Position numbers and translations under genes: made by a program
Notes under the pieces: model-generated
The model's input: only the letters and a program-made list of their open reading frames with translations
Databases searched by the model: none
Told to the model about the DNA's origin: nothing
Part shown: in pieces, positions 1 through 53,704 of the stretch
Layout of the letters: every line of letters begins with the position of its first letter
Position numbering within the stretch: the stretch's first letter is position 1
IMG/VR virus record: IMGVR_UViG_3300034779_000011
Coordinates: 1 to 53,704 of that record
Reading direction: 5' to 3' (one strand)
Origin: a virus
Taxonomy: Duplodnaviria > Caudoviricetes
Length of the DNA stretch: 53,704 bases

Positions 1-2706
1 GTGCCCTCGACTGACCGGACGATCGGGCGACGGCGCGGGCAGAGGCGGGCGATCGTCATCGCTCGCGCCGCAGCCCTCCACCGTCACCCCGCCGCCCACA
101 AGCCCGGCTGGATCGTGGACCTCTTCGCCGGGGGTGGCGGCTGGAGCGTCGGGGTGGAGATGGCGCTGCACCGTCCCGTGGACCTCGCCGTCAACCACGA
201 CGAGGACGCGCTGCAGATGCACGAGCTCAACCACCCGACGACGAAGCACAAGAAGGCCGACGTCTTCGAGGTGTGCCCGCACCTGGCGTGCGAGGGCCAC
301 CCGGTCGAGTACCTCCACGGGAGCCCCGACTGCACCGACCACTCCAAGGCCAAGGGCGGCAAGCCGATCCGGGCGCGCAAGCGCCGGGCGCTCGCCTGGG
401 TGTTGGTGCGCTGGGCCGGGCAGGTGCGCCCGCCCGTGATCACGATGGAGAACGTCGAGGAGATCCGGGGGTGGGGGCCGCTGCGCGCCCGGCGCGACAA
501 GGCGACAGGGCGCGTGGTCAGGCTGGACGGCACCGTCGCCGCGCCGGGCGAGGTCGTGCCGCTCAAAGAGCAGTGGCTGGAGCGCGACCCCACGCGGGCG
601 GGCCGGACGTTCCGCGCGTTCGTCCGGGCGCTGGAGGGGCTCGGCTACCGGGTCGAGTTCCAGGAGCGGCGGGCCTGCAACGCCGGCGCGCCGACCATCC
701 GCAAGCGGCTCTACATGATCGCCCGCTGCGACGGCCTGCCGATCGTCTGGCCGGAGCCGACGCACGGGGACCCCAAGAGCGAGGCGGTCCGAAGCGGGAG
801 ACTGCTGCCCTGGCGGACGGCGGCGGAGTGCATCGACTGGCGCCACCCGATGCTGTCGATCTTCGCCACCAAGGAAGAGGCGAAGGCCTGGGGCAAGGCG
901 CACGGCCAGGCGCCGCCGGTCCGGCCGCTGGCGGATGCGACAATGCGGCGCACTGCGCGCGGCGTCCGGCGCTACGTCCTTCCGCCCGCGAAGCCGTTCG
1001 TGGTCACGCTGAACCACGGCGGCGGGCGGGAGCACGCGCCGAGGGGCCTGGACGAGCCGCTCCGGACCGTCGCAGCGGCGCGCGACGCGCACGGCCTGGT
1101 GGCGCCGTTGATCGCGGGCGTCGGCGGGCGGGCGGGGCAGTTGCCGGAGCGGCCCGGCGACGTGCCGTTCGGGACGGTGACCGGGAAAGCCGACGTGGCA
1201 CTGGTGGCGCCGCTCCTCACCGAACACGCGAACGCATCCGCGCAGCGCACCTTCGCGATCGACGAGCCGCTCCGGACGCAGGTGGCGGATGTGAAGGGCG
1301 GGCACTTCTCGCTGGTGGCGCCGGTGCTGGTGGACGCGGCGCACGGGGAGGTGTCCCCGGACGGGCGGGTGAAGCGCTGGGGCAGCGGCGCGCGCTCCAG
1401 CGAGGAGCCGGCGCCCACGATCCTCGGGACCGGCAACCCGGCACTGGTCGTCGCCTCGATGCTCCCGAATCCGCCGCTGTTCCGATACCTCGGGCACGGA
1501 GAGCGGTTCAGGACGCCCCGAGACCGGCGCGACCGCGGCGTCACCATCGGCGTTCCCCGCACCGGCCGGAGGCGTCGCCCTCGGCATGTGATGTGCGCAC
1601 CCGTGGTCGTGCCCAACAACACCAACAACGCCGCCCACGCGGTGGACGAGCCGGTCCCCACCGTCACCGGCGGCGGGCGCAACATCCTGGCGGCCGCCAT
1701 CCTCGTGCCCCGCTACGGGGAGCGCGACGGCCAGGAGCCGCGCGTGCGCTCGCTGGAGGAGCCCACGCCGGTAGTGGTTCCCACCGACAACGGCGGCAGC
1801 CTCGCGGCCGTCCACCTGGCGAGCTACCACGCGGAGCGCGCAGAGGGTGACCGGGGCCATCGGGGCGGGGACGCAGGCGAGCCGGCCGACACCATCGACA
1901 CGGCCAACCGCCACGCCGTGGTTGCCGCGTTCCTGGCCCAGCACAACGACGGCTTCTATCAGGGCGACGGCCGCTCGCTGGAGAACCCCGCCGGTACCGT
2001 CTGCGCGAGCGGTTCGCCGCAGGGACTCGTCGTCGCTCACGTCTCACACTTCCGAACGGGCGCTACCGGCCAGGAGGCGGACACTCCGCTCTGCACGGTC
2101 ACCGCCAACAGCTTCGAGAAGCGCCCGGGTGGAGCCGCACCCATCGGTATCGTCGCCGCGAGCCTCACGAAGTTGCGCGGCACCAGCACGGACGCGGACC
2201 CGGCTGAGCCGCTCGACACCGTGAGCGCCGGCGGGACGCACCACGCACTCGCGGCCGTCCACCTCTCGCACGACCACGGCCACGACCCGGCCGGCGGCGA
2301 GGGCAGCCCGGAGCAGCCCGCGCGGGCGGTCCCCACGCACCCGCACGCCCGCCTGGTTGCCGCCTTCCTTCAGAAGTACTACGGCGCGGTGGCCGGCCAG
2401 GACTCCGGCTGCGACGAGCCCGTGGACACGATCTCCACCCGCGACCGCATGGGGCTCGTGACGGTCGTGATCGAAGGCGTTCTCATGGTGATCGCCGACA
2501 TCGCCATGCGGATGCTCCAGCCGCGGGAGCTCTACAACGCGCAGGGCTTCCCCCGGAGCTACATGATCGACCGCGGGGCGGACGGCGGGCGCTTCACCAA
2601 GACGGCGCAGGTCCGCATGTGCGGCAACAGCGTCCCGCCGCCCGAGGCGATGGCGATCACCGCCGCGAACCTGCCGCACCTGCGTGCGCAAGCGAGGGCC
2701 GCGTGA
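1..2706 (+). CDS. dcm: Phage C5 DNA-cytosine methyltransferase with a long repetitive variable region
   Basis: Motifs DLFAGGGG, SPDC, ENV, RKRLY and C-terminal QGFP...CGNSVPP. Confidence 0.93.
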   Translation: MPSTDRTIGRRRGQRRAIVIARAAALHRHPAAHKPGWIVDLFAGGGGWSVGVEMALHRPVDLAVNHDEDALQMHELNHPTTKHKKADVFEVCPHLACEGHPVEYLHGSPDCTDHSKAKGGKPIRARKRRALAWVLVRWAGQVRPPVITMENVEEIRGWGPLRARRDKATGRVVRLDGTVAAPGEVVPLKEQWLERDPTRAGRTFRAFVRALEGLGYRVEFQERRACNAGAPTIRKRLYMIARCDGLPIVWPEPTHGDPKSEAVRSGRLLPWRTAAECIDWRHPMLSIFATKEEAKAWGKAHGQAPPVRPLADATMRRTARGVRRYVLPPAKPFVVTLNHGGGREHAPRGLDEPLRTVAAARDAHGLVAPLIAGVGGRAGQLPERPGDVPFGTVTGKADVALVAPLLTEHANASAQRTFAIDEPLRTQVADVKGGHFSLVAPVLVDAAHGEVSPDGRVKRWGSGARSSEEPAPTILGTGNPALVVASMLPNPPLFRYLGHGERFRTPRDRRDRGVTIGVPRTGRRRRPRHVMCAPVVVPNNTNNAAHAVDEPVPTVTGGGRNILAAAILVPRYGERDGQEPRVRSLEEPTPVVVPTDNGGSLAAVHLASYHAERAEGDRGHRGGDAGEPADTIDTANRHAVVAAFLAQHNDGFYQGDGRSLENPAGTVCASGSPQGLVVAHVSHFRTGATGQEADTPLCTVTANSFEKRPGGAAPIGIVAASLTKLRGTSTDADPAEPLDTVSAGGTHHALAAVHLSHDHGHDPAGGEGSPEQPARAVPTHPHARLVAAFLQKYYGAVAGQDSGCDEPVDTISTRDRMGLVTVVIEGVLMVIADIAMRMLQPRELYNAQGFPRSYMIDRGADGGRFTKTAQVRMCGNSVPPPEAMAITAANLPHLRAQARAA

Positions 2707-3137
2707 TCGGCCCGCCGCGGTCTTCCCGCCCAGACGTGCGCAATCCCGTCCTGCGGCTGGTGTCGGCGCAGCGTATCGCCCGGCTCTCCCCGGTACTGCG
2801 GGCGGAGCTGCGCCTCCTCCTGCTTGAGCTTTCGCGCGACGCCAACGAGCGCGCACAAGCCTGCTGGCGGAAAGGAAAGCCGCCGATGGCGGCCTACTGG
2901 AAGGCCGTGGCCGTCTACGCGCGCCACATCGCGCGAGCTGTCGGGAGAACGCCCGTGACCTCCGGCCCGTCCGCGTCGGGGGCCCCCCGATGCCTCTTTT
3001 CCCTGAGGAACCCGCTTCCACGTGCGATCAAGCAGAGACGACGGTCACATGATGCGTCTCACCCGCCGCCGCATCCGGCTCCGCCGGGACCTGCCCCGCC
3101 TACTAGCCCGCCTGGCCGCCCGGGGCGTTCTGGCTAG
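2703..3137 (+). CDS. Phage hypothetical protein
   Basis: GTG overlaps the dcm stop; phage-like motif WRKGKPPMAAYWKAVAVYARH; 3' end uncertain. Confidence 0.6.
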   Translation: MIGPPRSSRPDVRNPVLRLVSAQRIARLSPVLRAELRLLLLELSRDANERAQACWRKGKPPMAAYWKAVAVYARHIARAVGRTPVTSGPSASGAPRCLFSLRNPLPRAIKQRRRSHDASHPPPHPAPPGPAPPTSPPGRPGRSG

Positions 3138-3261
3138 GGCGGCGCTCCTCAAGCGGGTGGAGCGGGCGAGGCTCCGGCTCTTCGGCAGGAAGCGGCTCTC
3201 GAAGGAGCCCTGGGCGGGCGAGAGGGCGGCGAAGAAGGCGATCCGGCGGGCGTTCCCCTGA
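3049..3261 (+). CDS. Small basic hypothetical protein
   Basis: Arg-rich ORF filling the gap in the operon. Confidence 0.4.
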   Translation: MMRLTRRRIRLRRDLPRLLARLAARGVLARAALLKRVERARLRLFGRKRLSKEPWAGERAAKKAIRRAFP

Positions 3262-3283
3262 ACTGAACTGAACTGGAGACGAG

Positions 3284-3868
3284 ATGGAGAAGACGTGCCC
3301 GCGTGGCGATCAGGTGGTCGGCGCCGCCACACCAGAGCGGCGACCTCTAACGGTCACCGACGTCTACCGGTTGCTCGCGAACGCGCTCGAAGGGCTTGCC
3401 CTCGCGGCGGGTGCCGCAACGCTTGGTGCTGATCCGCAGTGCATCCGACCGCACGCGGACCGCGCCGCGTCCCTGATCCTCTTCGGGACGACCCAGCCGC
3501 CCGGTGATCCTGACGCAGCGCCCTCGAAGCCGTGGTGCGACTGCGCCGGCGGCTACCTTTGTGGTCACGCGCCGGAGCGGCCGTGCCGGTGCGCGTGCCA
3601 CGCCGCCGCCGATTCCGGCTCCCCTACCCCTCTGCAGGCCGTCGGCGGTCCCCAGCCTGAGCCGACCGGCGAAGAGTACCGCCTCGCGATCAGTGATGCG
3701 CTGGCGGAGATAGAAGAGGCGGGGGGCGAGTTGAGCGCATCGGAAGAGACGACGCGGCGCCGAATTCGCCGGGCCATCCGCATTCTTCGCGGAACGGACA
3801 ACTGGAGGCTGCCCGGGTGCGAGGGCGACGACGAAGCCGAGGAGACGGAGGAGGTGCGGCATGGGTGA
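3284..3868 (+). CDS. Hypothetical protein with Cys-rich segment
   Basis: GGAG RBS; acidic tail carries the RBS of the next gene. Confidence 0.6.
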   Translation: MEKTCPRGDQVVGAATPERRPLTVTDVYRLLANALEGLALAAGAATLGADPQCIRPHADRAASLILFGTTQPPGDPDAAPSKPWCDCAGGYLCGHAPERPCRCACHAAADSGSPTPLQAVGGPQPEPTGEEYRLAISDALAEIEEAGGELSASEETTRRRIRRAIRILRGTDNWRLPGCEGDDEAEETEEVRHG

Positions 3869-4667
3869 CCGCAGCGCAATTGAGTGGACCGACGCCACCT
3901 GGAACCCGGTCACCGGCTGCACAAAGGTGAGCTCCGGCTGCGACAACTGCTACGCCCACAGACTGGCACACGGGCGGCTGGCGGATGTCTACGGGAAGCG
4001 GCTGCCGGTGGTGGACACGGAGACCAATCGCGCCGACCCGTTCGCGGTCCGCCTGTGGTCCGAGCGCCTGGATCAGCCGCTCCGCTGGACGCGGCCGCGC
4101 ATGGTGTTCGTCAACTCCATGTCGGACCTCTTCCACGTGGATGTACCCGACGGCTTCGTGCGCGAGTGCTTCCGGGTCATGCTGGAGGCGCGGCGCCACA
4201 CCTTCCAGGTGCTCACCAAGCGGCCGAGCCGGATGCGCCGCTTCGTGAACCGCAACGCAGACCTTTTCGCCGGCGACGGCGGGTACGTACCGGAGCACAT
4301 CTGGTTAGGAACGAGCGTGGAGAACCAGGCGGCCGCGTTCCGCGTGGGGCACCTGCGGCTCGTGACCGCCCGTGTCCGCTTCCTTTCCTGCGAGCCACTC
4401 ATCGGATCGCTCGTGCTTCCGTCTCGGGAGGGAATCCACTGGGTGATCGGGGGCGGGGAGAGCGGGGACGGCCACAGGCCGTGCGACCCGGCGTGGGCGC
4501 GCTCGCTTCGGGATCAGTGCGTCGCCGCAGTCGTGCCGTTCTTCTGGAAGCAGTGGGGCGGACGGACGCCCAAGGCCGGCGGGAGGCTGCTGGACGGGCG
4601 CACCTGGGATGAGTTCCCAGTGCTGGACGGCCGGAGCATTTCCGCGTTCCCGGAGGTGGGGCGATGA
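3861..4667 (+). CDS. Phage Gp37/Gp68 (DUF5131) radical-SAM-like protein
   Basis: [64 protein letters not shown]. Confidence 0.93.
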
Positions 4668-5047
4668 AGCCGTATTATCAGCACCACGGCATCACGATTT
4701 ATCACGGCGACGTGTTGGAGGTGCTGTCGTCGTCGTCGATCCTTTCCCACGTCGTGGTGACGAGTCCCCCTTACAACATGGGGATCACGTCGGGAGGTAA
4801 CGGGCGCGGCCTCTACCGCACCAGCAAGACCGGCAAGGCTCTCGCCGCAGCGGGCGCCAGATCGGCGCTTGACCCGTTCTGCGGTTCGGGCACCACGCTC
4901 CTCGCCGCAAAAACCGCGGGAGTCACCGCCATCGGCATCTACGTCGACGAACGGTGGTGCGAGGTCGCGGCCCGCCGCTTGGACCAGGAGGTTCTGCCCG
5001 TCGGTACCGTCGCAGCATCTCACGCCTCCGAGGTGCCCCATGCGTGA
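4664..5047 (+). pseudogene. Internally deleted N4/N6 amino-methyltransferase (beta class)
   Basis: TSPPYN and [10 protein letters not shown] only ~35 aa apart, so the target-recognition region is missing; GIE motif altered to GIY. Confidence 0.75.
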
Positions 5048-5768
5048 GCGCCCGATCCACTTCCCCACGGACTCCCAAGTGCGCGCGGCGCTGGAGGGGA
5101 GGAAGACCGAGCGTCGGGTGCCGGTGAAGCCGCAGCCGATCCGCGAGGAGTCATCGCTCCACGTGCCCGGAGCCAAGGTTCTCCTCCTGCCGCAGCCAGG
5201 CGGTCTGCCACGCCGTGTCTCACGAGCCGTCCTCGCCCGCGAATGCCCGCTCGGATGGGAAGGTGACCGTCTGTGGCTACGCGAGGCGGCGCGGGTGTCC
5301 GCCAAGTTCTCGGGCGGCGGGAACGACTGGTACGCGCTCGACTTCCGCGCTGGCGGTCCGTCCCCCACGCACCACGGCCGTCTCCCCGGCCGTTGGTTTC
5401 CGGATCGCACCTTCACTGCCGACGGCGTGCCGCGCTGGTGCTCGCCAATGCAAATTCCCCGCTGGGCCTCGCGCCTCACGCTGGAGATCACCGAGGTGCG
5501 GGTGGAGCGGTTGCAGGAGATCAACGAGGCGGGCGTCTTCGCGGAAGGGGTGCAGATCCCCATCAACGCGGAGACCGGCAACCCCCTGTTGCGCCTGTCG
5601 GGACCGTTCGCTCCGGCCCTCTACCTGAGCGCCGGGTACACCAGCGCCGACCTGATCCGCGCCCACTTCGCCTCTGAGTGGGACACCGCGCACGCCCGGC
5701 GCGGATTCGGCTGGGACGCCAATCCGTGGGTGTGGGTGATCGGCTTCCGCCGGGTGGAGGCGGCATGA
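5040..5768 (+). CDS. Phage ASCH/PUA-like fold protein
   Basis: MRERPIHF...[49 protein letters not shown]. Confidence 0.8.
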
Positions 5769-6028
5769 GGTGGAACCTCTCCTGGCGCGCCGATCCCCGC
5801 GCGGTGCCGCTCGCCAACCGCCACTTATACCCGGCAGTCGCCCGACTCGCCGCAGTTCGTCCCGCCGGGTCGCTGCCTGGTGCTCCTCTCGCCCGCTGCC
5901 GATGCGCTGGGGGTGACGAGATGGCCGGAAGCGGAGTACGTGAAGCACGCGTGGGCGGGCGCCTGGGTGCAGCCGAACTACCCGGCGGCGGACACGTGGA
6001 CCTGCTGGAGGCGGCGGCATGCGCCTGA
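5765..6028 (+). pseudogene. Frameshifted, truncated phage GNAT/Mom-like protein
   Basis: Removing one T at ~5825 gives ANRHYTRQSPDSPQFVPPGRCLVLL...WPEAEYVKHAWAGAW; C-terminal half absent. Confidence 0.65.
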
Positions 6029-6780
6029 AGCCCTTCTTTAGCTACTACGGGTCGAAGCACCGCATCGCGGACCACTACCCCACCCCGCAGACGCGGCGGA
6101 TCGTGGAACCCTTCGCGGGAAGCGCCGCCTACGCCTGCCGTTGGTTCCGCTTGGACGTGCTGCTCATCGACGCGAACCCGAAGGTGGCCGGCGTCTGGGA
6201 CTACCTGATCCGTGCGAGATCAAGCGAGGTGTTGGCGCTGCCCCTGCTGGCGGACGGCGAGGGTGTCGAGGCGCTGGGGGCCGTGCCGCAGGAGGCGCGT
6301 TGGCTGGTGGGCTTCTGGCTCTCCAAGGGCGCGGCTCACCCGCCTCTCTCGCGCTCGGCGTGGGCGCGCGAGCCAAAGTGGCATCGGCAGTTCTGGGGCG
6401 AGCATATCCGCGCCCGGATCGCGCACCAACTCCAGTGCATCCGCCACTGGAAAGTGCGCTGCGCGAACTACTGGGATTCGCCCGATGCAAGGGCGGACTG
6501 GTTCGTCGATCCGCCGTATGAGGGGCGGGCCGGCAACCACTATCGGCGGTTCGGAAGCAAGGGCTTCGACTACGCGGCGCTCGCGTCGTGGTGCGTGGAG
6601 CGGCACGGGCAGGTGATGGTCTGCGAGAATGAGGGCGCCGCGTGGCTCCCGTTCGGCCCGTTCCGGGTGGCCGCCGGCATGAACGGTACGCGCCGCAGCG
6701 GCATCTCCCGCGAAGCACTCTGGCACCGACCGTTGATCGACGCGCGCCATCTCGCGCTCCCGCTGGAGGAGGTGGTCTGA
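6019..6780 (+). CDS. DNA adenine methyltransferase (D12/Dam-like)
   Basis: FSYYGSK, VEPFAGSA, FVDPPY. Confidence 0.85.
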   Translation: MRLKPFFSYYGSKHRIADHYPTPQTRRIVEPFAGSAAYACRWFRLDVLLIDANPKVAGVWDYLIRARSSEVLALPLLADGEGVEALGAVPQEARWLVGFWLSKGAAHPPLSRSAWAREPKWHRQFWGEHIRARIAHQLQCIRHWKVRCANYWDSPDARADWFVDPPYEGRAGNHYRRFGSKGFDYAALASWCVERHGQVMVCENEGAAWLPFGPFRVAAGMNGTRRSGISREALWHRPLIDARHLALPLEEVV

Positions 6781-7188
6781 ATGGACGCCCGCCCCGGCCT
6801 GATCCCTTTCGACTCGCTTCCGCCGGCCGGCGGAGAGGCGCAGTTGCCCGCGCGTTGGTGGGAAACCGACGGCGTGCCGCCCGGCTTCCTGGGTCGCCGC
6901 TGCCCCGGCCCCTGCGGCGGAAGCCAGTACCTCGTGCGCAAAGGCGAGGAAGCCCGGGACCCCGGCGCCTGTGAGGTGTGCCTGGCCGGAGGGCCGGAGC
7001 TGCACGACCAGAAGCGCGCGCGAACGCGCCTGGAACGCGAGGCGACGTTCACGCACCCGGCGGAGCGGCGCATCCTGGCGGCACTGGACTCCGGCGCGAT
7101 CCGGCCGCCCCGGCGCAGATACCCCGACCCGCAGCCCCGCCGGGGCGTGCTGCCCCCGGCCCCCGACGAAGTGGAGAGCGAGCGGTGA
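6781..7188 (+). CDS. Hypothetical protein with CxxxC/CxxC
   Basis: GGAGGAGG RBS; coupled to neighbouring genes. Confidence 0.6.
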   Translation: MDARPGLIPFDSLPPAGGEAQLPARWWETDGVPPGFLGRRCPGPCGGSQYLVRKGEEARDPGACEVCLAGGPELHDQKRARTRLEREATFTHPAERRILAALDSGAIRPPRRRYPDPQPRRGVLPPAPDEVESER

Positions 7189-8270
7189 GCGCCGAAGCCC
7201 AGGCCTGGGCGATCTCCCAGCGGATCGGCAACGCCACGCGCAAGCTGGTCCTGTGGGGGCTCGCCGGACATGCGCACAAGAACGGCCGCCACGCGTGGGC
7301 GGGCGTGGACACCCTGGCTGAGTACGCCGAGTGCGACAAGCGGACCGTCCGGCGGCACCTCTGCGCCCTGGAGGCAGAGGGGTGGATTCGGGAGGGGGAC
7401 CAGAGCGTCATTCCCGCCTACATCCGGGCCGACCAGCGACCAATCGCCTTCGACCTCGCCATGGACCACGCGACCCGCGAGAAGTGGAGGACACAAGCCG
7501 CCGCCGGCCGCGCTACGGACTCTCGCCGCGCGCGCGCCGCCCGTGCCGGAGCTGAGGGCGGGCGTCGCAGCGCCGCAGCGCGGTGGAGCGAGGGCCAGGC
7601 GGACGAGCAGGTGGAGGCCGGCGGGGCACCCGACATCGGACGGGGTGACGATTTGTCACCCGGTGAAGAGACGCCACGGGGTGACAACACAGGCCCCGAC
7701 GGGGTGACACCCGGGGCAGAGCGGGGTGACAGAGCTGTGTCACCCAAACCAAAGGATGAACCAACACCTGAACCAGTCGGTCAGTCGGACGGGCGCGCGA
7801 GGCGCGACGTCGAAGCGATGGACGAGCAGGAGTTCGTCGGGTACGTCGTTTCCCTCGCCAACCTCGGGATGCAGCACGGCGCGGTCGGCGAGGCGTTCAA
7901 CCGCCTGGTCCACACCAACCCGCTCCACCGGGACGCGGTGGAGCGCTGGCGGCGCGGCGAGATCTTCGGCGAAGGCGCGGAGAACGCACCGCCGCCGGAA
8001 CCGGTCCCGCGGCAAGTGATCGCGGCGGCGGTCTACCGAGCGGCCAGGGCCTACCGGCCGACGCCCGAACGCCGGCAGATCGACCGCATGTCGTACTTCA
8101 CCCCCGTCGTCCGCCAGGAAGCCGAACGCCACCGAACCCGCAACCTGGATCCGCCGCCCCATGCCGGACACGACGACAGCGCCTCAGGCCGCCGCCCATC
8201 CCCCCGCCGGACAGCACCCGCCGGCCGGCCCGGCGCGCCGGGAGCCCGCACGTACTCCGATGCGGCGTGA
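7185..8270 (+). CDS. Phage replication initiator (N-terminal winged HTH)
   Basis: KLVLWGLA...AWAGVDTLAEYAECDKRTVRRHLCALEAEGWI; internal iterons; precedes an ATPase. Confidence 0.85.
   Translation: MSAEAQAWAISQRIGNATRKLVLWGLAGHAHKNGRHAWAGVDTLAEYAECDKRTVRRHLCALEAEGWIREGDQSVIPAYIRADQRPIAFDLAMDHATREKWRTQAAAGRATDSRRARAARAGAEGGRRSAAARWSEGQADEQVEAGGAPDIGRGDDLSPGEETPRGDNTGPDGVTPGAERGDRAVSPKPKDEPTPEPVGQSDGRARRDVEAMDEQEFVGYVVSLANLGMQHGAVGEAFNRLVHTNPLHRDAVERWRRGEIFGEGAENAPPPEPVPRQVIAAAVYRAARAYRPTPERRQIDRMSYFTPVVRQEAERHRTRNLDPPPHAGHDDSASGRRPSPRRTAPAGRPGAPGARTYSDAA
7641..7745. repeat. Iteron cluster, probable phage replication origin
   Basis: CGGGGTGAC at 7641, 7677, 7700 and 7722; inverted TGTCACCC at ~7654 and ~7738; A-rich stretch follows. 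Confidence 0.75.
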
Positions 8271-9186
8271 CCAGCCGCCACAGCCCCTCGGCGAGGTGTT
8301 CGGCGGCTTCGCGGACGCCTACGCCCTCTGCACTCGCTGCTGGGAGCGGTCCGGCTCCACCGAGGGTGCGGCGGTGCGCCGGGTCTCGCCTGAACTGGCC
8401 GAGGAGGGCAGCCCGGCCCCGCCGCCATGGTGGTTCCCGGTCGGCGTCCTCTGGAGCAACGGCCGCATGATGGGCGCGGTGCCGGAACTCTGCCCCCAGT
8501 GCCACCGGCGAGAGTGCGAGCAGGCGGCGGCGGCTTCCGCAGCTCTCGACAGCGACCAGACGCCTCGCCCCACCCCCTCGCGCTTCGAGCGGTGCGAAGC
8601 GGCGGGCGGCAACCCCTGGAACTTCAAGGCCACCTTCGCCGACCTCCAGCCCCGACCCGGACAGGAGCGCGCCTACGCCGTATCGCGCGAGTTCTCGAAG
8701 GCGGATCGCAACGACCGCTACACCGCCGGAACCCGCAGCGTGCTGCTCTGGGGCGAGTTCGGACGCGGCAAGACGGTGATCGGCCACTGCGTGCTCTACG
8801 ACCTGCTGGAGAAGGGCGTGGCCCCTGGAACGGGCGTGCTGTACGACGACTGGGACACATTCCGCTACGAGGTGCGCGCCACCTACGACGCGAAGCTGCC
8901 CACGTGGCCGTTGATCCGTCGCCGTGTAGAGGCCGACGACTGGATCTGCGACGACTTCCTGGGCGGCAAGGTGAGCCCGGCGGCGTTCGAACTTGCCGCC
9001 CTCATCCTGAACCGCCGCGAAGGCCGGCGCGTCTGGCTGTCGACCAATGAAGACCCCGCGCGGTTGGAGGCGAACTATGCGGAGCACGTCTTCGGCCTGA
9101 GTGTGGGCCGCGTGGCCTCGCGGCTGGCCGCCTTCCGTGTGGTTCAGGTGGGCGGCGACGCGGACCTGCGCGGCGTGAGGTTCTGA
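8260..9186 (+). CDS. DnaC/IstB-like AAA+ ATPase (helicase loader)
   Basis: ATFAD, Walker A GEFGRGKT, Walker B WICDDF, LSTN, RVASRL. Confidence 0.85.
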   Translation: MRRDQPPQPLGEVFGGFADAYALCTRCWERSGSTEGAAVRRVSPELAEEGSPAPPPWWFPVGVLWSNGRMMGAVPELCPQCHRRECEQAAAASAALDSDQTPRPTPSRFERCEAAGGNPWNFKATFADLQPRPGQERAYAVSREFSKADRNDRYTAGTRSVLLWGEFGRGKTVIGHCVLYDLLEKGVAPGTGVLYDDWDTFRYEVRATYDAKLPTWPLIRRRVEADDWICDDFLGGKVSPAAFELAALILNRREGRRVWLSTNEDPARLEANYAEHVFGLSVGRVASRLAAFRVVQVGGDADLRGVRF

Positions 9187-9189
9187 CCC

Positions 9190-9450
9190 ATGCCCCTTAC
9201 GCCGAACCAGAAGGCCTCCATTCGCAACGCCGTCGCGGACCTGGCCGGACACCCTTTGAACGACGACGAGGTAGAGATGGTGGACGCCGCCGCCTCCCTC
9301 GCGGACCGCCTGGCGACCACGCCGCGCGCGGACGCGGACCCGGCGCAGCTCACGCTCGCGATCCGGGCGCCGTTCCGCATCTGCCCGGAGTGCGCGGGGA
9401 CCAGGAAGCGGCCCTATGGGGCGTGCCGGACCTGCACGGAGGCGACATGA
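9190..9450 (+). CDS. Small protein with C-terminal Zn finger
   Basis: CPECAG...CRTC; ATGA coupling to the next gene. Confidence 0.7.
   Translation: MPLTPNQKASIRNAVADLAGHPLNDDEVEMVDAAASLADRLATTPRADADPAQLTLAIRAPFRICPECAGTRKRPYGACRTCTEAT
9343..9450 (+). repeat. 108-bp direct repeat, copy 1
   Basis: Identical to 10638-10745. Confidence 0.95.
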
Positions 9451-10553
9451 GCGAGAGACCGATGCTTCGCATCCTCAGTCTCGGTGCCGGCGTCCAGTCG
9501 TCCACGCTGCTGCTGATGGCGGCGGCAGGCGAGTTGGAGCACGTCCCCGACGCGGCGATCTTCGCCGACACCGGCTGGGAGCCGCGCGCTGTGTATGAGT
9601 GGCTGGACTGGCTGGAGGAGCAGGTGCGCGGGGTGATCCCCATCTACCGCGTGTCGCGTGGGACGGACGCGCGCGGCAACGGCTCGATCCGCGACAGCTA
9701 CTACATCGCGCAGAACACCGGCAAGCGCTACGTGCAATTGCCGGTGTTCGTGAAGGTCCCCGTTACGCGCATGATGCTGCCTGACGGCCGAGATCTGGAA
9801 GACGCTGTCGCAGAGGTGCGTGGTTGGAGCGAGAAGACGTTCCAGAAGATCCGCGACAGCGTGAAGGCGGAGCGGCGTGGGGCGGGTGTGACGATCATAG
9901 ATCTGCACACAGGCTCGCACATCTTTACCCGAGACTTGCGCGCGCGGTTGGCTACCACTCTGTGGGAGATCCGCCGCCTCCGCCGCGCCGCCGGGCAGCG
10001 CGTGGTGGGCTACACGAAGGGGATGGCGCGCCGTCAATGCACGAAGGAGTTCAAGATAGAGCCCATCACCCGCAAGGTTCGCGAGCTGGTGGGGCTCCGG
10101 CCGGGACAGCCCGGACCGCGCCGGATCGTAGCAGAGCAGTGGATGGGTATCAGCCTGGACGAAGCCGTCCGGATGAAGGACAGCCGTATCCGCTGGCTTC
10201 AGCACCGCTACCCGTTGATCGATCTGCGCTGGACCCGCCGCGACTGCCTCCAGTGGTGGGAGTCGCGCGGACTTCCCACGCCGCCCAAGAGCGCTTGTAT
10301 CGGCTGCCCGTACACGGACGACGCCCGCTGGCGCCACATGAAGGAGACCGCGCCAGCCGAGTTCGCGGAAGCCGTGGAGTTCGACCGCATCATCCGGCAC
10401 GGCGGCGGCCGTGGCACCCTCAGGGGTGAGAACTATCTGCATTCATCTCTGCTGCCGCTTGATGAGGTGGACTTCTCCACCGCCGAGGAACGCGGCCAGG
10501 GCAGCCTCTTCGACGGCTTCGCGAACGAGTGCGAGGGGATGTGCGGCGTATGA
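9447..10553 (+). CDS. Phage PAPS-reductase-like (adenine nucleotide alpha-hydrolase) protein 1
   Basis: LSLGAGVQSS, FADTGWEP, RQCTKEFKI, GISLDE, YPLI, KSACIGCPY, ECEGMCGV. Confidence 0.88.
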   Translation: MSERPMLRILSLGAGVQSSTLLLMAAAGELEHVPDAAIFADTGWEPRAVYEWLDWLEEQVRGVIPIYRVSRGTDARGNGSIRDSYYIAQNTGKRYVQLPVFVKVPVTRMMLPDGRDLEDAVAEVRGWSEKTFQKIRDSVKAERRGAGVTIIDLHTGSHIFTRDLRARLATTLWEIRRLRRAAGQRVVGYTKGMARRQCTKEFKIEPITRKVRELVGLRPGQPGPRRIVAEQWMGISLDEAVRMKDSRIRWLQHRYPLIDLRWTRRDCLQWWESRGLPTPPKSACIGCPYTDDARWRHMKETAPAEFAEAVEFDRIIRHGGGRGTLRGENYLHSSLLPLDEVDFSTAEERGQGSLFDGFANECEGMCGV

Positions 10554-10620
10554 CCCCCGACGCCTTCGCCTCGCTTTACACCCACTACCACCGCCGGGTC
10601 GTGGCCGCCTGCTTCACCTA
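10550..10620 (+). pseudogene. 5' remnant of a paralogue of the sigma-factor gene
   Basis: MTPDAFASLYTHYHRRVVAAC vs MSPDAFASLYRHYHHRVLVAC at 11689. Confidence 0.85.
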
Positions 10621-10637
10621 CGGACGCCGCCGACCCC

Positions 10638-10745
10638 GCGCAGCTCACGCTCGCGATCCGGGCGCCGTTCCGCATCTGCCCGGAGTGCGCGGGGACCAGG
10701 AAGCGGCCCTATGGGGCGTGCCGGACCTGCACGGAGGCGACATGA
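10638..10745 (+). repeat. 108-bp direct repeat, copy 2
   Basis: Identical to 9343-9450. Confidence 0.95.
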
Positions 10746-11692
10746 TCCACCTCGTGAAACTCTCAGGCGGGGCGGCCAGCGCCGTCACGGCGGACCTCGT
10801 CCGCATGGAGACCGGCGCCGCGCCGGAGTGCCTGTTCACCGACACGCTCATCGAAGACAACGACCTGTACCGCTTCCTGCTGGAGTGGTGCGGCTACCTC
10901 TACGGCGTGGACGTGTCGGACCTGGTGCCGCTCGCGCTCACGTTGCCGCAGGTGTGGGAGGACGAGCCAGGTCGCAAGGCGGCGCTCGCTCACCTGCGCA
11001 TGCGGGCCAGCGCCCGACTGCCGCAACTGCACTGGCTGGCCGACGGGCGCCACCCCTTCGAAGTGTTCTTCGAGGAAGGCCGGATGGGTGGCGGAGCCCG
11101 GCAGGCGGGCCCGTGCAGCCGCATCCTGAAGCGGGCGCTCTCGGATGACTACGTCGCGGCGCGGTGGAGCCCGGAGGCGGTTCGGTTGTACGTCGGGCTG
11201 GCTCACTCCGAGGGCCACCGCTTCCACGGCGGGCGCGGGCGAGGTGGAATCCGCAGGCTCTTCCTGCCGTGGCTGGTCTATTCCCCACTAGTGGACCGTC
11301 CCGACCTCGACAGACCCGCGCTTCGGACCTGGATACGCGGTGTTGGCATCGCCACCCCGCGCCTCTACGCGCAGGGCTTCCCCACCAACAACTGTGGCGG
11401 CGCCTGCGTGAAGGCCGGACACGCCTGGTGGATTCACCTGCTGAACACCAACCGTCCGTACTTCCTCTGGTGGGCAGCGCTGGAGGACGCTTTCCGGCGG
11501 GCCACCGGCAAGGACGTGTCGATCCTGCGTGACCGGCGCGGTGGCCGCACCCGCCCGCTCACCCTCTATCGCCTGCTGCAGCTGGTCGAGGCGCAGACCG
11601 ACCTAACGGAACTGCTCATCGCGTCTGACACCGGCTGCGGCGGCTCCTGCATGCTGCCAGCGACGTGGGGCCGAAGGAGGAAGGCCGCATGA
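10742..11692 (+). CDS. Phage PAPS-reductase-like protein 2 (different subfamily)
   Basis: LSGGAASA, LFTDTLIEDNDLYRFL, CSRILK, PRLYAQGFPTNNCGGACVKAG. Confidence 0.85.
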   Translation: MIHLVKLSGGAASAVTADLVRMETGAAPECLFTDTLIEDNDLYRFLLEWCGYLYGVDVSDLVPLALTLPQVWEDEPGRKAALAHLRMRASARLPQLHWLADGRHPFEVFFEEGRMGGGARQAGPCSRILKRALSDDYVAARWSPEAVRLYVGLAHSEGHRFHGGRGRGGIRRLFLPWLVYSPLVDRPDLDRPALRTWIRGVGIATPRLYAQGFPTNNCGGACVKAGHAWWIHLLNTNRPYFLWWAALEDAFRRATGKDVSILRDRRGGRTRPLTLYRLLQLVEAQTDLTELLIASDTGCGGSCMLPATWGRRRKAA

Positions 11693-12381
11693 GCCCCGAC
11701 GCCTTCGCCTCGCTCTACCGCCACTACCACCACCGCGTGCTGGTGGCCTGCCGCTACTACCTGCGCGACCGCACCGAAGCCGAAGACCTCGCGCAGCAGG
11801 TGTTCATCTGCTGGTGGCGGACCCTCACGACCACCGAGGTCAAGCATCCCGAAGCCCTGCTCTTCGGCATCGTCCGCCAGCGCGCCCGTAACTGGAAGCG
11901 CGACCGGATCCGCCGCTGCCAGTTGCAGGACGCCTACGCGCTCGCGCTCACCTGGGAGAGTGACCCTCGCGAAGCCACGGCCGAAGCGGACGCGGACCTG
12001 CGCGAGCGGGTGGAAGCGAGCCTCCCGCACCTCACCGCGCCGCAACAGCAGGTCGTCCGTCTGAGCCTCGACGGCGTCGGCAGCAAGGAAATCGGCCGCC
12101 GGATGCATCTGCGCGACAAGCAAATGATCGGGCACCGCGACCGGGCCTGCGTGAAGCTCGCCGCGCTCCTGGCCGGGCCGGCGAAACCGATCCGCGGGAG
12201 TCCGCGACAGCGGGCCCCCATCCTCCAGCACCACGCTTCCGCAGTGCGCCACCGGCACCCCGAATGGACGTACGCGCAGGTAGCGTGCGAGGTCGTGCGC
12301 GCCACGGGCTACTCCCCGAGCCGGCAGACGTTCGCGGCCTGCGGGCCCAGCCAGAACGATCCTCAGGGAAAGACCCCATGA
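11689..12381 (+). CDS. ECF-like sigma-70 factor (possible late regulator)
   Basis: LYRHY...AEDLAQQVFI (region 2), LPHLTAPQQQVVRL...SKEIG (region 4); lies just before the packaging genes. Confidence 0.8.
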   Translation: MSPDAFASLYRHYHHRVLVACRYYLRDRTEAEDLAQQVFICWWRTLTTTEVKHPEALLFGIVRQRARNWKRDRIRRCQLQDAYALALTWESDPREATAEADADLRERVEASLPHLTAPQQQVVRLSLDGVGSKEIGRRMHLRDKQMIGHRDRACVKLAALLAGPAKPIRGSPRQRAPILQHHASAVRHRHPEWTYAQVACEVVRATGYSPSRQTFAACGPSQNDPQGKTP

Positions 12382-12980
12382 GCCGAGTCGCAACTCTTGA
12401 GGACGTCCGCACCGACGTGCCCTGCCCGACGTGCGGGTGGGAGTGGAACGTCACGGCGGCGCCTGGCATGCTCGGCCACTGGGCCGTGCGCCACACCTGT
12501 GAGCGCGACGGGACTAGCAACAGCACAAAACAACGCTGCCGGTGGAGGCACTGGGTTGCGGTTTACTACGCGCGGCTGTCGACAGGTGGGATCGAAGTGT
12601 TACTCAGGGGCTATACCTACGACCGCGGCAAGACCCTGAGCGCGTTCGCGGAAGCGCTAAGGTCGATCCAAGGTTTTTGCGAACGCGACGACAATAGCAT
12701 CGGCCTTCCCCCAATCAACGAGGACGAGGTCACCACGATGATCGCCATTGCGGAAGCGCAACAACGCGCAGCGGCAGGCACGAAAGGAGGCGCGAGTCGG
12801 CTGGTGCCCGACGCCGCGAAGCGTCTCTTCCCACCGCTCCAACCGAACCCAGCAGTTGTAACGGGACGATGCAGCGCGGGTCCTTCCGGCGTCGGAGGCT
12901 CGCGGGTAACGCGCGACCGCTCCACATCTCTAGATACAGGCGGGGGGAGTCACTCCCCCCTGCGCCGCTCCGGAGGCTGA
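12378..12980 (+). CDS. Hypothetical Zn-ribbon protein
   Basis: CPTCG...HTC; ATGA-coupled; 3' end runs over the putative cos. Confidence 0.55.
   Translation: MSRVATLEDVRTDVPCPTCGWEWNVTAAPGMLGHWAVRHTCERDGTSNSTKQRCRWRHWVAVYYARLSTGGIEVLLRGYTYDRGKTLSAFAEALRSIQGFCERDDNSIGLPPINEDEVTTMIAIAEAQQRAAAGTKGGASRLVPDAAKRLFPPLQPNPAVVTGRCSAGPSGVGGSRVTRDRSTSLDTGGGSHSPLRRSGG
12878..12920 (+). other. Putative cos site (cosQ + cosN-like)
   Basis: GGGTCCT (matches lambda cosQ), then 17 bp later the partly dyadic GCGGGTAACGCGCGACCGC, just upstream of terS. Confidence 0.6.
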
Positions 12981-12983
12981 GAG

Positions 12984-13727
12984 ATGCCGTCCGGTTTCGG
13001 GCTGATGAAGGTCAAGCCCTACGCAATGCGGCGGGAAGAACTTGGCCTCGTAGGCTTCACCCCGAAGGCCGTCCGAGACGCATTGAAACGCTTTGATGTG
13101 GGCCGGGATAGCGACGGTTGCTTTGATGCGGATTTGCTGCACCGATTGTGGCAGGAAGAAATTGCCGAGCGGGGGGCGGACGTGAGTCGCTCCCGCCGAC
13201 CAGAGCAGGGGGGAGTGGAGGGGGGGGAGTGGGGGGAGCGAGAGGGCGCACCCGCGGCCAACGCCGAACCGCTCGACACCTCTCCCGGCGAGCTGCCCGC
13301 TGACTGGCGCGAAATCAAGGCGAAGGACAAAGGGCGCTTCCAGGCACTCAAGGAGTGGTTCCTCGCCGGGAAGCACAGGCTGGACTTCGAGGAGCGGTTG
13401 GGACAGCTGGTCGCGCTCGACTTCCACGTGGAGAAACTAGAGGCGCTCGCCTACGCCGTGCGCGAGGTCTTGAACCAGGTGCCGGGCAAGTACGCCCCCC
13501 GCATGGCCGGCGTCCAGCAGGATTTCCGCGCGAGCATCGAGGATCTACGCAACCGCCTCGCCGACGACCCGTCGCGCATGGGAGTGCTGGAGCAGGTGGT
13601 CGCCCTGGACAGCGACGCGACCACCCGCGCGCAGGCGATTCTGGATGATGCGATCGACGAAGTGCTCTCCGCTCTTGCCAACGTAGCCGAAAGCGCCGAA
13701 TCGGATGCCGAGCACGACGCACCCTAG
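12984..13727 (+). CDS. Terminase small subunit (Nu1-like)
   Basis: Position; coiled coil LDFEERLGQLV...LNQVPGKYAP. Confidence 0.75.
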   Translation: MPSGFGLMKVKPYAMRREELGLVGFTPKAVRDALKRFDVGRDSDGCFDADLLHRLWQEEIAERGADVSRSRRPEQGGVEGGEWGEREGAPAANAEPLDTSPGELPADWREIKAKDKGRFQALKEWFLAGKHRLDFEERLGQLVALDFHVEKLEALAYAVREVLNQVPGKYAPRMAGVQQDFRASIEDLRNRLADDPSRMGVLEQVVALDSDATTRAQAILDDAIDEVLSALANVAESAESDAEHDAP

Positions 13728-15690
13728 CGCGATCCTCAACTGGCGGCGCCGCTTCACCGCCACGGTGCGCGAGGCGTTCCGGCCCAAGCCGCGCTTCAGC
13801 GCCACCGAGTGGGCGGAGAAGAACAGGAAGCTCTCCGTGCTGAATAGCTCGGAGCCCGGGCGGTACCGCATGCGGCGCACACCGTACTTTCGCGAAGTGC
13901 TGGACGCGGTGTCCGACCCCACCGTGCAGCGCGTCGTGGTGATGAAGTCGGCCCGTGTCGGGTATACTCAAGGGGTGCTGGAGAACGCCATCGGGTACCA
14001 CATCGACCAGGACCCGTGCTCGGTCTTGATGGTGCAGCCGACCCTGGAGGATGCCGAGAAGTGGTCGAAGGAAAACCTGGCGCCGCTGATCGACGAGACG
14101 CCGGCGGTCCGCGCGAAGATCGGTGAAACGAAGTGGAAGGACCCCGACCAGACCATCCTCTCGAAGCGCTACCCGGGCGGCATCCTTCGGATCGTAGGTG
14201 CCACCAGCCCGCGCGGCTTCCGGCGCTTCGACTGCCGCGAGGTCTACTTCGATGAGGTGGACGGCTACCCGCTCTCCGCCGAGAACGAAGGCGACCCGAT
14301 CACCTTGGGCGAGAAGCGCGCGCGCAACCACTGGAACAAGAAGTTCTTCTATGGCTCGACGCCCAAGGAGAAGGCTACCAGCCGTATCCTGAAGCTATGG
14401 AACCTCTCGGACCAGCGCCGGTGGTACGTGCGCTGTCCTCATTGCGGGCACGAACAGGTGCTCCGCTTCGGGGGGCGGGAGCAGCCGTTCGGGCTCAAGT
14501 GGGAGACGGATGACTTTGACGGGGTGAAGAGGGTGGTGCCCGGTTCCGTTATCTACCTGTGCGCAGGCGGCGCGTGCGTGATCGACGAGCGCTACAAGGT
14601 GTCGATGGTTGAGGGCGGGCGCTGGATCGCGGAGAAGCCCGGCCGCAGCGGCGTGCGTGGGTACCACATCAGCGCGCTTTATTCACTCGTTGATCCAGGC
14701 GGCTGGGAGGGGATCGCGCAGGAGTGGCTCGACGCGCAGGGAGATTGGGAAGCGCTCAAGGGCTTCATCAACACGGTGCTGGGTGAGTGTTGGGAGCAGC
14801 CGGGGACGTCGATCACCGCGGAGGGGCTGGAGGCCCGGGCCGAGCGGTGGCTGACTCCATCGGGCGGGCGCATCGAGGTCCCGCACGGCGTGGGGCTTCT
14901 GACGGCCGGCGTGGACGTGCAGCCCGACCGCATCGAGCTTCTGGTGAAGGGGTGGGGGGCGAGGGAGGAGAGCTGGAACATTCTGCACGATCGCATCTAC
15001 GGCGATCCCACCCAGCCGGCGGTGTGGGAGGCACTGGAGGCGTTCCGGATGCGCATCTGGCGCCACGCCTCTGGCGCGCCCCTGCGCGTCGCGCTGATGT
15101 GCGTGGACTCCGGGTACCTGAAGAACGAGGTATACCGGTACGTGGCGTCCCGACAGGACGGGCCGGTGCCGGTGCGGGCCACCAAGGGGGGGAAGACGGA
15201 GCAGGCGGAACCCTACAAGATGTCGAAGGGCAAGAACGAGCAGGGCGTGCAGCTGGTGCTGGTCGGGACGGTGCCCATGAAGGATACCTTGTTCCAGCGC
15301 CTTCGGACCGAGCCGCGTGGCGACCAGGCCGCGGCCGGGTTCTTCCCCGACGGCTACATTCACTTCCGTGCCGCGGACCCCGAGTGGCACAATGGCGCCG
15401 ACAGCGAGTACTTCGCCCAGTTCGGCCGCGAGCGGCGGGTCTGGAGGGAGGGCCGGTTCATGTACGTGAACGAGTCCCGGCGGCCGAATGAAGCGATCGA
15501 CCTCGAAGTGGGAAACCTGGTCGCACTGCACCTGCGGCTCCCCAAGGCGACACGCAGGACGCAGCTCGCGCAGTTCGCGGAGGCGCTGTCCCGGTGGACG
15601 CCTCCAGGCGCCGCCGCTGCGCTCGCTGGAGGCGGGACCCACCGTCCACGCGGCGGCGTGAGGGTGATCGCGCCGGGCAAACGACTGTGA
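13705..15690 (+). CDS. Terminase large subunit, lambda GpA family
   Basis: MKSARVGYT, FDEVDGYP, GSTP, CPHCG, AGVDVQ, CVDSGY, NEAID. Confidence 0.97.
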   Translation: MPSTTHPSAILNWRRRFTATVREAFRPKPRFSATEWAEKNRKLSVLNSSEPGRYRMRRTPYFREVLDAVSDPTVQRVVVMKSARVGYTQGVLENAIGYHIDQDPCSVLMVQPTLEDAEKWSKENLAPLIDETPAVRAKIGETKWKDPDQTILSKRYPGGILRIVGATSPRGFRRFDCREVYFDEVDGYPLSAENEGDPITLGEKRARNHWNKKFFYGSTPKEKATSRILKLWNLSDQRRWYVRCPHCGHEQVLRFGGREQPFGLKWETDDFDGVKRVVPGSVIYLCAGGACVIDERYKVSMVEGGRWIAEKPGRSGVRGYHISALYSLVDPGGWEGIAQEWLDAQGDWEALKGFINTVLGECWEQPGTSITAEGLEARAERWLTPSGGRIEVPHGVGLLTAGVDVQPDRIELLVKGWGAREESWNILHDRIYGDPTQPAVWEALEAFRMRIWRHASGAPLRVALMCVDSGYLKNEVYRYVASRQDGPVPVRATKGGKTEQAEPYKMSKGKNEQGVQLVLVGTVPMKDTLFQRLRTEPRGDQAAAGFFPDGYIHFRAADPEWHNGADSEYFAQFGRERRVWREGRFMYVNESRRPNEAIDLEVGNLVALHLRLPKATRRTQLAQFAEALSRWTPPGAAAALAGGGTHRPRGGVRVIAPGKRL

Positions 15691-15693
15691 TCA

Positions 15694-15814
15694 CTCTTGC
15701 GGAGGTGGACGCGACCCTGTAGTTTCTTTGCCCATGCAGTAGGCGCGCCCTGAGCGCACCCGACCCGGTGGGGGTCCGAGCCGATGTTTCGGCTTGGGCC
15801 CCCGCTTCGTTTTG
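15694..15814 (+). promoter_or_regulatory. Late promoter + structured leader + intrinsic terminator, copy 1
   Basis: TTGCGG(15697)-17 bp-TAGTTT(15720); 15752-15802 identical to 34343-34393; 14-bp GC-rich hairpin followed by TTCGTTTT. Confidence 0.75.
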
Positions 15815-15833
15815 CCCCCCTGCATCCTTCAAA

Positions 15834-16064
15834 GTGGCAACTCGCGAGGAAGCCCTGGCCGTCGCGGAAACTCAGCTCGCAGAAGTGCGGGCTGCGATCA
15901 GCCGCGTTCTCCACGGCGGACAGTCGCGCACGGTGAACGACCGCCAGCGGGTAGAGACCGAACTGCGCGACCTCCGCGCGTACGAGCGGGACCTGAAGGC
16001 GGAGATCGCGCGGCTGTCCGGCGGGAGTTCGGGGCTGCGGTTCTTCAAGGTGGTGCCGCAGTGA
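15834..16064 (+). CDS. Head-tail joining protein gpW-like
   Basis: AAISRVLHGGQSRTVNDRQ...LRAYERDL; between TerL and portal. Confidence 0.85.
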   Translation: MATREEALAVAETQLAEVRAAISRVLHGGQSRTVNDRQRVETELRDLRAYERDLKAEIARLSGGSSGLRFFKVVPQ

Positions 16065-17623
16065 ACCGCGCCGCGCCCACGCGCCGCACACTCGCGATCG
16101 CCGCACTGTCCGGCTACGCGGAGTCGCTGGGTCACCGGGGCGCGAGTCTCTCCGAGCGCGCGCTGCGCTCCTGGGAGACGGCGTCGGGTAGCGCCGACAG
16201 CCTCGCGCTGCGCGACCTGCCGACGCTGCGGGACCGCTCGGCGGACCTGGTCCGCAACGAGCCGCTGGCCGCGGGGGCGGTGCAGACGCAGGTCGACAGC
16301 GTCGTGGGGACCGGGCTGCGGCTTCGCGCCACCCCGCGCCGGGGGCCGCTGGGGCTCTCTCGCGTCGAGGCGGAGGCGTGGGCGGACGAGGTAGAGACGC
16401 TTTGGGACGCGGTGAAGAACCATCTCGACATCGAGCGCGTCTCCTCCTGGCGGCAGCTTCTGGAGATGACCTTCATCGGCACCGTGGTGCGCGGCGATCT
16501 CCTGACCATCCGGCGGTACCGCAAGCGCGCGGGCGACGCACTGGGACTCAAGCTGCAGCAGGTGGAGCCGGGCCGGATCTCGAACCCGCGAGGGGCGTGG
16601 GATACGGACTCGCTGCGCGCGGGTGTGGAGAAGGACGCCGACGGTGCGGCGGTGGCCTACCACGTGGCGGACCGCCACCCGAACGACTGCCTGGCACGGC
16701 GCGCCGGCCCGACGACGTGGACGCGCGTGCCGGCGTTCGGACCCCAGAGCGGCGAGCCGCTGGCGCTCCTTCACCTGCGCCGGCGCGACCTGGGGCAGAC
16801 CCGGGGGACGCCCCTCTTCGCCCCGGTGATCGCGCTGTTCCGCCGCTTCGGGATCTTCAACGACGCGTACGTGGAGGCCTGCATCGTCAACACCATGCTG
16901 GCCGTCCTCATCACCACGCCGGACGACGGCTTCACCGACCCGATGTCGCTCACGGCCGAGAGCGCGGACGCGGCGGCAGCGGGTGAGATCGCCGAAGACG
17001 AAGTGAAGCTGGGCTCCGGCACCATCGCCACGCTTCCCCACGGAAGCTCCGCCACCATCGTAGACCCCAAGCGCCCGAACGACGCGTACGGCGCGTTCGT
17101 AGACACGATCCTGATGCAGGTGGGGGCGGCGCTGGGGCTGCCGTTCGAGGTGCTCACGCGGCGGTTCCAGTCGAGCTACTCCGCCGCGCGCGCGGCGCTC
17201 CTGGAGGCGTGGCGGACCTTCTATGGCTGGCGCGAGTGGCTGTCCGAATCGCTCTGCGCGCCGGTCTACGGATGGGTGGTCGCGGAAGCGGTCTCGACGG
17301 GACTGCTGGAAGCCCCGGGGTTCTTCGACTCCCCGCTCACCCGCGCGGCGTGGCTCGCTCACGAGTGGATCGGCGACGCGCCGGGCCAGCTGGACGAGCT
17401 CAAGGAGGCCCGCGCGGCCGAGATACGGCTTTCGCTGGGGATCACCACGCTGCAGGAGGAGACGGCGTCGATGACCGGTGGCGACTGGAGCCGCAACCAC
17501 GAGCAGCGCGCGGAGGAAGTGCGCCGCCGCCGTGAGGACGGCCTGGAGGGGCCGTCCGCAGAGAGCCTCGCCGAGGCCGACGCCATGATCGAGCGCGCGA
17601 ATGCACAGGAGGCTGGGACATGA
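16061..17623 (+). CDS. Portal protein, lambda family
   Basis: LRDRSADLVRN, VVGTGL, GQTRGTP, SSYSAARAALLEAW. Confidence 0.95.
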   Translation: MNRAAPTRRTLAIAALSGYAESLGHRGASLSERALRSWETASGSADSLALRDLPTLRDRSADLVRNEPLAAGAVQTQVDSVVGTGLRLRATPRRGPLGLSRVEAEAWADEVETLWDAVKNHLDIERVSSWRQLLEMTFIGTVVRGDLLTIRRYRKRAGDALGLKLQQVEPGRISNPRGAWDTDSLRAGVEKDADGAAVAYHVADRHPNDCLARRAGPTTWTRVPAFGPQSGEPLALLHLRRRDLGQTRGTPLFAPVIALFRRFGIFNDAYVEACIVNTMLAVLITTPDDGFTDPMSLTAESADAAAAGEIAEDEVKLGSGTIATLPHGSSATIVDPKRPNDAYGAFVDTILMQVGAALGLPFEVLTRRFQSSYSAARAALLEAWRTFYGWREWLSESLCAPVYGWVVAEAVSTGLLEAPGFFDSPLTRAAWLAHEWIGDAPGQLDELKEARAAEIRLSLGITTLQEETASMTGGDWSRNHEQRAEEVRRRREDGLEGPSAESLAEADAMIERANAQEAGT

Positions 17624-19008
17624 GCGGCCGCACGGTCCCGCGCCGCCTGGCCGCCGCCTTCATGGTGGCGCAGTGGGCGATGCAGCGCGAATGGCTGGAG
17701 GCGATGCGGCCCGTGGCCGAGCAGATCGGCGGGCGGGACCTGAGCGCGGCGCAGCTGCGCGAGGAGCTCCGCGCCGCGCTGGAGCCGTTCCGCAAGGACG
17801 CGGTGGCGGTCGAGTGGGGCCAGCCCGTCGACGGGGCGCCGCGCGCGAGCGTGCGGGGCGGCGTCGCGGTGCTCCGGATCGTCGGCCCGATGTTCCACTA
17901 CGCGGACGAGTTCACCGACGTTTGCGGCTGCACGGCGTACGACGCGCTTGCTCGCGATGTGGCGGCGGTGCGGGCCGCGTACCGCGCAGGTGTGGTGGGC
18001 GCGGCCGTGGGCTACTTCGACACGCCCGGCGGCGAGTTCGGCGGCTGCGGGGAGGCGGCGGACCTGGTCCGGTCCCTCGCGGCCGAGATGCCTACCGTGG
18101 CGTACGCGTCCGACCTGTGCTGCTCCGCCGGGTTCTGGCTCGCGAGCGCGTTCGGTGAGCGCGTGGGGGCGGACGCTTCCATGTGGGGCTCGCTGGGCGT
18201 GGTGAGCTCCTACGTCGACAGTTCCGAGCGAGACGCGAAGGCCGGGGTTCGCAGGTTCGAGATCGTCTCCTCGCAGAGCCCCGACAAGCGCGCCAACCCC
18301 GCAGAGGATGAAGGGCGCGCGCGGCACCAGGCGCTGGTGGACTCGCTGGCCGACGTCTTCATCGACCACGTCGCCCGCAACATGAACGTGCCGCGCGCCC
18401 GGGTGCTCTCGGACTTCGGCCGTGGGGGCGTCCTGGTCGGACAGCAGGCGGTCGCCGCGGGAATGATCGACCGGCTCGGCTCCTTCGAGGGGCTGATCGC
18501 GGAGCTTTCGGACAAGTACGGCCCCGGTTCCCGGGGCACGCCCGCCGCCGGCGGGTTCACCCTCTCCCAGGAGCGCACGATGCGCCAGGAGCCCATGTCC
18601 GGCAGCGAAGAGCAGCCGGGGCCCATCACCGCCGACTCGCTGCGCCAGGCCCACCCGCAGGCGGTGGCGGAGCTCGAGACGGCCGCCGCCGCGCGGGAGC
18701 GCGAGCGGATCCGCGCGGTTCTCGCCGAAGCGACCACCGAGGACGAGCGCGCCGCGGTGGCGCCGCTCATCGAGGACCCGCAGGCCACCGCCGGGGACGC
18801 GGCGCGCGCCATCCTCGCCGCCGCCCGCAAGGCAGGCTCGACGGCCGGTGCCAGGGCGAAGGCCTTCCACGACGCCGTGCGGGCGGACGAGGTCGCGCTG
18901 GACGCGCCCGCTCCCAACGCCGCCACCGCGGGGGCGTCCGCCACCGACGCCGCGCAGGTGCTGCAGATCCTGAACGCCGGCAAGCTGCCGGCGCCCTCGC
19001 CGAACTGA
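17620..19008 (+). CDS. S49 prohead protease with C-terminal scaffold
   Basis: DTPGG, CCSAGFWLAS, GSLGVV, AVAAGMID, ERERIRAV. Confidence 0.92.
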   Translation: MSGRTVPRRLAAAFMVAQWAMQREWLEAMRPVAEQIGGRDLSAAQLREELRAALEPFRKDAVAVEWGQPVDGAPRASVRGGVAVLRIVGPMFHYADEFTDVCGCTAYDALARDVAAVRAAYRAGVVGAAVGYFDTPGGEFGGCGEAADLVRSLAAEMPTVAYASDLCCSAGFWLASAFGERVGADASMWGSLGVVSSYVDSSERDAKAGVRRFEIVSSQSPDKRANPAEDEGRARHQALVDSLADVFIDHVARNMNVPRARVLSDFGRGGVLVGQQAVAAGMIDRLGSFEGLIAELSDKYGPGSRGTPAAGGFTLSQERTMRQEPMSGSEEQPGPITADSLRQAHPQAVAELETAAAARERERIRAVLAEATTEDERAAVAPLIEDPQATAGDAARAILAAARKAGSTAGARAKAFHDAVRADEVALDAPAPNAATAGASATDAAQVLQILNAGKLPAPSPN

Positions 19009-19057
19009 CGGGCGCGCAGCGCGCGCCGCTTCTTCCCACTTCGCGGAGAGACCAGCC

Positions 19058-19720
19058 GTGAGCTTCGACCTGAACCCCAAGTTCGCGACGGAGGGCACCT
19101 ACACGCCCGACAACCTGATCGCGGACGGCTGCCCCCACGCGGACACGGTGACCGTGAAGAGCGGTCAGAACGTCGTCCGCGGCACGGTGATGGGCAAGTG
19201 CACCAAGGACACCGTGGGTGTCGCAACCGCGGGCGCGAACACCGGCAACGGCACCGCGTCGGCCGTGACGCTGGGCGCCAAGGCGCAGGCGGGCACCTAC
19301 ACGCTGCGCTGCGTGACGGCGGCGAGCAACGCCGGCACCTTCGCGGTGTTCGCCCCCAACGGCGAGCGCCTGGCGGACCTGACGGTGGGCGTCGCCTACA
19401 CCGGCGGCCACATCAACCTCACGATCTCCGACGGCGCCACCGACTTCGTGGTGGGCGACACCTTCACGGTCGCCGTCTCCGGCTCCGGCAAGTGGATCAA
19501 GTCTCTGGCAGCGGCGGTGGACGGCTCCCAGGACGGGACTGGCATCCTGGCGCACGACTGCGACGCCTCGGCCGGCGACAAGCTCGCGCCGATCTACACC
19601 GGCGGGCCGGCCGAGATCAACCAGCGCGCGCTCACCTTCGGGACCGGCCACACGGCCGGGACGGTTAAGGACACGCTGGCGGCGCGCGGACTCTACCTGC
19701 GCAGCAGCGTCAAGGCCTGA
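19058..19720 (+). CDS. Head decoration protein (gpD-like) with inserted domain
   Basis: YTPDNLIA, GQNVVRGTVMG, DGSQ...ILA, LAARGLYL. Confidence 0.9.
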   Translation: MSFDLNPKFATEGTYTPDNLIADGCPHADTVTVKSGQNVVRGTVMGKCTKDTVGVATAGANTGNGTASAVTLGAKAQAGTYTLRCVTAASNAGTFAVFAPNGERLADLTVGVAYTGGHINLTISDGATDFVVGDTFTVAVSGSGKWIKSLAAAVDGSQDGTGILAHDCDASAGDKLAPIYTGGPAEINQRALTFGTGHTAGTVKDTLAARGLYLRSSVKA

Positions 19721-19766
19721 CGCCCGCCTCCACTCACGACGACCACCAACAGGAAAGGTCCGACCC

Positions 19767-20825
19767 ATGGCCGACACGTACACCACCCGGGTGCTGATCG
19801 GGGTGGTCGAGAGCCGCGAAGGCGGCAAGCTCCAGACGTTCTTCCGCAATTTCTTCCCCTTCCGCGTGCAGAGCGACCGGGAGGAGATCCTCTTCGACGT
19901 GGTGGACAAGAAGAAGCGCCTGGCGCCCTTCGTCTCGCCGCTGGTCAAGGGCAAGATCATGGAGGCGTGGGGCTACGTGACCCGCGTCTTCAAGCCCGCG
20001 TACCTGAAGCCGAAGGGGGTCGTGCGGCCCACCGACGCGATCAAGCGCCTCGCGGGCGAGAAGCTGAACGGCGAGATGAGCATGGCGGAGCGCCGGAACA
20101 TCCACATCCGGAACCACCTGTTCGAGCAGGACGACGCCTGCGACAACCGCGAGGAGGTGATGTGCGCGGAGGCGCTGCGGCTCGGGCAAGTCACCGTTTC
20201 GGGAGACGGCTACCCCACCCAAGTGATCAGCTTCGGGCGCAACTCCGCGCACCGGATCGTCCTCTCCGGCGCCGACTTGTGGAGCGCGTCGACCGCCACG
20301 CCCAACGACGACCTGGAGGAGTGGGCGGAGCTGGTGCGCGACAACGGCGACGGCGCGGTGGTCACCGACTGGATCATGGGGACGCGCGCCTTCAAGGCGT
20401 ACAAGAACTGGCTCAAGGACAACGAGCCGGACCTGCTCAAGATCCTGCTCAACGCCCAGAACCGGGGCCAGACCACCTCGCTGCAGATGGGCCCGCAGGC
20501 GGCGCGCAAGATCGTCAACCAGGGAACGGTCGGTGAGTTCCAGTTCTGGACGTACAGCGACACCTACCAGGACGAGGACGGCGTCACGCAGCAGGTGTTC
20601 CCGAAGGAGGAGGTGCTGGGCGTCTCCATGGACGTGGAGGGCACCATCTGCTACGGCGCCATCATGGACGCCGACGCCGGGGAGAGCGGGCTCGCGGTGA
20701 TGGAGCGCTTCCCGAAGAACTGGAAGGAGGCTGACCCGTCGGCAGAGTACGTCATGACGCAGTCGGCCCCGCTCGCGGTGCCGCTGCGTCCCAACGCCAC
20801 CGTGAGCGCCGTGGTGCTGGCGTAA
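19767..20825 (+). CDS. Major capsid protein (lambda gpE family)
   Basis: RLAPFVSP, FKPAYLKPK, NREEVMCAEAL, YGAI, DPSAEYVMTQSAPL. Confidence 0.96.
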   Translation: MADTYTTRVLIGVVESREGGKLQTFFRNFFPFRVQSDREEILFDVVDKKKRLAPFVSPLVKGKIMEAWGYVTRVFKPAYLKPKGVVRPTDAIKRLAGEKLNGEMSMAERRNIHIRNHLFEQDDACDNREEVMCAEALRLGQVTVSGDGYPTQVISFGRNSAHRIVLSGADLWSASTATPNDDLEEWAELVRDNGDGAVVTDWIMGTRAFKAYKNWLKDNEPDLLKILLNAQNRGQTTSLQMGPQAARKIVNQGTVGEFQFWTYSDTYQDEDGVTQQVFPKEEVLGVSMDVEGTICYGAIMDADAGESGLAVMERFPKNWKEADPSAEYVMTQSAPLAVPLRPNATVSAVVLA

Positions 20826-20860
20826 CCCCCCCGGCCTCGCGCGGAGGAGTCGAAGAACCC

Positions 20861-20881
20861 GGGCGGGGCCGTACCCCGCCC
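20861..20881 (+). terminator. Hairpin after the capsid gene
   Basis: GGGCGGGG-CCGTA-CCCCGCCC; no U-tract. Confidence 0.35.
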
Positions 20882-20913
20882 CTCTCCAAACGATCAACCT
20901 CTCACCACTACAG

Positions 20914-21348
20914 GTGATCCCGATGGCGGACGACGTGAAGATGGTGAACGTGATCCCGCTCGTGCAGGTGCGCTACACGCCGCCCGGCGGCAGCCGCGGC
21001 ACCTACCTGCCGGGCACGAAGGAGAAGCCCGCCGAGGCCTTCCCGATGGAGGAGGGCGAGGCGCTCAGGCTGGCCCGGATGAAGCCGCCCGCCGTGGAGA
21101 TCGTGCCGTCGGCCACGTCGGCGGACCAGCCGCAGCACCCGGCGGCGACCGTCCCGCCGACGCGCGCGGAGCTGGAGCAGGGGGCGAAGGCGCTCGGGAT
21201 CGACCTCGGCTCCATCGTCGGCACGGGCAGGAACGGCGCGCTGAAGAACGCCGACATCGCCGCCGCCATCGCCGCGCGGCGCCACGAGCTGGAGGCGGAC
21301 GTGGACGACGATCCGGGCGGGCGCATCCCCGGCCTGGTGACCGAGTAG
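20914..21348 (+). CDS. Post-capsid protein (FI position) with E3-binding-like motif
   Basis: AKALGIDLGSIVGTGRNGALKNADI. Confidence 0.75.
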   Translation: MIPMADDVKMVNVIPLVQVRYTPPGGSRGTYLPGTKEKPAEAFPMEEGEALRLARMKPPAVEIVPSATSADQPQHPAATVPPTRAELEQGAKALGIDLGSIVGTGRNGALKNADIAAAIAARRHELEADVDDDPGGRIPGLVTE

Positions 21349-21370
21349 TCCGCTCACCGCCGCCGCCCCC

Positions 21371-21898
21371 GTGTTCACCCCTCAGGAGGTGGAGACAGAT
21401 CTCCGGCTGACCGGAGGCAAGCCCGTGCTCTATGGGCACCGGCCGTTCACGGTGGACGGCGCCACCGACCGGGTACTCACCGCCGGCCACGGCTTCCCGG
21501 CGGGGCTGCGGCTGGAGTTCGTGGGCGGGGCGCCGGGCGGGCTGGCGACGGGCACCGGCTACTACGTGCTCGCCCCCAACCCGCAGGGGTTCCAGGTGGC
21601 CGCAACGGCGGGCGGCGCGGCCGTGGACCTCGTCGGCGCGGCCCCCGCCGGCAGCCAGGTGGCGCTCTCCACCTGGGGCCACTGGGACGTCGACCGGCAG
21701 GAAGACACCTTCGAAGGCGAGCGCGCGGTTCACGGGGAGCCGGCCGGGCTGGTGCGGGTGGCGACCGGGATGGTGTCACGGGTCCACCTGCGGGCGCGCG
21801 CCGCGCTCTTCTTCAACGGCGTGCGGTACGTCATCCTCGCCGCGACGCCGGTGGGAGACGGGGAGGAGACGGAGATCGTGGTGGGCAAGGGCAGCTAG
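21371..21898 (+). CDS. Head-closure/adaptor (FII-like) with inserted beta domain
   Basis: Position; C-terminal FNGVRYVI...GDGEETEIVV. Confidence 0.65.
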   Translation: MFTPQEVETDLRLTGGKPVLYGHRPFTVDGATDRVLTAGHGFPAGLRLEFVGGAPGGLATGTGYYVLAPNPQGFQVAATAGGAAVDLVGAAPAGSQVALSTWGHWDVDRQEDTFEGERAVHGEPAGLVRVATGMVSRVHLRARAALFFNGVRYVILAATPVGDGEETEIVVGKGS

Positions 21899-21922
21899 TT
21901 TCCCTGCGGAAACAACGACCCC

Positions 21923-22447
21923 GTGCAGATTCCAGCGAGCATCCTCGAACGCGTGCTGCAGGCGGCGGAGGGCCGCCTCGGCGAATCCTCCGCCACGACC
22001 CCGGCCGGGGTGACGTACGAGCGGCCGGCGGCGCTGGTGTGCCGCTCCCCGCTGGCGCCGGGGGAGCCGGGAGAGCTGCCCCGCATGGCGGTGGTCCTGG
22101 CGCAGCCGCCGGAGAAGCTCGGGGAGACAGGGGAGCTCAGGGCGCCGGGGTCGGTGACAAGCGAGGTGTTCGCCGCCGTGGTCTGCCAGGTCGAGGGCAG
22201 CAACGAGAGCGGGGCGCCTGGGCTCGACACGTTGCTGGACCCTCTCCGCTCATGGGCGATCATCGCCTTGCTCTACGACTGGACCGAGCCCCGGCCGTTC
22301 GGGGGGCTGGTGGAGCGGGCGGAGTACGTCGGTGCCCGGTGGGACCGCGACCAGGCGGGCGTGCCCTTCGGCGAGGTGATGCTTTTCTTCCGCTTCCAGC
22401 TCGCGACCGATGCGGCGGACCCGACGACACTCTCACCCGTGGCATGA
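21923..22447 (+). CDS. Tail terminator/completion protein
   Basis: Position; ELPRMAV, LDTLL, FGGLV. Confidence 0.6.
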   Translation: MQIPASILERVLQAAEGRLGESSATTPAGVTYERPAALVCRSPLAPGEPGELPRMAVVLAQPPEKLGETGELRAPGSVTSEVFAAVVCQVEGSNESGAPGLDTLLDPLRSWAIIALLYDWTEPRPFGGLVERAEYVGARWDRDQAGVPFGEVMLFFRFQLATDAADPTTLSPVA

Positions 22448-22457
22448 GGGCCCACTG

Positions 22458-22628
22458 ATGCTGATCGAGCTCCTGTCGGAAGTCATGAACCGCTTCGGAC
22501 GCTTCCCGGTGACAAACCCTCCCACGCGCGTAGACTGGCCGGCTGACGTCGCCCAGCCTCTGCTGGACGTCAAGGCTGCGCGGCCGGTCGAGCCACCGCG
22601 CCGCCGGGCGAAAGGGGCTCAGCCGTGA
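22458..22628 (+). CDS. Small hypothetical protein
   Basis: GAGGG RBS; coupled to the next gene. Confidence 0.5.
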   Translation: MLIELLSEVMNRFGRFPVTNPPTRVDWPADVAQPLLDVKAARPVEPPRRRAKGAQP

Positions 22629-22975
22629 AGACGACGCCCATTCGCCACGTCGTTGTCGGCGGACGCGACGTCTCGCAGCACATGAGCGCGGGTTTCCTGC
22701 GCAGGTGGACGAAGCCGAACGGCTTCGTGTACTCCGAGCTTCACCTGCGGTGGCGCCGCGACGCAGAATCGGCAGCGCTTGCGGGCGACCTTTGGTGGTC
22801 CATCAGGGAGAGCGGCGCGCCCTGCGAGGCTGAGATCCGCGAGCGGTGCGGGCCCGTGGGTCCCACCAACTGCGGCTGGCGAGCGGCGTTCGTCCTGCGC
22901 GACGACCCGCCCACTGAGCCACAGGACGTGCTGGTGCTCGTCCAGGCCACCGCACTGGAGGAGATCCGCGCATGA
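22625..22975 (+). CDS. Short diverged paralogue of the tail tube protein
   Basis: EIRERCGPVGPTNCGWRAAF vs EFRAVNASRSATNPGWSAAY in 23737-24168. Confidence 0.55.
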   Translation: MKTTPIRHVVVGGRDVSQHMSAGFLRRWTKPNGFVYSELHLRWRRDAESAALAGDLWWSIRESGAPCEAEIRERCGPVGPTNCGWRAAFVLRDDPPTEPQDVLVLVQATALEEIRA

Positions 22976-23700
22976 TCTTCAAGACCGGTCGCCTGTTCGT
23001 GGGCGGCTACGACCTGACCAACGGCCTGCAGCGGATCTCGCTGGGTGCCACACTGGACGAGAAGGAGACCAGCCACGCCGGCAGCGCCGGAATGCGGCAG
23101 TCCGATGCGGGGATCGAGCAGGCGGAGTTCTCCTGCGGGCTCCTCTATTCCGACAACAACGTCGACGCCCCAGGCGATGCGCTGTTCGCGCTTCAGGGCG
23201 ACGCTGGCGTGCCGCTCGCCTTCGCGCTCGGCTCCGCCGCCGCCGGAGACCTCGCGTGGCTGTTCCTGTCCACTGCGTTCCGCGCTCCGAAAGACCTGCG
23301 CGTAGGTGAGCCGGCGACGATCACGGCGGAAGGACGGAGCAGCTCGGGGCCGCTGGTGCGGGGGCGGGTGATGCTGAACCTCACGCGGAGCGTGACCGGC
23401 GCAACCAACAACGGAACGGCCGTGAACCTGGGGGCCGCGCTCTCCAGTCAGCGGGTCTACCTGGTCGTCCATGTCGGCGCCGCCTCGGCCGCGCTCGCCA
23501 CCACGTTCAAGCTCCAGAGCGCGCCGGCGTCCAACTTCGCCTCGCCCACCGACCGCGTCACCCTCACTCCGGCCGGCCCGAACGGCGCCGCCTGGGGCTC
23601 GCTCGCTGGGCCGGTGACCGACACCTGGTGGCGCGTGGTGGACACCGTCACCGGCAGCGCGCCCACGGTGCCCCTCTTCGTCGCGGCAGGCATCCGCTGA
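22972..23700 (+). CDS. Tail tube-like structural protein with extra C-terminal beta domain
   Basis: LFVGGYDLT...DEKETSH; KLQSAP...TWWRV. Confidence 0.7.
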   Translation: MIFKTGRLFVGGYDLTNGLQRISLGATLDEKETSHAGSAGMRQSDAGIEQAEFSCGLLYSDNNVDAPGDALFALQGDAGVPLAFALGSAAAGDLAWLFLSTAFRAPKDLRVGEPATITAEGRSSSGPLVRGRVMLNLTRSVTGATNNGTAVNLGAALSSQRVYLVVHVGAASAALATTFKLQSAPASNFASPTDRVTLTPAGPNGAAWGSLAGPVTDTWWRVVDTVTGSAPTVPLFVAAGIR

Positions 23701-23736
23701 CACACCCCTCCCTCCCTCAGCACCGGATGGCAACCG

Positions 23737-24168
23737 ATGATCCTCAAGAACCCGTACGTAAGCGTGACGACCTCCGGCCCCACGACGGTCGACCTCTCCG
23801 CGTACGTCCAGCAGATCTCCGGCGGTCCGGAGTTCGACGAGGTGGACACCACCGTGGGCAACGCGGCCGGCACGAAGTCGAGCGAGGCGGGCATGGAGTC
23901 CGGCTCGCTGGAGGTCACCTGCCTCCAGGCCTTCGGCACGGGCACCCCGGACGCGGTGAACGCCGCGGCATACGAGGACGCCCGCAACGGTCTCAACGTG
24001 ACCGTGGAGTTCCGGGCGGTGAACGCCAGCCGGTCGGCCACCAACCCCGGCTGGAGCGCGGCCTACAAGTGCTTCGTCTACAAGCCGGTGGACACGCAGG
24101 TGGGCCAGGCGATCACCACCGTGCTCCGCTTCGTGAAGCAGGGTGCGCTGAGCAAGCTCACGTCGTAA
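23737..24168 (+). CDS. Major tail tube protein
   Basis: VDLSAYV, DEVDTT, SATNPGW; directly before the chaperone genes. Confidence 0.75.
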   Translation: MILKNPYVSVTTSGPTTVDLSAYVQQISGGPEFDEVDTTVGNAAGTKSSEAGMESGSLEVTCLQAFGTGTPDAVNAAAYEDARNGLNVTVEFRAVNASRSATNPGWSAAYKCFVYKPVDTQVGQAITTVLRFVKQGALSKLTS

Positions 24169-24183
24169 ACGGAGGGACGAACG

Positions 24184-24615
24184 ATGCCCAGGAAGGAGGT
24201 CGCCCCGGCCGCGCCCGTGCCGTCGCTGGCGGAGCGGGCCCGGGCGCGGGTCGCGGCCAAGCGGGCCGAAGCACGGCCGGTCGGGGCCACCAGCGAGTGG
24301 CACTACGTGCCGGAGCTGGAAGGCGAGGTGGAGGTGCGCGGCGGTTCGGGGGTCACCCGCTCGGCCGTACTGATCGACGTCGCCGCGTCGGAGCCGGAAC
24401 ACGAGCAAACCGTCGCTCTCCTTTCCGCGATCAAGCACACTACTCGCGACCCTGAGACCGGGGCGCTCGTGTTCGCGGGGATGAGCATGGACGACCTCGC
24501 CGCGCTCGACTTCGAGACGCAGTGCATCCTCGGACCGCCGGCACTGCGGGCGGCGGGACTGGGCGCGCGCGAGGGAAAAGGCGAGGCCCCGACCACTGGC
24601 TCTACTTCCGCATAG
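24184..24615 (+). CDS. Tail assembly chaperone (gpG-like)
   Basis: DPETGALVF; ends at slippery site G GGA AAA. Confidence 0.85.
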   Translation: MPRKEVAPAAPVPSLAERARARVAAKRAEARPVGATSEWHYVPELEGEVEVRGGSGVTRSAVLIDVAASEPEHEQTVALLSAIKHTTRDPETGALVFAGMSMDDLAALDFETQCILGPPALRAAGLGAREGKGEAPTTGSTSA

Positions 24616-24902
24616 CCACCGAGCTCGGCGGGATGACCGTGGCGGAGCTCAAGCGGCGCATCACCGCAGAGGAAGCCGCCGACTGGGAGGAATGGTTCCT
24701 GGAGGAGCGGCGGCGGGTGGAGGAGGCGGCGGGGGGCGGGGCTGGCGGAGCCGGGGCGCCGTCGCTCGCGGACGTGGAGGATGGTTACGCCGAGCTGGAC
24801 GCGCTGCTCAAGGCGGGCGGCCTCACCGAGGAGCAGCACCGCGAGGCGTGTGAGAACCTGAAGCGCAAGCGGGAGGTCTGGGCGGCAGCCGGCGTTAGCT
24901 GA
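24573..24902 (+). CDS. gpT-like -1 frameshift extension of the chaperone
   Basis: GGGAAAA at 24573-24579; -1 frame FRIATELGGMTVAELKRRITAEEAADW. Confidence 0.85.
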   Translation, partial: GKRRGPDHWLYFRIATELGGMTVAELKRRITAEEAADWEEWFLEERRRVEEAAGGGAGGAGAPSLADVEDGYAELDALLKAGGLTEEQHREACENLKRKREVWAAAGVS

Positions 24903-25068
24903 AGAGCACCAGCAGAACCAGAACTGCCAGCACGACCCCAGCGGCAATCGTTCCCGCCGTGACCGGCTTTGCTGGGGGCGGGCCCTGGGTGCAACCGCAG
25001 GTCGGGCAGGTTGGCGCCGCAGAGTCGATCAGGGAGCGGCACTCGCGACACGGAACATCGTGAGTCAT
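24895..25068 (-). CDS. 57-aa Zn-ribbon membrane protein (moron)
   Basis: Own translation: MTHDVPCRECRSLIDSAAPTCPTCG...IAAGVVLAVLVLLVLFS. Confidence 0.65.
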   Translation of the reverse strand: MTHDVPCRECRSLIDSAAPTCPTCGCTQGPPPAKPVTAGTIAAGVVLAVLVLLVLFS

Positions 25069-25105
25069 CGGGAGGTGGATACGGCGGGGGCGGAAGGGGT
25101 GGATT

Positions 25106-25207
25106 TCACGTACCTCGTCTTCGTGAAACTAATAGCAGGCCAATTCCGACCCCAAGCCCGATCAGAAGTCCTACGGCGAGCGCGAGTAGGAGTAGGGCGG
25201 TGATCAT
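25106..25207 (-). CDS. 33-aa single-TM peptide (moron)
   Basis: Own translation: MITALLLLALAVGLLIGLGVGIGLLLVSRRRGT; GGAGG RBS. Confidence 0.6.
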   Translation of the reverse strand: MITALLLLALAVGLLIGLGVGIGLLLVSRRRGT

Positions 25208-25296
25208 CTGCACTATCCTCCGGGCTTTTGAGTGTGCGGTTCTTACGGTAACGAGCGGGTCCGGCGTTCGTCAAACCCTTCGGCTGATCTCCGCTG

Positions 25297-27420
25297 ATGG
25301 CATTGAAGTCCGAGCTGGCGACGCTGGCTGTCCGCATCGTCGGGGACAACGACGAGCTCCGTCGCGCGCTCAAGCGCAGCGAGGGCGACGTCCGCACGTT
25401 CGCCAAAGCCACGTCGGGTTTGCGGGATTCGTTCCTCGGCAACCTAGCCTCCGATGCGTTCCAGCGAGGCGCGCGCGAAATCATTGCCTTCGGCCAGAGC
25501 GCGGCTCGCGAGTTCCTGGAGGCGGAGCGGTTGGGGAAGATGCTCGGCAACGCAGTTGAAGGCGTTGGTCAGAACTTCGCGCGCTTGGAGCCCCATATCG
25601 ACGGCGTCGTCTCGCAACTGGACCGCATGTCCGCTTTCGATGATGAGCAGATCACCGAGGCGCTCACCCGCATCATCGAGGTAACCGGAAACACGGAGAC
25701 TGGACTTAGGCTTATCGGGCTCGCCGTAGACATTGCCGCCCGGCGTGGGGACGACCTGGCGCAAACCGGGGAGAAGCTCGCCCGCGCATGGAACGGTCAG
25801 ACGCGGCCGTTGCGCGAGTACGGCGTCACCACGAAGGACGTCAACCAGGCATTCACTGAGCTGCGTGCCAACTTCGCCGGGGCGGCGGAGGCCGAGCTGC
25901 AGACCACGCCGGGCCGCATCAAGGAATTCGGAAACATCGTCAGTGATTTGAAAGAAGCACTTGCGGAGGTCGTCGCCACGTCGCCCGATGTGCGCCGCCT
26001 ATTCACCGATGTTTACGACGGAGCTACCGGGGCTGCCAGCGGCGTGGGTGGTCTGACGGAGTCCCTTGGCGCTCTGCTCGACACCATCTTCGACCTGCCG
26101 CAGGTGTTCCGCAACGCTGGGTGGACGACGAACAACTGGGGATGGCTGGGGCTTCTGACTGACCCACATGCAGAGGACCGCCTCGACAAGGCCTTCAAGG
26201 ACCGGCGCGCGCTCAACATGCGGCAGCGCGAGGCGCTCTCCGCAATCTCCCGGCAGACCAGCGTTGAGTCTCTGCGTGCGACCATGGAGGCGCTACGTCG
26301 AGAACAGGCGGCGGTGAGTTCCGTGGCAGAGCGCTACGGGGAGATCACAGATCTTCTCGGCGCTGCGAATCAGCGCATTCTTGCGCTTCAACGTCCTGCG
26401 CGGCCGGGAGGACGTCCGAACCAGCCGGGCGGCGGTGGGGGCGGCGGCGGTGGGCGCCAGCGCCCGGAGGAGCCCTTCGCCGACCTCCTCAAATCCGTCA
26501 GGGCCGAGCTTGAACACCTGAAGCTCCTCGAAGAGGCGGGCCACGCCAACCGCGACGCGCTGCGGCTGATGTGGGAGCAGGCGGCTCGCGTGAACGACCA
26601 GGTCCGAAAGCTTGGCGGTGAAGCTCCCGCCAACCTTCTGCGGGCAGCCGTGGATCTCCGCCGGTTCGTGGAGGAAGAGGCCCCGCGGCCGCTCGCCGAA
26701 ATCTCACTTACCCGCGGGCTGGCCGATGACAAGGCGCTCCATGCGCGCGGCGGCGCCCTCATCGGACATCAGCAGGGGGCGCGCGACGCAGCCAAGATGC
26801 GCGCCCAAGCGGAGGAGTTCCGTCGCATGCGCGAAGAGGTGGAAGAGCAGATGGAGCGGCTCGGACCGATCATCGACATGGCCGGGTCTCACTTCAGCGA
26901 TTGGGCGAGCGACGTCATCGAGAACAACCGCAAGGTCCTGAAGTCGTTCCGTGAGATGCTGACCGCCCTCACCGCGGACCTTGCCCGCTTCTTCATGAAC
27001 CAGGCGGTCCAGCAGTTCGGGCAGATGATCCTGGGTGCGGTGGTCGGGGGTGCATCGCCCTCCTCCACGTCCTCCCGGCTACCCGCGATCCTTGCCCCCA
27101 TTGATGGTGCGCGTGCGACGGGGGGCCCAGTCTCCGCCGGTGGCGCGTACCTGGTGGGCGAGCGCGGCCCGGAGCTCTTCCTGCCGGGTTCCTCAGGGAA
27201 CATCATCCCAAACCACCGACTCTCTCGGGGTGGCGGTGGCCGTCCGGCGGCGGGCGGCGGCGTGGTCAACGTTCACGTCACCGTCAACCAGAACGTCCAG
27301 GCCTGGGACGCCAGGAGCGTGTCTCAGATGCTGGAAGGCTCGCGCGACGAGATCGCCATGCAGGTGGCCCGGGCGATCAACGGAAGCGGCGCGGTGCGCA
27401 AGGCCATCCGGGGAAACTGA
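25297..27420 (+). CDS. Tape measure protein
   Basis: LATLAVRIVGD N-terminus, helical Ala-rich body, ARATGGPV...YLVGERGPELF. Confidence 0.93.
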   Translation: MALKSELATLAVRIVGDNDELRRALKRSEGDVRTFAKATSGLRDSFLGNLASDAFQRGAREIIAFGQSAAREFLEAERLGKMLGNAVEGVGQNFARLEPHIDGVVSQLDRMSAFDDEQITEALTRIIEVTGNTETGLRLIGLAVDIAARRGDDLAQTGEKLARAWNGQTRPLREYGVTTKDVNQAFTELRANFAGAAEAELQTTPGRIKEFGNIVSDLKEALAEVVATSPDVRRLFTDVYDGATGAASGVGGLTESLGALLDTIFDLPQVFRNAGWTTNNWGWLGLLTDPHAEDRLDKAFKDRRALNMRQREALSAISRQTSVESLRATMEALRREQAAVSSVAERYGEITDLLGAANQRILALQRPARPGGRPNQPGGGGGGGGGRQRPEEPFADLLKSVRAELEHLKLLEEAGHANRDALRLMWEQAARVNDQVRKLGGEAPANLLRAAVDLRRFVEEEAPRPLAEISLTRGLADDKALHARGGALIGHQQGARDAAKMRAQAEEFRRMREEVEEQMERLGPIIDMAGSHFSDWASDVIENNRKVLKSFREMLTALTADLARFFMNQAVQQFGQMILGAVVGGASPSSTSSRLPAILAPIDGARATGGPVSAGGAYLVGERGPELFLPGSSGNIIPNHRLSRGGGGRPAAGGGVVNVHVTVNQNVQAWDARSVSQMLEGSRDEIAMQVARAINGSGAVRKAIRGN

Positions 27421-27440
27421 AGCACAAGGAGGAGCCAGCG

Positions 27441-27650
27441 ATGCTTCGCGATTTACTGAGGCGGCTGTTTCGCCGCCGCCCCGCCCCGCCGCCGCCGCAG
27501 GCGACAGCGACCGTGCGATTCGACGATGTGCCGTGGGACGCTGACCGCGTGGCCCGGTTCCTTGAGGAACACCGGGACGCGGTGGCGGCGGCGGTCGCGA
27601 AGTGTGCCCGCGCCGGCGGGCCCGAGCGCCCGCAACCCCCCACGTCCTGA
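27441..27650 (+). CDS. Small free-standing paralogue of the TMP C-terminus
   Basis: AGGAGG RBS; WDADRVARFLEEHRDAVAAAVA vs TMP WDARSVSQMLEGSRDEIAMQVA. Confidence 0.7.
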   Translation: MLRDLLRRLFRRRPAPPPPQATATVRFDDVPWDADRVARFLEEHRDAVAAAVAKCARAGGPERPQPPTS

Positions 27651-27656
27651 ACTGCC

Positions 27657-28295
27657 GTGCCCTCCTTCCCCCGCACCCTGCTCTCGCGCGAACAGTCGGC
27701 GCTGATCGACATGCCCGCCGGCTTTCTGTCGGTGGGGCACACCGGGGGCATCCAGGCCAGGACCGGCAACGCCGTGGGGCGCACCTGGAGCGAGGAGTGG
27801 GGGCCGCTCAAGCGGGGCCGGCCTGAGGTGGAGGCGCTGCTGGTCTTCATCGAGGAGGCCGCCGCGCGCCTCGTGGTCTTCGACATCGCACACCTGCTGA
27901 CGCCGGGGTCGGGCCTGGCGAAGAACGGCGCGGCGGCGGTCGCTTCGGCCACGATCCTGGACGCGGGCCCCGGGAGCAATCAGGGCGCCACGATCACGCT
28001 TTCCGGACTGGGCCCCGCCGTCACGAACGCAATCCGCGCCGGCGATGCGCTGCGGATCGCGGGGCTCAACCCACTCTTCCGCTTCACCTCGGACCAGAGC
28101 AGCAACGGCGGCGGCGGCGCTACGGCCACGATCTCGCCGGCCCTGCCGGTCGGCTACACGGTGCCCAACGGCACCGTGGTCACGCTCTCCAACTGCACCC
28201 TGCGGGCGATGATCGCGGGCAAGCCGGAGATTCCCGCCGCGGGGCCGGACGGCTGGTACATGGGGCTGCGGGTCGCGTTCCGGGAGGCGCCGTGA
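27657..28295 (+). CDS. Distal tail protein
   Basis: Position after TMP; IRAGD...ISPAL...FREAP. Confidence 0.75.
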   Translation: MPSFPRTLLSREQSALIDMPAGFLSVGHTGGIQARTGNAVGRTWSEEWGPLKRGRPEVEALLVFIEEAAARLVVFDIAHLLTPGSGLAKNGAAAVASATILDAGPGSNQGATITLSGLGPAVTNAIRAGDALRIAGLNPLFRFTSDQSSNGGGGATATISPALPVGYTVPNGTVVTLSNCTLRAMIAGKPEIPAAGPDGWYMGLRVAFREAP

Positions 28296-28966
28296 CGCGG
28301 GCACTCACCTCCGGCATGGTGGCGGCCGTCTCCGCGGAGCGCAGCACGGCCGTCCACCTGATCCAGGTCTCGCACTCCGGCGGCACGCTCCGGCTCGCGA
28401 CCGCGCCGCAGGACCTGCCGTGGAACGGTTTCACGTGGGACGCCGTGGGCGGGCTGCTGGAGCTCGGCGCGGCGGAGGAGAGCCCTGATGGGGAGAGCCA
28501 GAGCATGGAGCTCACCCTCTCCGGCGTGGACACGGCGGTCATGTCGGCGCTGCTGGCGAACCAGGTGCGTGGCTTCGCGGCGTCGGTGTGGCTCGCGCAC
28601 GTGACCGAGGCCACCGGCGCGATCGTGGCCGACCCGCTCCTCCTTTGGACAGGCTACCAGAACGAGGCGTGGGAGATCGGTGAGGAGCCGGGCGGGGACG
28701 GGGCGCCCGGCACCTGCACGGTGCGCACGCGCGTCGTCTCGCGCTCCGCGCGGCTCGCGCATCCGCAGCCGGTGCGCGCCAACGTCACCAGCCACAACGA
28801 GCTTCTGGCCCGGGCCGGGCAGGCGGCCGGGGACACCTTCTTCCAGAACGTGCCGACCATCGAGGGGAAGCCGATCTACTGGGGCACCAACGCGCCGAGC
28901 GGACCCTCGCGCGGCGGGCAGACGCCGGGGACGCCGTCGGACACCGGACTGAGGCCATCGACATGA
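28292..28966 (+). CDS. Baseplate hub / gpL-like tail protein
   Basis: MTRALT...WNGFTW...LTLSGVD...GDTFF...IYWG. Confidence 0.8.
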   Translation: MTRALTSGMVAAVSAERSTAVHLIQVSHSGGTLRLATAPQDLPWNGFTWDAVGGLLELGAAEESPDGESQSMELTLSGVDTAVMSALLANQVRGFAASVWLAHVTEATGAIVADPLLLWTGYQNEAWEIGEEPGGDGAPGTCTVRTRVVSRSARLAHPQPVRANVTSHNELLARAGQAAGDTFFQNVPTIEGKPIYWGTNAPSGPSRGGQTPGTPSDTGLRPST

Positions 28967-29331
28967 GCATCGACAACGCCGTTCAACCCGCACTCAATCA
29001 CGACCTGTGGATTCGGGTCTTGGCTGGCGAGCCACATGAGGTCATCCTGGCGGATGCGGTGTTCGACTCTGCCGACGAGTCGTTTCATGCCAGGGCTGCG
29101 CTTCTGCTGTACGATCATCCGAAGGGTTTCACCTGGGATCACGTAACGGCGCTTCTCCAGTCGTCGGTTATCTACCGCGTTGGCGATGCTATGGAGGTGG
29201 ACGAAGTGGCGACGGCGCGAGTCCGCCAATGCGCGGGCCTGATCGCAGCCATGCTTCCGCCCCGCGACCTCCTGGATTGGTTCCCGGCGCCGACGCGCGA
29301 CCGCGCTCCCACACGGGAGCCCGGCCAGTGA
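28963..29331 (+). CDS. Inserted hypothetical protein
   Basis: Coupled on both sides; more A/T-ending codons than its neighbours. Confidence 0.6.
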   Translation: MSIDNAVQPALNHDLWIRVLAGEPHEVILADAVFDSADESFHARAALLLYDHPKGFTWDHVTALLQSSVIYRVGDAMEVDEVATARVRQCAGLIAAMLPPRDLLDWFPAPTRDRAPTREPGQ

Positions 29332-29753
29332 AGCGCGCCGAGAACTGGGACGTGCGCCTGCACCACTGGGCCGCCGGCCGCGTGGGCCGGCGCTTCGCAT
29401 GGGGCCGCACCGACTGCGCCTCGCTGGTGCGCCAGGCGGCACGGGTGATGTACGGCCAGGAGGTGTTCGCCTCGGTGCCGCGCTGGGCGAGCGCCCGGCA
29501 GGCCGTGGAGGCCATGCGCGTGAGCGGCGGAGTCCGCCCGAGCCTCCAGCGCCTCCAGGCCTGGTGCCTGCCGCTCGGGTTCGCGCAGAGCGGGGACGTC
29601 GCCGTAGGCCCGGAGCAGGGCGGCGAGGCGCAGACGGCCGTGGTCGTGGACGGCCGGGCGCTGGTCTCGACGCGGGCCGAGGGGGTGCGTCTGGTTCCCC
29701 TGTCGGAGCTGAGCGCGGGGGTGCTGCTCTGGAGGCTGCCGAGCCATGAGTAG
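29328..29753 (+). CDS. NlpC/P60-like tail tip protein
   Basis: FAWGRTDCA, AQSGDV. Confidence 0.8.
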   Translation: MKRAENWDVRLHHWAAGRVGRRFAWGRTDCASLVRQAARVMYGQEVFASVPRWASARQAVEAMRVSGGVRPSLQRLQAWCLPLGFAQSGDVAVGPEQGGEAQTAVVVDGRALVSTRAEGVRLVPLSELSAGVLLWRLPSHE

Positions 29754-32580
29754 CCCGCTCGGGAAGATCGTCGCCGGGGCGGCATTGATCGGGGTGCAGT
29801 TCATCCCCGGGGTGGGGCAGATGGTGTCGGCGGCGGCGTTCTCGCTGGGCGCGAGCTTCGTCGCCTCCGGGGTCGGCGGGCTCCTCGCGGGACGCCTTCG
29901 CGGCGGGCAGGAAGGCTTCCAGACCAGCGCCACCAGCGCCCAGGCGGACGTGCCGGTCATCTACGGCACCGTGAAGATGGCCCCCAACATCGTGGATATC
30001 CGGGTCGATCCCAACAACAACAAGATCCTCGCGATCGTCGGCGTGCTAGGGGTGGGCTCGGATGACGGCAACGGCATCCAGGCCATCGACGAGATCTACC
30101 TGGACGACAAGCTGGCCGTCTCGGCCTCCGGCGTGGTGCAGAGCGCCTTCGTCGGCAACAGCACGATCGACGGGGCGACCGCGCGGGTGCGGGTCGCGAA
30201 GTACATGGGCACGTTCGGCCAGAGCGTGGACGCAGAAATGTCGGCCCGCTTCTCCTCCACCGGCTGGCCCTCGTCCTCCCGCGGGCGAGGCATGGCATAC
30301 GTGCGGCTGCTCCTTACCTACGACAACGAGAAGTTTCCCGGGGGAATCCCGCGCATCGCCTGCGTGGTCCGGGGGCGGCGCGTCTTCGACCCGCGCGACT
30401 CCACGTGGAAGCACGCGGAGAACCCCGCGCTCTGCGTGCGTGACTACCTGCTGTCCACGCAGGTGGGGCTCGGGGCATCGACGGCCGAGATCGACGAAGC
30501 GTCCTTCGCCGCCGCCGCCAACTACTGCGACGAGACCCTCTCCGTGCCCGGCGGGGTGCAGAAGCGCTTCACCTGCAACGCGATCCTCGCCACCGAGCGC
30601 GCGCGCGGCCAGAACCTGAACGACCTGCTCTCCTCCTGCCGGGGGCAGCTGGTCTATCAGGGCGGCGTCTACCGGCTCTTCATCCGGCGGCCCACCACGC
30701 CCACGGCGTTCGCGCTCACCGAGGACAACATCGTCGGCAACTGGAGCTTCCGCCGGGCGGGGCTCAAGGAGACGGCGAACACGGTGCGCGTGGCGTACGT
30801 CGACTCCGGCAAGAACTACGTGGTGGAGACGGCCACGTGGCCCGAACCGGGCGCGGCGAATCCCTATCGCACCGCCGATAACGGCTTCGCCAACGAGGTG
30901 GACGTCGACCTGCCCTGCACCACCAACCGCTACGCCGCGCTGCAGATCGCCGAGGTGCTGCTCAAGGAGAGCCGGAACGATCTCTTCGTGAGCCTGACGG
31001 CCAAGGAGGCGGCGCTGCAGCTGCAGGTGGGCGACGTGGTGCCGGTCACCCACTCCACCCCCGGCTGGACCGCCAAGCCGTTCTGGGTGCTGGGGCTCTC
31101 CATCCGGCCGGACCACCTGGTGGAAGTGGTGCTCCAGGCCTACAGCGCCGACACGTACACGCTCTCGACTCCCACCACGACGGCAACGCTGCCGGGCGGG
31201 AGCCTGCCGGATCCGCAGAGCGTGGCGGCGCCGTCGGGCCTGGTGCTGACGGCCGACGCCACAACGGCGCTCGAGGTGCAGGACGGCATCCGCGTGCCGC
31301 GGATCCGGGTGCAGTGGACCGCCTCGCCGGAGCCGCACCTGCTGCGCTACGAGATTGAGATCAAGCCGACGGCTGGAGGGGTGTTCAACCTCTGCAACTA
31401 CGCGGGGCCGCAGGACACCGAGGCGTTCGTCCTCTCCGAGGTGAGCGCGGGAGTGGGCTACGATGTACGCGTGCGGGCCGTCTCGATGGTGTACGTCGCC
31501 TCCAACTGGATCAGCGGCTCCGTCACGCCCAGCACGACGGTCAGCAACTACGGCGGCAACATCAACAACGTCCCGGCGCCTACGGTGCAGGGGGAGGCGC
31601 GGACGGGCCGTCGGGGCGTGGGCAACGGGGCGCGTAACGTCCTGGTCAACGGCAGCGCGCAGCGCGACGCGGAGGGCCTCACCGAACTCACCGCCGTCAA
31701 TTCACTCACCATCGACACGGCAACGTTCTACCGTGGGGACCGCAGCTTCAAACTCTCGCATGCGTCCGCGGCGGACGAAGCGTGGGCCTTCCCGCAGTAC
31801 GCGGTGGCGGACGGCGATTACGTGACGGTGCGCGGCAGGATCAAGACCACGGCCCTACCGCCCGGCGAGGCTGGCGAGGGCGCGGCGCTCAACACGGATA
31901 TCGTCTCGGGCGTGTCCTCCCTCACGGTGCTGGAGACACGCAGCGCCGGGGTGTTCTCGTTCGTCGCGGACGTAGGCTTGCCTGCCGATGGCGTTGCCCG
32001 AGACTTCACCGAGGTTTGGGCGTACTTCCAGGTGAACGGCGCCGGTGTGCTGCGGCTCGCCATTCACCTGGGCTACAACGGCGCCCAGTCGGGGAGTGCC
32101 TGGTTCGATGATATCGAGGTGATCGTCGAGAGCCGGTACGCGACCGAGGGGGCCACCCGCTCCAAGGCGGGTCTCGCCGCGGGGACGGGACAGCTCGCGA
32201 GCCCGGCCAAGGGGCTGCCGTACTTCCAGGGCAACCGCGGCAGCGCGATCAAGGGCTACAGCGGGAACCTGATCTCGACCACCAACAACGGCGACGGCAC
32301 CGCCACCGTCTCGCTCGCCGCGCACACGCACCAGTTCGGCCAGATGGACGTCAACTATAACTCCGGAACCGTGACGCTCTCCGGCGTCGCGGCGCTGCAG
32401 GAGTGGTTCGTCTACACCGACGACCTGAACCTGGCCGGAGGCGCCGCCACCTACCTCGCCACGCAGTCGGAAGAGACGGCGAAGGCGGGCAACGGGCGGG
32501 TGTTCGTGGGCATCGCCGGGGTTCCCGCGTCCGGGGCGACGACTCCCGGCACCCCCGGCGGCGGAACCACGCTTCGCTGA
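29746..32580 (+). CDS. Tail tip / host-specificity protein (gpJ-like)
   Basis: VPVIYG, GRRVFDPR, NPALCVRDYL, AANYCDE, FN3-like and carbohydrate-binding-like C-terminal domains. Confidence 0.92.
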   Translation: MSSPLGKIVAGAALIGVQFIPGVGQMVSAAAFSLGASFVASGVGGLLAGRLRGGQEGFQTSATSAQADVPVIYGTVKMAPNIVDIRVDPNNNKILAIVGVLGVGSDDGNGIQAIDEIYLDDKLAVSASGVVQSAFVGNSTIDGATARVRVAKYMGTFGQSVDAEMSARFSSTGWPSSSRGRGMAYVRLLLTYDNEKFPGGIPRIACVVRGRRVFDPRDSTWKHAENPALCVRDYLLSTQVGLGASTAEIDEASFAAAANYCDETLSVPGGVQKRFTCNAILATERARGQNLNDLLSSCRGQLVYQGGVYRLFIRRPTTPTAFALTEDNIVGNWSFRRAGLKETANTVRVAYVDSGKNYVVETATWPEPGAANPYRTADNGFANEVDVDLPCTTNRYAALQIAEVLLKESRNDLFVSLTAKEAALQLQVGDVVPVTHSTPGWTAKPFWVLGLSIRPDHLVEVVLQAYSADTYTLSTPTTTATLPGGSLPDPQSVAAPSGLVLTADATTALEVQDGIRVPRIRVQWTASPEPHLLRYEIEIKPTAGGVFNLCNYAGPQDTEAFVLSEVSAGVGYDVRVRAVSMVYVASNWISGSVTPSTTVSNYGGNINNVPAPTVQGEARTGRRGVGNGARNVLVNGSAQRDAEGLTELTAVNSLTIDTATFYRGDRSFKLSHASAADEAWAFPQYAVADGDYVTVRGRIKTTALPPGEAGEGAALNTDIVSGVSSLTVLETRSAGVFSFVADVGLPADGVARDFTEVWAYFQVNGAGVLRLAIHLGYNGAQSGSAWFDDIEVIVESRYATEGATRSKAGLAAGTGQLASPAKGLPYFQGNRGSAIKGYSGNLISTTNNGDGTATVSLAAHTHQFGQMDVNYNSGTVTLSGVAALQEWFVYTDDLNLAGGAATYLATQSEETAKAGNGRVFVGIAGVPASGATTPGTPGGGTTLR

Positions 32581-32600
32581 CCCTTCTACCTCATCCACCG

Positions 32601-33020
32601 ATGCCCGCACCCACCCGGCTCCCGCGCGCGCAGGGACAGCACGCCGACGACCACCGCTTCCGGCTGAGCAGCGGGGAAGAGTGCGTCGTGAAACTCTTCC
32701 TCGCCGGCGAGCCCACCGACACGGCGTGGCCGATCCTCGTGGTGGCGGAGGTGGCGGAGTCGGACGGGAGCCTGGTGCAGCTCCCCGGCAACACGCACAC
32801 GTTGCCCGTGGAAATGGTCCACCCGGACCGGATCGCGCACGGGCAGGTGAGTCTCAGCCAGGAGAAGGAGCGGCTGGCCGCGGCGGCGGCCGAGCGGATG
32901 GAGCGCTACCTCCCGGCCGCGCGCCAGGCGCGCCAGATGCGCCGGCTGGCCGCGCCCGCGCCCGTCGTCCGTCCATCTCCGCAGTCGTGGCGTCTTCCCC
33001 GACTGGAGGAGGCACGGTGA
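32601..33020 (+). CDS. Hypothetical protein
   Basis: GC3 bias; coupled to the next gene. Confidence 0.6.
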   Translation: MPAPTRLPRAQGQHADDHRFRLSSGEECVVKLFLAGEPTDTAWPILVVAEVAESDGSLVQLPGNTHTLPVEMVHPDRIAHGQVSLSQEKERLAAAAAERMERYLPAARQARQMRRLAAPAPVVRPSPQSWRLPRLEEAR

Positions 33021-33730
33021 GGATCGACGTCACAGCCGACGCCCGCCAGGTCGAGCGGGCGTTCGGCTCCCTGGCCCGCGATCAGATGCCCTTCGCCACC
33101 AGCCGGGCGATCAACGCGACGGCGTTCGACGTGGACGAGGCCGCCACCCGGCAGCTGGCGGGCAGCTTCACCGTGCGGCGGCGCGACTTCGCGTCCCGCG
33201 CGTTCAAGCCCGGCCCCGCGGCCACGAAGACCCGGCTCCATCGCGACGTGAAGCTGGAGCCGCCGGGCGGCGCGCAGCGCGCGGACATCTTCGCCAAGTT
33301 CGAGCACGGCGGCGTCAAGAAGCCGCAGGGCACTCGCCTGGCGATCCCGGAGTCTGGGGTCCGGAGGACCAGGGCCGGCATTGTGGCGCCCTCGCTTCGG
33401 CCCCGGGCGCTGGACTTCAAGGCGCAGTCGCCCAACGTGCTGATCGGCAAGAACCGCACGGTGATGATCCGGACCGCGGGCGGCAAGGGGATCATCCTCC
33501 AGCGCACCGGCCGGGGGCGGAAGGGCAGGCGGGGCAGGCGGGTGCTGGTTTCGGACCTGCGCACGCGCAAGGTGAGGGACGTGAGCCTGAAGGTGCTCTA
33601 CGGACTCGCGCCGCGCGCGCGGATCGACGGCCGCCTGGAGTTCTTCCCGACCGCGGAGAAGACCGTGCAGACGGTGTTTCCGGAGCACCTGAAGCGAGAG
33701 CTGATGAAGGCGGTTGTGACCAGGCGGTGA
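33017..33730 (+). CDS. Minor tail protein, gpZ-like (basic)
   Basis: QMPFATSRAINATA; GGAGG RBS. Confidence 0.75.
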   Translation: MRIDVTADARQVERAFGSLARDQMPFATSRAINATAFDVDEAATRQLAGSFTVRRRDFASRAFKPGPAATKTRLHRDVKLEPPGGAQRADIFAKFEHGGVKKPQGTRLAIPESGVRRTRAGIVAPSLRPRALDFKAQSPNVLIGKNRTVMIRTAGGKGIILQRTGRGRKGRRGRRVLVSDLRTRKVRDVSLKVLYGLAPRARIDGRLEFFPTAEKTVQTVFPEHLKRELMKAVVTRR

Positions 33731-33791
33731 GATGGTTAGCTTTCGGGCGAAGAGGCGTGGGTGTGTCGGGCCGCGGCGGAGAAGCTTCCAC

Positions 33792-34199
33792 ATGCGAATC
33801 CTTCTGAGATCCCTCGAAGACTTCCGCGAAGCCTGCCGGACGCACCAGGCGATGCATGGCGTCGCCCAAGGCGTCCTTCGACGCCAACACAAACGCTGGG
33901 ACCGGGCTGAAGGCATTGCACGGTCGCTCTCACTGAGTCCGGAAGAGGTGTACGCCGGACTTGAGGCGGCGCGCGACGATGAGGCGCTCGTTCGGCGCGC
34001 GTCGAACCTGACGATGCGCCTGCCGATCCCCGGCGGCGTTCCGGCTGCGGTCTCTCTCTGCCTTCTGGACGCCGATGACTCGCGTATCTGCGAAGCCGCA
34101 GCGACCTGGTTCGCGTTAGGCGGGCACCAGAAGCAGTGCATAGGTCTGACGCCGTTCGTACGCGCCACCAGGGGGGGCTCGGCAAAAAAGGGGGGGTGA
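33792..34199 (+). CDS. Hypothetical protein
   Basis: ORF immediately upstream of the second late promoter; start uncertain. Confidence 0.5.
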   Translation: MRILLRSLEDFREACRTHQAMHGVAQGVLRRQHKRWDRAEGIARSLSLSPEEVYAGLEAARDDEALVRRASNLTMRLPIPGGVPAAVSLCLLDADDSRICEAAATWFALGGHQKQCIGLTPFVRATRGGSAKKGG

Positions 34200-34282
34200 C
34201 GGGCGCGCAGAGAGAGATTGTGCTGACCGGGTCGCCGGACGCCGCCGCCCCGGGAAGCGGTTGGCGCCCGCCCCCACGATTT

Positions 34283-34405
34283 CTCTTGCCAGCCGCGACG
34301 AACACGTGTAGTTTCCACCACATTCGTGTAGACGGGCGCCCAGAGCGCACCCGACCCGGTGGGGGTCCGAGCCGATGTTTCGGCTTGGGCCCCTGTTTCG
34401 TTTTG
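34283..34405 (+). promoter_or_regulatory. Late promoter + structured leader + intrinsic terminator, copy 2
   Basis: TTGCCA(34286)-17 bp-TAGTTT(34309); 34343-34393 identical to 15752-15802; hairpin followed by TGTTTCGTTTT. Confidence 0.75.
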
Positions 34406-34453
34406 CCAGTGCCCCCTTACCACACAAAACCTCCCGCGCAGGAAGCGCCGAAG

Positions 34454-34819
34454 ATGACGCCTGCCCGCCGGACCGCTTCGACATGGTTCAGCCGACTGCG
34501 CGAAAGCACGCTCACCATGGCCGCGGTGGTGGGCGCCGCCTCCGCGCTACTCACCATGGGTCTTAACAGCGCCGTGCGCGTGAAGGCGGTGGGCGCGCTG
34601 CCGGCGCGGGTGGACTCGATCAGCCTGAGCTACGTCAACAGGCAGGCGTACGACTCCCTGGCCGCTCGCGTGGGGGGGCTGGAGGAGGGGCAGAGGAAGA
34701 TCCTCACGCGCCTGGACGCGATCCACCGCCAGCAGCTCTACGGCGACTGCAAGGCCGGCGGCGACACCCTGCCCGATATCTGCGCCCGGCGTCACCTGGC
34801 GCCGGACCTCACCCGCTAA
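34454..34819 (+). CDS. Holin-like membrane protein (TM + coiled coil)
   Basis: LTMAAVVGAASALLTMGL followed by RVGGLEEGQRKILTRLDAI; first gene after the promoter. Confidence 0.5.
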   Translation: MTPARRTASTWFSRLRESTLTMAAVVGAASALLTMGLNSAVRVKAVGALPARVDSISLSYVNRQAYDSLAARVGGLEEGQRKILTRLDAIHRQQLYGDCKAGGDTLPDICARRHLAPDLTR

Positions 34820-34832
34820 CGGCAGACGCGCC

Positions 34833-34994
34833 ATGCAGTGGTGCGAGAAGACGGGGAAGCAGTGCCACGACAGGGCCGGGGCCAACCGGCACCGCGGCGC
34901 CATGCGGCGGCGGGGGAGGCGCCGCGCTCCGCTGGACGTCTACCGCTGCAAGCACTGCCGGGCCTACCACGTCGGGAGGAACAACCGCGCATGA
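34833..34994 (+). CDS. 53-aa Zn-finger protein
   Basis: Own translation: MQWCEKTGKQCH...YRCKHCRAYHVG. Confidence 0.7.
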   Translation: MQWCEKTGKQCHDRAGANRHRGAMRRRGRRRAPLDVYRCKHCRAYHVGRNNRA

Positions 34995-35716
34995 GCCTGT
35001 CTCGCCGTTCCTCAGGGAACCCCGTCGCTATGCGCGCGACGCTGCCGCTCCCGGGCGCCGCACGCAGCGTCGTTCCGCGGAGCCTCTGCCCGTTCCGTGA
35101 CGAGCTCTGCGGCGAATGTCGCTGCCCGACCTGCTGCACGGGGAAGAGCGACCTGACGCCGGAGGAGAAGGTGCGCCGGCTGGACAACCTGGCGAGCGAC
35201 CAGCGTTGGCCGCCGGAGGACCAGGCGAGGTTCCGCGCGGCCGCGGACGCGCTGAGGCGGGAGTTGACGGGCGATGCAAGGCGGCGTCCGCGGCGTATGG
35301 CCGCGCCGCAGACGGATGGAGGACTCGCCGTGACGGCCGCGCTGGCGTGCGGGGCGCTGGGGCTCCTGATCGCGGGCGCCATGCTCTGGCTGCTGGCGAG
35401 CGAGGACGGGCAGGACCAGCAGGCGCTCCGCCGGTCGCGCGAGATCCTGGGAGGCCTCCCCGACGCGAGGCAGCAGGGGAGCGGCAGTGACCTGCCGTGG
35501 ATCGGGGCACCGGAAGCGGTCAAGGCCATGGGCCCCGCAGGTGGCCACCTGTACCCGGCGAGCCCCGCGCCGCTGCCCGGCTGCCCGCGGGTCAACTGCG
35601 GTGGTACCCTGCTCACGAGGGTCCGCGACGACGTCCGGTACTGCACCCGGTGTGGCGGCGTGTTCCGCCCCGCGGAGAGCATTTTCGCGCTGGCAGGTAT
35701 CGAGGAGCCGCAGTGA
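34991..35716 (+). CDS. Hypothetical membrane protein with Cys clusters
   Basis: One TM segment, N- and C-terminal CxxC clusters; may be a fusion. Confidence 0.55.
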   Translation: MSLSRRSSGNPVAMRATLPLPGAARSVVPRSLCPFRDELCGECRCPTCCTGKSDLTPEEKVRRLDNLASDQRWPPEDQARFRAAADALRRELTGDARRRPRRMAAPQTDGGLAVTAALACGALGLLIAGAMLWLLASEDGQDQQALRRSREILGGLPDARQQGSGSDLPWIGAPEAVKAMGPAGGHLYPASPAPLPGCPRVNCGGTLLTRVRDDVRYCTRCGGVFRPAESIFALAGIEEPQ

Positions 35717-35884
35717 GCGACGGCTGGTGCTGTCACCCGAGAAACGGGGCCGGTCCGCACGAGGGCAGCACGTGGCGCTGCCCGGAGTGTCACCGGCTGA
35801 TCCCGATTCTGCGCTGAGAGGCGCACCGCGCTGCGCGGCCGCGGGAGACTGCCGCGTAACCGAACAGGAAGGAGGCCTCCGCAG

Positions 35885-36541
35885 ATGCGATCCGTCTTCA
35901 CCCGCCGCACCGCCGTGCTGGCCTGCGCCCTCGCGCTGCTGCCGGCCACCCTCCACGCCAGGGCGCACGACCCGGTGGGGGAGATCCTCAACGCCGTGTC
36001 GATCATGAACGAGACCGTGCCGCCCGGCGCCGCCGAGAGCGCCGTGATGATGGTGCCCGCGCCCACCGTGCTGGTCCTCTCGCGCCGCGAGGTCGAACGT
36101 TACCGGCCGCGGGACTGCAACGAGACCTGCATCTCCATCCTGTCGCCCCCGATGGTCGCAGGGGAAGAGCCGCAGATGGCAACGCTCTCGCCCGAATTCG
36201 CCGCAGTGCTGCGCCTCTGGTTCGTGGACGCCGACCTGCGCCACGTGGACGAGAACTGGCCGCACGGGTGGCTCACTCCCGAGATGGCGCGCGAGAGCGG
36301 GCTGATCGCCTTCGACGAAAACCACGCCGCCCTGGTCGTCGACTTCATGGCGCGCCACCCGGGGGCGGCGCGCGTGGTGGTCCACTGCGAGATGGGCGGG
36401 TCGCGGTCACCGGGCGTCGCGCTCGGTCTGGCAGACGCGGCGCTCGTGCGCGACGCATCGGCGGACCGATGGCCCGGCTACAACCGACACGTACGCGAGA
36501 CCCTCGCCACGACGGCGCGGCGGCGGATGCTCGCCGGCTGA
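35885..36541 (+). CDS. Cys-based (CX5R) protein tyrosine phosphatase-like protein with N-terminal export signal
   Basis: VVVHCEMGGSRSPGVA, ISI, LRLWFVD, YNRHV; AGGAGG RBS. Confidence 0.8.
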   Translation: MRSVFTRRTAVLACALALLPATLHARAHDPVGEILNAVSIMNETVPPGAAESAVMMVPAPTVLVLSRREVERYRPRDCNETCISILSPPMVAGEEPQMATLSPEFAAVLRLWFVDADLRHVDENWPHGWLTPEMARESGLIAFDENHAALVVDFMARHPGAARVVVHCEMGGSRSPGVALGLADAALVRDASADRWPGYNRHVRETLATTARRRMLAG

Positions 36542-36542
36542 C

Positions 36543-36851
36543 GTGCGCCGCTTCCTCGCCGGGCTGCTGGTGGGCGCGCTCGCGCTCGCGGGCGGGGTCC
36601 GCCTCTACGTGGACCACAGCCCGGTGTGCGAGCGCGCCGCACGCCGTGCGTGGCGGCGCGTGCGCGTGCTGCTGGCCGGGGCGGCGCTCAGCTGCACGGC
36701 TGCGCCGGAGCGGCTCGAACCGCTGCCCGCCCGGAGCGTCCCGGCGGCCTGGGTGGCGCCGCGGCCGGCTCCCGACACCGCGTCGCTGCCGCGCTGCAAC
36801 GGCGGGCGGCGCTTCCGCCCCTACCTCTGCGGGTACCGCAGCGCGGACTGA
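36543..36851 (+). CDS. Small membrane/lipoprotein-like protein
   Basis: N-terminal TM segment; internal LAGAALSC. Confidence 0.5.
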   Translation: MRRFLAGLLVGALALAGGVRLYVDHSPVCERAARRAWRRVRVLLAGAALSCTAAPERLEPLPARSVPAAWVAPRPAPDTASLPRCNGGRRFRPYLCGYRSAD

Positions 36852-36897
36852 CCAGTTCTCCCAACCCGCTTCCGATCACAAGGAACACGGCCCTCTG

Positions 36898-37500
36898 ATG
36901 CTCGCCCCCGCTGCCTGGAACCTGATGCTGGACGCGCTGGCCGCCGTCGCGCAGTACGTCTCCCTCCACAGCGCCTACAGCGCCACCGGCGCCAACGAGA
37001 TCTCCGGAGGCTCGCCCGCGTACGCTCGCAAGGCGAAGACGTGGAACGCGGCTTCCGAGTCCGCCTTGGACGACAGCAACACGGCCACCTTCGACGTGCC
37101 GGGCGGCGGGACGCAGGTCGCCTTCCTGGGCCTCTGGAGCGCCGCGAGCGCCGGCACCTTCTACGGGATGATCCCGCTCGGCAGCACCGGCGGCTACAAG
37201 CCGTTTACCGTCACGACGGCGAGCGACACGGTCAACTGCCCGTCCCACGGATTCTCGGACGGGGAGCGGGTCGTGTTCCTGGGCGGGGCGCCGGCCGGTC
37301 TCAGCGAAGGCGTCATCTACTTCGTCCGCGACTCCGCCACGGACTCCTTCAAGGTGGCCGCCACGTCGGGAGGCGTCGCGATCGACCTCACCGGCCAGGC
37401 GTCGGCCGGCATGGCGGTGACCCGGATCGTACCCGAGACCTTCAACGGCCAGGGCACGCACCAGGTCACCGACACCGACATCGCCCGGGTGTTCGGATGA
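36898..37500 (+). CDS. Virion accessory / tail fibre-associated protein
   Basis: YVSLHS...ANEISGGSPAYARKA...FDVP...GLWSAASAGTFYG. Confidence 0.75.
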   Translation: MLAPAAWNLMLDALAAVAQYVSLHSAYSATGANEISGGSPAYARKAKTWNAASESALDDSNTATFDVPGGGTQVAFLGLWSAASAGTFYGMIPLGSTGGYKPFTVTTASDTVNCPSHGFSDGERVVFLGGAPAGLSEGVIYFVRDSATDSFKVAATSGGVAIDLTGQASAGMAVTRIVPETFNGQGTHQVTDTDIARVFG

Positions 37501-38309
37501 TCGAGGTCTTCCGCAACAACGCCGCCGGCACCCTGGCGTCGGGGATCACCTCCGGGGCGACGTCGCTCACGCTGCAGGCCGGGAACGGCGCGAAGTTCCC
37601 AAGCCCTGGCGCCAGCGAGTTCTTCTTCGCGACCCTGGAGGAGGGCTCGACCGTGGAGGTGGTCAAGGTGACCGCGCGCTCCTCCGACACCTTCACCGTC
37701 ACACGTGCCCAACAGGGATCGAGCGGAAGCGCGTTCGGGAGCGGGGCGAAGTTCGAACAGCGCCTCACCCGCAGCTCCGTGGAGGGGGCGATCTACGGAG
37801 CGCTCCACCAGCGCTTCGCGAGCGGTGAGTACTACCACTCCTACTCGCCGGGACTCAGCAGCGCGAACGTGTCGGCGAACACGCTGCGGGCGGCGCCGTT
37901 CTACGTCCCGGTCCGCACGGCGTTCGACCGGATCGCCTGCGAGGTTGCGACCTTCGCCGCGAGCTCGGTGGTGCGCCTGGGCGTGTACGCGGACGGGGGC
38001 GACGGCAAGCCCGGCGCCCTCCTCTTCGAGGCCGGCACGGTGGACAGCACCAGCAACGGTGTCAAGGCGATCACCATTAGCCAGACGCTGGACCCCGGCG
38101 TCTACTGGCTGGCCGCGCAGCCGGAGGGCGCGACGGTGGGTCTCAGGAACTTCACCGCCCTCGGCGCCTTCCTGGCCCGGAACGCCACCTTCGGGACCAC
38201 GACGCACAACGGGTACAGCGTCGCGAGCGCGGCCGGATCCCTGCCGTCCTCGTTCGGCGCGGGCTCGCTTACCAACGCCACCCCCGTGGTGGCCCTCCGG
38301 GCCGCGTGA
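37497..38309 (+). CDS. Tail fibre / receptor-binding-like protein
   Basis: NNAAGTLASGI...EVVKVTAR...TVTRAQQG; RLGVY...LDPGVYWLA. Confidence 0.75.
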   Translation: MIEVFRNNAAGTLASGITSGATSLTLQAGNGAKFPSPGASEFFFATLEEGSTVEVVKVTARSSDTFTVTRAQQGSSGSAFGSGAKFEQRLTRSSVEGAIYGALHQRFASGEYYHSYSPGLSSANVSANTLRAAPFYVPVRTAFDRIACEVATFAASSVVRLGVYADGGDGKPGALLFEAGTVDSTSNGVKAITISQTLDPGVYWLAAQPEGATVGLRNFTALGAFLARNATFGTTTHNGYSVASAAGSLPSSFGAGSLTNATPVVALRAA

Positions 38310-38310
38310 G

Positions 38311-38571
38311 ATGCCAGGATCGAAACCGCTCCACACGTACAACCAGCAGGGGCAGCTGGTCGAGTCCGGCACCCTCTCCGTCCCTGACGAGGAGGTCAAC
38401 CGCGACGCGATCGAGGCGGGTCTCCGGGCCATGGCCATCACCCTGCGCGGCTACAGGAACAACACCGGCGGGTTCACCAACGTCCAGCGGGATCAGGCGA
38501 TCCGGGACCTGTCCGCGGTCGTTCTGCGGCTGCTGCGTCTCCAGCTGGCCGAGCTGAGCGGGACGGACTGA
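38311..38571 (+). CDS. Small protein (fibre chaperone position)
   Basis: Follows the fibre gene; GC3 bias. Confidence 0.6.
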   Translation: MPGSKPLHTYNQQGQLVESGTLSVPDEEVNRDAIEAGLRAMAITLRGYRNNTGGFTNVQRDQAIRDLSAVVLRLLRLQLAELSGTD

Positions 38572-38572
38572 C

Positions 38573-39307
38573 GTGCAGCTGAACCGCCACCCGCTGGGCG
38601 TCGCTCCCCTGAACGGGGCCGCCGGCGCCGCGGCGCTCGCGACGAACGGCGTCGCGGCGGGCTCGGTGGCGGCGGCCGGCGTGGTCTCCGGAGCGAAAAA
38701 GGGGGGCGGCGTCGCGGGCGCGTCCCTCGCCTTCAGCTTCGCGGTGGCCGCCCAGAAGCGGGGTGAGGCGTCCGGCTGCGCCGGCGTCGGCGCGGGAGGG
38801 GCGGTCGAGGCGGTGGTCCAGCACACGGCTACCGCCGCCGGCGGCGTGGCCGCGGCGGGGCTGGCTTCCGGAACGCGTCACTGCACGGCGCCGGCGGCGG
38901 GGGCGGGGCTCGCGCTGGGCGGCGCCTGCTGGGCGGCTAAGGGCGCCGCCTCGGCCGCCGTGGGCGGCGCGGGAGTCACGTGCGCCGCGGCGACGTTGAA
39001 GGGATCGTCCGCACAGGCGCGGGCAGAGCTGGCGGTGAGCGCCGCGGCTGGCGTCGGCAAGCAGTCGGCCGGCCCGGCGGCGCTGGGGCTGGCGGTGGCG
39101 ACGGCCTTCGCCGGGCGGAAGGTGAGCGCCGGCACCGTGTACGTCACGCTGGGCATCGGCGGAACGGTTGCGGCGGGCGCTCTCGTCGTCGCGGTCCGCT
39201 ACCGCGTCAGCTTCACGGTCTCCGCGCTCGCGCCGATGCTGTCTGCGTCGGGCCTCCGGCCCGAGGTGGCCGCGTCGGCGCTCGCCCCCAACCTTTCCGC
39301 GGAGTAG
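38573..39307 (+). CDS. Ala/Gly-rich fibre-like virion protein
   Basis: MQLNRHPLGVAPLNG N-terminus; low-complexity repeats. Confidence 0.7.
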   Translation: MQLNRHPLGVAPLNGAAGAAALATNGVAAGSVAAAGVVSGAKKGGGVAGASLAFSFAVAAQKRGEASGCAGVGAGGAVEAVVQHTATAAGGVAAAGLASGTRHCTAPAAGAGLALGGACWAAKGAASAAVGGAGVTCAAATLKGSSAQARAELAVSAAAGVGKQSAGPAALGLAVATAFAGRKVSAGTVYVTLGIGGTVAAGALVVAVRYRVSFTVSALAPMLSASGLRPEVAASALAPNLSAE

Positions 39308-39312
39308 CGGCC

Positions 39313-39621
39313 GTGTCCCAGAAGTTCACGGTGGGCCAGGAGATCACCGTCACCGCTTGCTTCACGCACCCCGAGACCGGCGAGCCGGCCAACAGCCAGG
39401 ACCCGGTGACGTTCACGTTCCTTGGGGAAAGAGGACAGGAGCTCGCGGTCGTCACGAAGGGGCCGGAGGAGGCGAGCCCGACCGGGACCTACGAGGGTGC
39501 GCGGATCGTGGACGGGAGCGAAGGGGCGTGGGTGGACTGCAGGGTGATCGGCTACCCGGGTGGCAGGCGCGCGTCGGACCAGAAGCGGGCGTACATCGCC
39601 GACTCAAGCGGGGTGTTCTGA
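39313..39621 (+). CDS. Small Ig-like virion protein
   Basis: Beta-rich; follows the Ala/Gly-rich gene. Confidence 0.6.
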   Translation: MSQKFTVGQEITVTACFTHPETGEPANSQDPVTFTFLGERGQELAVVTKGPEEASPTGTYEGARIVDGSEGAWVDCRVIGYPGGRRASDQKRAYIADSSGVF

Positions 39622-39851
39622 TGGGCCTCTTCCGCCGCCGGCGGCGCGCCCACTGGCGCCAGGTCCGCCGCCGCACGCCCGCGCCGATCCGCGCCCCGCA
39701 GATGGCCGCGCTGCGCCGCAGCCTGGCCCGGATGCTCGGGGTCTCCGTCACCTCGCTCACCTCCAGCCAGGTGGAGTGCTTCTCCTACGGGCTGGAGCTG
39801 GGCAGGCGGGTGGAGATGCAGGGGATCGGGAAGGTGCTCAAGGGCGCGTGA
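39621..39851 (+). CDS. Small basic hypothetical protein
   Basis: TGATG coupling. Confidence 0.55.
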   Translation: MGLFRRRRRAHWRQVRRRTPAPIRAPQMAALRRSLARMLGVSVTSLTSSQVECFSYGLELGRRVEMQGIGKVLKGA

Positions 39852-40060
39852 CCAGCAGCCGACCGTAGGATGCGGCGCGACAATCGCGCGCAGTCAGTTA
39901 GGACAGCACGGCCGCCGGCACCTCCCGGCGGCTGTGCGATTGAGCAGGGGGGCAGAAGGCGGCGAGCCCCCGGCCTGAACGGAACCGCGGGTTCGTAATC
40001 CCGGGGGCACGAGCCCCCCCCCCCCCCTCCCCGCCCCCCTCGGAGATGAAAATTCATCTC

Positions 40061-40116
40061 TTGACAATGTGATGAGCCTTCACCATACTAACAACCGCGA
40101 GGCCGATCGCGGTTGT
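40061..40116 (+). promoter_or_regulatory. Strong sigma70 promoter with downstream palindrome
   Basis: TTGACA-17 bp-CATACT; ACAACCGCGA-N6-TCGCGGTTGT at 40091-40116. Confidence 0.75.
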
Positions 40117-40144
40117 GTGTCGCCTACGGAGGGGGATTGTTGTC

Positions 40145-40720
40145 ATGGAAGCGGAAGCGAACGCGCGGCGGCGGGGCCAGAGGTCCAGGGTGAGAGCGCC
40201 CGCACCTGTGCGGGCCGCGCCTGCGGGCGGCGCCATGACGGCCGGCGAGTTGAAGATGCGGCTCTCTCTGGTGGTCAAGGCGCGTGTGGGCAACCCCGAG
40301 TCGCAGGAGGAGCGCGCCGCGGCGGTGGGGCTCGGCCGGTCGACGCTTCGCAACTACGAGAGCGCAACGCTGCCCGTGCCGCCCATGCTGGCTCGCCTGG
40401 CCCGCGCCCTGGACCGAGTGGAAGACCTGGAGGCGGAGAACCGGAACCTGAAGGTCCGGCTGGCCATCGCAGAACAGGCGGGCGGGGTCCGCACCCAGGC
40501 GCGGCAGGCGCGTCCGGCACGCCTCGAAGCCAGGTATCCGCTGCGCAAGGTCGTCTCCGCCCAGGTGTGGAAGGAGTCGTGGACGCTGCTCCTCGATTGC
40601 GACCACGTGGAATATTCCGACCTCGCGCCGAGTCAGCTCCGGGCGGTCGCGCGGGGGGAGGTGCCTCGCGCGCCCAAAACATGCCGGTGCCGCTCCTGCC
40701 ACCATGCGGCGCAGAGTTGA
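40145..40720 (+). CDS. XRE-type HTH protein with coiled coil and C-terminal Cys/His domain
   Basis: SQEERAAAVGLGRSTLRNYE; CDH...CRCRSC. Confidence 0.75.
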   Translation: MEAEANARRRGQRSRVRAPAPVRAAPAGGAMTAGELKMRLSLVVKARVGNPESQEERAAAVGLGRSTLRNYESATLPVPPMLARLARALDRVEDLEAENRNLKVRLAIAEQAGGVRTQARQARPARLEARYPLRKVVSAQVWKESWTLLLDCDHVEYSDLAPSQLRAVARGEVPRAPKTCRCRSCHHAAQS

Positions 40721-40757
40721 TGTTTTGCTGGGGGGGCTTCGGAACCCGGGCTCTTCC

Positions 40758-41003
40758 TCAGAGGTGGAGCAGGACGTAGAGGACGCCCGGCCTCACCTGC
40801 AGCCTGCGCGCGAGGTGGACCAGGCGGCGTCGCTCCGTCCAGCGGACGGCGAGCCAGTGGGGATCGGCGTACGGGCGGCCCGGCCGGGCCTGCGGGTCTT
40901 GGGACGGGTGGCGAGGTGCGGGTTCGGGGGAGGCCAGCGGATGAGGTGTGTGCGCCCGCATGGTGAGGAGCCCGGCCGGCTTAATTCTCTTGGGACCGCT
41001 CAT
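40758..41003 (-). CDS. Possible small hypothetical protein
   Basis: ATG with G-rich RBS; weak support. Confidence 0.3.
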   Translation of the reverse strand: MSGPKRIKPAGLLTMRAHTPHPLASPEPAPRHPSQDPQARPGRPYADPHWLAVRWTERRRLVHLARRLQVRPGVLYVLLHL

Positions 41004-41076
41004 GCCGCCCCTCGGGTTGCCGAGGCCCTGCTGTGCGGGTGAAGAGCCCCACACAGCGGGGAACAGCCCCCGGTTC

Positions 41077-41487
41077 TTACGGAGGCGGCGTAATATTCCG
41101 CGTTCGAGGGTGGGAAAAGCGTTCGCGTGCCTCCGCTTCTGTGATCCTTCCCAGGGAGGGCGGCGGCGCGAATGCTCCAGGTGATACGTGGATGGTAAAG
41201 TAGTAACTGACCCCCGGCCTGAAATCCAAGGTGATGCTCGCCGGCCCCGCCGTTCCGATGGCATGTGTGCCAGGGGGTACGCTAAAAGTAAAGTACGTTC
41301 CCGATCTGAGAAAGCCGATCCGAAACCCGTCGAGAAGCACGGGACTGACAGCACCGTCGAGCTTTTGAAATACGGTGATGGTCGCGGAGGACTCTGGGGC
41401 GAGAGGCCGCGGGAACTTTTCAGTCACCCCGGCAGCCGGTGTGCACGAGGTGCAGAACAGTAGGATTACCACGTAACGCATCATCAT
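41077..41487 (-). CDS. Lipoprotein, DUF2846-like
   Basis: MMMRYVVILLFCTSC lipobox; VLLDGFRIGFLRSGTYFTFSVPPGTH. Confidence 0.8.
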   Translation of the reverse strand: MMMRYVVILLFCTSCTPAAGVTEKFPRPLAPESSATITVFQKLDGAVSPVLLDGFRIGFLRSGTYFTFSVPPGTHAIGTAGPASITLDFRPGVSYYFTIHVSPGAFAPPPSLGRITEAEARERFSHPRTRNITPPP

Positions 41488-41526
41488 TTGAGGGCCTTTC
41501 CTTTCAACCGCGGGGAGGGCAAGAAC

Positions 41527-41555
41527 TTCCCTCGTAACCTCTGTACTTATATACT
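41527..41555 (+). promoter_or_regulatory. Putative promoter of the peptide gene
   Basis: TTCCCT-17 bp-TATACT in an AT-rich divergent intergenic region. Confidence 0.5.
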
Positions 41556-41634
41556 TCCGGCCGGCGGCACACCCGATCCGCCGCATTTCTCTCGTTTCCC
41601 GCCCACCTTCACCGACAACCTGGAGAGTACCCCG

Positions 41635-41859
41635 ATGCGGACCCATCTCCGCCTGATGCTCGCGTGCATCGGGCTCAGCCTCAGTGCAGCCGTCTTCGCG
41701 GCCTGTTCCGATCAGGGGCCCGTTGAGCCCCAGCTCGCGCCGCCCGCGCCCGCCGCGGAGAAGCGCGACACCACGCCGACGTTCACGCCGCTCTCGGAAC
41801 CGATCCAGACGGACTCGACGTGCCGCAACGGCACGCTCGGCGGCGGGGGGCGCTGCTAG
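41635..41859 (+). CDS. 74-aa lipo-propeptide, candidate signalling peptide precursor
   Basis: GGAG RBS; signal peptide with FAAC lipobox (Cys24); Pro/Thr linker; C-terminal CRNGTLGGGGRC. Confidence 0.8.
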   Translation: MRTHLRLMLACIGLSLSAAVFAACSDQGPVEPQLAPPAPAAEKRDTTPTFTPLSEPIQTDSTCRNGTLGGGGRC

Positions 41860-43223
41860 TCCGTCGCTAGAACCCCCTCCACTTCGCGCGCAAATAGTTC
41901 GTCGGGTACAGCCTCTTTCCGCACTGCACCTATGGCCGCGTGTGTCGAGATTGCGTTCATGACGCGCTCGGCGTACGCGGCCACACGCGTCTCGCCGTGT
42001 AGAGAAGCCAAGCCCCCGGCAAGTCCGGCAGCGAGTGTCGCCCGCTTCCATTGCCCGGTCGAGTGCGCGGCGTAGGCCAGATGCAAGAACGAGCGGGCGC
42101 GCTGGGGGCTGTCCGCTGATTCATGCGCCGCCCTCCACGCCGCAGACCACCAAGCCTCGTAAGACGCCCGGTCTCCCGCCCCAGCAGCCGCCCGGACGAA
42201 GTTAGCAAGCACCAGCATGCGCAGGCCAGGCTCGGCATCGGCCACGGCCGAGAGTACGGCACCGAAAAGACGTTGCGCGGCGACGAACCGCCCTTCCTCC
42301 ACCCAAAGGTAGCCGAGATCGTGGAGAAGGTGCAGGCGGTGCGGGTCGCCAGCAGGGTAGAGCCGTAGCGCGAGCCTTACCAAACGGCGCGCGCGCCGCC
42401 CGCTTGGTGCTTCGATTGCGAGCGACGCTAAGCCGTGAACTGCGTATGCTGCTTCGGCTCGAAATCCACACCGGAGCGCGACATGCGCCGCCCTCGCGAA
42501 GCACCGGCCGGCCTTAGGGAACGCACCGCGGAGCTTGTGAACCTTTCCCAATCCCGTCCACCCAAGCGATACCGCCGAAAAGTCCCCGAGGTGCCGCCCG
42601 GATCTGATCGCGAGCGCAAACCAGATTGAGGCGGCGCGGTAACGTTCGCTCTCCCGGGCGTCGCGCCCTGCCGACCAAGCACTCCTGGCGGGCGAATGCA
42701 ACCAGGTGCGGAACTGCGGCGGCGGGCACGAGGCGAGCGCGTGGTGGACCGCCGTGCGCAATCGCAGGAGGGCCGGAAGGTCTCGTACAACCCAGCGTGC
42801 ACGCGGATCAAACTCCGAGAGAAGGTCGACCACGGACCTATCAGTTGGATTGACGGTCGCCGGGAAGACAACGGCGAGAGAGAATAGGTCACACGCAGCA
42901 CGCTTGAAGCGGTGGTCGCGGAACAGTTCCCGGCCGACGCAGTTCGCGACCGTGAATCGAAGCAGTTCGCCCCCCAATCCGCTGCGAACCCTCCAGCGCG
43001 CGGCCTCGCCGCGGCGCGGACGGACGGGCTCCAGCACATTCCCGCCGGTTGCGCCGTGCTCCAGCCCGACACGGAAGAGCAGCCGCAAGGCGCGAAGGTC
43101 GCTCAACGCCGCCGGACCTGCGCCGAGGCCGGAGTCGACGTCGCGCAGGAACAGGATGGTGCGGGCGACGTCATAGACGAGGGCGCGCTGCCTATCCGTC
43201 AGTTCCTCTTGTGGGCCTGTCAT
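41856..43223 (-). CDS. Cytoplasmic TPR-repeat protein, candidate peptide receptor
   Basis: GLGKVHKLRGAFPKAGRCF, HDLGYLWVEEGRFVAAQRLF, LHLAYAAHSTGQWKRA; no signal peptide or HTH seen. Confidence 0.85.
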   Translation of the reverse strand: MTGPQEELTDRQRALVYDVARTILFLRDVDSGLGAGPAALSDLRALRLLFRVGLEHGATGGNVLEPVRPRRGEAARWRVRSGLGGELLRFTVANCVGRELFRDHRFKRAACDLFSLAVVFPATVNPTDRSVVDLLSEFDPRARWVVRDLPALLRLRTAVHHALASCPPPQFRTWLHSPARSAWSAGRDARESERYRAASIWFALAIRSGRHLGDFSAVSLGWTGLGKVHKLRGAFPKAGRCFARAAHVALRCGFRAEAAYAVHGLASLAIEAPSGRRARRLVRLALRLYPAGDPHRLHLLHDLGYLWVEEGRFVAAQRLFGAVLSAVADAEPGLRMLVLANFVRAAAGAGDRASYEAWWSAAWRAAHESADSPQRARSFLHLAYAAHSTGQWKRATLAAGLAGGLASLHGETRVAAYAERVMNAISTHAAIGAVRKEAVPDELFAREVEGVLATD

Positions 43224-43629
43224 TGTTCAAAACTGTCCTGCGTCTGTTGTCAATGGGGTGGAACTCCACCTCACGCAAGCCGCGCCGAAGCGCGATCCGG
43301 TAGGCTTCCGCGAGCTGTCGGCGCTCGCTCCACCCATGCTCACGTGCAAGTCGTGCAACCTCTTCGAGGACCTTGAATCCACGGGAGTCCTGAAGCGCTT
43401 CGGGGTCCCACGCATCCAAGCTGTCCAATGCGTCCGCGGGTAGCCCGAACGCCTGCGCTATCAGTTGCCGCGTGCGCGGGCCAGGCACCTTTGCACCCGC
43501 CTCGATCTTACTGACGTAGGATTGGCCTCCCGACAGCCGGACGCGCCGCGCGAGTTCGGATTGGCTCAACCCTGCCCGCTCCCGCAACTCCCGAATCCGC
43601 TCACCCAGCCCCTTCGGCGCCTCAGTCAT
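43192..43629 (-). CDS. CI-like XRE repressor without S24 peptidase domain
   Basis: LGERIRELRERAGLSQSELARRV...QSYVSKIEAG; divergent from the early operon. Confidence 0.9.
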   Translation of the reverse strand: MTEAPKGLGERIRELRERAGLSQSELARRVRLSGGQSYVSKIEAGAKVPGPRTRQLIAQAFGLPADALDSLDAWDPEALQDSRGFKVLEEVARLAREHGWSERRQLAEAYRIALRRGLREVEFHPIDNRRRTVLNNDRPTRGTDG

Positions 43630-43644
43630 TGGGCTCCCCCATAG

Positions 43645-43733
43645 ATGCACTAGGTACTTGACTTCATGTACCCAGTGCATTAGTATGGTAGTCACCGGTC
43701 GGGCAGCGGTCAAGAACCGGGCGCGAACCGGGC
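43645..43733. promoter_or_regulatory. Lysis-lysogeny switch: overlapping face-to-face promoters and operator
   Basis: Plus strand TTGACT(43658)-17-TAGTAT(43681); minus strand TTGACC(43713)-17-TACCAT(43690); inverted repeat ATGCACTaGGTAC-N10-GTACCcAGTGCAT; GAACCGGGC twice. Confidence 0.8.
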
Positions 43734-43763
43734 AAACTAGGGGCGCAAGATAGGACTCAGGCG

Positions 43764-44033
43764 ATGGCGAGCAAGCTTCCTGACGTGGAGAAGGTAACAG
43801 AGTTCGAGCGGCAGGCCGGCGGCTTCCGCACTGATCGGACTCTGGAGCTGCTGGGCCTCAAGGACGACAGCAGCCTGCGCAGGCTCCGCCGCGCGGGCGA
43901 GCTCAAGCGACGGGGCCGCCTCTACACGTTCGCGAGCGTGCGCAAGCTCAACGAGCAGCGCGTGAAGGACGGGCTCCTCGAACCGGAGTACCTGGCGCTG
44001 TTCTCGGGTGATCCCGCGGAGGTGGTCGTATGA
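43764..44033 (+). CDS. Cro/Xis-like HTH protein
   Basis: TLELLGLKDDSSLRRLRRAGEL; first gene opposite the repressor. Confidence 0.75.
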   Translation: MASKLPDVEKVTEFERQAGGFRTDRTLELLGLKDDSSLRRLRRAGELKRRGRLYTFASVRKLNEQRVKDGLLEPEYLALFSGDPAEVVV

Positions 44034-44353
44034 CCACGCGCGAGCCTTCGAGCGGGACCCTGACGGTAACGCCCCCCTCGCCGCCTGTCCAGCCCCGTCC
44101 CGAAGTCGCCGCGACGTTGGACAAGGTTGGGACAAACTGCGGCCCGGCGCTCCGCGCGCTCGCGGCCGTAACGCCGCCCTGCTTCTTCGGCGATCCCGCC
44201 CAGGACGCCGCCTGCGTGGACGGCGGCAAGGCTGCCTCGGCGGGTCTCCCGCGCGACTGCAACCGCTACGACTACTCCACGGCCCCGCTCCTCTGGCACG
44301 CGTGGGATGAGGGCTGGTGCGGCTGGCACGCGGACACTGGGGGTGAGTCGTGA
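44030..44353 (+). CDS. Early hypothetical protein
   Basis: ATGA-coupled; CNRYD...AWDEGW. Confidence 0.6.
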   Translation: MTTREPSSGTLTVTPPSPPVQPRPEVAATLDKVGTNCGPALRALAAVTPPCFFGDPAQDAACVDGGKAASAGLPRDCNRYDYSTAPLLWHAWDEGWCGWHADTGGES

Positions 44354-44613
44354 CCAGGCGTGGCAAGAAACCGGAGTCGCCCCCCCCGCTAACGGAGGTG
44401 GCCGAGTTACTCGCGTTCGAATTCGCGCTCAAGCTCGACCGCGAGTACGAAACCCGGGACGCAGCCCTCGCCGCGCTGGACCGCTGGCTCGTGGAGCGGG
44501 AGCGGACCGCCTTCAACCCTTCCCGCCGTGAAGCAGTACGTGAAGCGGCCCGGTTGGCCCGTGCGGAGATCGAGGGAATCTGGGAGCGTCGAAAGCACCG
44601 AGGTGAGACGTGA
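44350..44613 (+). CDS. Early hypothetical protein
   Basis: GTGA-coupled. Confidence 0.6.
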   Translation: MTRRGKKPESPPPLTEVAELLAFEFALKLDREYETRDAALAALDRWLVERERTAFNPSRREAVREAARLARAEIEGIWERRKHRGET

Positions 44614-44897
44614 ACGCCCCCACCCCGGCCGTCCCCTGGCAGATGGAGCGCCTGGCGGGCCTCTGCCCGTGCGACCACGGCGCCCACGCCGGCCCCTTCG
44701 CCCCCGCCGCTGAGCCGGAGTGGATCGGCGCGGCGCCCACCGCGGCGGCGGACGTGTTCCTGGCCGGCCTCGCCTGGTTCACCTGCATGGCGCCCAACTG
44801 CGGCTCCACGATCAGCGAGGGCTCGCTCTCCGCCCGCGGCGTGCGCGACATGCTGGCCGCGTCCGGACTGCTGCTCCCCGTCCGCGAGGTGCAGTGA
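44610..44897 (+). CDS. Early hypothetical protein
   Basis: GTGA-coupled; Cys motifs. Confidence 0.6.
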   Translation: MNAPTPAVPWQMERLAGLCPCDHGAHAGPFAPAAEPEWIGAAPTAAADVFLAGLAWFTCMAPNCGSTISEGSLSARGVRDMLAASGLLLPVREVQ

Positions 44898-45130
44898 TGG
44901 ACGGCGGCACAGCTGGCGGCGGCCGTGGACTGGGCGTGGTGCTGGCGCCCGCAGCAGTTGGACGGCGGACCTGTCCTCCCGCCTTCGGCCTACTGGCGTG
45001 CGACGTTGCCGCCCCATCTCGCCGCGTACGTGTGGGACGACACCGGCATGGGCGTCTACATGGCGCGCACGCCGCGCGAGGAGTCCCCCCATGCCTGACG
45101 CCTGCATATACTGCTCCTGGAGGCGAGCGC

Positions 45131-45718
45131 ATGAAGCCCGTTGATACCAGCCTTCGCGAGCGTCTCGACGCGTGGTTCGAGCAGAGCCTACCATACATCG
45201 GATCCACAGTTTTCCCCGCAGCGTCCAGGCCCGAGAACCCTTCGTTGGTGATCGGGGGATCGGTCGTGCTGGTGGAAGCGTGGGGCGCTTGCGGGGAGCC
45301 GCTCGCGGAGCAGGAGGTCTCGAAGTTCCTGCGGCTCGCCGACCACCAGTGGATCTGGTCGCATGTGGGGACGGCGGACCGGAAGCGTCTCAGGCGCTGG
45401 CTCGCCGCGATCGGCCCCATCACCGCATCAGGCCGCGAGCCGGGGCGCGTCGGCGGTCTGGTCGTGAACCGACAGTTGGTTCGTCATCTCGTTAAGCACC
45501 TCAAGCCCAGTCAGCTCGCCATAGCCGAGGAGCGCGAGCGCCACATCATACGCTTCGACGCAGGGCGCGGCGCCGGGTGGCGCGCTTTCGTGGCGGGAAT
45601 GGCGGAGTACCCCGACCGACCGTACGCAGACGCGCCCGCGCTGGAGGTGGAGTCGGGGGGCGATCCGCCTCTTTACCCGTGCATGCCCCGCCCTGATAAC
45701 GCGCGGGTGGCGGCATGA
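45131..45718 (+). CDS. Early hypothetical protein
   Basis: GGAGG RBS; coupled to the next gene. Confidence 0.6.
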   Translation: MKPVDTSLRERLDAWFEQSLPYIGSTVFPAASRPENPSLVIGGSVVLVEAWGACGEPLAEQEVSKFLRLADHQWIWSHVGTADRKRLRRWLAAIGPITASGREPGRVGGLVVNRQLVRHLVKHLKPSQLAIAEERERHIIRFDAGRGAGWRAFVAGMAEYPDRPYADAPALEVESGGDPPLYPCMPRPDNARVAA

Positions 45719-46107
45719 AGCGCATGTACGAGGACCTTCCCGGCGCTAAGCCCGCGCGCCCGCCCCGCGGCGGCATCGACTGGGACCAGCTCGCCCAGCC
45801 GAAGGACGAGGCCGGCCAACGCCGCGCGGCGGAAGCGTTCGGCCTCTCGTCGTCGGGCGTCTTCGCGGCGATCCGGCGTGCCAACCAGCGCGACGCTACG
45901 CCGACGCCCGTTCCGGACGACCCGCCGGGCGAGCCCCCGGCCGTCCCGCTCCGCGTGTGGCCCGCGCCGCCTCCCCCGCCGCCCGTCGATCTCCAGGCGG
46001 AGCTCCGCGATTCGCTCCGGCGCCGCCAGCTGGACCTGGGTGTCAAGGTTCCGCGCGCGCGGCGGGGGCACAAGCGCAAGCCTCCCGCGCGGGAGTTGGT
46101 CCCGTGA
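45715..46107 (+). CDS. Pro-rich hypothetical protein
   Basis: ATGA-coupled. Confidence 0.55.
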   Translation: MKRMYEDLPGAKPARPPRGGIDWDQLAQPKDEAGQRRAAEAFGLSSSGVFAAIRRANQRDATPTPVPDDPPGEPPAVPLRVWPAPPPPPPVDLQAELRDSLRRRQLDLGVKVPRARRGHKRKPPARELVP

Positions 46108-46274
46108 CGCCGCTCCGCCGGTGCAGCGACGTCGTCCCGGTGGATGTGCGCTTCGCCGCCTTCCTGGTCGGCCTGTTCGTGGCGCTGATGCTGGTGCTCT
46201 ACTTCGGCGGTGTCGCCGTGGACTGGCTGGAGCGCAGGCAGCTCGCCGGCCTCGCGCGACGCCCCAGGGGTTGA
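46104..46274 (+). CDS. Small membrane protein
   Basis: FAAFLVGLFVALMLVLYFGGVAV. Confidence 0.6.
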   Translation: MTPLRRCSDVVPVDVRFAAFLVGLFVALMLVLYFGGVAVDWLERRQLAGLARRPRG

Positions 46275-46515
46275 GCGGACGTGTCCTGGGTCTTCGTCCT
46301 GCTCCCCCTCTACGCGGCCCTCGTGGGCTGCGTCCGGAGCCCCGGTCCTGCGCCGTGCCCATGGCCGCGCAGACTCCCGGCCCGGCGGCTCCGCCGATTC
46401 GAAGCACCGCGCTTCCTGCCCATCGGGGCATCGGCACCAGGCCGACAGCGCGCAGCGGGGGGAGCCCGCACCGGCGATGGGAGCGCCGGCAAACGAGACG
46501 GCGGTCCGCGTGTGA

Positions 46516-47000
46516 CACCGCGCGCGGGCCGACCGTTCGATTCGAATCGCACCGATCGTGAAGGCGCTGAACGATGCAGGAGTCTTGACCACGCAGTCTT
46601 GCTGCGGCCACGGCCACCGACCGGGAAGCATCGACCTCGCCGACGGGCGCGTGCTCTGGATCCAGCCCGCCGGCGGCGAGGCAACGTCACCGAGGAAGTG
46701 ATGTTCGGAACGCCCATGTGCCGGGTGGACATTCCGGAGGTGGAGGGCCACCCGGCGCAGACGGTTTACCACGGCGGGCAGTCGATCTACGCCGTCCACC
46801 CGTGCACGGAGGAGGTCGCGCGCAAGGCGGTGGCTAGGCTGCGCGACTACGGCGGCGACCCCTTCCCGGTCCACGTGCCCGAGTTGGCCGCGGCGCGCCG
46901 CATCATTGAACGCGCCCGCCAGGTTCAGGAGGAGGAGCGCCAGCCCGCCGCCCTCCCGGCTGGTGCCGGATGGGACGAAGACGACGACCCCACGCTCTGA
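46516..47000 (+). pseudogene. Two abutting truncated phage genes
   Basis: Startless frame IAPIVKALNDAGVLTTQSCCGHG (46516-46701) overlaps N-truncated GNVTEEVMFGTPMCRVDIP...IYAVHPCTEEVAR. Confidence 0.55.
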
Positions 47001-47170
47001 CCGATGCGCCACCCTCACCACGGCAACCAGTCCCGCCGGGCCCGCAAGCGGCACGGCCACCGCCGGAGCGGCTACGGACGCTGGATTCCTAAGCCGCCGT
47101 ACGCTTCGCCGTGGCGTAACCTCCGGTGGCTCACCGAGGCGCCCGTACTCTCGTTCCCCAAGGAAAGCCG

Positions 47171-49264
47171 ATGGCAGCCAAGGTAGGCGTCCACCTGACC
47201 GATAAAGAGAACGCCGCGTTCCGCGCGAGCGGTCTCTCGCTCAAGGCGTGGCTCCGGTCTCAGGCGCCGGAGGGCGCCTCTCTCGGGGTCGCCGAGATCC
47301 CCCTCCACTGGATCAGCGGCCCGTACCGCTTCCAGGAGGGCCCTTTCGCCGGCCAGCGGATGAATCCCCGCCAGCGCTTCCCCGAGCTGGAGCAGGCGAG
47401 GCTCAGGAACTCCTTGCGTGCGAACGGCCAGCAGGAGCCGCTCCTGGTCCACGTCTCGGCGGCCGACCTGGCGGAGTACGGCCCGCCATTCCGGTGGTCG
47501 GAAGAGTCCCGCCCGCACGTCGAGATCGTGGACGGCGAGCGCCGCTGGCGCGAGGCTCGAGCGGCCGGGCTCGCGACGCTCCGCTGCGAGGTCCGCACCT
47601 GGACGGACGAGGAGGCGCTCCGCTACGCGCGCGTCACCGGCACCGAAAAACTCCTGCTCTCCGACGTGGAGCAGCTCCGCGCGCACGCCGTCGAGGTGGC
47701 GCTCGGCGAGGCGGCCGGCAAGACCCGCGAGGAGATCGCCGCGGCCCTCGGCTACGACTCCCCGTCCACGCTCTCCAACGACCTGGGGCTGCTCAAGCTC
47801 CCCGACTACTGGCTGGCGGGCGTCGAGGCCGGCGACTGGAGCCGAACGGCGCTCAAGAACTACGTGAAGCCGTTCCTCTCCAAGCTCAAGAACGATGCAG
47901 CGAGGGCGCGCCTGTTCGGGCGCGCGGCGGCGGCGTGCGAGGAAGCGGCGATCACCGAGCCCAAGGGCCTCTCGGACCGACAGGTGAAGGAGATCGTTCT
48001 CGGGGTGGCGCTCGAGGTCTCCTGGCCGCTCGACTGCGCCGCGGACCTGCCGGCGGACTCCCCTATGCTGCCCGCGGGCGAGCACGACGCGGAGTGCGGC
48101 TGCGGCGCCCCGGACACGCTGGTCGGGCACCGGCGCTGTTACAACCCGACGTGGTACGAGACCAAGCTCGAGGAGATGCGCCGGCGGGGCCTCGCTGTCG
48201 ACACCCACGCGGATCTGGCGGCGGTCTTCCCCGAGGAGCGAGAGCGACAGGCAGCACTCGACCTGATCGGGCGTACGTCGCTGCCAGTCAGTGGAAGCGA
48301 GGAGGTGCAAGCCGACGAGTCCGGCATGGGCCCGCGCCCGCCAGGCGAGCCACGGGGCGCCGAGGGCCGTTGGTCACCCGAGCCGTGCACGACACCCTGT
48401 CGGTCCTGCGGCTCGACTTTGTGGGGGCTGGCGGACCTCACCGTCGGCGTCTGCGAAGACTGCACGCCAGAACACTTCCGGACGCCGCCGGCGGGGTCGG
48501 GTGGTTCCGTCGGGGACCGCGACGGCCAGGAGTGGGGCGGCACCGATCCGACCGAGGCCCACGGGCCGCTCCTCGTCGCCGACCCCAGCCCGATGCCGGA
48601 GGAGCCGTCCACCGAAGGTTCCACGACGTCCACCGTGTCGTCCGGTTCCACCGCGGACCCTTCGATGGCGTCTGGTGCGACCTCCGCCACGTCGTCACCT
48701 CCGCAAGCGGGTGGGTCGTCTTCGGCCCCCGCTTCGCGAAGCGCCCCCGGCCCGGCTGAGGCCGCAGTCGCACCGTCCGGCATCGCCCGCGCCATCGTGC
48801 GCGGCACGGCCACCCTGGGGGAGATTCGCGCCTGGTTCCATCCCGAAGCGCCTGCGACCCCCGCGCACGTGGTCGTCCTGAACGAGGCGCTTCGGACGAC
48901 GCTTCGGCTGCTGCAGGAGGTCGGGGCGCCTGCGTCGGCGGTCCCGGGGAGCGGGTGGGAAGGGCGGCACGGCGCACAGGACCCACCCGCGCAACCGGCC
49001 AAGAATCCGCCGGCGCGCCGGGACGCCGCCGCGGCCGAGGTCGACCGGCTTCCGGCGAACATCCGCGATGCGTTTGCGCACGCGCAGCAGCCGGACATGA
49101 GCGCGGAGGACAAGGCGCACGCCCTCCGGGTACTCTCGCGGCATTGCGAACTCGGCTGGGCGTTCCTAAACGCGAACCAGGAGGGCGGGGCGGACCTGTC
49201 GGCGCTGGCGGACGCACTGGACCAGGCCGATGTGCTGCTGCGCGGCGAGGTGGCCGGTGCCTGA
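47171..49264 (+). CDS. ParB/Srx-domain protein with long low-complexity C-terminus
   Basis: NPRQRF, LRNSLRANGQQEPLLV, IVDGERRWR, HTH TREEIAAALG...LLKLP. Confidence 0.88.
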   Translation: MAAKVGVHLTDKENAAFRASGLSLKAWLRSQAPEGASLGVAEIPLHWISGPYRFQEGPFAGQRMNPRQRFPELEQARLRNSLRANGQQEPLLVHVSAADLAEYGPPFRWSEESRPHVEIVDGERRWREARAAGLATLRCEVRTWTDEEALRYARVTGTEKLLLSDVEQLRAHAVEVALGEAAGKTREEIAAALGYDSPSTLSNDLGLLKLPDYWLAGVEAGDWSRTALKNYVKPFLSKLKNDAARARLFGRAAAACEEAAITEPKGLSDRQVKEIVLGVALEVSWPLDCAADLPADSPMLPAGEHDAECGCGAPDTLVGHRRCYNPTWYETKLEEMRRRGLAVDTHADLAAVFPEERERQAALDLIGRTSLPVSGSEEVQADESGMGPRPPGEPRGAEGRWSPEPCTTPCRSCGSTLWGLADLTVGVCEDCTPEHFRTPPAGSGGSVGDRDGQEWGGTDPTEAHGPLLVADPSPMPEEPSTEGSTTSTVSSGSTADPSMASGATSATSSPPQAGGSSSAPASRSAPGPAEAAVAPSGIARAIVRGTATLGEIRAWFHPEAPATPAHVVVLNEALRTTLRLLQEVGAPASAVPGSGWEGRHGAQDPPAQPAKNPPARRDAAAAEVDRLPANIRDAFAHAQQPDMSAEDKAHALRVLSRHCELGWAFLNANQEGGADLSALADALDQADVLLRGEVAGA

Positions 49265-49710
49265 GCCCCCGAAAGACGCTCTCGACGCCGTATGGTACGC
49301 CGCCAAGCTCGATTACCACCACGGGGTCGAGTCGAATCCCTGGCCGGAAGGCACGCGCCAGCACGCGGTGTGGGCGCTTGGGTGGGGAGGCTGAGCGTGA
49401 AGCGGAAGCCTGGGAGCACAGTGACGCCTTCCGTGTCGAAGAGGCACTGGAGGAGCAGCGCTACTTTGAGCGGCGCCGGGCGGAAGCGCGCGAGTCGGGC
49501 GGGCCGGACCCGGACCGCGTTGCCCTCTTCCTGCGCAACAGCGTCGACCGCGTTCTGAGGTATCTGGGGATGAACGGCCCGTCGGTGATCGTCAACCAGG
49601 AACGCCGCAACCTGCTGCGGCTCGCCGACGAGCTCGCGCGCATCCCTACCCCGACGGAGCAGCGCCTGGGGTGGGTCCCGCTGGCGGAGACGGATGGGGG
49701 CGCGACGTGA
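49257..49710 (+). pseudogene. Frameshifted hypothetical gene
   Basis: NPWPEGTRQHAVWALGW continues as EAEREAEAWE after removing one G at ~49386. Confidence 0.55.
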
Positions 49711-50096
49711 GCCCGTCCGAGCTGCTCCAGCGCTGGCGCGAGGACGCGGCCCGCTTCCGTGAGTACGGCAGCGGTGGCGAGGCGCTTGCCTCCGTCCTGG
49801 ACTCGGTCGCGGACCAGATGGAGGTCTCTCTGCGCGACGATGCGCTGCGGCCGCTCAGTCTCGCGCAAGCCTCCGTCCTGGGCGGATACAGCGTCGAGCG
49901 CCTGGGCGCGCTTCTACGCGAACGCCCGGAGCTGAACGTCGGACGCAAGGGTGCGCCGCGAATCATGCGCTCGCAGGTCCCCTTCAAGGCCGGGCACGCG
50001 CCCGCGGATTCGGATGATCTCCGGAAGGCTCGCGCGGGACGCGGCGGGAGTGCATCATCTACCGCGGGGGCGGCGGCCCGGCGGGCCGCGCTGTGA
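49707..50096 (+). CDS. Excisionase-like protein
   Basis: LSLAQASVLGGYSVERLG HTH, directly before the integrase. Confidence 0.65.
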   Translation: MSPSELLQRWREDAARFREYGSGGEALASVLDSVADQMEVSLRDDALRPLSLAQASVLGGYSVERLGALLRERPELNVGRKGAPRIMRSQVPFKAGHAPADSDDLRKARAGRGGSASSTAGAAARRAAL

Positions 50097-50120
50097 ATCC
50101 ACGCGGGCGGGAGGTGAGCC

Positions 50121-51311
50121 GTGCCGAAGAAGAAACAGCCGAAGCTCTGGAGCTACGAAGCGGGGTCGCGCGGGTCGCGCGTCTGGGTGGGGGAGCGCGT
50201 GCCGGGCGGCGTCCTCACCTGCCGCTGGTGGGACCCCGTGCGGGGGCAGAACCACTTTCAAAGCTTGGGACACCGGGACAAGGCGAAGGCCATGGAGCAC
50301 GCCGACGCCCTCTCGCGGCTTCATCGCACGAACAAGGAGGCGGGGGCGCGGGGCCTCCTCACCCTGGCCGCGCTGTTCGGCCTCTACGAGGGCGCCGGCG
50401 AGCCGGCCCGCAAGAAGAGGCGCGGCGCCCAGGACGACGCGCGGCGGATGGATATCTGGCAGGCGTACCTAGGGGACGCATTCGTCGTCCAGGACCTGAC
50501 GCCCGGCATCCTCAAGCGGTTCGTCGCGGACCGCAAGGCGGGGCGGGTTGCGGTGCAGGGGCACGCCCTCGGCGCCGCTAGCGACACGACCGCCGGCAAG
50601 GACGTGGGCTTCTTACAGGCGGTGCTGCGGTGGGCCGGGCCCGAAGGCCATTTAGACGACGCGCCAGTTCGGCCGTCGGTCATGCAGTTCGCCCTGCCGC
50701 GTAACGTGAACCCGCGGCGGCCGGTGGCCACGTACGACCGCTTCCTCGCCCTCCGGCCGCACTGCAGCCGCCACGGCAGCGGCCGGTTCGGGGAGTTCGT
50801 GGACCTGGTGGAGGCGCTTGGCTGGCGGGCGGGGGCGATCTGCGCTCTGGACTACGCCGACCTGGATTTGCAGGCGCTGCCGCAGGCACCGCTCGGACGG
50901 GTCCTGAAGCGGGCGGAGACCGACAAGCGCGGCGTGGAGATGTGGATACCACTGCCTGCGGATGCGAGGTCCGCCATCGACCGGCTGCTGCGCAAACGCG
51001 GCGCGGTGGGGCGCGGACCCCTCTTCCCGCGGCCGAAGGACCCCACCCGCTGTTGGACGGTCGAGTACGCGATCAAGCAGCTGCGCCACGCGGAGAGGGA
51101 CGCTGGCCTGCAGCCGCAGGCGCGGGGCGCCTTCCACCCGTACCGGCGCGCATGGGTGAGGGCACGGAAGGACTGGCCGCGCTCGGACGTGGCGGCCGCG
51201 GGCGGGTGGCAGTCGGTGCGGACGCTGGAGATCTACGACGGGGCGGACGAGCACACGCTGCTCGCGGTGGTGAACGAGCCGCGCAAGCTGCGCGACGCGG
51301 GGGCGGCGTGA
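50121..51311 (+). CDS. int: Tyrosine integrase
   Basis: GWRAGAI (R), TDK (K), FHPYRR (HxxR), GGW, EIYD (Y); next to tRNA. Confidence 0.93.
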   Translation: MPKKKQPKLWSYEAGSRGSRVWVGERVPGGVLTCRWWDPVRGQNHFQSLGHRDKAKAMEHADALSRLHRTNKEAGARGLLTLAALFGLYEGAGEPARKKRRGAQDDARRMDIWQAYLGDAFVVQDLTPGILKRFVADRKAGRVAVQGHALGAASDTTAGKDVGFLQAVLRWAGPEGHLDDAPVRPSVMQFALPRNVNPRRPVATYDRFLALRPHCSRHGSGRFGEFVDLVEALGWRAGAICALDYADLDLQALPQAPLGRVLKRAETDKRGVEMWIPLPADARSAIDRLLRKRGAVGRGPLFPRPKDPTRCWTVEYAIKQLRHAERDAGLQPQARGAFHPYRRAWVRARKDWPRSDVAAAGGWQSVRTLEIYDGADEHTLLAVVNEPRKLRDAGAA

Positions 51312-51331
51312 GAGAGGAGGAGAACGGAGCG

Positions 51332-51577
51332 ATGGACGCTATGACACATCACGCCTACAAGGCGTTCTTGCAAGCAGTCTCCGAGGAACACGGGAGCGAC
51401 CCTCCGCCCATGGACGGTTCCTCGGTGATCGAACGCCTCGCATGGTGGATGGACCGGGCGCCGTCGCACGCCGGTACGCCCATGGCGTGGCTCCGCGAAT
51501 TCGCGGCGGACCTACGCAAGTGGGCGGACCTGATTGAGGCGGACGTCGGAAGCATCGCCGGCGGGCAAGAAACGTAG
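51332..51577 (+). CDS. Small hypothetical protein
   Basis: RBS-rich upstream sequence. Confidence 0.5.
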   Translation: MDAMTHHAYKAFLQAVSEEHGSDPPPMDGSSVIERLAWWMDRAPSHAGTPMAWLREFAADLRKWADLIEADVGSIAGGQET

Positions 51578-51591
51578 CAAACTACGTAGCA
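51572..51591. repeat. Putative integrase arm-type sites
   Basis: ACGTAGCA twice, 12-bp period, ~70 bp from the tRNA 3' end. Confidence 0.5.
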
Positions 51592-51660
51592 CGGCAGGAG
51601 CGGAGACGGGAACGCCCCACGGCGCGCAAGCACATGCGGGGCGAGGGGATAGGGAGGGAG

Positions 51661-51731
51661 AGGCGCCGCCCGGATTCGAACCGGGGGTCGAGGATTTGCA
51701 GTCCTCTGCCTTACCACTTGGCCACGGCGCC
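51661..51731 (-). tRNA. tRNA-Cys (GCA), probable attachment site
   Basis: GGCGCCGTGGCCAAGTGGTAAGGCAGAGGACTGCAAATCCTC...GGTTCGAATCCGGGCGGCGCCT. Confidence 0.97.
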
Positions 51732-51762
51732 GTACCTGCTTCGACCCCGCGGCGGGCACGAG

Positions 51763-51835
51763 AGCGGGCAACCGGGCTCGAACCGGCGACCTCAACCTTG
51801 GCAAGGTTGCGCTCTACCAACTGAGCTATGCCCGC
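51763..51835 (-). tRNA. tRNA-Gly (GCC)
   Basis: GCGGGCATAGCTCAGTTGGTAGAGCGCAACCTTGCCAAGGTTG...GGTTCGAGCCCGGTTGCCCGCT. Confidence 0.97.
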
Positions 51836-52045
51836 GTTTGGGAACGGCAAATGTACCGGTTCGGGCCGGTCGGGTCAACCCCCGCCGGCTCCCGCCCGGG
51901 CGCCGTCCTAACCCGATCCTAAGCCGTTTTCGCCGCGTTCGCGCCCCTCTGCGCGTTGACAAGGGCGGGGGCCGCGCGCTAGCGTCTCCTGCCCCGCGTC
52001 CGGCCCGGCCGGACCCGCGTCCCCGCTGCTTCCAGGGCGTACCCG

Positions 52046-53704
52046 ATGAAGCGCTTCCTGCCGGCCGCCGGCGCGTCGCTCCTGCTCGCCCTGGCCTCCC
52101 CCGCCCTGCACGCGCAGGGCGAGGACGCGCGCGTGCTGCCGCGGGGATGGGTGGAGCTGAAGGGGACGGGGGCGTTCACCCACTACGAGTCGCGCTTCGC
52201 GGACGGGGGCTCGGAGCCGCTGGGGGCCGCGTTCCAGGAGCAGCTGCAGGCGCTCGCCGCGCGCATCTCGGAGCCGGTGGTGCCGCCGCTGCGCTCGCGG
52301 CTGGCCGAGTTCTTCACCGGGACGGCGGCGCGCGTCACGAGCCCGGTGCTCCCGGCGGAGGTGGCGGTGGGGAGCGCGGCCGTGCGGCTCTCGGCCGACC
52401 GCCGCGACGTGCCGCTCACCTTCTCGTACGGGCTCACCGGCCGCGTCACGCTGGAGGCGACGGTCCCGATCCACCGCCGGCAGACGGAGGTGCCGTTCCT
52501 CTTCCTCTCCGGCGCCACGGTGGGCGAGAACCCCAACGCAGGGGTCAACGCGGCTGTGCTGGCGGAGGTCGACTCGGCGTTCGCGGCGCTGGGGCGCTCG
52601 CCGTACCTCCCCACGGCGGGGTCGGAGGCCGGGATCGAGCTGCAGCGGCGGGTGCGCGAGCTCACCGGCGACACCCTGCAGCTGCCGCGGCAGGGGCTCT
52701 CCTTCGCCGACCTGCTGGGCGACACGGCGGCGGCGCGGCTGGCGGGGGCCGACAGCTTCGCGCTGGCGGCCGGGACGCGGCGCACCCCCTACCGGCTGGG
52801 CGACGTGCGGGTGGGGGCGCGGCTCCAGCTCGTGAACTCGGCGCCGGGGTGGCCCTTCCCCGACAGCGCGCGGGGGGGCGGGGTGCGCAGCACGCTGGCG
52901 GTGAGCGCGCGGCTCCCCACGGGCGCCCGGACGCCGCTCACGCTCCTGGAGGTGCCGCCCGAGGGCGGGCACCTCGGGGTGGGGGTGGAGCTGCTGAACG
53001 ACGTCTTCCTCTCGAGCCGGTTCTGGCTGACGGCGGCGGCGTCGTTCGACGTGGCGTTCGCGGCCGACGTGGGGCGGCGGCCGTTCCTGGCCGACACGCT
53101 GTTCCCCAGCGACAGCGCGCCGGCGCGCACGCTGCGCCGCGAGCCGGGGGCGCGGATCACGGCCTCGCTCACGCCGCGCTACCGGCTCACGCGCGAGTTC
53201 GGCTTCGCGGCGCACTACGCCTTCGAGCGCCGGGGGGCGACGACGTTCACCGCCGGCGACGCGCTGGGCGAGGTGCTGCTGGGGCCGGTGGAGACGGCGG
53301 AGGCGTGGACGGCGCACCGCGTGGGGCTGGGGATGAGCTACAGCACCATCGAGGCGGCCCGGCGCGGGCGCACGCCGCTGGCCATCGAGCTGTGGGTGCT
53401 GTACCGCAACACGGTGGCGGGGAGCGGCGGGGCGCCGCACGCGGGGGTGATCGAGGCGGGCGGGCGCCTCCCCTACCAGCTCTTCGGCCGGCCGCCGCGC
53501 GCGCGGGCGGACACGGCGGGGGCGGACTCGGCGGCGCGCGTGCCGCCGCCGCCCGGGGCGGAACCGCCGGTGCGCCGCCCGCCGCTGCCGCTGCCGCTGC
53601 CCCAGCCGGCGCCCGCTCCCGCTCCCCCGCCGGCCCCGCCACCCGCGCCGGCCCGGCCGAGCCCGCCGCCACCGCCTCCTCCTCCGTCGGGGTCGGGCGA
53701 GTGA
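52046..53704 (+). CDS. Host exported protein, probable outer-membrane beta-barrel with Pro-rich tail
   Basis: Signal peptide ending ALHA-Q; LGDVRVGARLQL, RLPTG; very high GC3. Confidence 0.8.
   Translation: MKRFLPAAGASLLLALASPALHAQGEDARVLPRGWVELKGTGAFTHYESRFADGGSEPLGAAFQEQLQALAARISEPVVPPLRSRLAEFFTGTAARVTSPVLPAEVAVGSAAVRLSADRRDVPLTFSYGLTGRVTLEATVPIHRRQTEVPFLFLSGATVGENPNAGVNAAVLAEVDSAFAALGRSPYLPTAGSEAGIELQRRVRELTGDTLQLPRQGLSFADLLGDTAAARLAGADSFALAAGTRRTPYRLGDVRVGARLQLVNSAPGWPFPDSARGGGVRSTLAVSARLPTGARTPLTLLEVPPEGGHLGVGVELLNDVFLSSRFWLTAAASFDVAFAADVGRRPFLADTLFPSDSAPARTLRREPGARITASLTPRYRLTREFGFAAHYAFERRGATTFTAGDALGEVLLGPVETAEAWTAHRVGLGMSYSTIEAARRGRTPLAIELWVLYRNTVAGSGGAPHAGVIEAGGRLPYQLFGRPPRARADTAGADSAARVPPPPGAEPPVRRPPLPLPLPQPAPAPAPPPAPPPAPARPSPPPPPPPPSGSGE

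What the first reader, a model, noticed from the sequence alone, without database searches (positions are those of the whole stretch)
41635..43629. Candidate new phage peptide-signalling (arbitrium/RRNPP-like) module: repressor + TPR receptor + Cys-looped lipo-propeptide
Seen: the XRE repressor overlaps a 455-aa stand-alone TPR gene by 32 bp, implying one operon. The TPR gene converges on a 74-aa ORF, and their stop codons share one CTAG. That ORF has its own promoter and RBS, a lipobox (FAAC), a disordered Pro/Thr spacer and a terminal CRNGTLGGGGRC that could form a disulfide ring. Established: RRNPP/AimR-AimP systems pair a TPR receptor with an adjacent exported propeptide whose C-terminus is the signal; they are characterised in Bacillota. 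Inference: this is an analogous lysis-lysogeny communication system in a probable diderm host, with HTH and TPR on separate proteins and a lipid-anchored, possibly cyclic signal.
Basis: partly seen in the sequence, partly recalled or inferred. Interest (0 to 1): 0.9.

Follow-up and report, generated by a model that had tools for sequence, protein, structure and literature searches.

The report
Prophage repressor, TPR protein, exported lipopeptide
A prophage in a soil Gemmatimonadota bacterium carries, next to its repressor, one copy of a host-wide gene pair (a cytoplasmic TPR protein and a small exported lipoprotein with a glycine-rich tail) that looks like a peptide signal and its receptor, a kind of signalling so far described only in Gram-positive bacteria.

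Summary
An XRE repressor gene (43192-43629, minus strand) overlaps a 455-aa gene (41856-43223, minus strand) by 32 nt. That gene converges on a 74-aa lipobox ORF (41635-41859, plus strand), and the two stop codons share one CTAG. The window is a lambda-like prophage; relatives of its genome are titled Longimicrobium.

The 455-aa protein belongs to a TPR family found in 70 of 71 Longimicrobiaceae genomes searched, with 21 full-length copies in this genome. Of those 21, 17 have an immediately downstream, convergent small lipobox ORF. Only 12 of 2260 control genes do. The small ORFs usually end in a G-S/G-G tail, often repeated 2-6 times, and carry 0 or 2 cysteines, never an odd number.

The DNA-binding partner is a separate protein: XRE here, an AraC-type or small HTH protein elsewhere.

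I read this as a peptide-and-receptor family that works like Rap-Phr or RRNPP but is not homologous to it. One copy is wired to a phage immunity switch.

Binding, processing, re-import and any effect on lysogeny are untested, and the co-folding job gave no answer. No other phage copy was found. Confidence in the signalling reading is about 0.45.

The parts
43192..43629 (-). XRE-family HTH repressor, 145 aa. It sits at the CI position of the prophage. The HTH spans residues ~8-71, followed by a 75-residue C-terminal extension with no family match.
   Evidence: Pfam HTH_31 1.5e-13 and HTH_3 9e-11. PHROGs transcriptional regulator/repressor families. A GGGGGAG motif lies just upstream of the ATG.
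41856..43223 (-). Cytoplasmic TPR protein, 455 aa. It has a subfamily-specific N-domain (residues 1-165) and six TPR pairs (178-426). It overlaps the XRE gene by 32 nt.
   Evidence: Searches give the ORF and the overlap. The family has 911 representatives at E<=1e-3, and 45 of 51 aligned members hit TPR_12. AlphaFold2 gives pLDDT 88.1. Foldseek's top hits are the peptide-binding TPRs LGN/Pins and kinesin light chain. No signal peptide is visible on reading.
41635..41859 (+). 74-aa prolipoprotein, the candidate signal propeptide. It converges on the TPR gene, with the stop codons overlapping in CTAG at 41856-41859.
   Evidence: GC3 0.91. Same position and orientation as the small lipobox ORFs beside 16 other paralogues in this genome.
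41635..41706 (+). Lipoprotein signal peptide, residues 1-24, with lipobox FAAC and Cys24 as the predicted lipidated +1 residue.
   Evidence: Read from the translation. It passes the lipobox regular expression used. The host has 3 matches to signal peptidase II (PF01252).
41821..41856 (+). C-terminal 12 residues, CRNGTLGGGGRC. This is the family's R-x-G-x-hydrophobic-G-G/S-G tail bracketed by two Cys and two Arg. It is the predicted mature signal.
   Evidence: Tail statistics for 67 family peptides are.
41622..41627 (+). GGAGAG ribosome-binding site, 7 nt before the ATG of the 74-aa ORF.
   Evidence: Read.
43645..43680 (.). 17+17-nt palindrome, the candidate operator of the XRE repressor. It overlaps the rightward promoter-like site.
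   Evidence: 88% complementary. One search shows it is the only occurrence in the window, against 0.02 expected.
43685..43713 (-). Promoter-like site (TTGACC-17-TACCAT) upstream of the XRE-TPR pair.
43658..43686 (+). Promoter-like site (TTGACT-17-TAGTAT) facing the rightward early genes.
43764..44033 (+). First rightward gene, 89 aa. It has a weak winged-helix match and is the candidate Cro or excisionase-like product controlled by the switch.
   Evidence: Pfam AbiEi_4 at E 0.0033, below the curated cut-off. GC3 0.87.

Best explanation
The 455-aa TPR protein and the 74-aa prolipoprotein are one functional pair. They belong to a large family specific to Longimicrobiaceae (Gemmatimonadota) that most likely works as a peptide signal and its cytoplasmic receptor. 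In logic it resembles Rap-Phr and other RRNPP systems, but it is not homologous to them.

Proposed steps (only step 1's gene arrangement is shown; the rest is inferred):
1. In the lysogen, the promoter-like site at 43713-43685 drives a bicistron of XRE repressor and TPR protein. The 32-nt overlap is shown; co-transcription is inferred.
2. XRE binds the palindrome at 43645-43680 and shuts the rightward promoter at 43658-43686.
3. The 74-aa product is exported by Sec, lipidated at Cys24 and cleaved by signal peptidase II.
4. Its Pro/Thr linker is then cut, probably at the Arg residues that flank NGTLGGGG. This frees an 8-12-residue Gly-rich peptide, possibly as a Cys63-Cys74 disulfide ring.
5. 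The peptide builds up with the density of cells that carry the phage, is taken up again, and binds the concave face of the TPR domain (residues 178-426).
6. The subfamily-specific N-domain (1-165) of the TPR protein changes its hold on the separately encoded XRE repressor, so repressor activity depends on peptide level.

The direction of the effect is unknown. By analogy with Rap-Phr and arbitrium, I guess that free TPR counteracts the repressor and peptide relieves this, so high peptide would favour lysogeny.

Chromosomal paralogues would do the same with an AraC-type or a small HTH regulator in place of XRE.
For: Linkage:
- 21 full-length paralogues in the genome.
- 16 have a convergent lipobox ORF of 20-140 aa whose stop lies -50 to +74 nt from the TPR stop. 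A 17th has a ~150-aa one with six tail copies.
- The same test on 2260 other long genes gives 12 hits (0.5%), and only 1 of those has a G-x-G tail.
- The pair recurs in 13 of 15 loci from other genomes of the phylum, including four loci from other families of the class whose TPR genes match only at E ~1e-31 to 1e-33 and whose peptide tails differ.
- It recurs in 34 of 73 named MAG loci, in 2 of 5 loci of a sister family, and in metagenome locus L104.

The small ORFs are real exported proteins:
- GC3 is the highest codon position in 66 of 67.
- The mature parts hold 0 Cys (43 peptides) or exactly 2 (24 peptides), never an odd number.
- pN/pS is 0.53 in a 7-member orthologue group.

The functional unit is the tail:
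- 52 of 67 have G-[SGTAP]-G within the last 6 residues, and 39 have exactly one residue after it.
- 8 of 67 repeat it by the script's 6-mer test, with up to six copies in one precursor.
- Within orthologue groups the signal peptide and the last 7 residues are conserved (majority fraction 0.89, and 0.84 / 0.74), while the middle is not (0.53 / 0.45).
- Tails differ between paralogues of one genome.

The receptor:
- The model is confident.
- The best structural matches are TPRs solved with bound peptides, LGN/Pins and kinesin light chain.
- No signal peptide is seen.

A separate DNA-binding partner is the rule:
- An AraC-type gene (Pfam HTH_18, 3.5e-17) follows 7 of 21 paralogues, and 7 of the genome's 9 such genes lie beside a TPR gene.
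- L136 repeats the window's layout: an HTH-like ORF overlaps the TPR gene by 40 nt, the N-domain is of the window type, and a convergent lipopeptide carries a Cys-bracketed tail.

Host machinery is present: 3 signal peptidase II matches and 5 SBP_bac_5 (Opp-type binding protein) matches.

Precedent: section 9 of PMC9765709, which I read, reports that 211 of 2734 Firmicutes RRNPPA propeptides are predicted lipobox (SPII) substrates, that these are enriched on mobile elements (59, of which 19 in prophages), and that some propeptides carry multiple peptides.
Against: - No binding, processing or uptake is shown.
- The receptor has no detectable homology to RRNPP proteins beyond being TPR. No Rap, NprR, PlcR, PrgX or AimR chain appears in the best 60 of a PDB profile search or among the listed Foldseek hits.
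- In a diderm host, a lipid-anchored peptide must be cut free, leave the cell and re-enter through two membranes. No protease is identified.
- About half of the MAG loci lack the small ORF: 39 of 73. This includes the best-conserved orthologue group (the type of contig C7), so the TPR protein can work without an adjacent peptide gene.
- The XRE operator does not recur upstream of the peptide gene, and no sigma-70-like promoter was found there.
- XRE and TPR have GC3 0.70 and 0.73 while the peptide ORF has 0.91, so the three genes may differ in history.
- No other phage copy was found, and the N-domain alone matched none of 70 other family genomes.
- A lipoprotein that is the regulated output rather than the input would give the same synteny.
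Confidence: 0.45

Rival explanations
1. The small lipoprotein is the output, not the input. The TPR protein and its DNA-binding partner (XRE, AraC-type or small HTH) form a regulator pair that responds to some other cue and controls the adjacent lipoprotein gene. That lipoprotein then acts in the envelope, for example as a surface tag, an adhesin, an envelope modulator or, in the prophage, a superinfection-exclusion factor.
For: The synteny fits this equally well. Where an AraC-type gene is present, the peptide gene lies between the TPR and AraC genes and diverges from the AraC gene, so the two share a control region. 39 of 73 MAG loci have a TPR gene without the small ORF. The window's peptide ORF has host-like GC3 (0.91), unlike XRE and TPR.
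Against: This reading does not explain several features: the conserved unit is a 7-9-residue tail at the extreme C-terminus; it is repeated up to six times within one precursor; the sequence between the signal peptide and the tail is poorly conserved; and each paralogue has its own tail variant. The XRE operator does not occur upstream of the peptide gene in the window.
Confidence: 0.2
2. Pre-export sensing by partner switching, in the manner of ExsC/ExsE (recalled). The cytoplasmic TPR protein binds the C-terminal tail of the lipoprotein precursor before it is exported. The level of unexported precursor, and hence the state of Sec or lipoprotein traffic or simply the expression level, then sets how much TPR protein is free to act on the DNA-binding partner. 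No re-import is needed.
For: It removes the problem of crossing two membranes in a diderm host. The TPR protein is cytoplasmic on reading and the tail is C-terminal, so it is the last part to leave the ribosome. Convergent, stop-overlapping genes keep the two products tied in expression.
Against: Some 20 parallel channels per genome with diversified tails and multi-copy precursors are hard to explain for an export monitor. The even Cys count indicates that the exported, oxidised form is under selection.
Confidence: 0.1
3. In this prophage the three genes are unrelated neighbours. XRE is the repressor. The TPR protein is an accessory lysogen-expressed gene, such as a defence or exclusion function. 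The 74-aa ORF is an independent moron lipoprotein of the Llp/Cor/Bor type (recalled).
For: The site between the tail fibre gene (37041-38306) and the immunity region is a typical moron site. A second lipoprotein gene (DUF2846-like, 41077-41487) lies next door. GC3 differs among the three genes. No phage relative carries the trio.
Against: The TPR-lipopeptide pairing is a family trait with the same orientation and spacing, 17 of 21 against 0.5% of controls. The window's tail fits the family motif. PADLOC gives no hit for the TPR protein. Locus L136 independently repeats the layout of HTH, TPR and Cys-bracketed lipopeptide.
Confidence: 0.07
4. The 74-aa ORF is an o-spanin (Rz1-like outer-membrane lipoprotein) of the phage lysis cassette.
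For: A weak PHROGs match to phrog_3198, 'Rz-like spanin', at E 0.0019 over residues 6-42. The product is a small Pro-rich lipoprotein with Cys residues.
Against: The match covers only the signal peptide and the Pro-rich stretch. No i-spanin, holin or endolysin gene was found next to it. The ORF just upstream in frame has no membrane segment. The same kind of ORF sits beside chromosomal TPR genes outside prophages.
Confidence: 0.01

Closest known systems
Rap-Phr cassettes of Bacillus (the RRNPP family member without an HTH)
   Same: - A cytoplasmic TPR receptor with a non-DNA-binding N-domain acts on a separately encoded regulator.
- An adjacent small ORF has an export signal, and its C-terminal part is the signal.
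- There are many diversified paralogues per genome, some on prophages and other mobile elements.
- Some precursors carry several peptide copies.

The Rap-Phr features are recalled, apart from section 9 of PMC9765709 (read) and the title and abstract listing of PMC5199041.
   Different: - No detectable homology beyond the TPR fold.
- The peptide gene is convergent with overlapping or near-overlapping stops, not co-directional.
- The signal peptide is of the lipoprotein (SPII) type throughout the 67 peptides collected.
- The conserved tail is G-S/G-G-x.
- The host phylum is Gemmatimonadota, which is Gram-negative (recalled).
- The partner is an XRE, AraC-type or small HTH protein rather than Spo0F or ComA.
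Arbitrium (AimR-AimP-AimX) of SPbeta-like Bacillus phages
   Same: A phage-borne peptide-and-TPR pair sits in the lysis-lysogeny control region, with the predicted signal at the C-terminus of a short exported propeptide. The arbitrium features come from the abstracts of PMC9232636 and PMC13220667 as listed.
   Different: - AimR carries its own HTH and acts on aimX. Here the HTH is a separate CI-like XRE repressor and no aimX equivalent is identified.
- aimP lies directly downstream on the same strand.
- There is no sequence or fold-level match to AimR.
- This module is a captured member of a host chromosomal family.
Rgg-SHP and PrgX-type RRNPP systems
   Same: The short peptide gene sits next to the receptor gene on the opposite strand. 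In enterococci, pheromones are linked to lipoprotein precursors (recalled).
   Different: Those receptors are HTH-TPR fusions. Enterococcal pheromones come from the lipoprotein signal peptide, not from the C-terminus. All are in Bacillota.
Phage-encoded quorum-sensing receptors copied from the host (VqmA of vibriophage VP882; recalled)
   Same: A temperate phage of a Gram-negative host carries a homologue of a host signal receptor family at its lysis-lysogeny switch.
   Different: VqmA-Phi senses a small molecule made by the host and the phage encodes no signal. Here the prophage carries both the receptor and its own candidate peptide.
NsdA-family HTH plus TPR-like regulators of Actinomycetota (NCBIfam NF053720)
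   Same: The window's XRE protein matches the first 118 of 432 profile positions at E 3.3e-6. An XRE-type head followed by a TPR-like body therefore exists as a single protein elsewhere.
   Different: The score of 26.9 bits is far below the curated cut-off of 75. The window's TPR protein does not match the family. No peptide partner is known to me for NsdA.

Membership tests
RRNPP / RRNPPA quorum-sensing receptors | Cytoplasmic receptor with a TPR-type peptide-binding domain | tested here: met
   45 of 51 family members hit TPR_12. The AlphaFold2 model has six helix pairs at 178-426. Foldseek's top hits are peptide-binding TPRs. No signal peptide is seen in the N-terminus.
RRNPP / RRNPPA quorum-sensing receptors | Homology of the receptor to Rap, Rgg, NprR, PlcR, PrgX or AimR | tested here: not met
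   The PDB profile search lists consensus TPR, LGN/Pins, KLC and OGT but no RRNPP chain among the best 60. Foldseek against PDB and BFVD gives generic TPR hits only. tblastn against 50,697 phage records found nothing.
RRNPP / RRNPPA quorum-sensing receptors | Adjacent small gene for an exported propeptide | tested here: met
   17 of 21 paralogues against 12 of 2260 control genes. 13 of 15 and 34 of 73 loci in other genomes.
RRNPP / RRNPPA quorum-sensing receptors | Mature peptide is released, re-imported (Opp) and binds the receptor | not testable with these tools
   Only host capacity could be checked: 5 SBP_bac_5 and 3 signal peptidase II matches. Binding, processing and uptake need bench work.
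RRNPP / RRNPPA quorum-sensing receptors | N-terminal HTH fused to the TPR domain (all members except Rap) | tested here: not met
   No HTH family matches the 455-aa protein. The N-domain has no usable structural neighbour. The HTH is on the separate XRE protein.
RRNPP / RRNPPA quorum-sensing receptors | Occurrence in Bacillota and their mobile elements | tested here: not met
   All 80 related loci are titled Longimicrobium, Longimicrobiaceae, Gemmatimonadales or Gemmatimonadota/Gemmatimonadetes.
Arbitrium (AimR-AimP-AimX) | aimP directly downstream of aimR on the same strand, with an aimX output | tested here: not met
   The peptide ORF is convergent with a shared CTAG. No aimX-like element was identified.
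o-spanin (Rz1-like) | Small outer-membrane lipoprotein encoded within or beside an i-spanin gene in a lysis cassette | tested here: not met
   A lipobox is present, but only a weak PHROGs hit at E 0.0019. No spanin, holin or endolysin family appeared among the neighbouring ORFs scanned.
Bacterial lipoprotein (signal peptidase II substrate) | Basic n-region, hydrophobic h-region, and a lipobox ending in Cys within the first ~35 residues | tested here: met
   R2 and R6, then LMLACIGLSLSAAVFAA, then C24. It passes the regular expression. That expression is my own approximation of the PROSITE rule, written from recall. No dedicated predictor was available.
CI-like XRE phage repressor | XRE HTH gene divergent from the early lytic operon, with a palindromic operator between face-to-face promoters | tested here: met
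   HTH_31 at 1.5e-13. The prophage context comes from terminase, capsid, tail and integrase genes and tRNA genes at 51660-51835.

The most novel reading that the evidence does not exclude
Longimicrobiaceae (Gemmatimonadota) run 10-20 parallel, private peptide channels per cell. Each channel is built from a cytoplasmic TPR receptor, a lipoprotein precursor that carries one to six copies of a short G-S-G-tailed pheromone, and a separate DNA-binding effector. This would be the first RRNPP-like cytoplasmic peptide quorum sensing in a diderm phylum, evolved independently of the Bacillota family. A temperate phage has captured one channel, given it a disulfide-ringed peptide and coupled it to its CI-type repressor, producing an arbitrium-like lysis-lysogeny communication system in a Gram-negative host.
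Probability: 0.35. Interest if true: 0.95.

Novelty: new variant of a known kind. Interest (0 to 1): 0.85.

Why it matters
In the papers I read or saw listed, peptide signalling through cytoplasmic TPR receptors (RRNPP, arbitrium) is treated as a trait of Bacillota and their mobile elements (PMC10075063 and PMC9765709). Six full-text searches found no such system described for a diderm phylum or for Gemmatimonadota.

This study found a tightly linked, strongly expanded pair of TPR gene and lipopeptide gene. It is present in nearly every Longimicrobiaceae genome searched, and one copy sits at a prophage immunity switch.

If the signalling reading is right:
- Phage-to-phage or lysogen-density communication would extend to Gram-negative soil bacteria.
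- It would be an independent origin of the peptide-TPR logic.
- It would give a set of dozens of predicted orthogonal peptide-receptor pairs that can be made and tested directly.

If the reading is wrong, the family is still an unexplained three-part regulatory module of a poorly known, abundant soil lineage.

Tried and rejected
Co-folding. Complex prediction was run with the TPR alignment A1 and residues 24-74 of the lipoprotein. The verdict was 'no answer': score 0.00 in both runs and the controls were not folded. I count it neither for nor against binding.

Expression. The look-up of sequencing runs listed no RNA holder. It listed two DNA holders: a soil metagenome that may be the source, and a biocrust metagenome holding 0.83 of the sampled words. 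I did not lay reads.

Other phage copies. None was found with the window's TPR protein or alignment A2 in IMG/VR, or by tblastn in INPHARED. Metagenome contigs with A4 gave only two distant chromosomal-type loci. The N-domain alone matched none of 70 other family genomes. A3 across 401 genomes of the phylum gave no further full-length match of the window type.

Defence reading. PADLOC gave no hit for the TPR protein or for P0001.

Spanin reading. Rejected for the reasons given under the rivals.

N-domain function. The Atlas search gave only TM scores of 0.35 or less, and NCBIfam gave nothing.

Feedback through the XRE operator. There is no second operator copy in the window.

XRE against the HTH-like protein of L136. 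No similarity by BLASTP, so the two HTH partners are not shown to be homologous.

Co-variation of peptide and pocket residues. I did not attempt this, because the paralogues are related and I had no phylogeny-corrected method or model coordinates in the script box.

Supplementary files of the papers were not opened. Table S2 and the propeptide lists of PMC9765709 might bear on how common SPII and multi-copy propeptides are.

Rows dropped before counts:
- From the 70 distinct convergent ORFs I removed 3 as spurious: L057 and the second hits at L012 and L015.
- Loci with less than 300 nt downstream were left out of the denominators.
- One search gave 8 of 28. It is dominated by the peptide-less orthologue group and overlaps the genomes.

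Full report
1. What is in the window.

The window is about 70% GC and is a lambda-like prophage. Pfam identifies these genes:
- a gpA-type large terminase (13705-15687; 2.9e-79 and 6.6e-64)
- an S49 head protease (17620-19005)
- an E-type major capsid protein (19767-20822; 5.7e-60)
- a tail protein (29746-32577)
- an integrase (50121-51308)

PHROGs adds tail genes up to a tail fibre at 37041-38306. tRNA-Cys and tRNA-Gly lie at 51660-51835.

The finding sits between the tail genes and the rightward early genes, which is the immunity region.

2. The observation.

XRE runs 43629 to 43192 and the 455-aa gene 43223 to 41856, with a 32-nt overlap. The 74-aa ORF runs 41635-41859, and CTAG at 41856-41859 serves both stop codons.

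XRE is a firm call (HTH_31, 1.5e-13).

The 74-aa product has R2 and R6, a hydrophobic core, FAAC with Cys24, a Pro/Thr-rich middle and the end CRNGTLGGGGRC. Its reading frame shows the GC3 excess expected of a real gene here (0.91).

Between XRE and the first rightward gene (43764) there are face-to-face promoter-like sites and a 17+17-nt palindrome. The palindrome occurs nowhere else in the window.

The large protein is not a TPR protein by its own Pfam scan (E 0.09). The scan found no promoter for the small ORF.

3. The large protein.

A word-index search found one relative. An exhaustive HMMER search found 911 representatives at E<=1e-3 and 336 at E<=1e-10. Most are 420-460 aa and align over residues ~175-430.

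Of 51 aligned members, 45 hit TPR_12 and 27 hit TPR_MalT.

With this alignment AlphaFold2 gives a confident model (pLDDT 88.1, pTM 0.71). It has a mixed alpha/beta N-domain (1-165) followed by twelve paired helices (178-426).

Foldseek places the model nearest LGN/Pins and kinesin light chain, which are TPRs solved with peptides in their groove (E ~1e-5). A PDB profile search gives the same kinds of chain and no RRNPP receptor among the best 60. The viral structure library gives only generic TPR hits.

PADLOC, PHROGs and NCBIfam give nothing for the protein. The N-domain has no usable neighbour. Nothing in the N-terminus looks like a signal peptide, so I take the protein to be cytoplasmic.

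The window's own genome (7.5 Mb, 285 contigs) holds 21 full-length paralogues (E <= 8e-58). I scanned the 700 nt downstream of each on both strands for ORFs of 20-140 aa that start with a lipoprotein signal.

Sixteen have one. Every one is convergent, with its stop between -50 and +74 nt of the TPR stop. Four of them, the window's among them, have the same stop-on-stop overlap. A seventeenth has a ~150-aa convergent lipobox ORF that my length cap had hidden.

The same scan on 2260 other long, high-GC3 genes gives 12 hits (0.5%). Only one of those has a G-x-G tail.

In other genomes:
- 13 of 15 loci from a 201-genome sample of the phylum have the ORF. One of the 13, L011, is from an unpublished genome. 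Four are distant homologues from other families of the class, whose TPR genes match at E ~1e-31 to 1e-33 and whose peptide tails are of other kinds but are again repeated or Cys-bracketed.
- Of 80 loci from named MAGs, all titled Longimicrobium, Longimicrobiaceae or a Gemmatimonadota-level name, 73 have at least 300 nt downstream. Of these, 30 have a credible ORF within 150 nt and 4 more at 152-236 nt.
- 2 of 5 loci from a sister family have it, and so does metagenome locus L104.

The loci without the ORF are not random. The best-conserved orthologue group (the type on contig C7, roughly L024-L043) never has it. It has an AraC-type gene directly downstream instead.

The TPR family itself is present in 70 of 71 genomes of the family, with up to 21 matches per genome at E<=1e-40.

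5. The small proteins.

I collected 67 distinct ones after dropping three spurious hits.
- GC3 is the highest codon position in 66 of 67. Mean GC at positions 1, 2 and 3 is 0.64, 0.64 and 0.84.
- Mature lengths run from 24 to 101 residues, with a median of 49.
- 52 have G-[SGTAP]-G within the last six residues, and 39 have exactly one residue after it.
- The residue before the motif is usually hydrophobic (I, M, L, V or F).
- Arg is the commonest residue six places before the motif (11 of the 62 peptides that have one) and second commonest five places before it (10).
- The tail is repeated inside the precursor in 8 of 67 by a strict 6-mer test. By eye the tail occurs two or three times in several of this genome's peptides, and one precursor has six copies.
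- The mature parts contain no Cys (43 peptides) or exactly two (24), never one or three. This is what disulfide-forming exported proteins would show.
- Among the two-Cys peptides, the pair lies upstream of the tail in 17, after it in 2, and brackets it in 2: the window and L017, each with 10 residues between the cysteines. The other three have no G-x-G motif. L136 has a bracket as well.
- Within orthologue groups the signal peptide and the last seven residues are conserved while the middle is not. pN/pS is 0.53.

Within this genome the tails differ from paralogue to paralogue. The window's tail, R-N-G-T-L-G-G-G-G-R between two cysteines, is a variant of the family motif.

6. The DNA-binding partner.

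Only the prophage copy has this XRE upstream. A phmmer search with XRE finds two hits in the genome, one of which is XRE itself.

Seven of the 21 paralogues are followed on the same strand by a ~280-310-aa AraC-type regulator (HTH_18, 3.5e-17 and 1.4e-14). Its N-terminal half has no Pfam match. In six of the seven, the convergent peptide gene lies between the TPR gene and the AraC gene. Seven of the nine such AraC genes in the genome are next to a TPR gene. Eight paralogues have a ~130-aa HTH protein within 3 kb (weak HTH_31 match).

Locus L136, from another genus of the family, is the only other locus whose TPR protein matches the window's subfamily model along its full length (30% identity from residue 87). 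It repeats the layout. An HTH-like 160-aa ORF overlaps the TPR gene by 40 nt, and a convergent 94-aa lipobox ORF ends in a Cys-bracketed R-G-V-L-F-G-G-G tail. Its HTH call is weak (HTH_37, E 0.0034), and the protein is not similar to the window's XRE.

7. Reading.

The linkage, the fixed geometry, the export signal, the conserved and repeated extreme-C-terminal tail, the tail diversity between paralogues, a cytoplasmic TPR of the peptide-binding kind and a separate transcription factor together match the logic of Rap-Phr and other RRNPP cassettes.

Two features that might look odd have precedent in Firmicutes. Section 9 of PMC9765709, which I read, reports 211 of 2734 propeptides as lipobox (SPII) substrates. 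These are enriched on mobile elements, 19 of them in prophages. The same section mentions propeptides that carry several peptides.

The host has signal peptidase II (3 matches) and Opp-type binding proteins (5 matches).

I therefore rank 'peptide signal and receptor, coupled in this prophage to the CI-type repressor' first, at about 0.45. For membership, the family fails the homology, fused-HTH and taxon criteria of RRNPP. It works like an RRNPP system but is not a member.

8. What speaks against this reading, and the rivals.

Nothing shows binding, cleavage, release or uptake. The single co-folding job gave no answer. A lipid-anchored precursor in a diderm cell needs a protease and two membrane crossings, and neither is identified.

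Roughly half of the MAG loci lack the peptide gene. XRE and TPR differ in GC3 from the peptide ORF. The XRE operator is not repeated near the peptide gene.

The same synteny would arise in two other ways:
- The lipoprotein could be the regulated output (0.2).
- The TPR protein could bind the precursor before export, as in ExsC/ExsE-type partner switching (0.1).

Unrelated neighbours (0.07) and an o-spanin (0.01) are made unlikely by the family-wide pairing and by the lack of any lysis partner.

9. Novelty.

Six full-text searches found RRNPP and arbitrium work only in Bacillota, and nothing on such a module in Gemmatimonadota or any diderm phylum:
- 12 papers held all three terms
- 62 papers, of which I saw the 15 listed
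- 8 papers
- 157 papers held at least 2 of the 3 terms, 12 listed
- 27 papers held at least 3 of the 4 terms, 12 listed
- 6 papers

Passages of PMC10075063 describe peptide systems as a Firmicutes trait. The library does not hold most subscription journals, and I opened no supplements.

I rate the finding as a new variant of a known kind. The logic is familiar. The receptor family, precursor type, gene geometry, host phylum and wiring to a separate repressor are new.

10. Limits.

- Gene calls come from my own ORF and GC3 rules, not from an annotation.
- The lipobox test is a regular expression written from recall of the PROSITE rule.
- Paralogues and orthologues are related, so the counts are not independent events.
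- The host's Gram-negative envelope is recalled knowledge about Gemmatimonadota.
- The genus name rests on the titles of related MAG records, not on the window's own record.
- Two unpublished genomes, G097 and G218, enter the tallies as stated under Tried and rejected.

Noticed in passing
window 41077-41487 (-): A second lipoprotein gene (136 aa from the ATG at 41487, lipobox FCTSC) runs divergently from the 74-aa ORF across a 147-nt spacer. It has a weak DUF2846 match (E 4.3e-6, 27.2 bits, below the 34.3 cut-off) and low GC3 (0.65). I did not test whether it belongs to the module.
   Followed up: partly
window 40061-40720 (+): A further HTH gene (201 aa as called; HTH_3 at 7.5e-5) sits behind the best promoter-like site of the region (TTGACA-17-CATACT, 10 of 12 matches). 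The prophage may therefore have a second regulator between the tail genes and the immunity region.
   Followed up: no
window 41635-43629: Composition is mixed inside the module. XRE and TPR have GC3 0.70 and 0.73, while the peptide ORF has 0.91, like host genes. The 40-44 kb stretch has the lowest GC of the window, 0.66-0.67.
   Followed up: partly
G000 contig C179, just downstream of the TPR gene at 15928-17340 (-): A ~150-aa convergent lipoprotein precursor carries six copies of the G-x-x-G-S-G-N tail, separated by Thr/Ser-rich spacers. It looks like a polyprotein for several peptides.
   Followed up: partly
G000 contig C215, 5588-10484: Three TPR paralogues lie in tandem on one strand. Two of them have their own stop-overlapping convergent lipopeptide gene.
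   Followed up: no
G000 C7:21274-23536 and loci L024-L043, L047, L087: The most conserved orthologue group of the family (61-80% identity across MAGs) never has the peptide gene. It is followed directly by the AraC-type gene. It may be an 'orphan' receptor.
   Followed up: partly
window 43195-43629 (-): The XRE protein matches the first 118 positions of NCBIfam NF053720, 'NsdA family TPR-like regulatory protein' (E 3.3e-6), and the phage RstR repressor family (E 3e-6). Both scores are far below the curated cut-offs.
   Followed up: no
window 40001-40028: A run of about 14 C follows a G/C-rich inverted repeat (arm I4), about 35 nt upstream of the promoter-like site at 40061. It could be a slippage-prone tract.
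   Followed up: no
window 1-2706 (+) and 47126-49264 (+): The prophage also encodes a large protein with a C-5 cytosine DNA methylase domain (2.7e-23) and a 712-aa protein with a ParB N-terminal domain (5.8e-7).
   Followed up: no
window 41000-43800: A biocrust metagenome run from a second study holds 0.83 of the sampled words of this stretch, so the prophage region or a near-identical one may occur in another sample. I did not lay reads.
   Followed up: no
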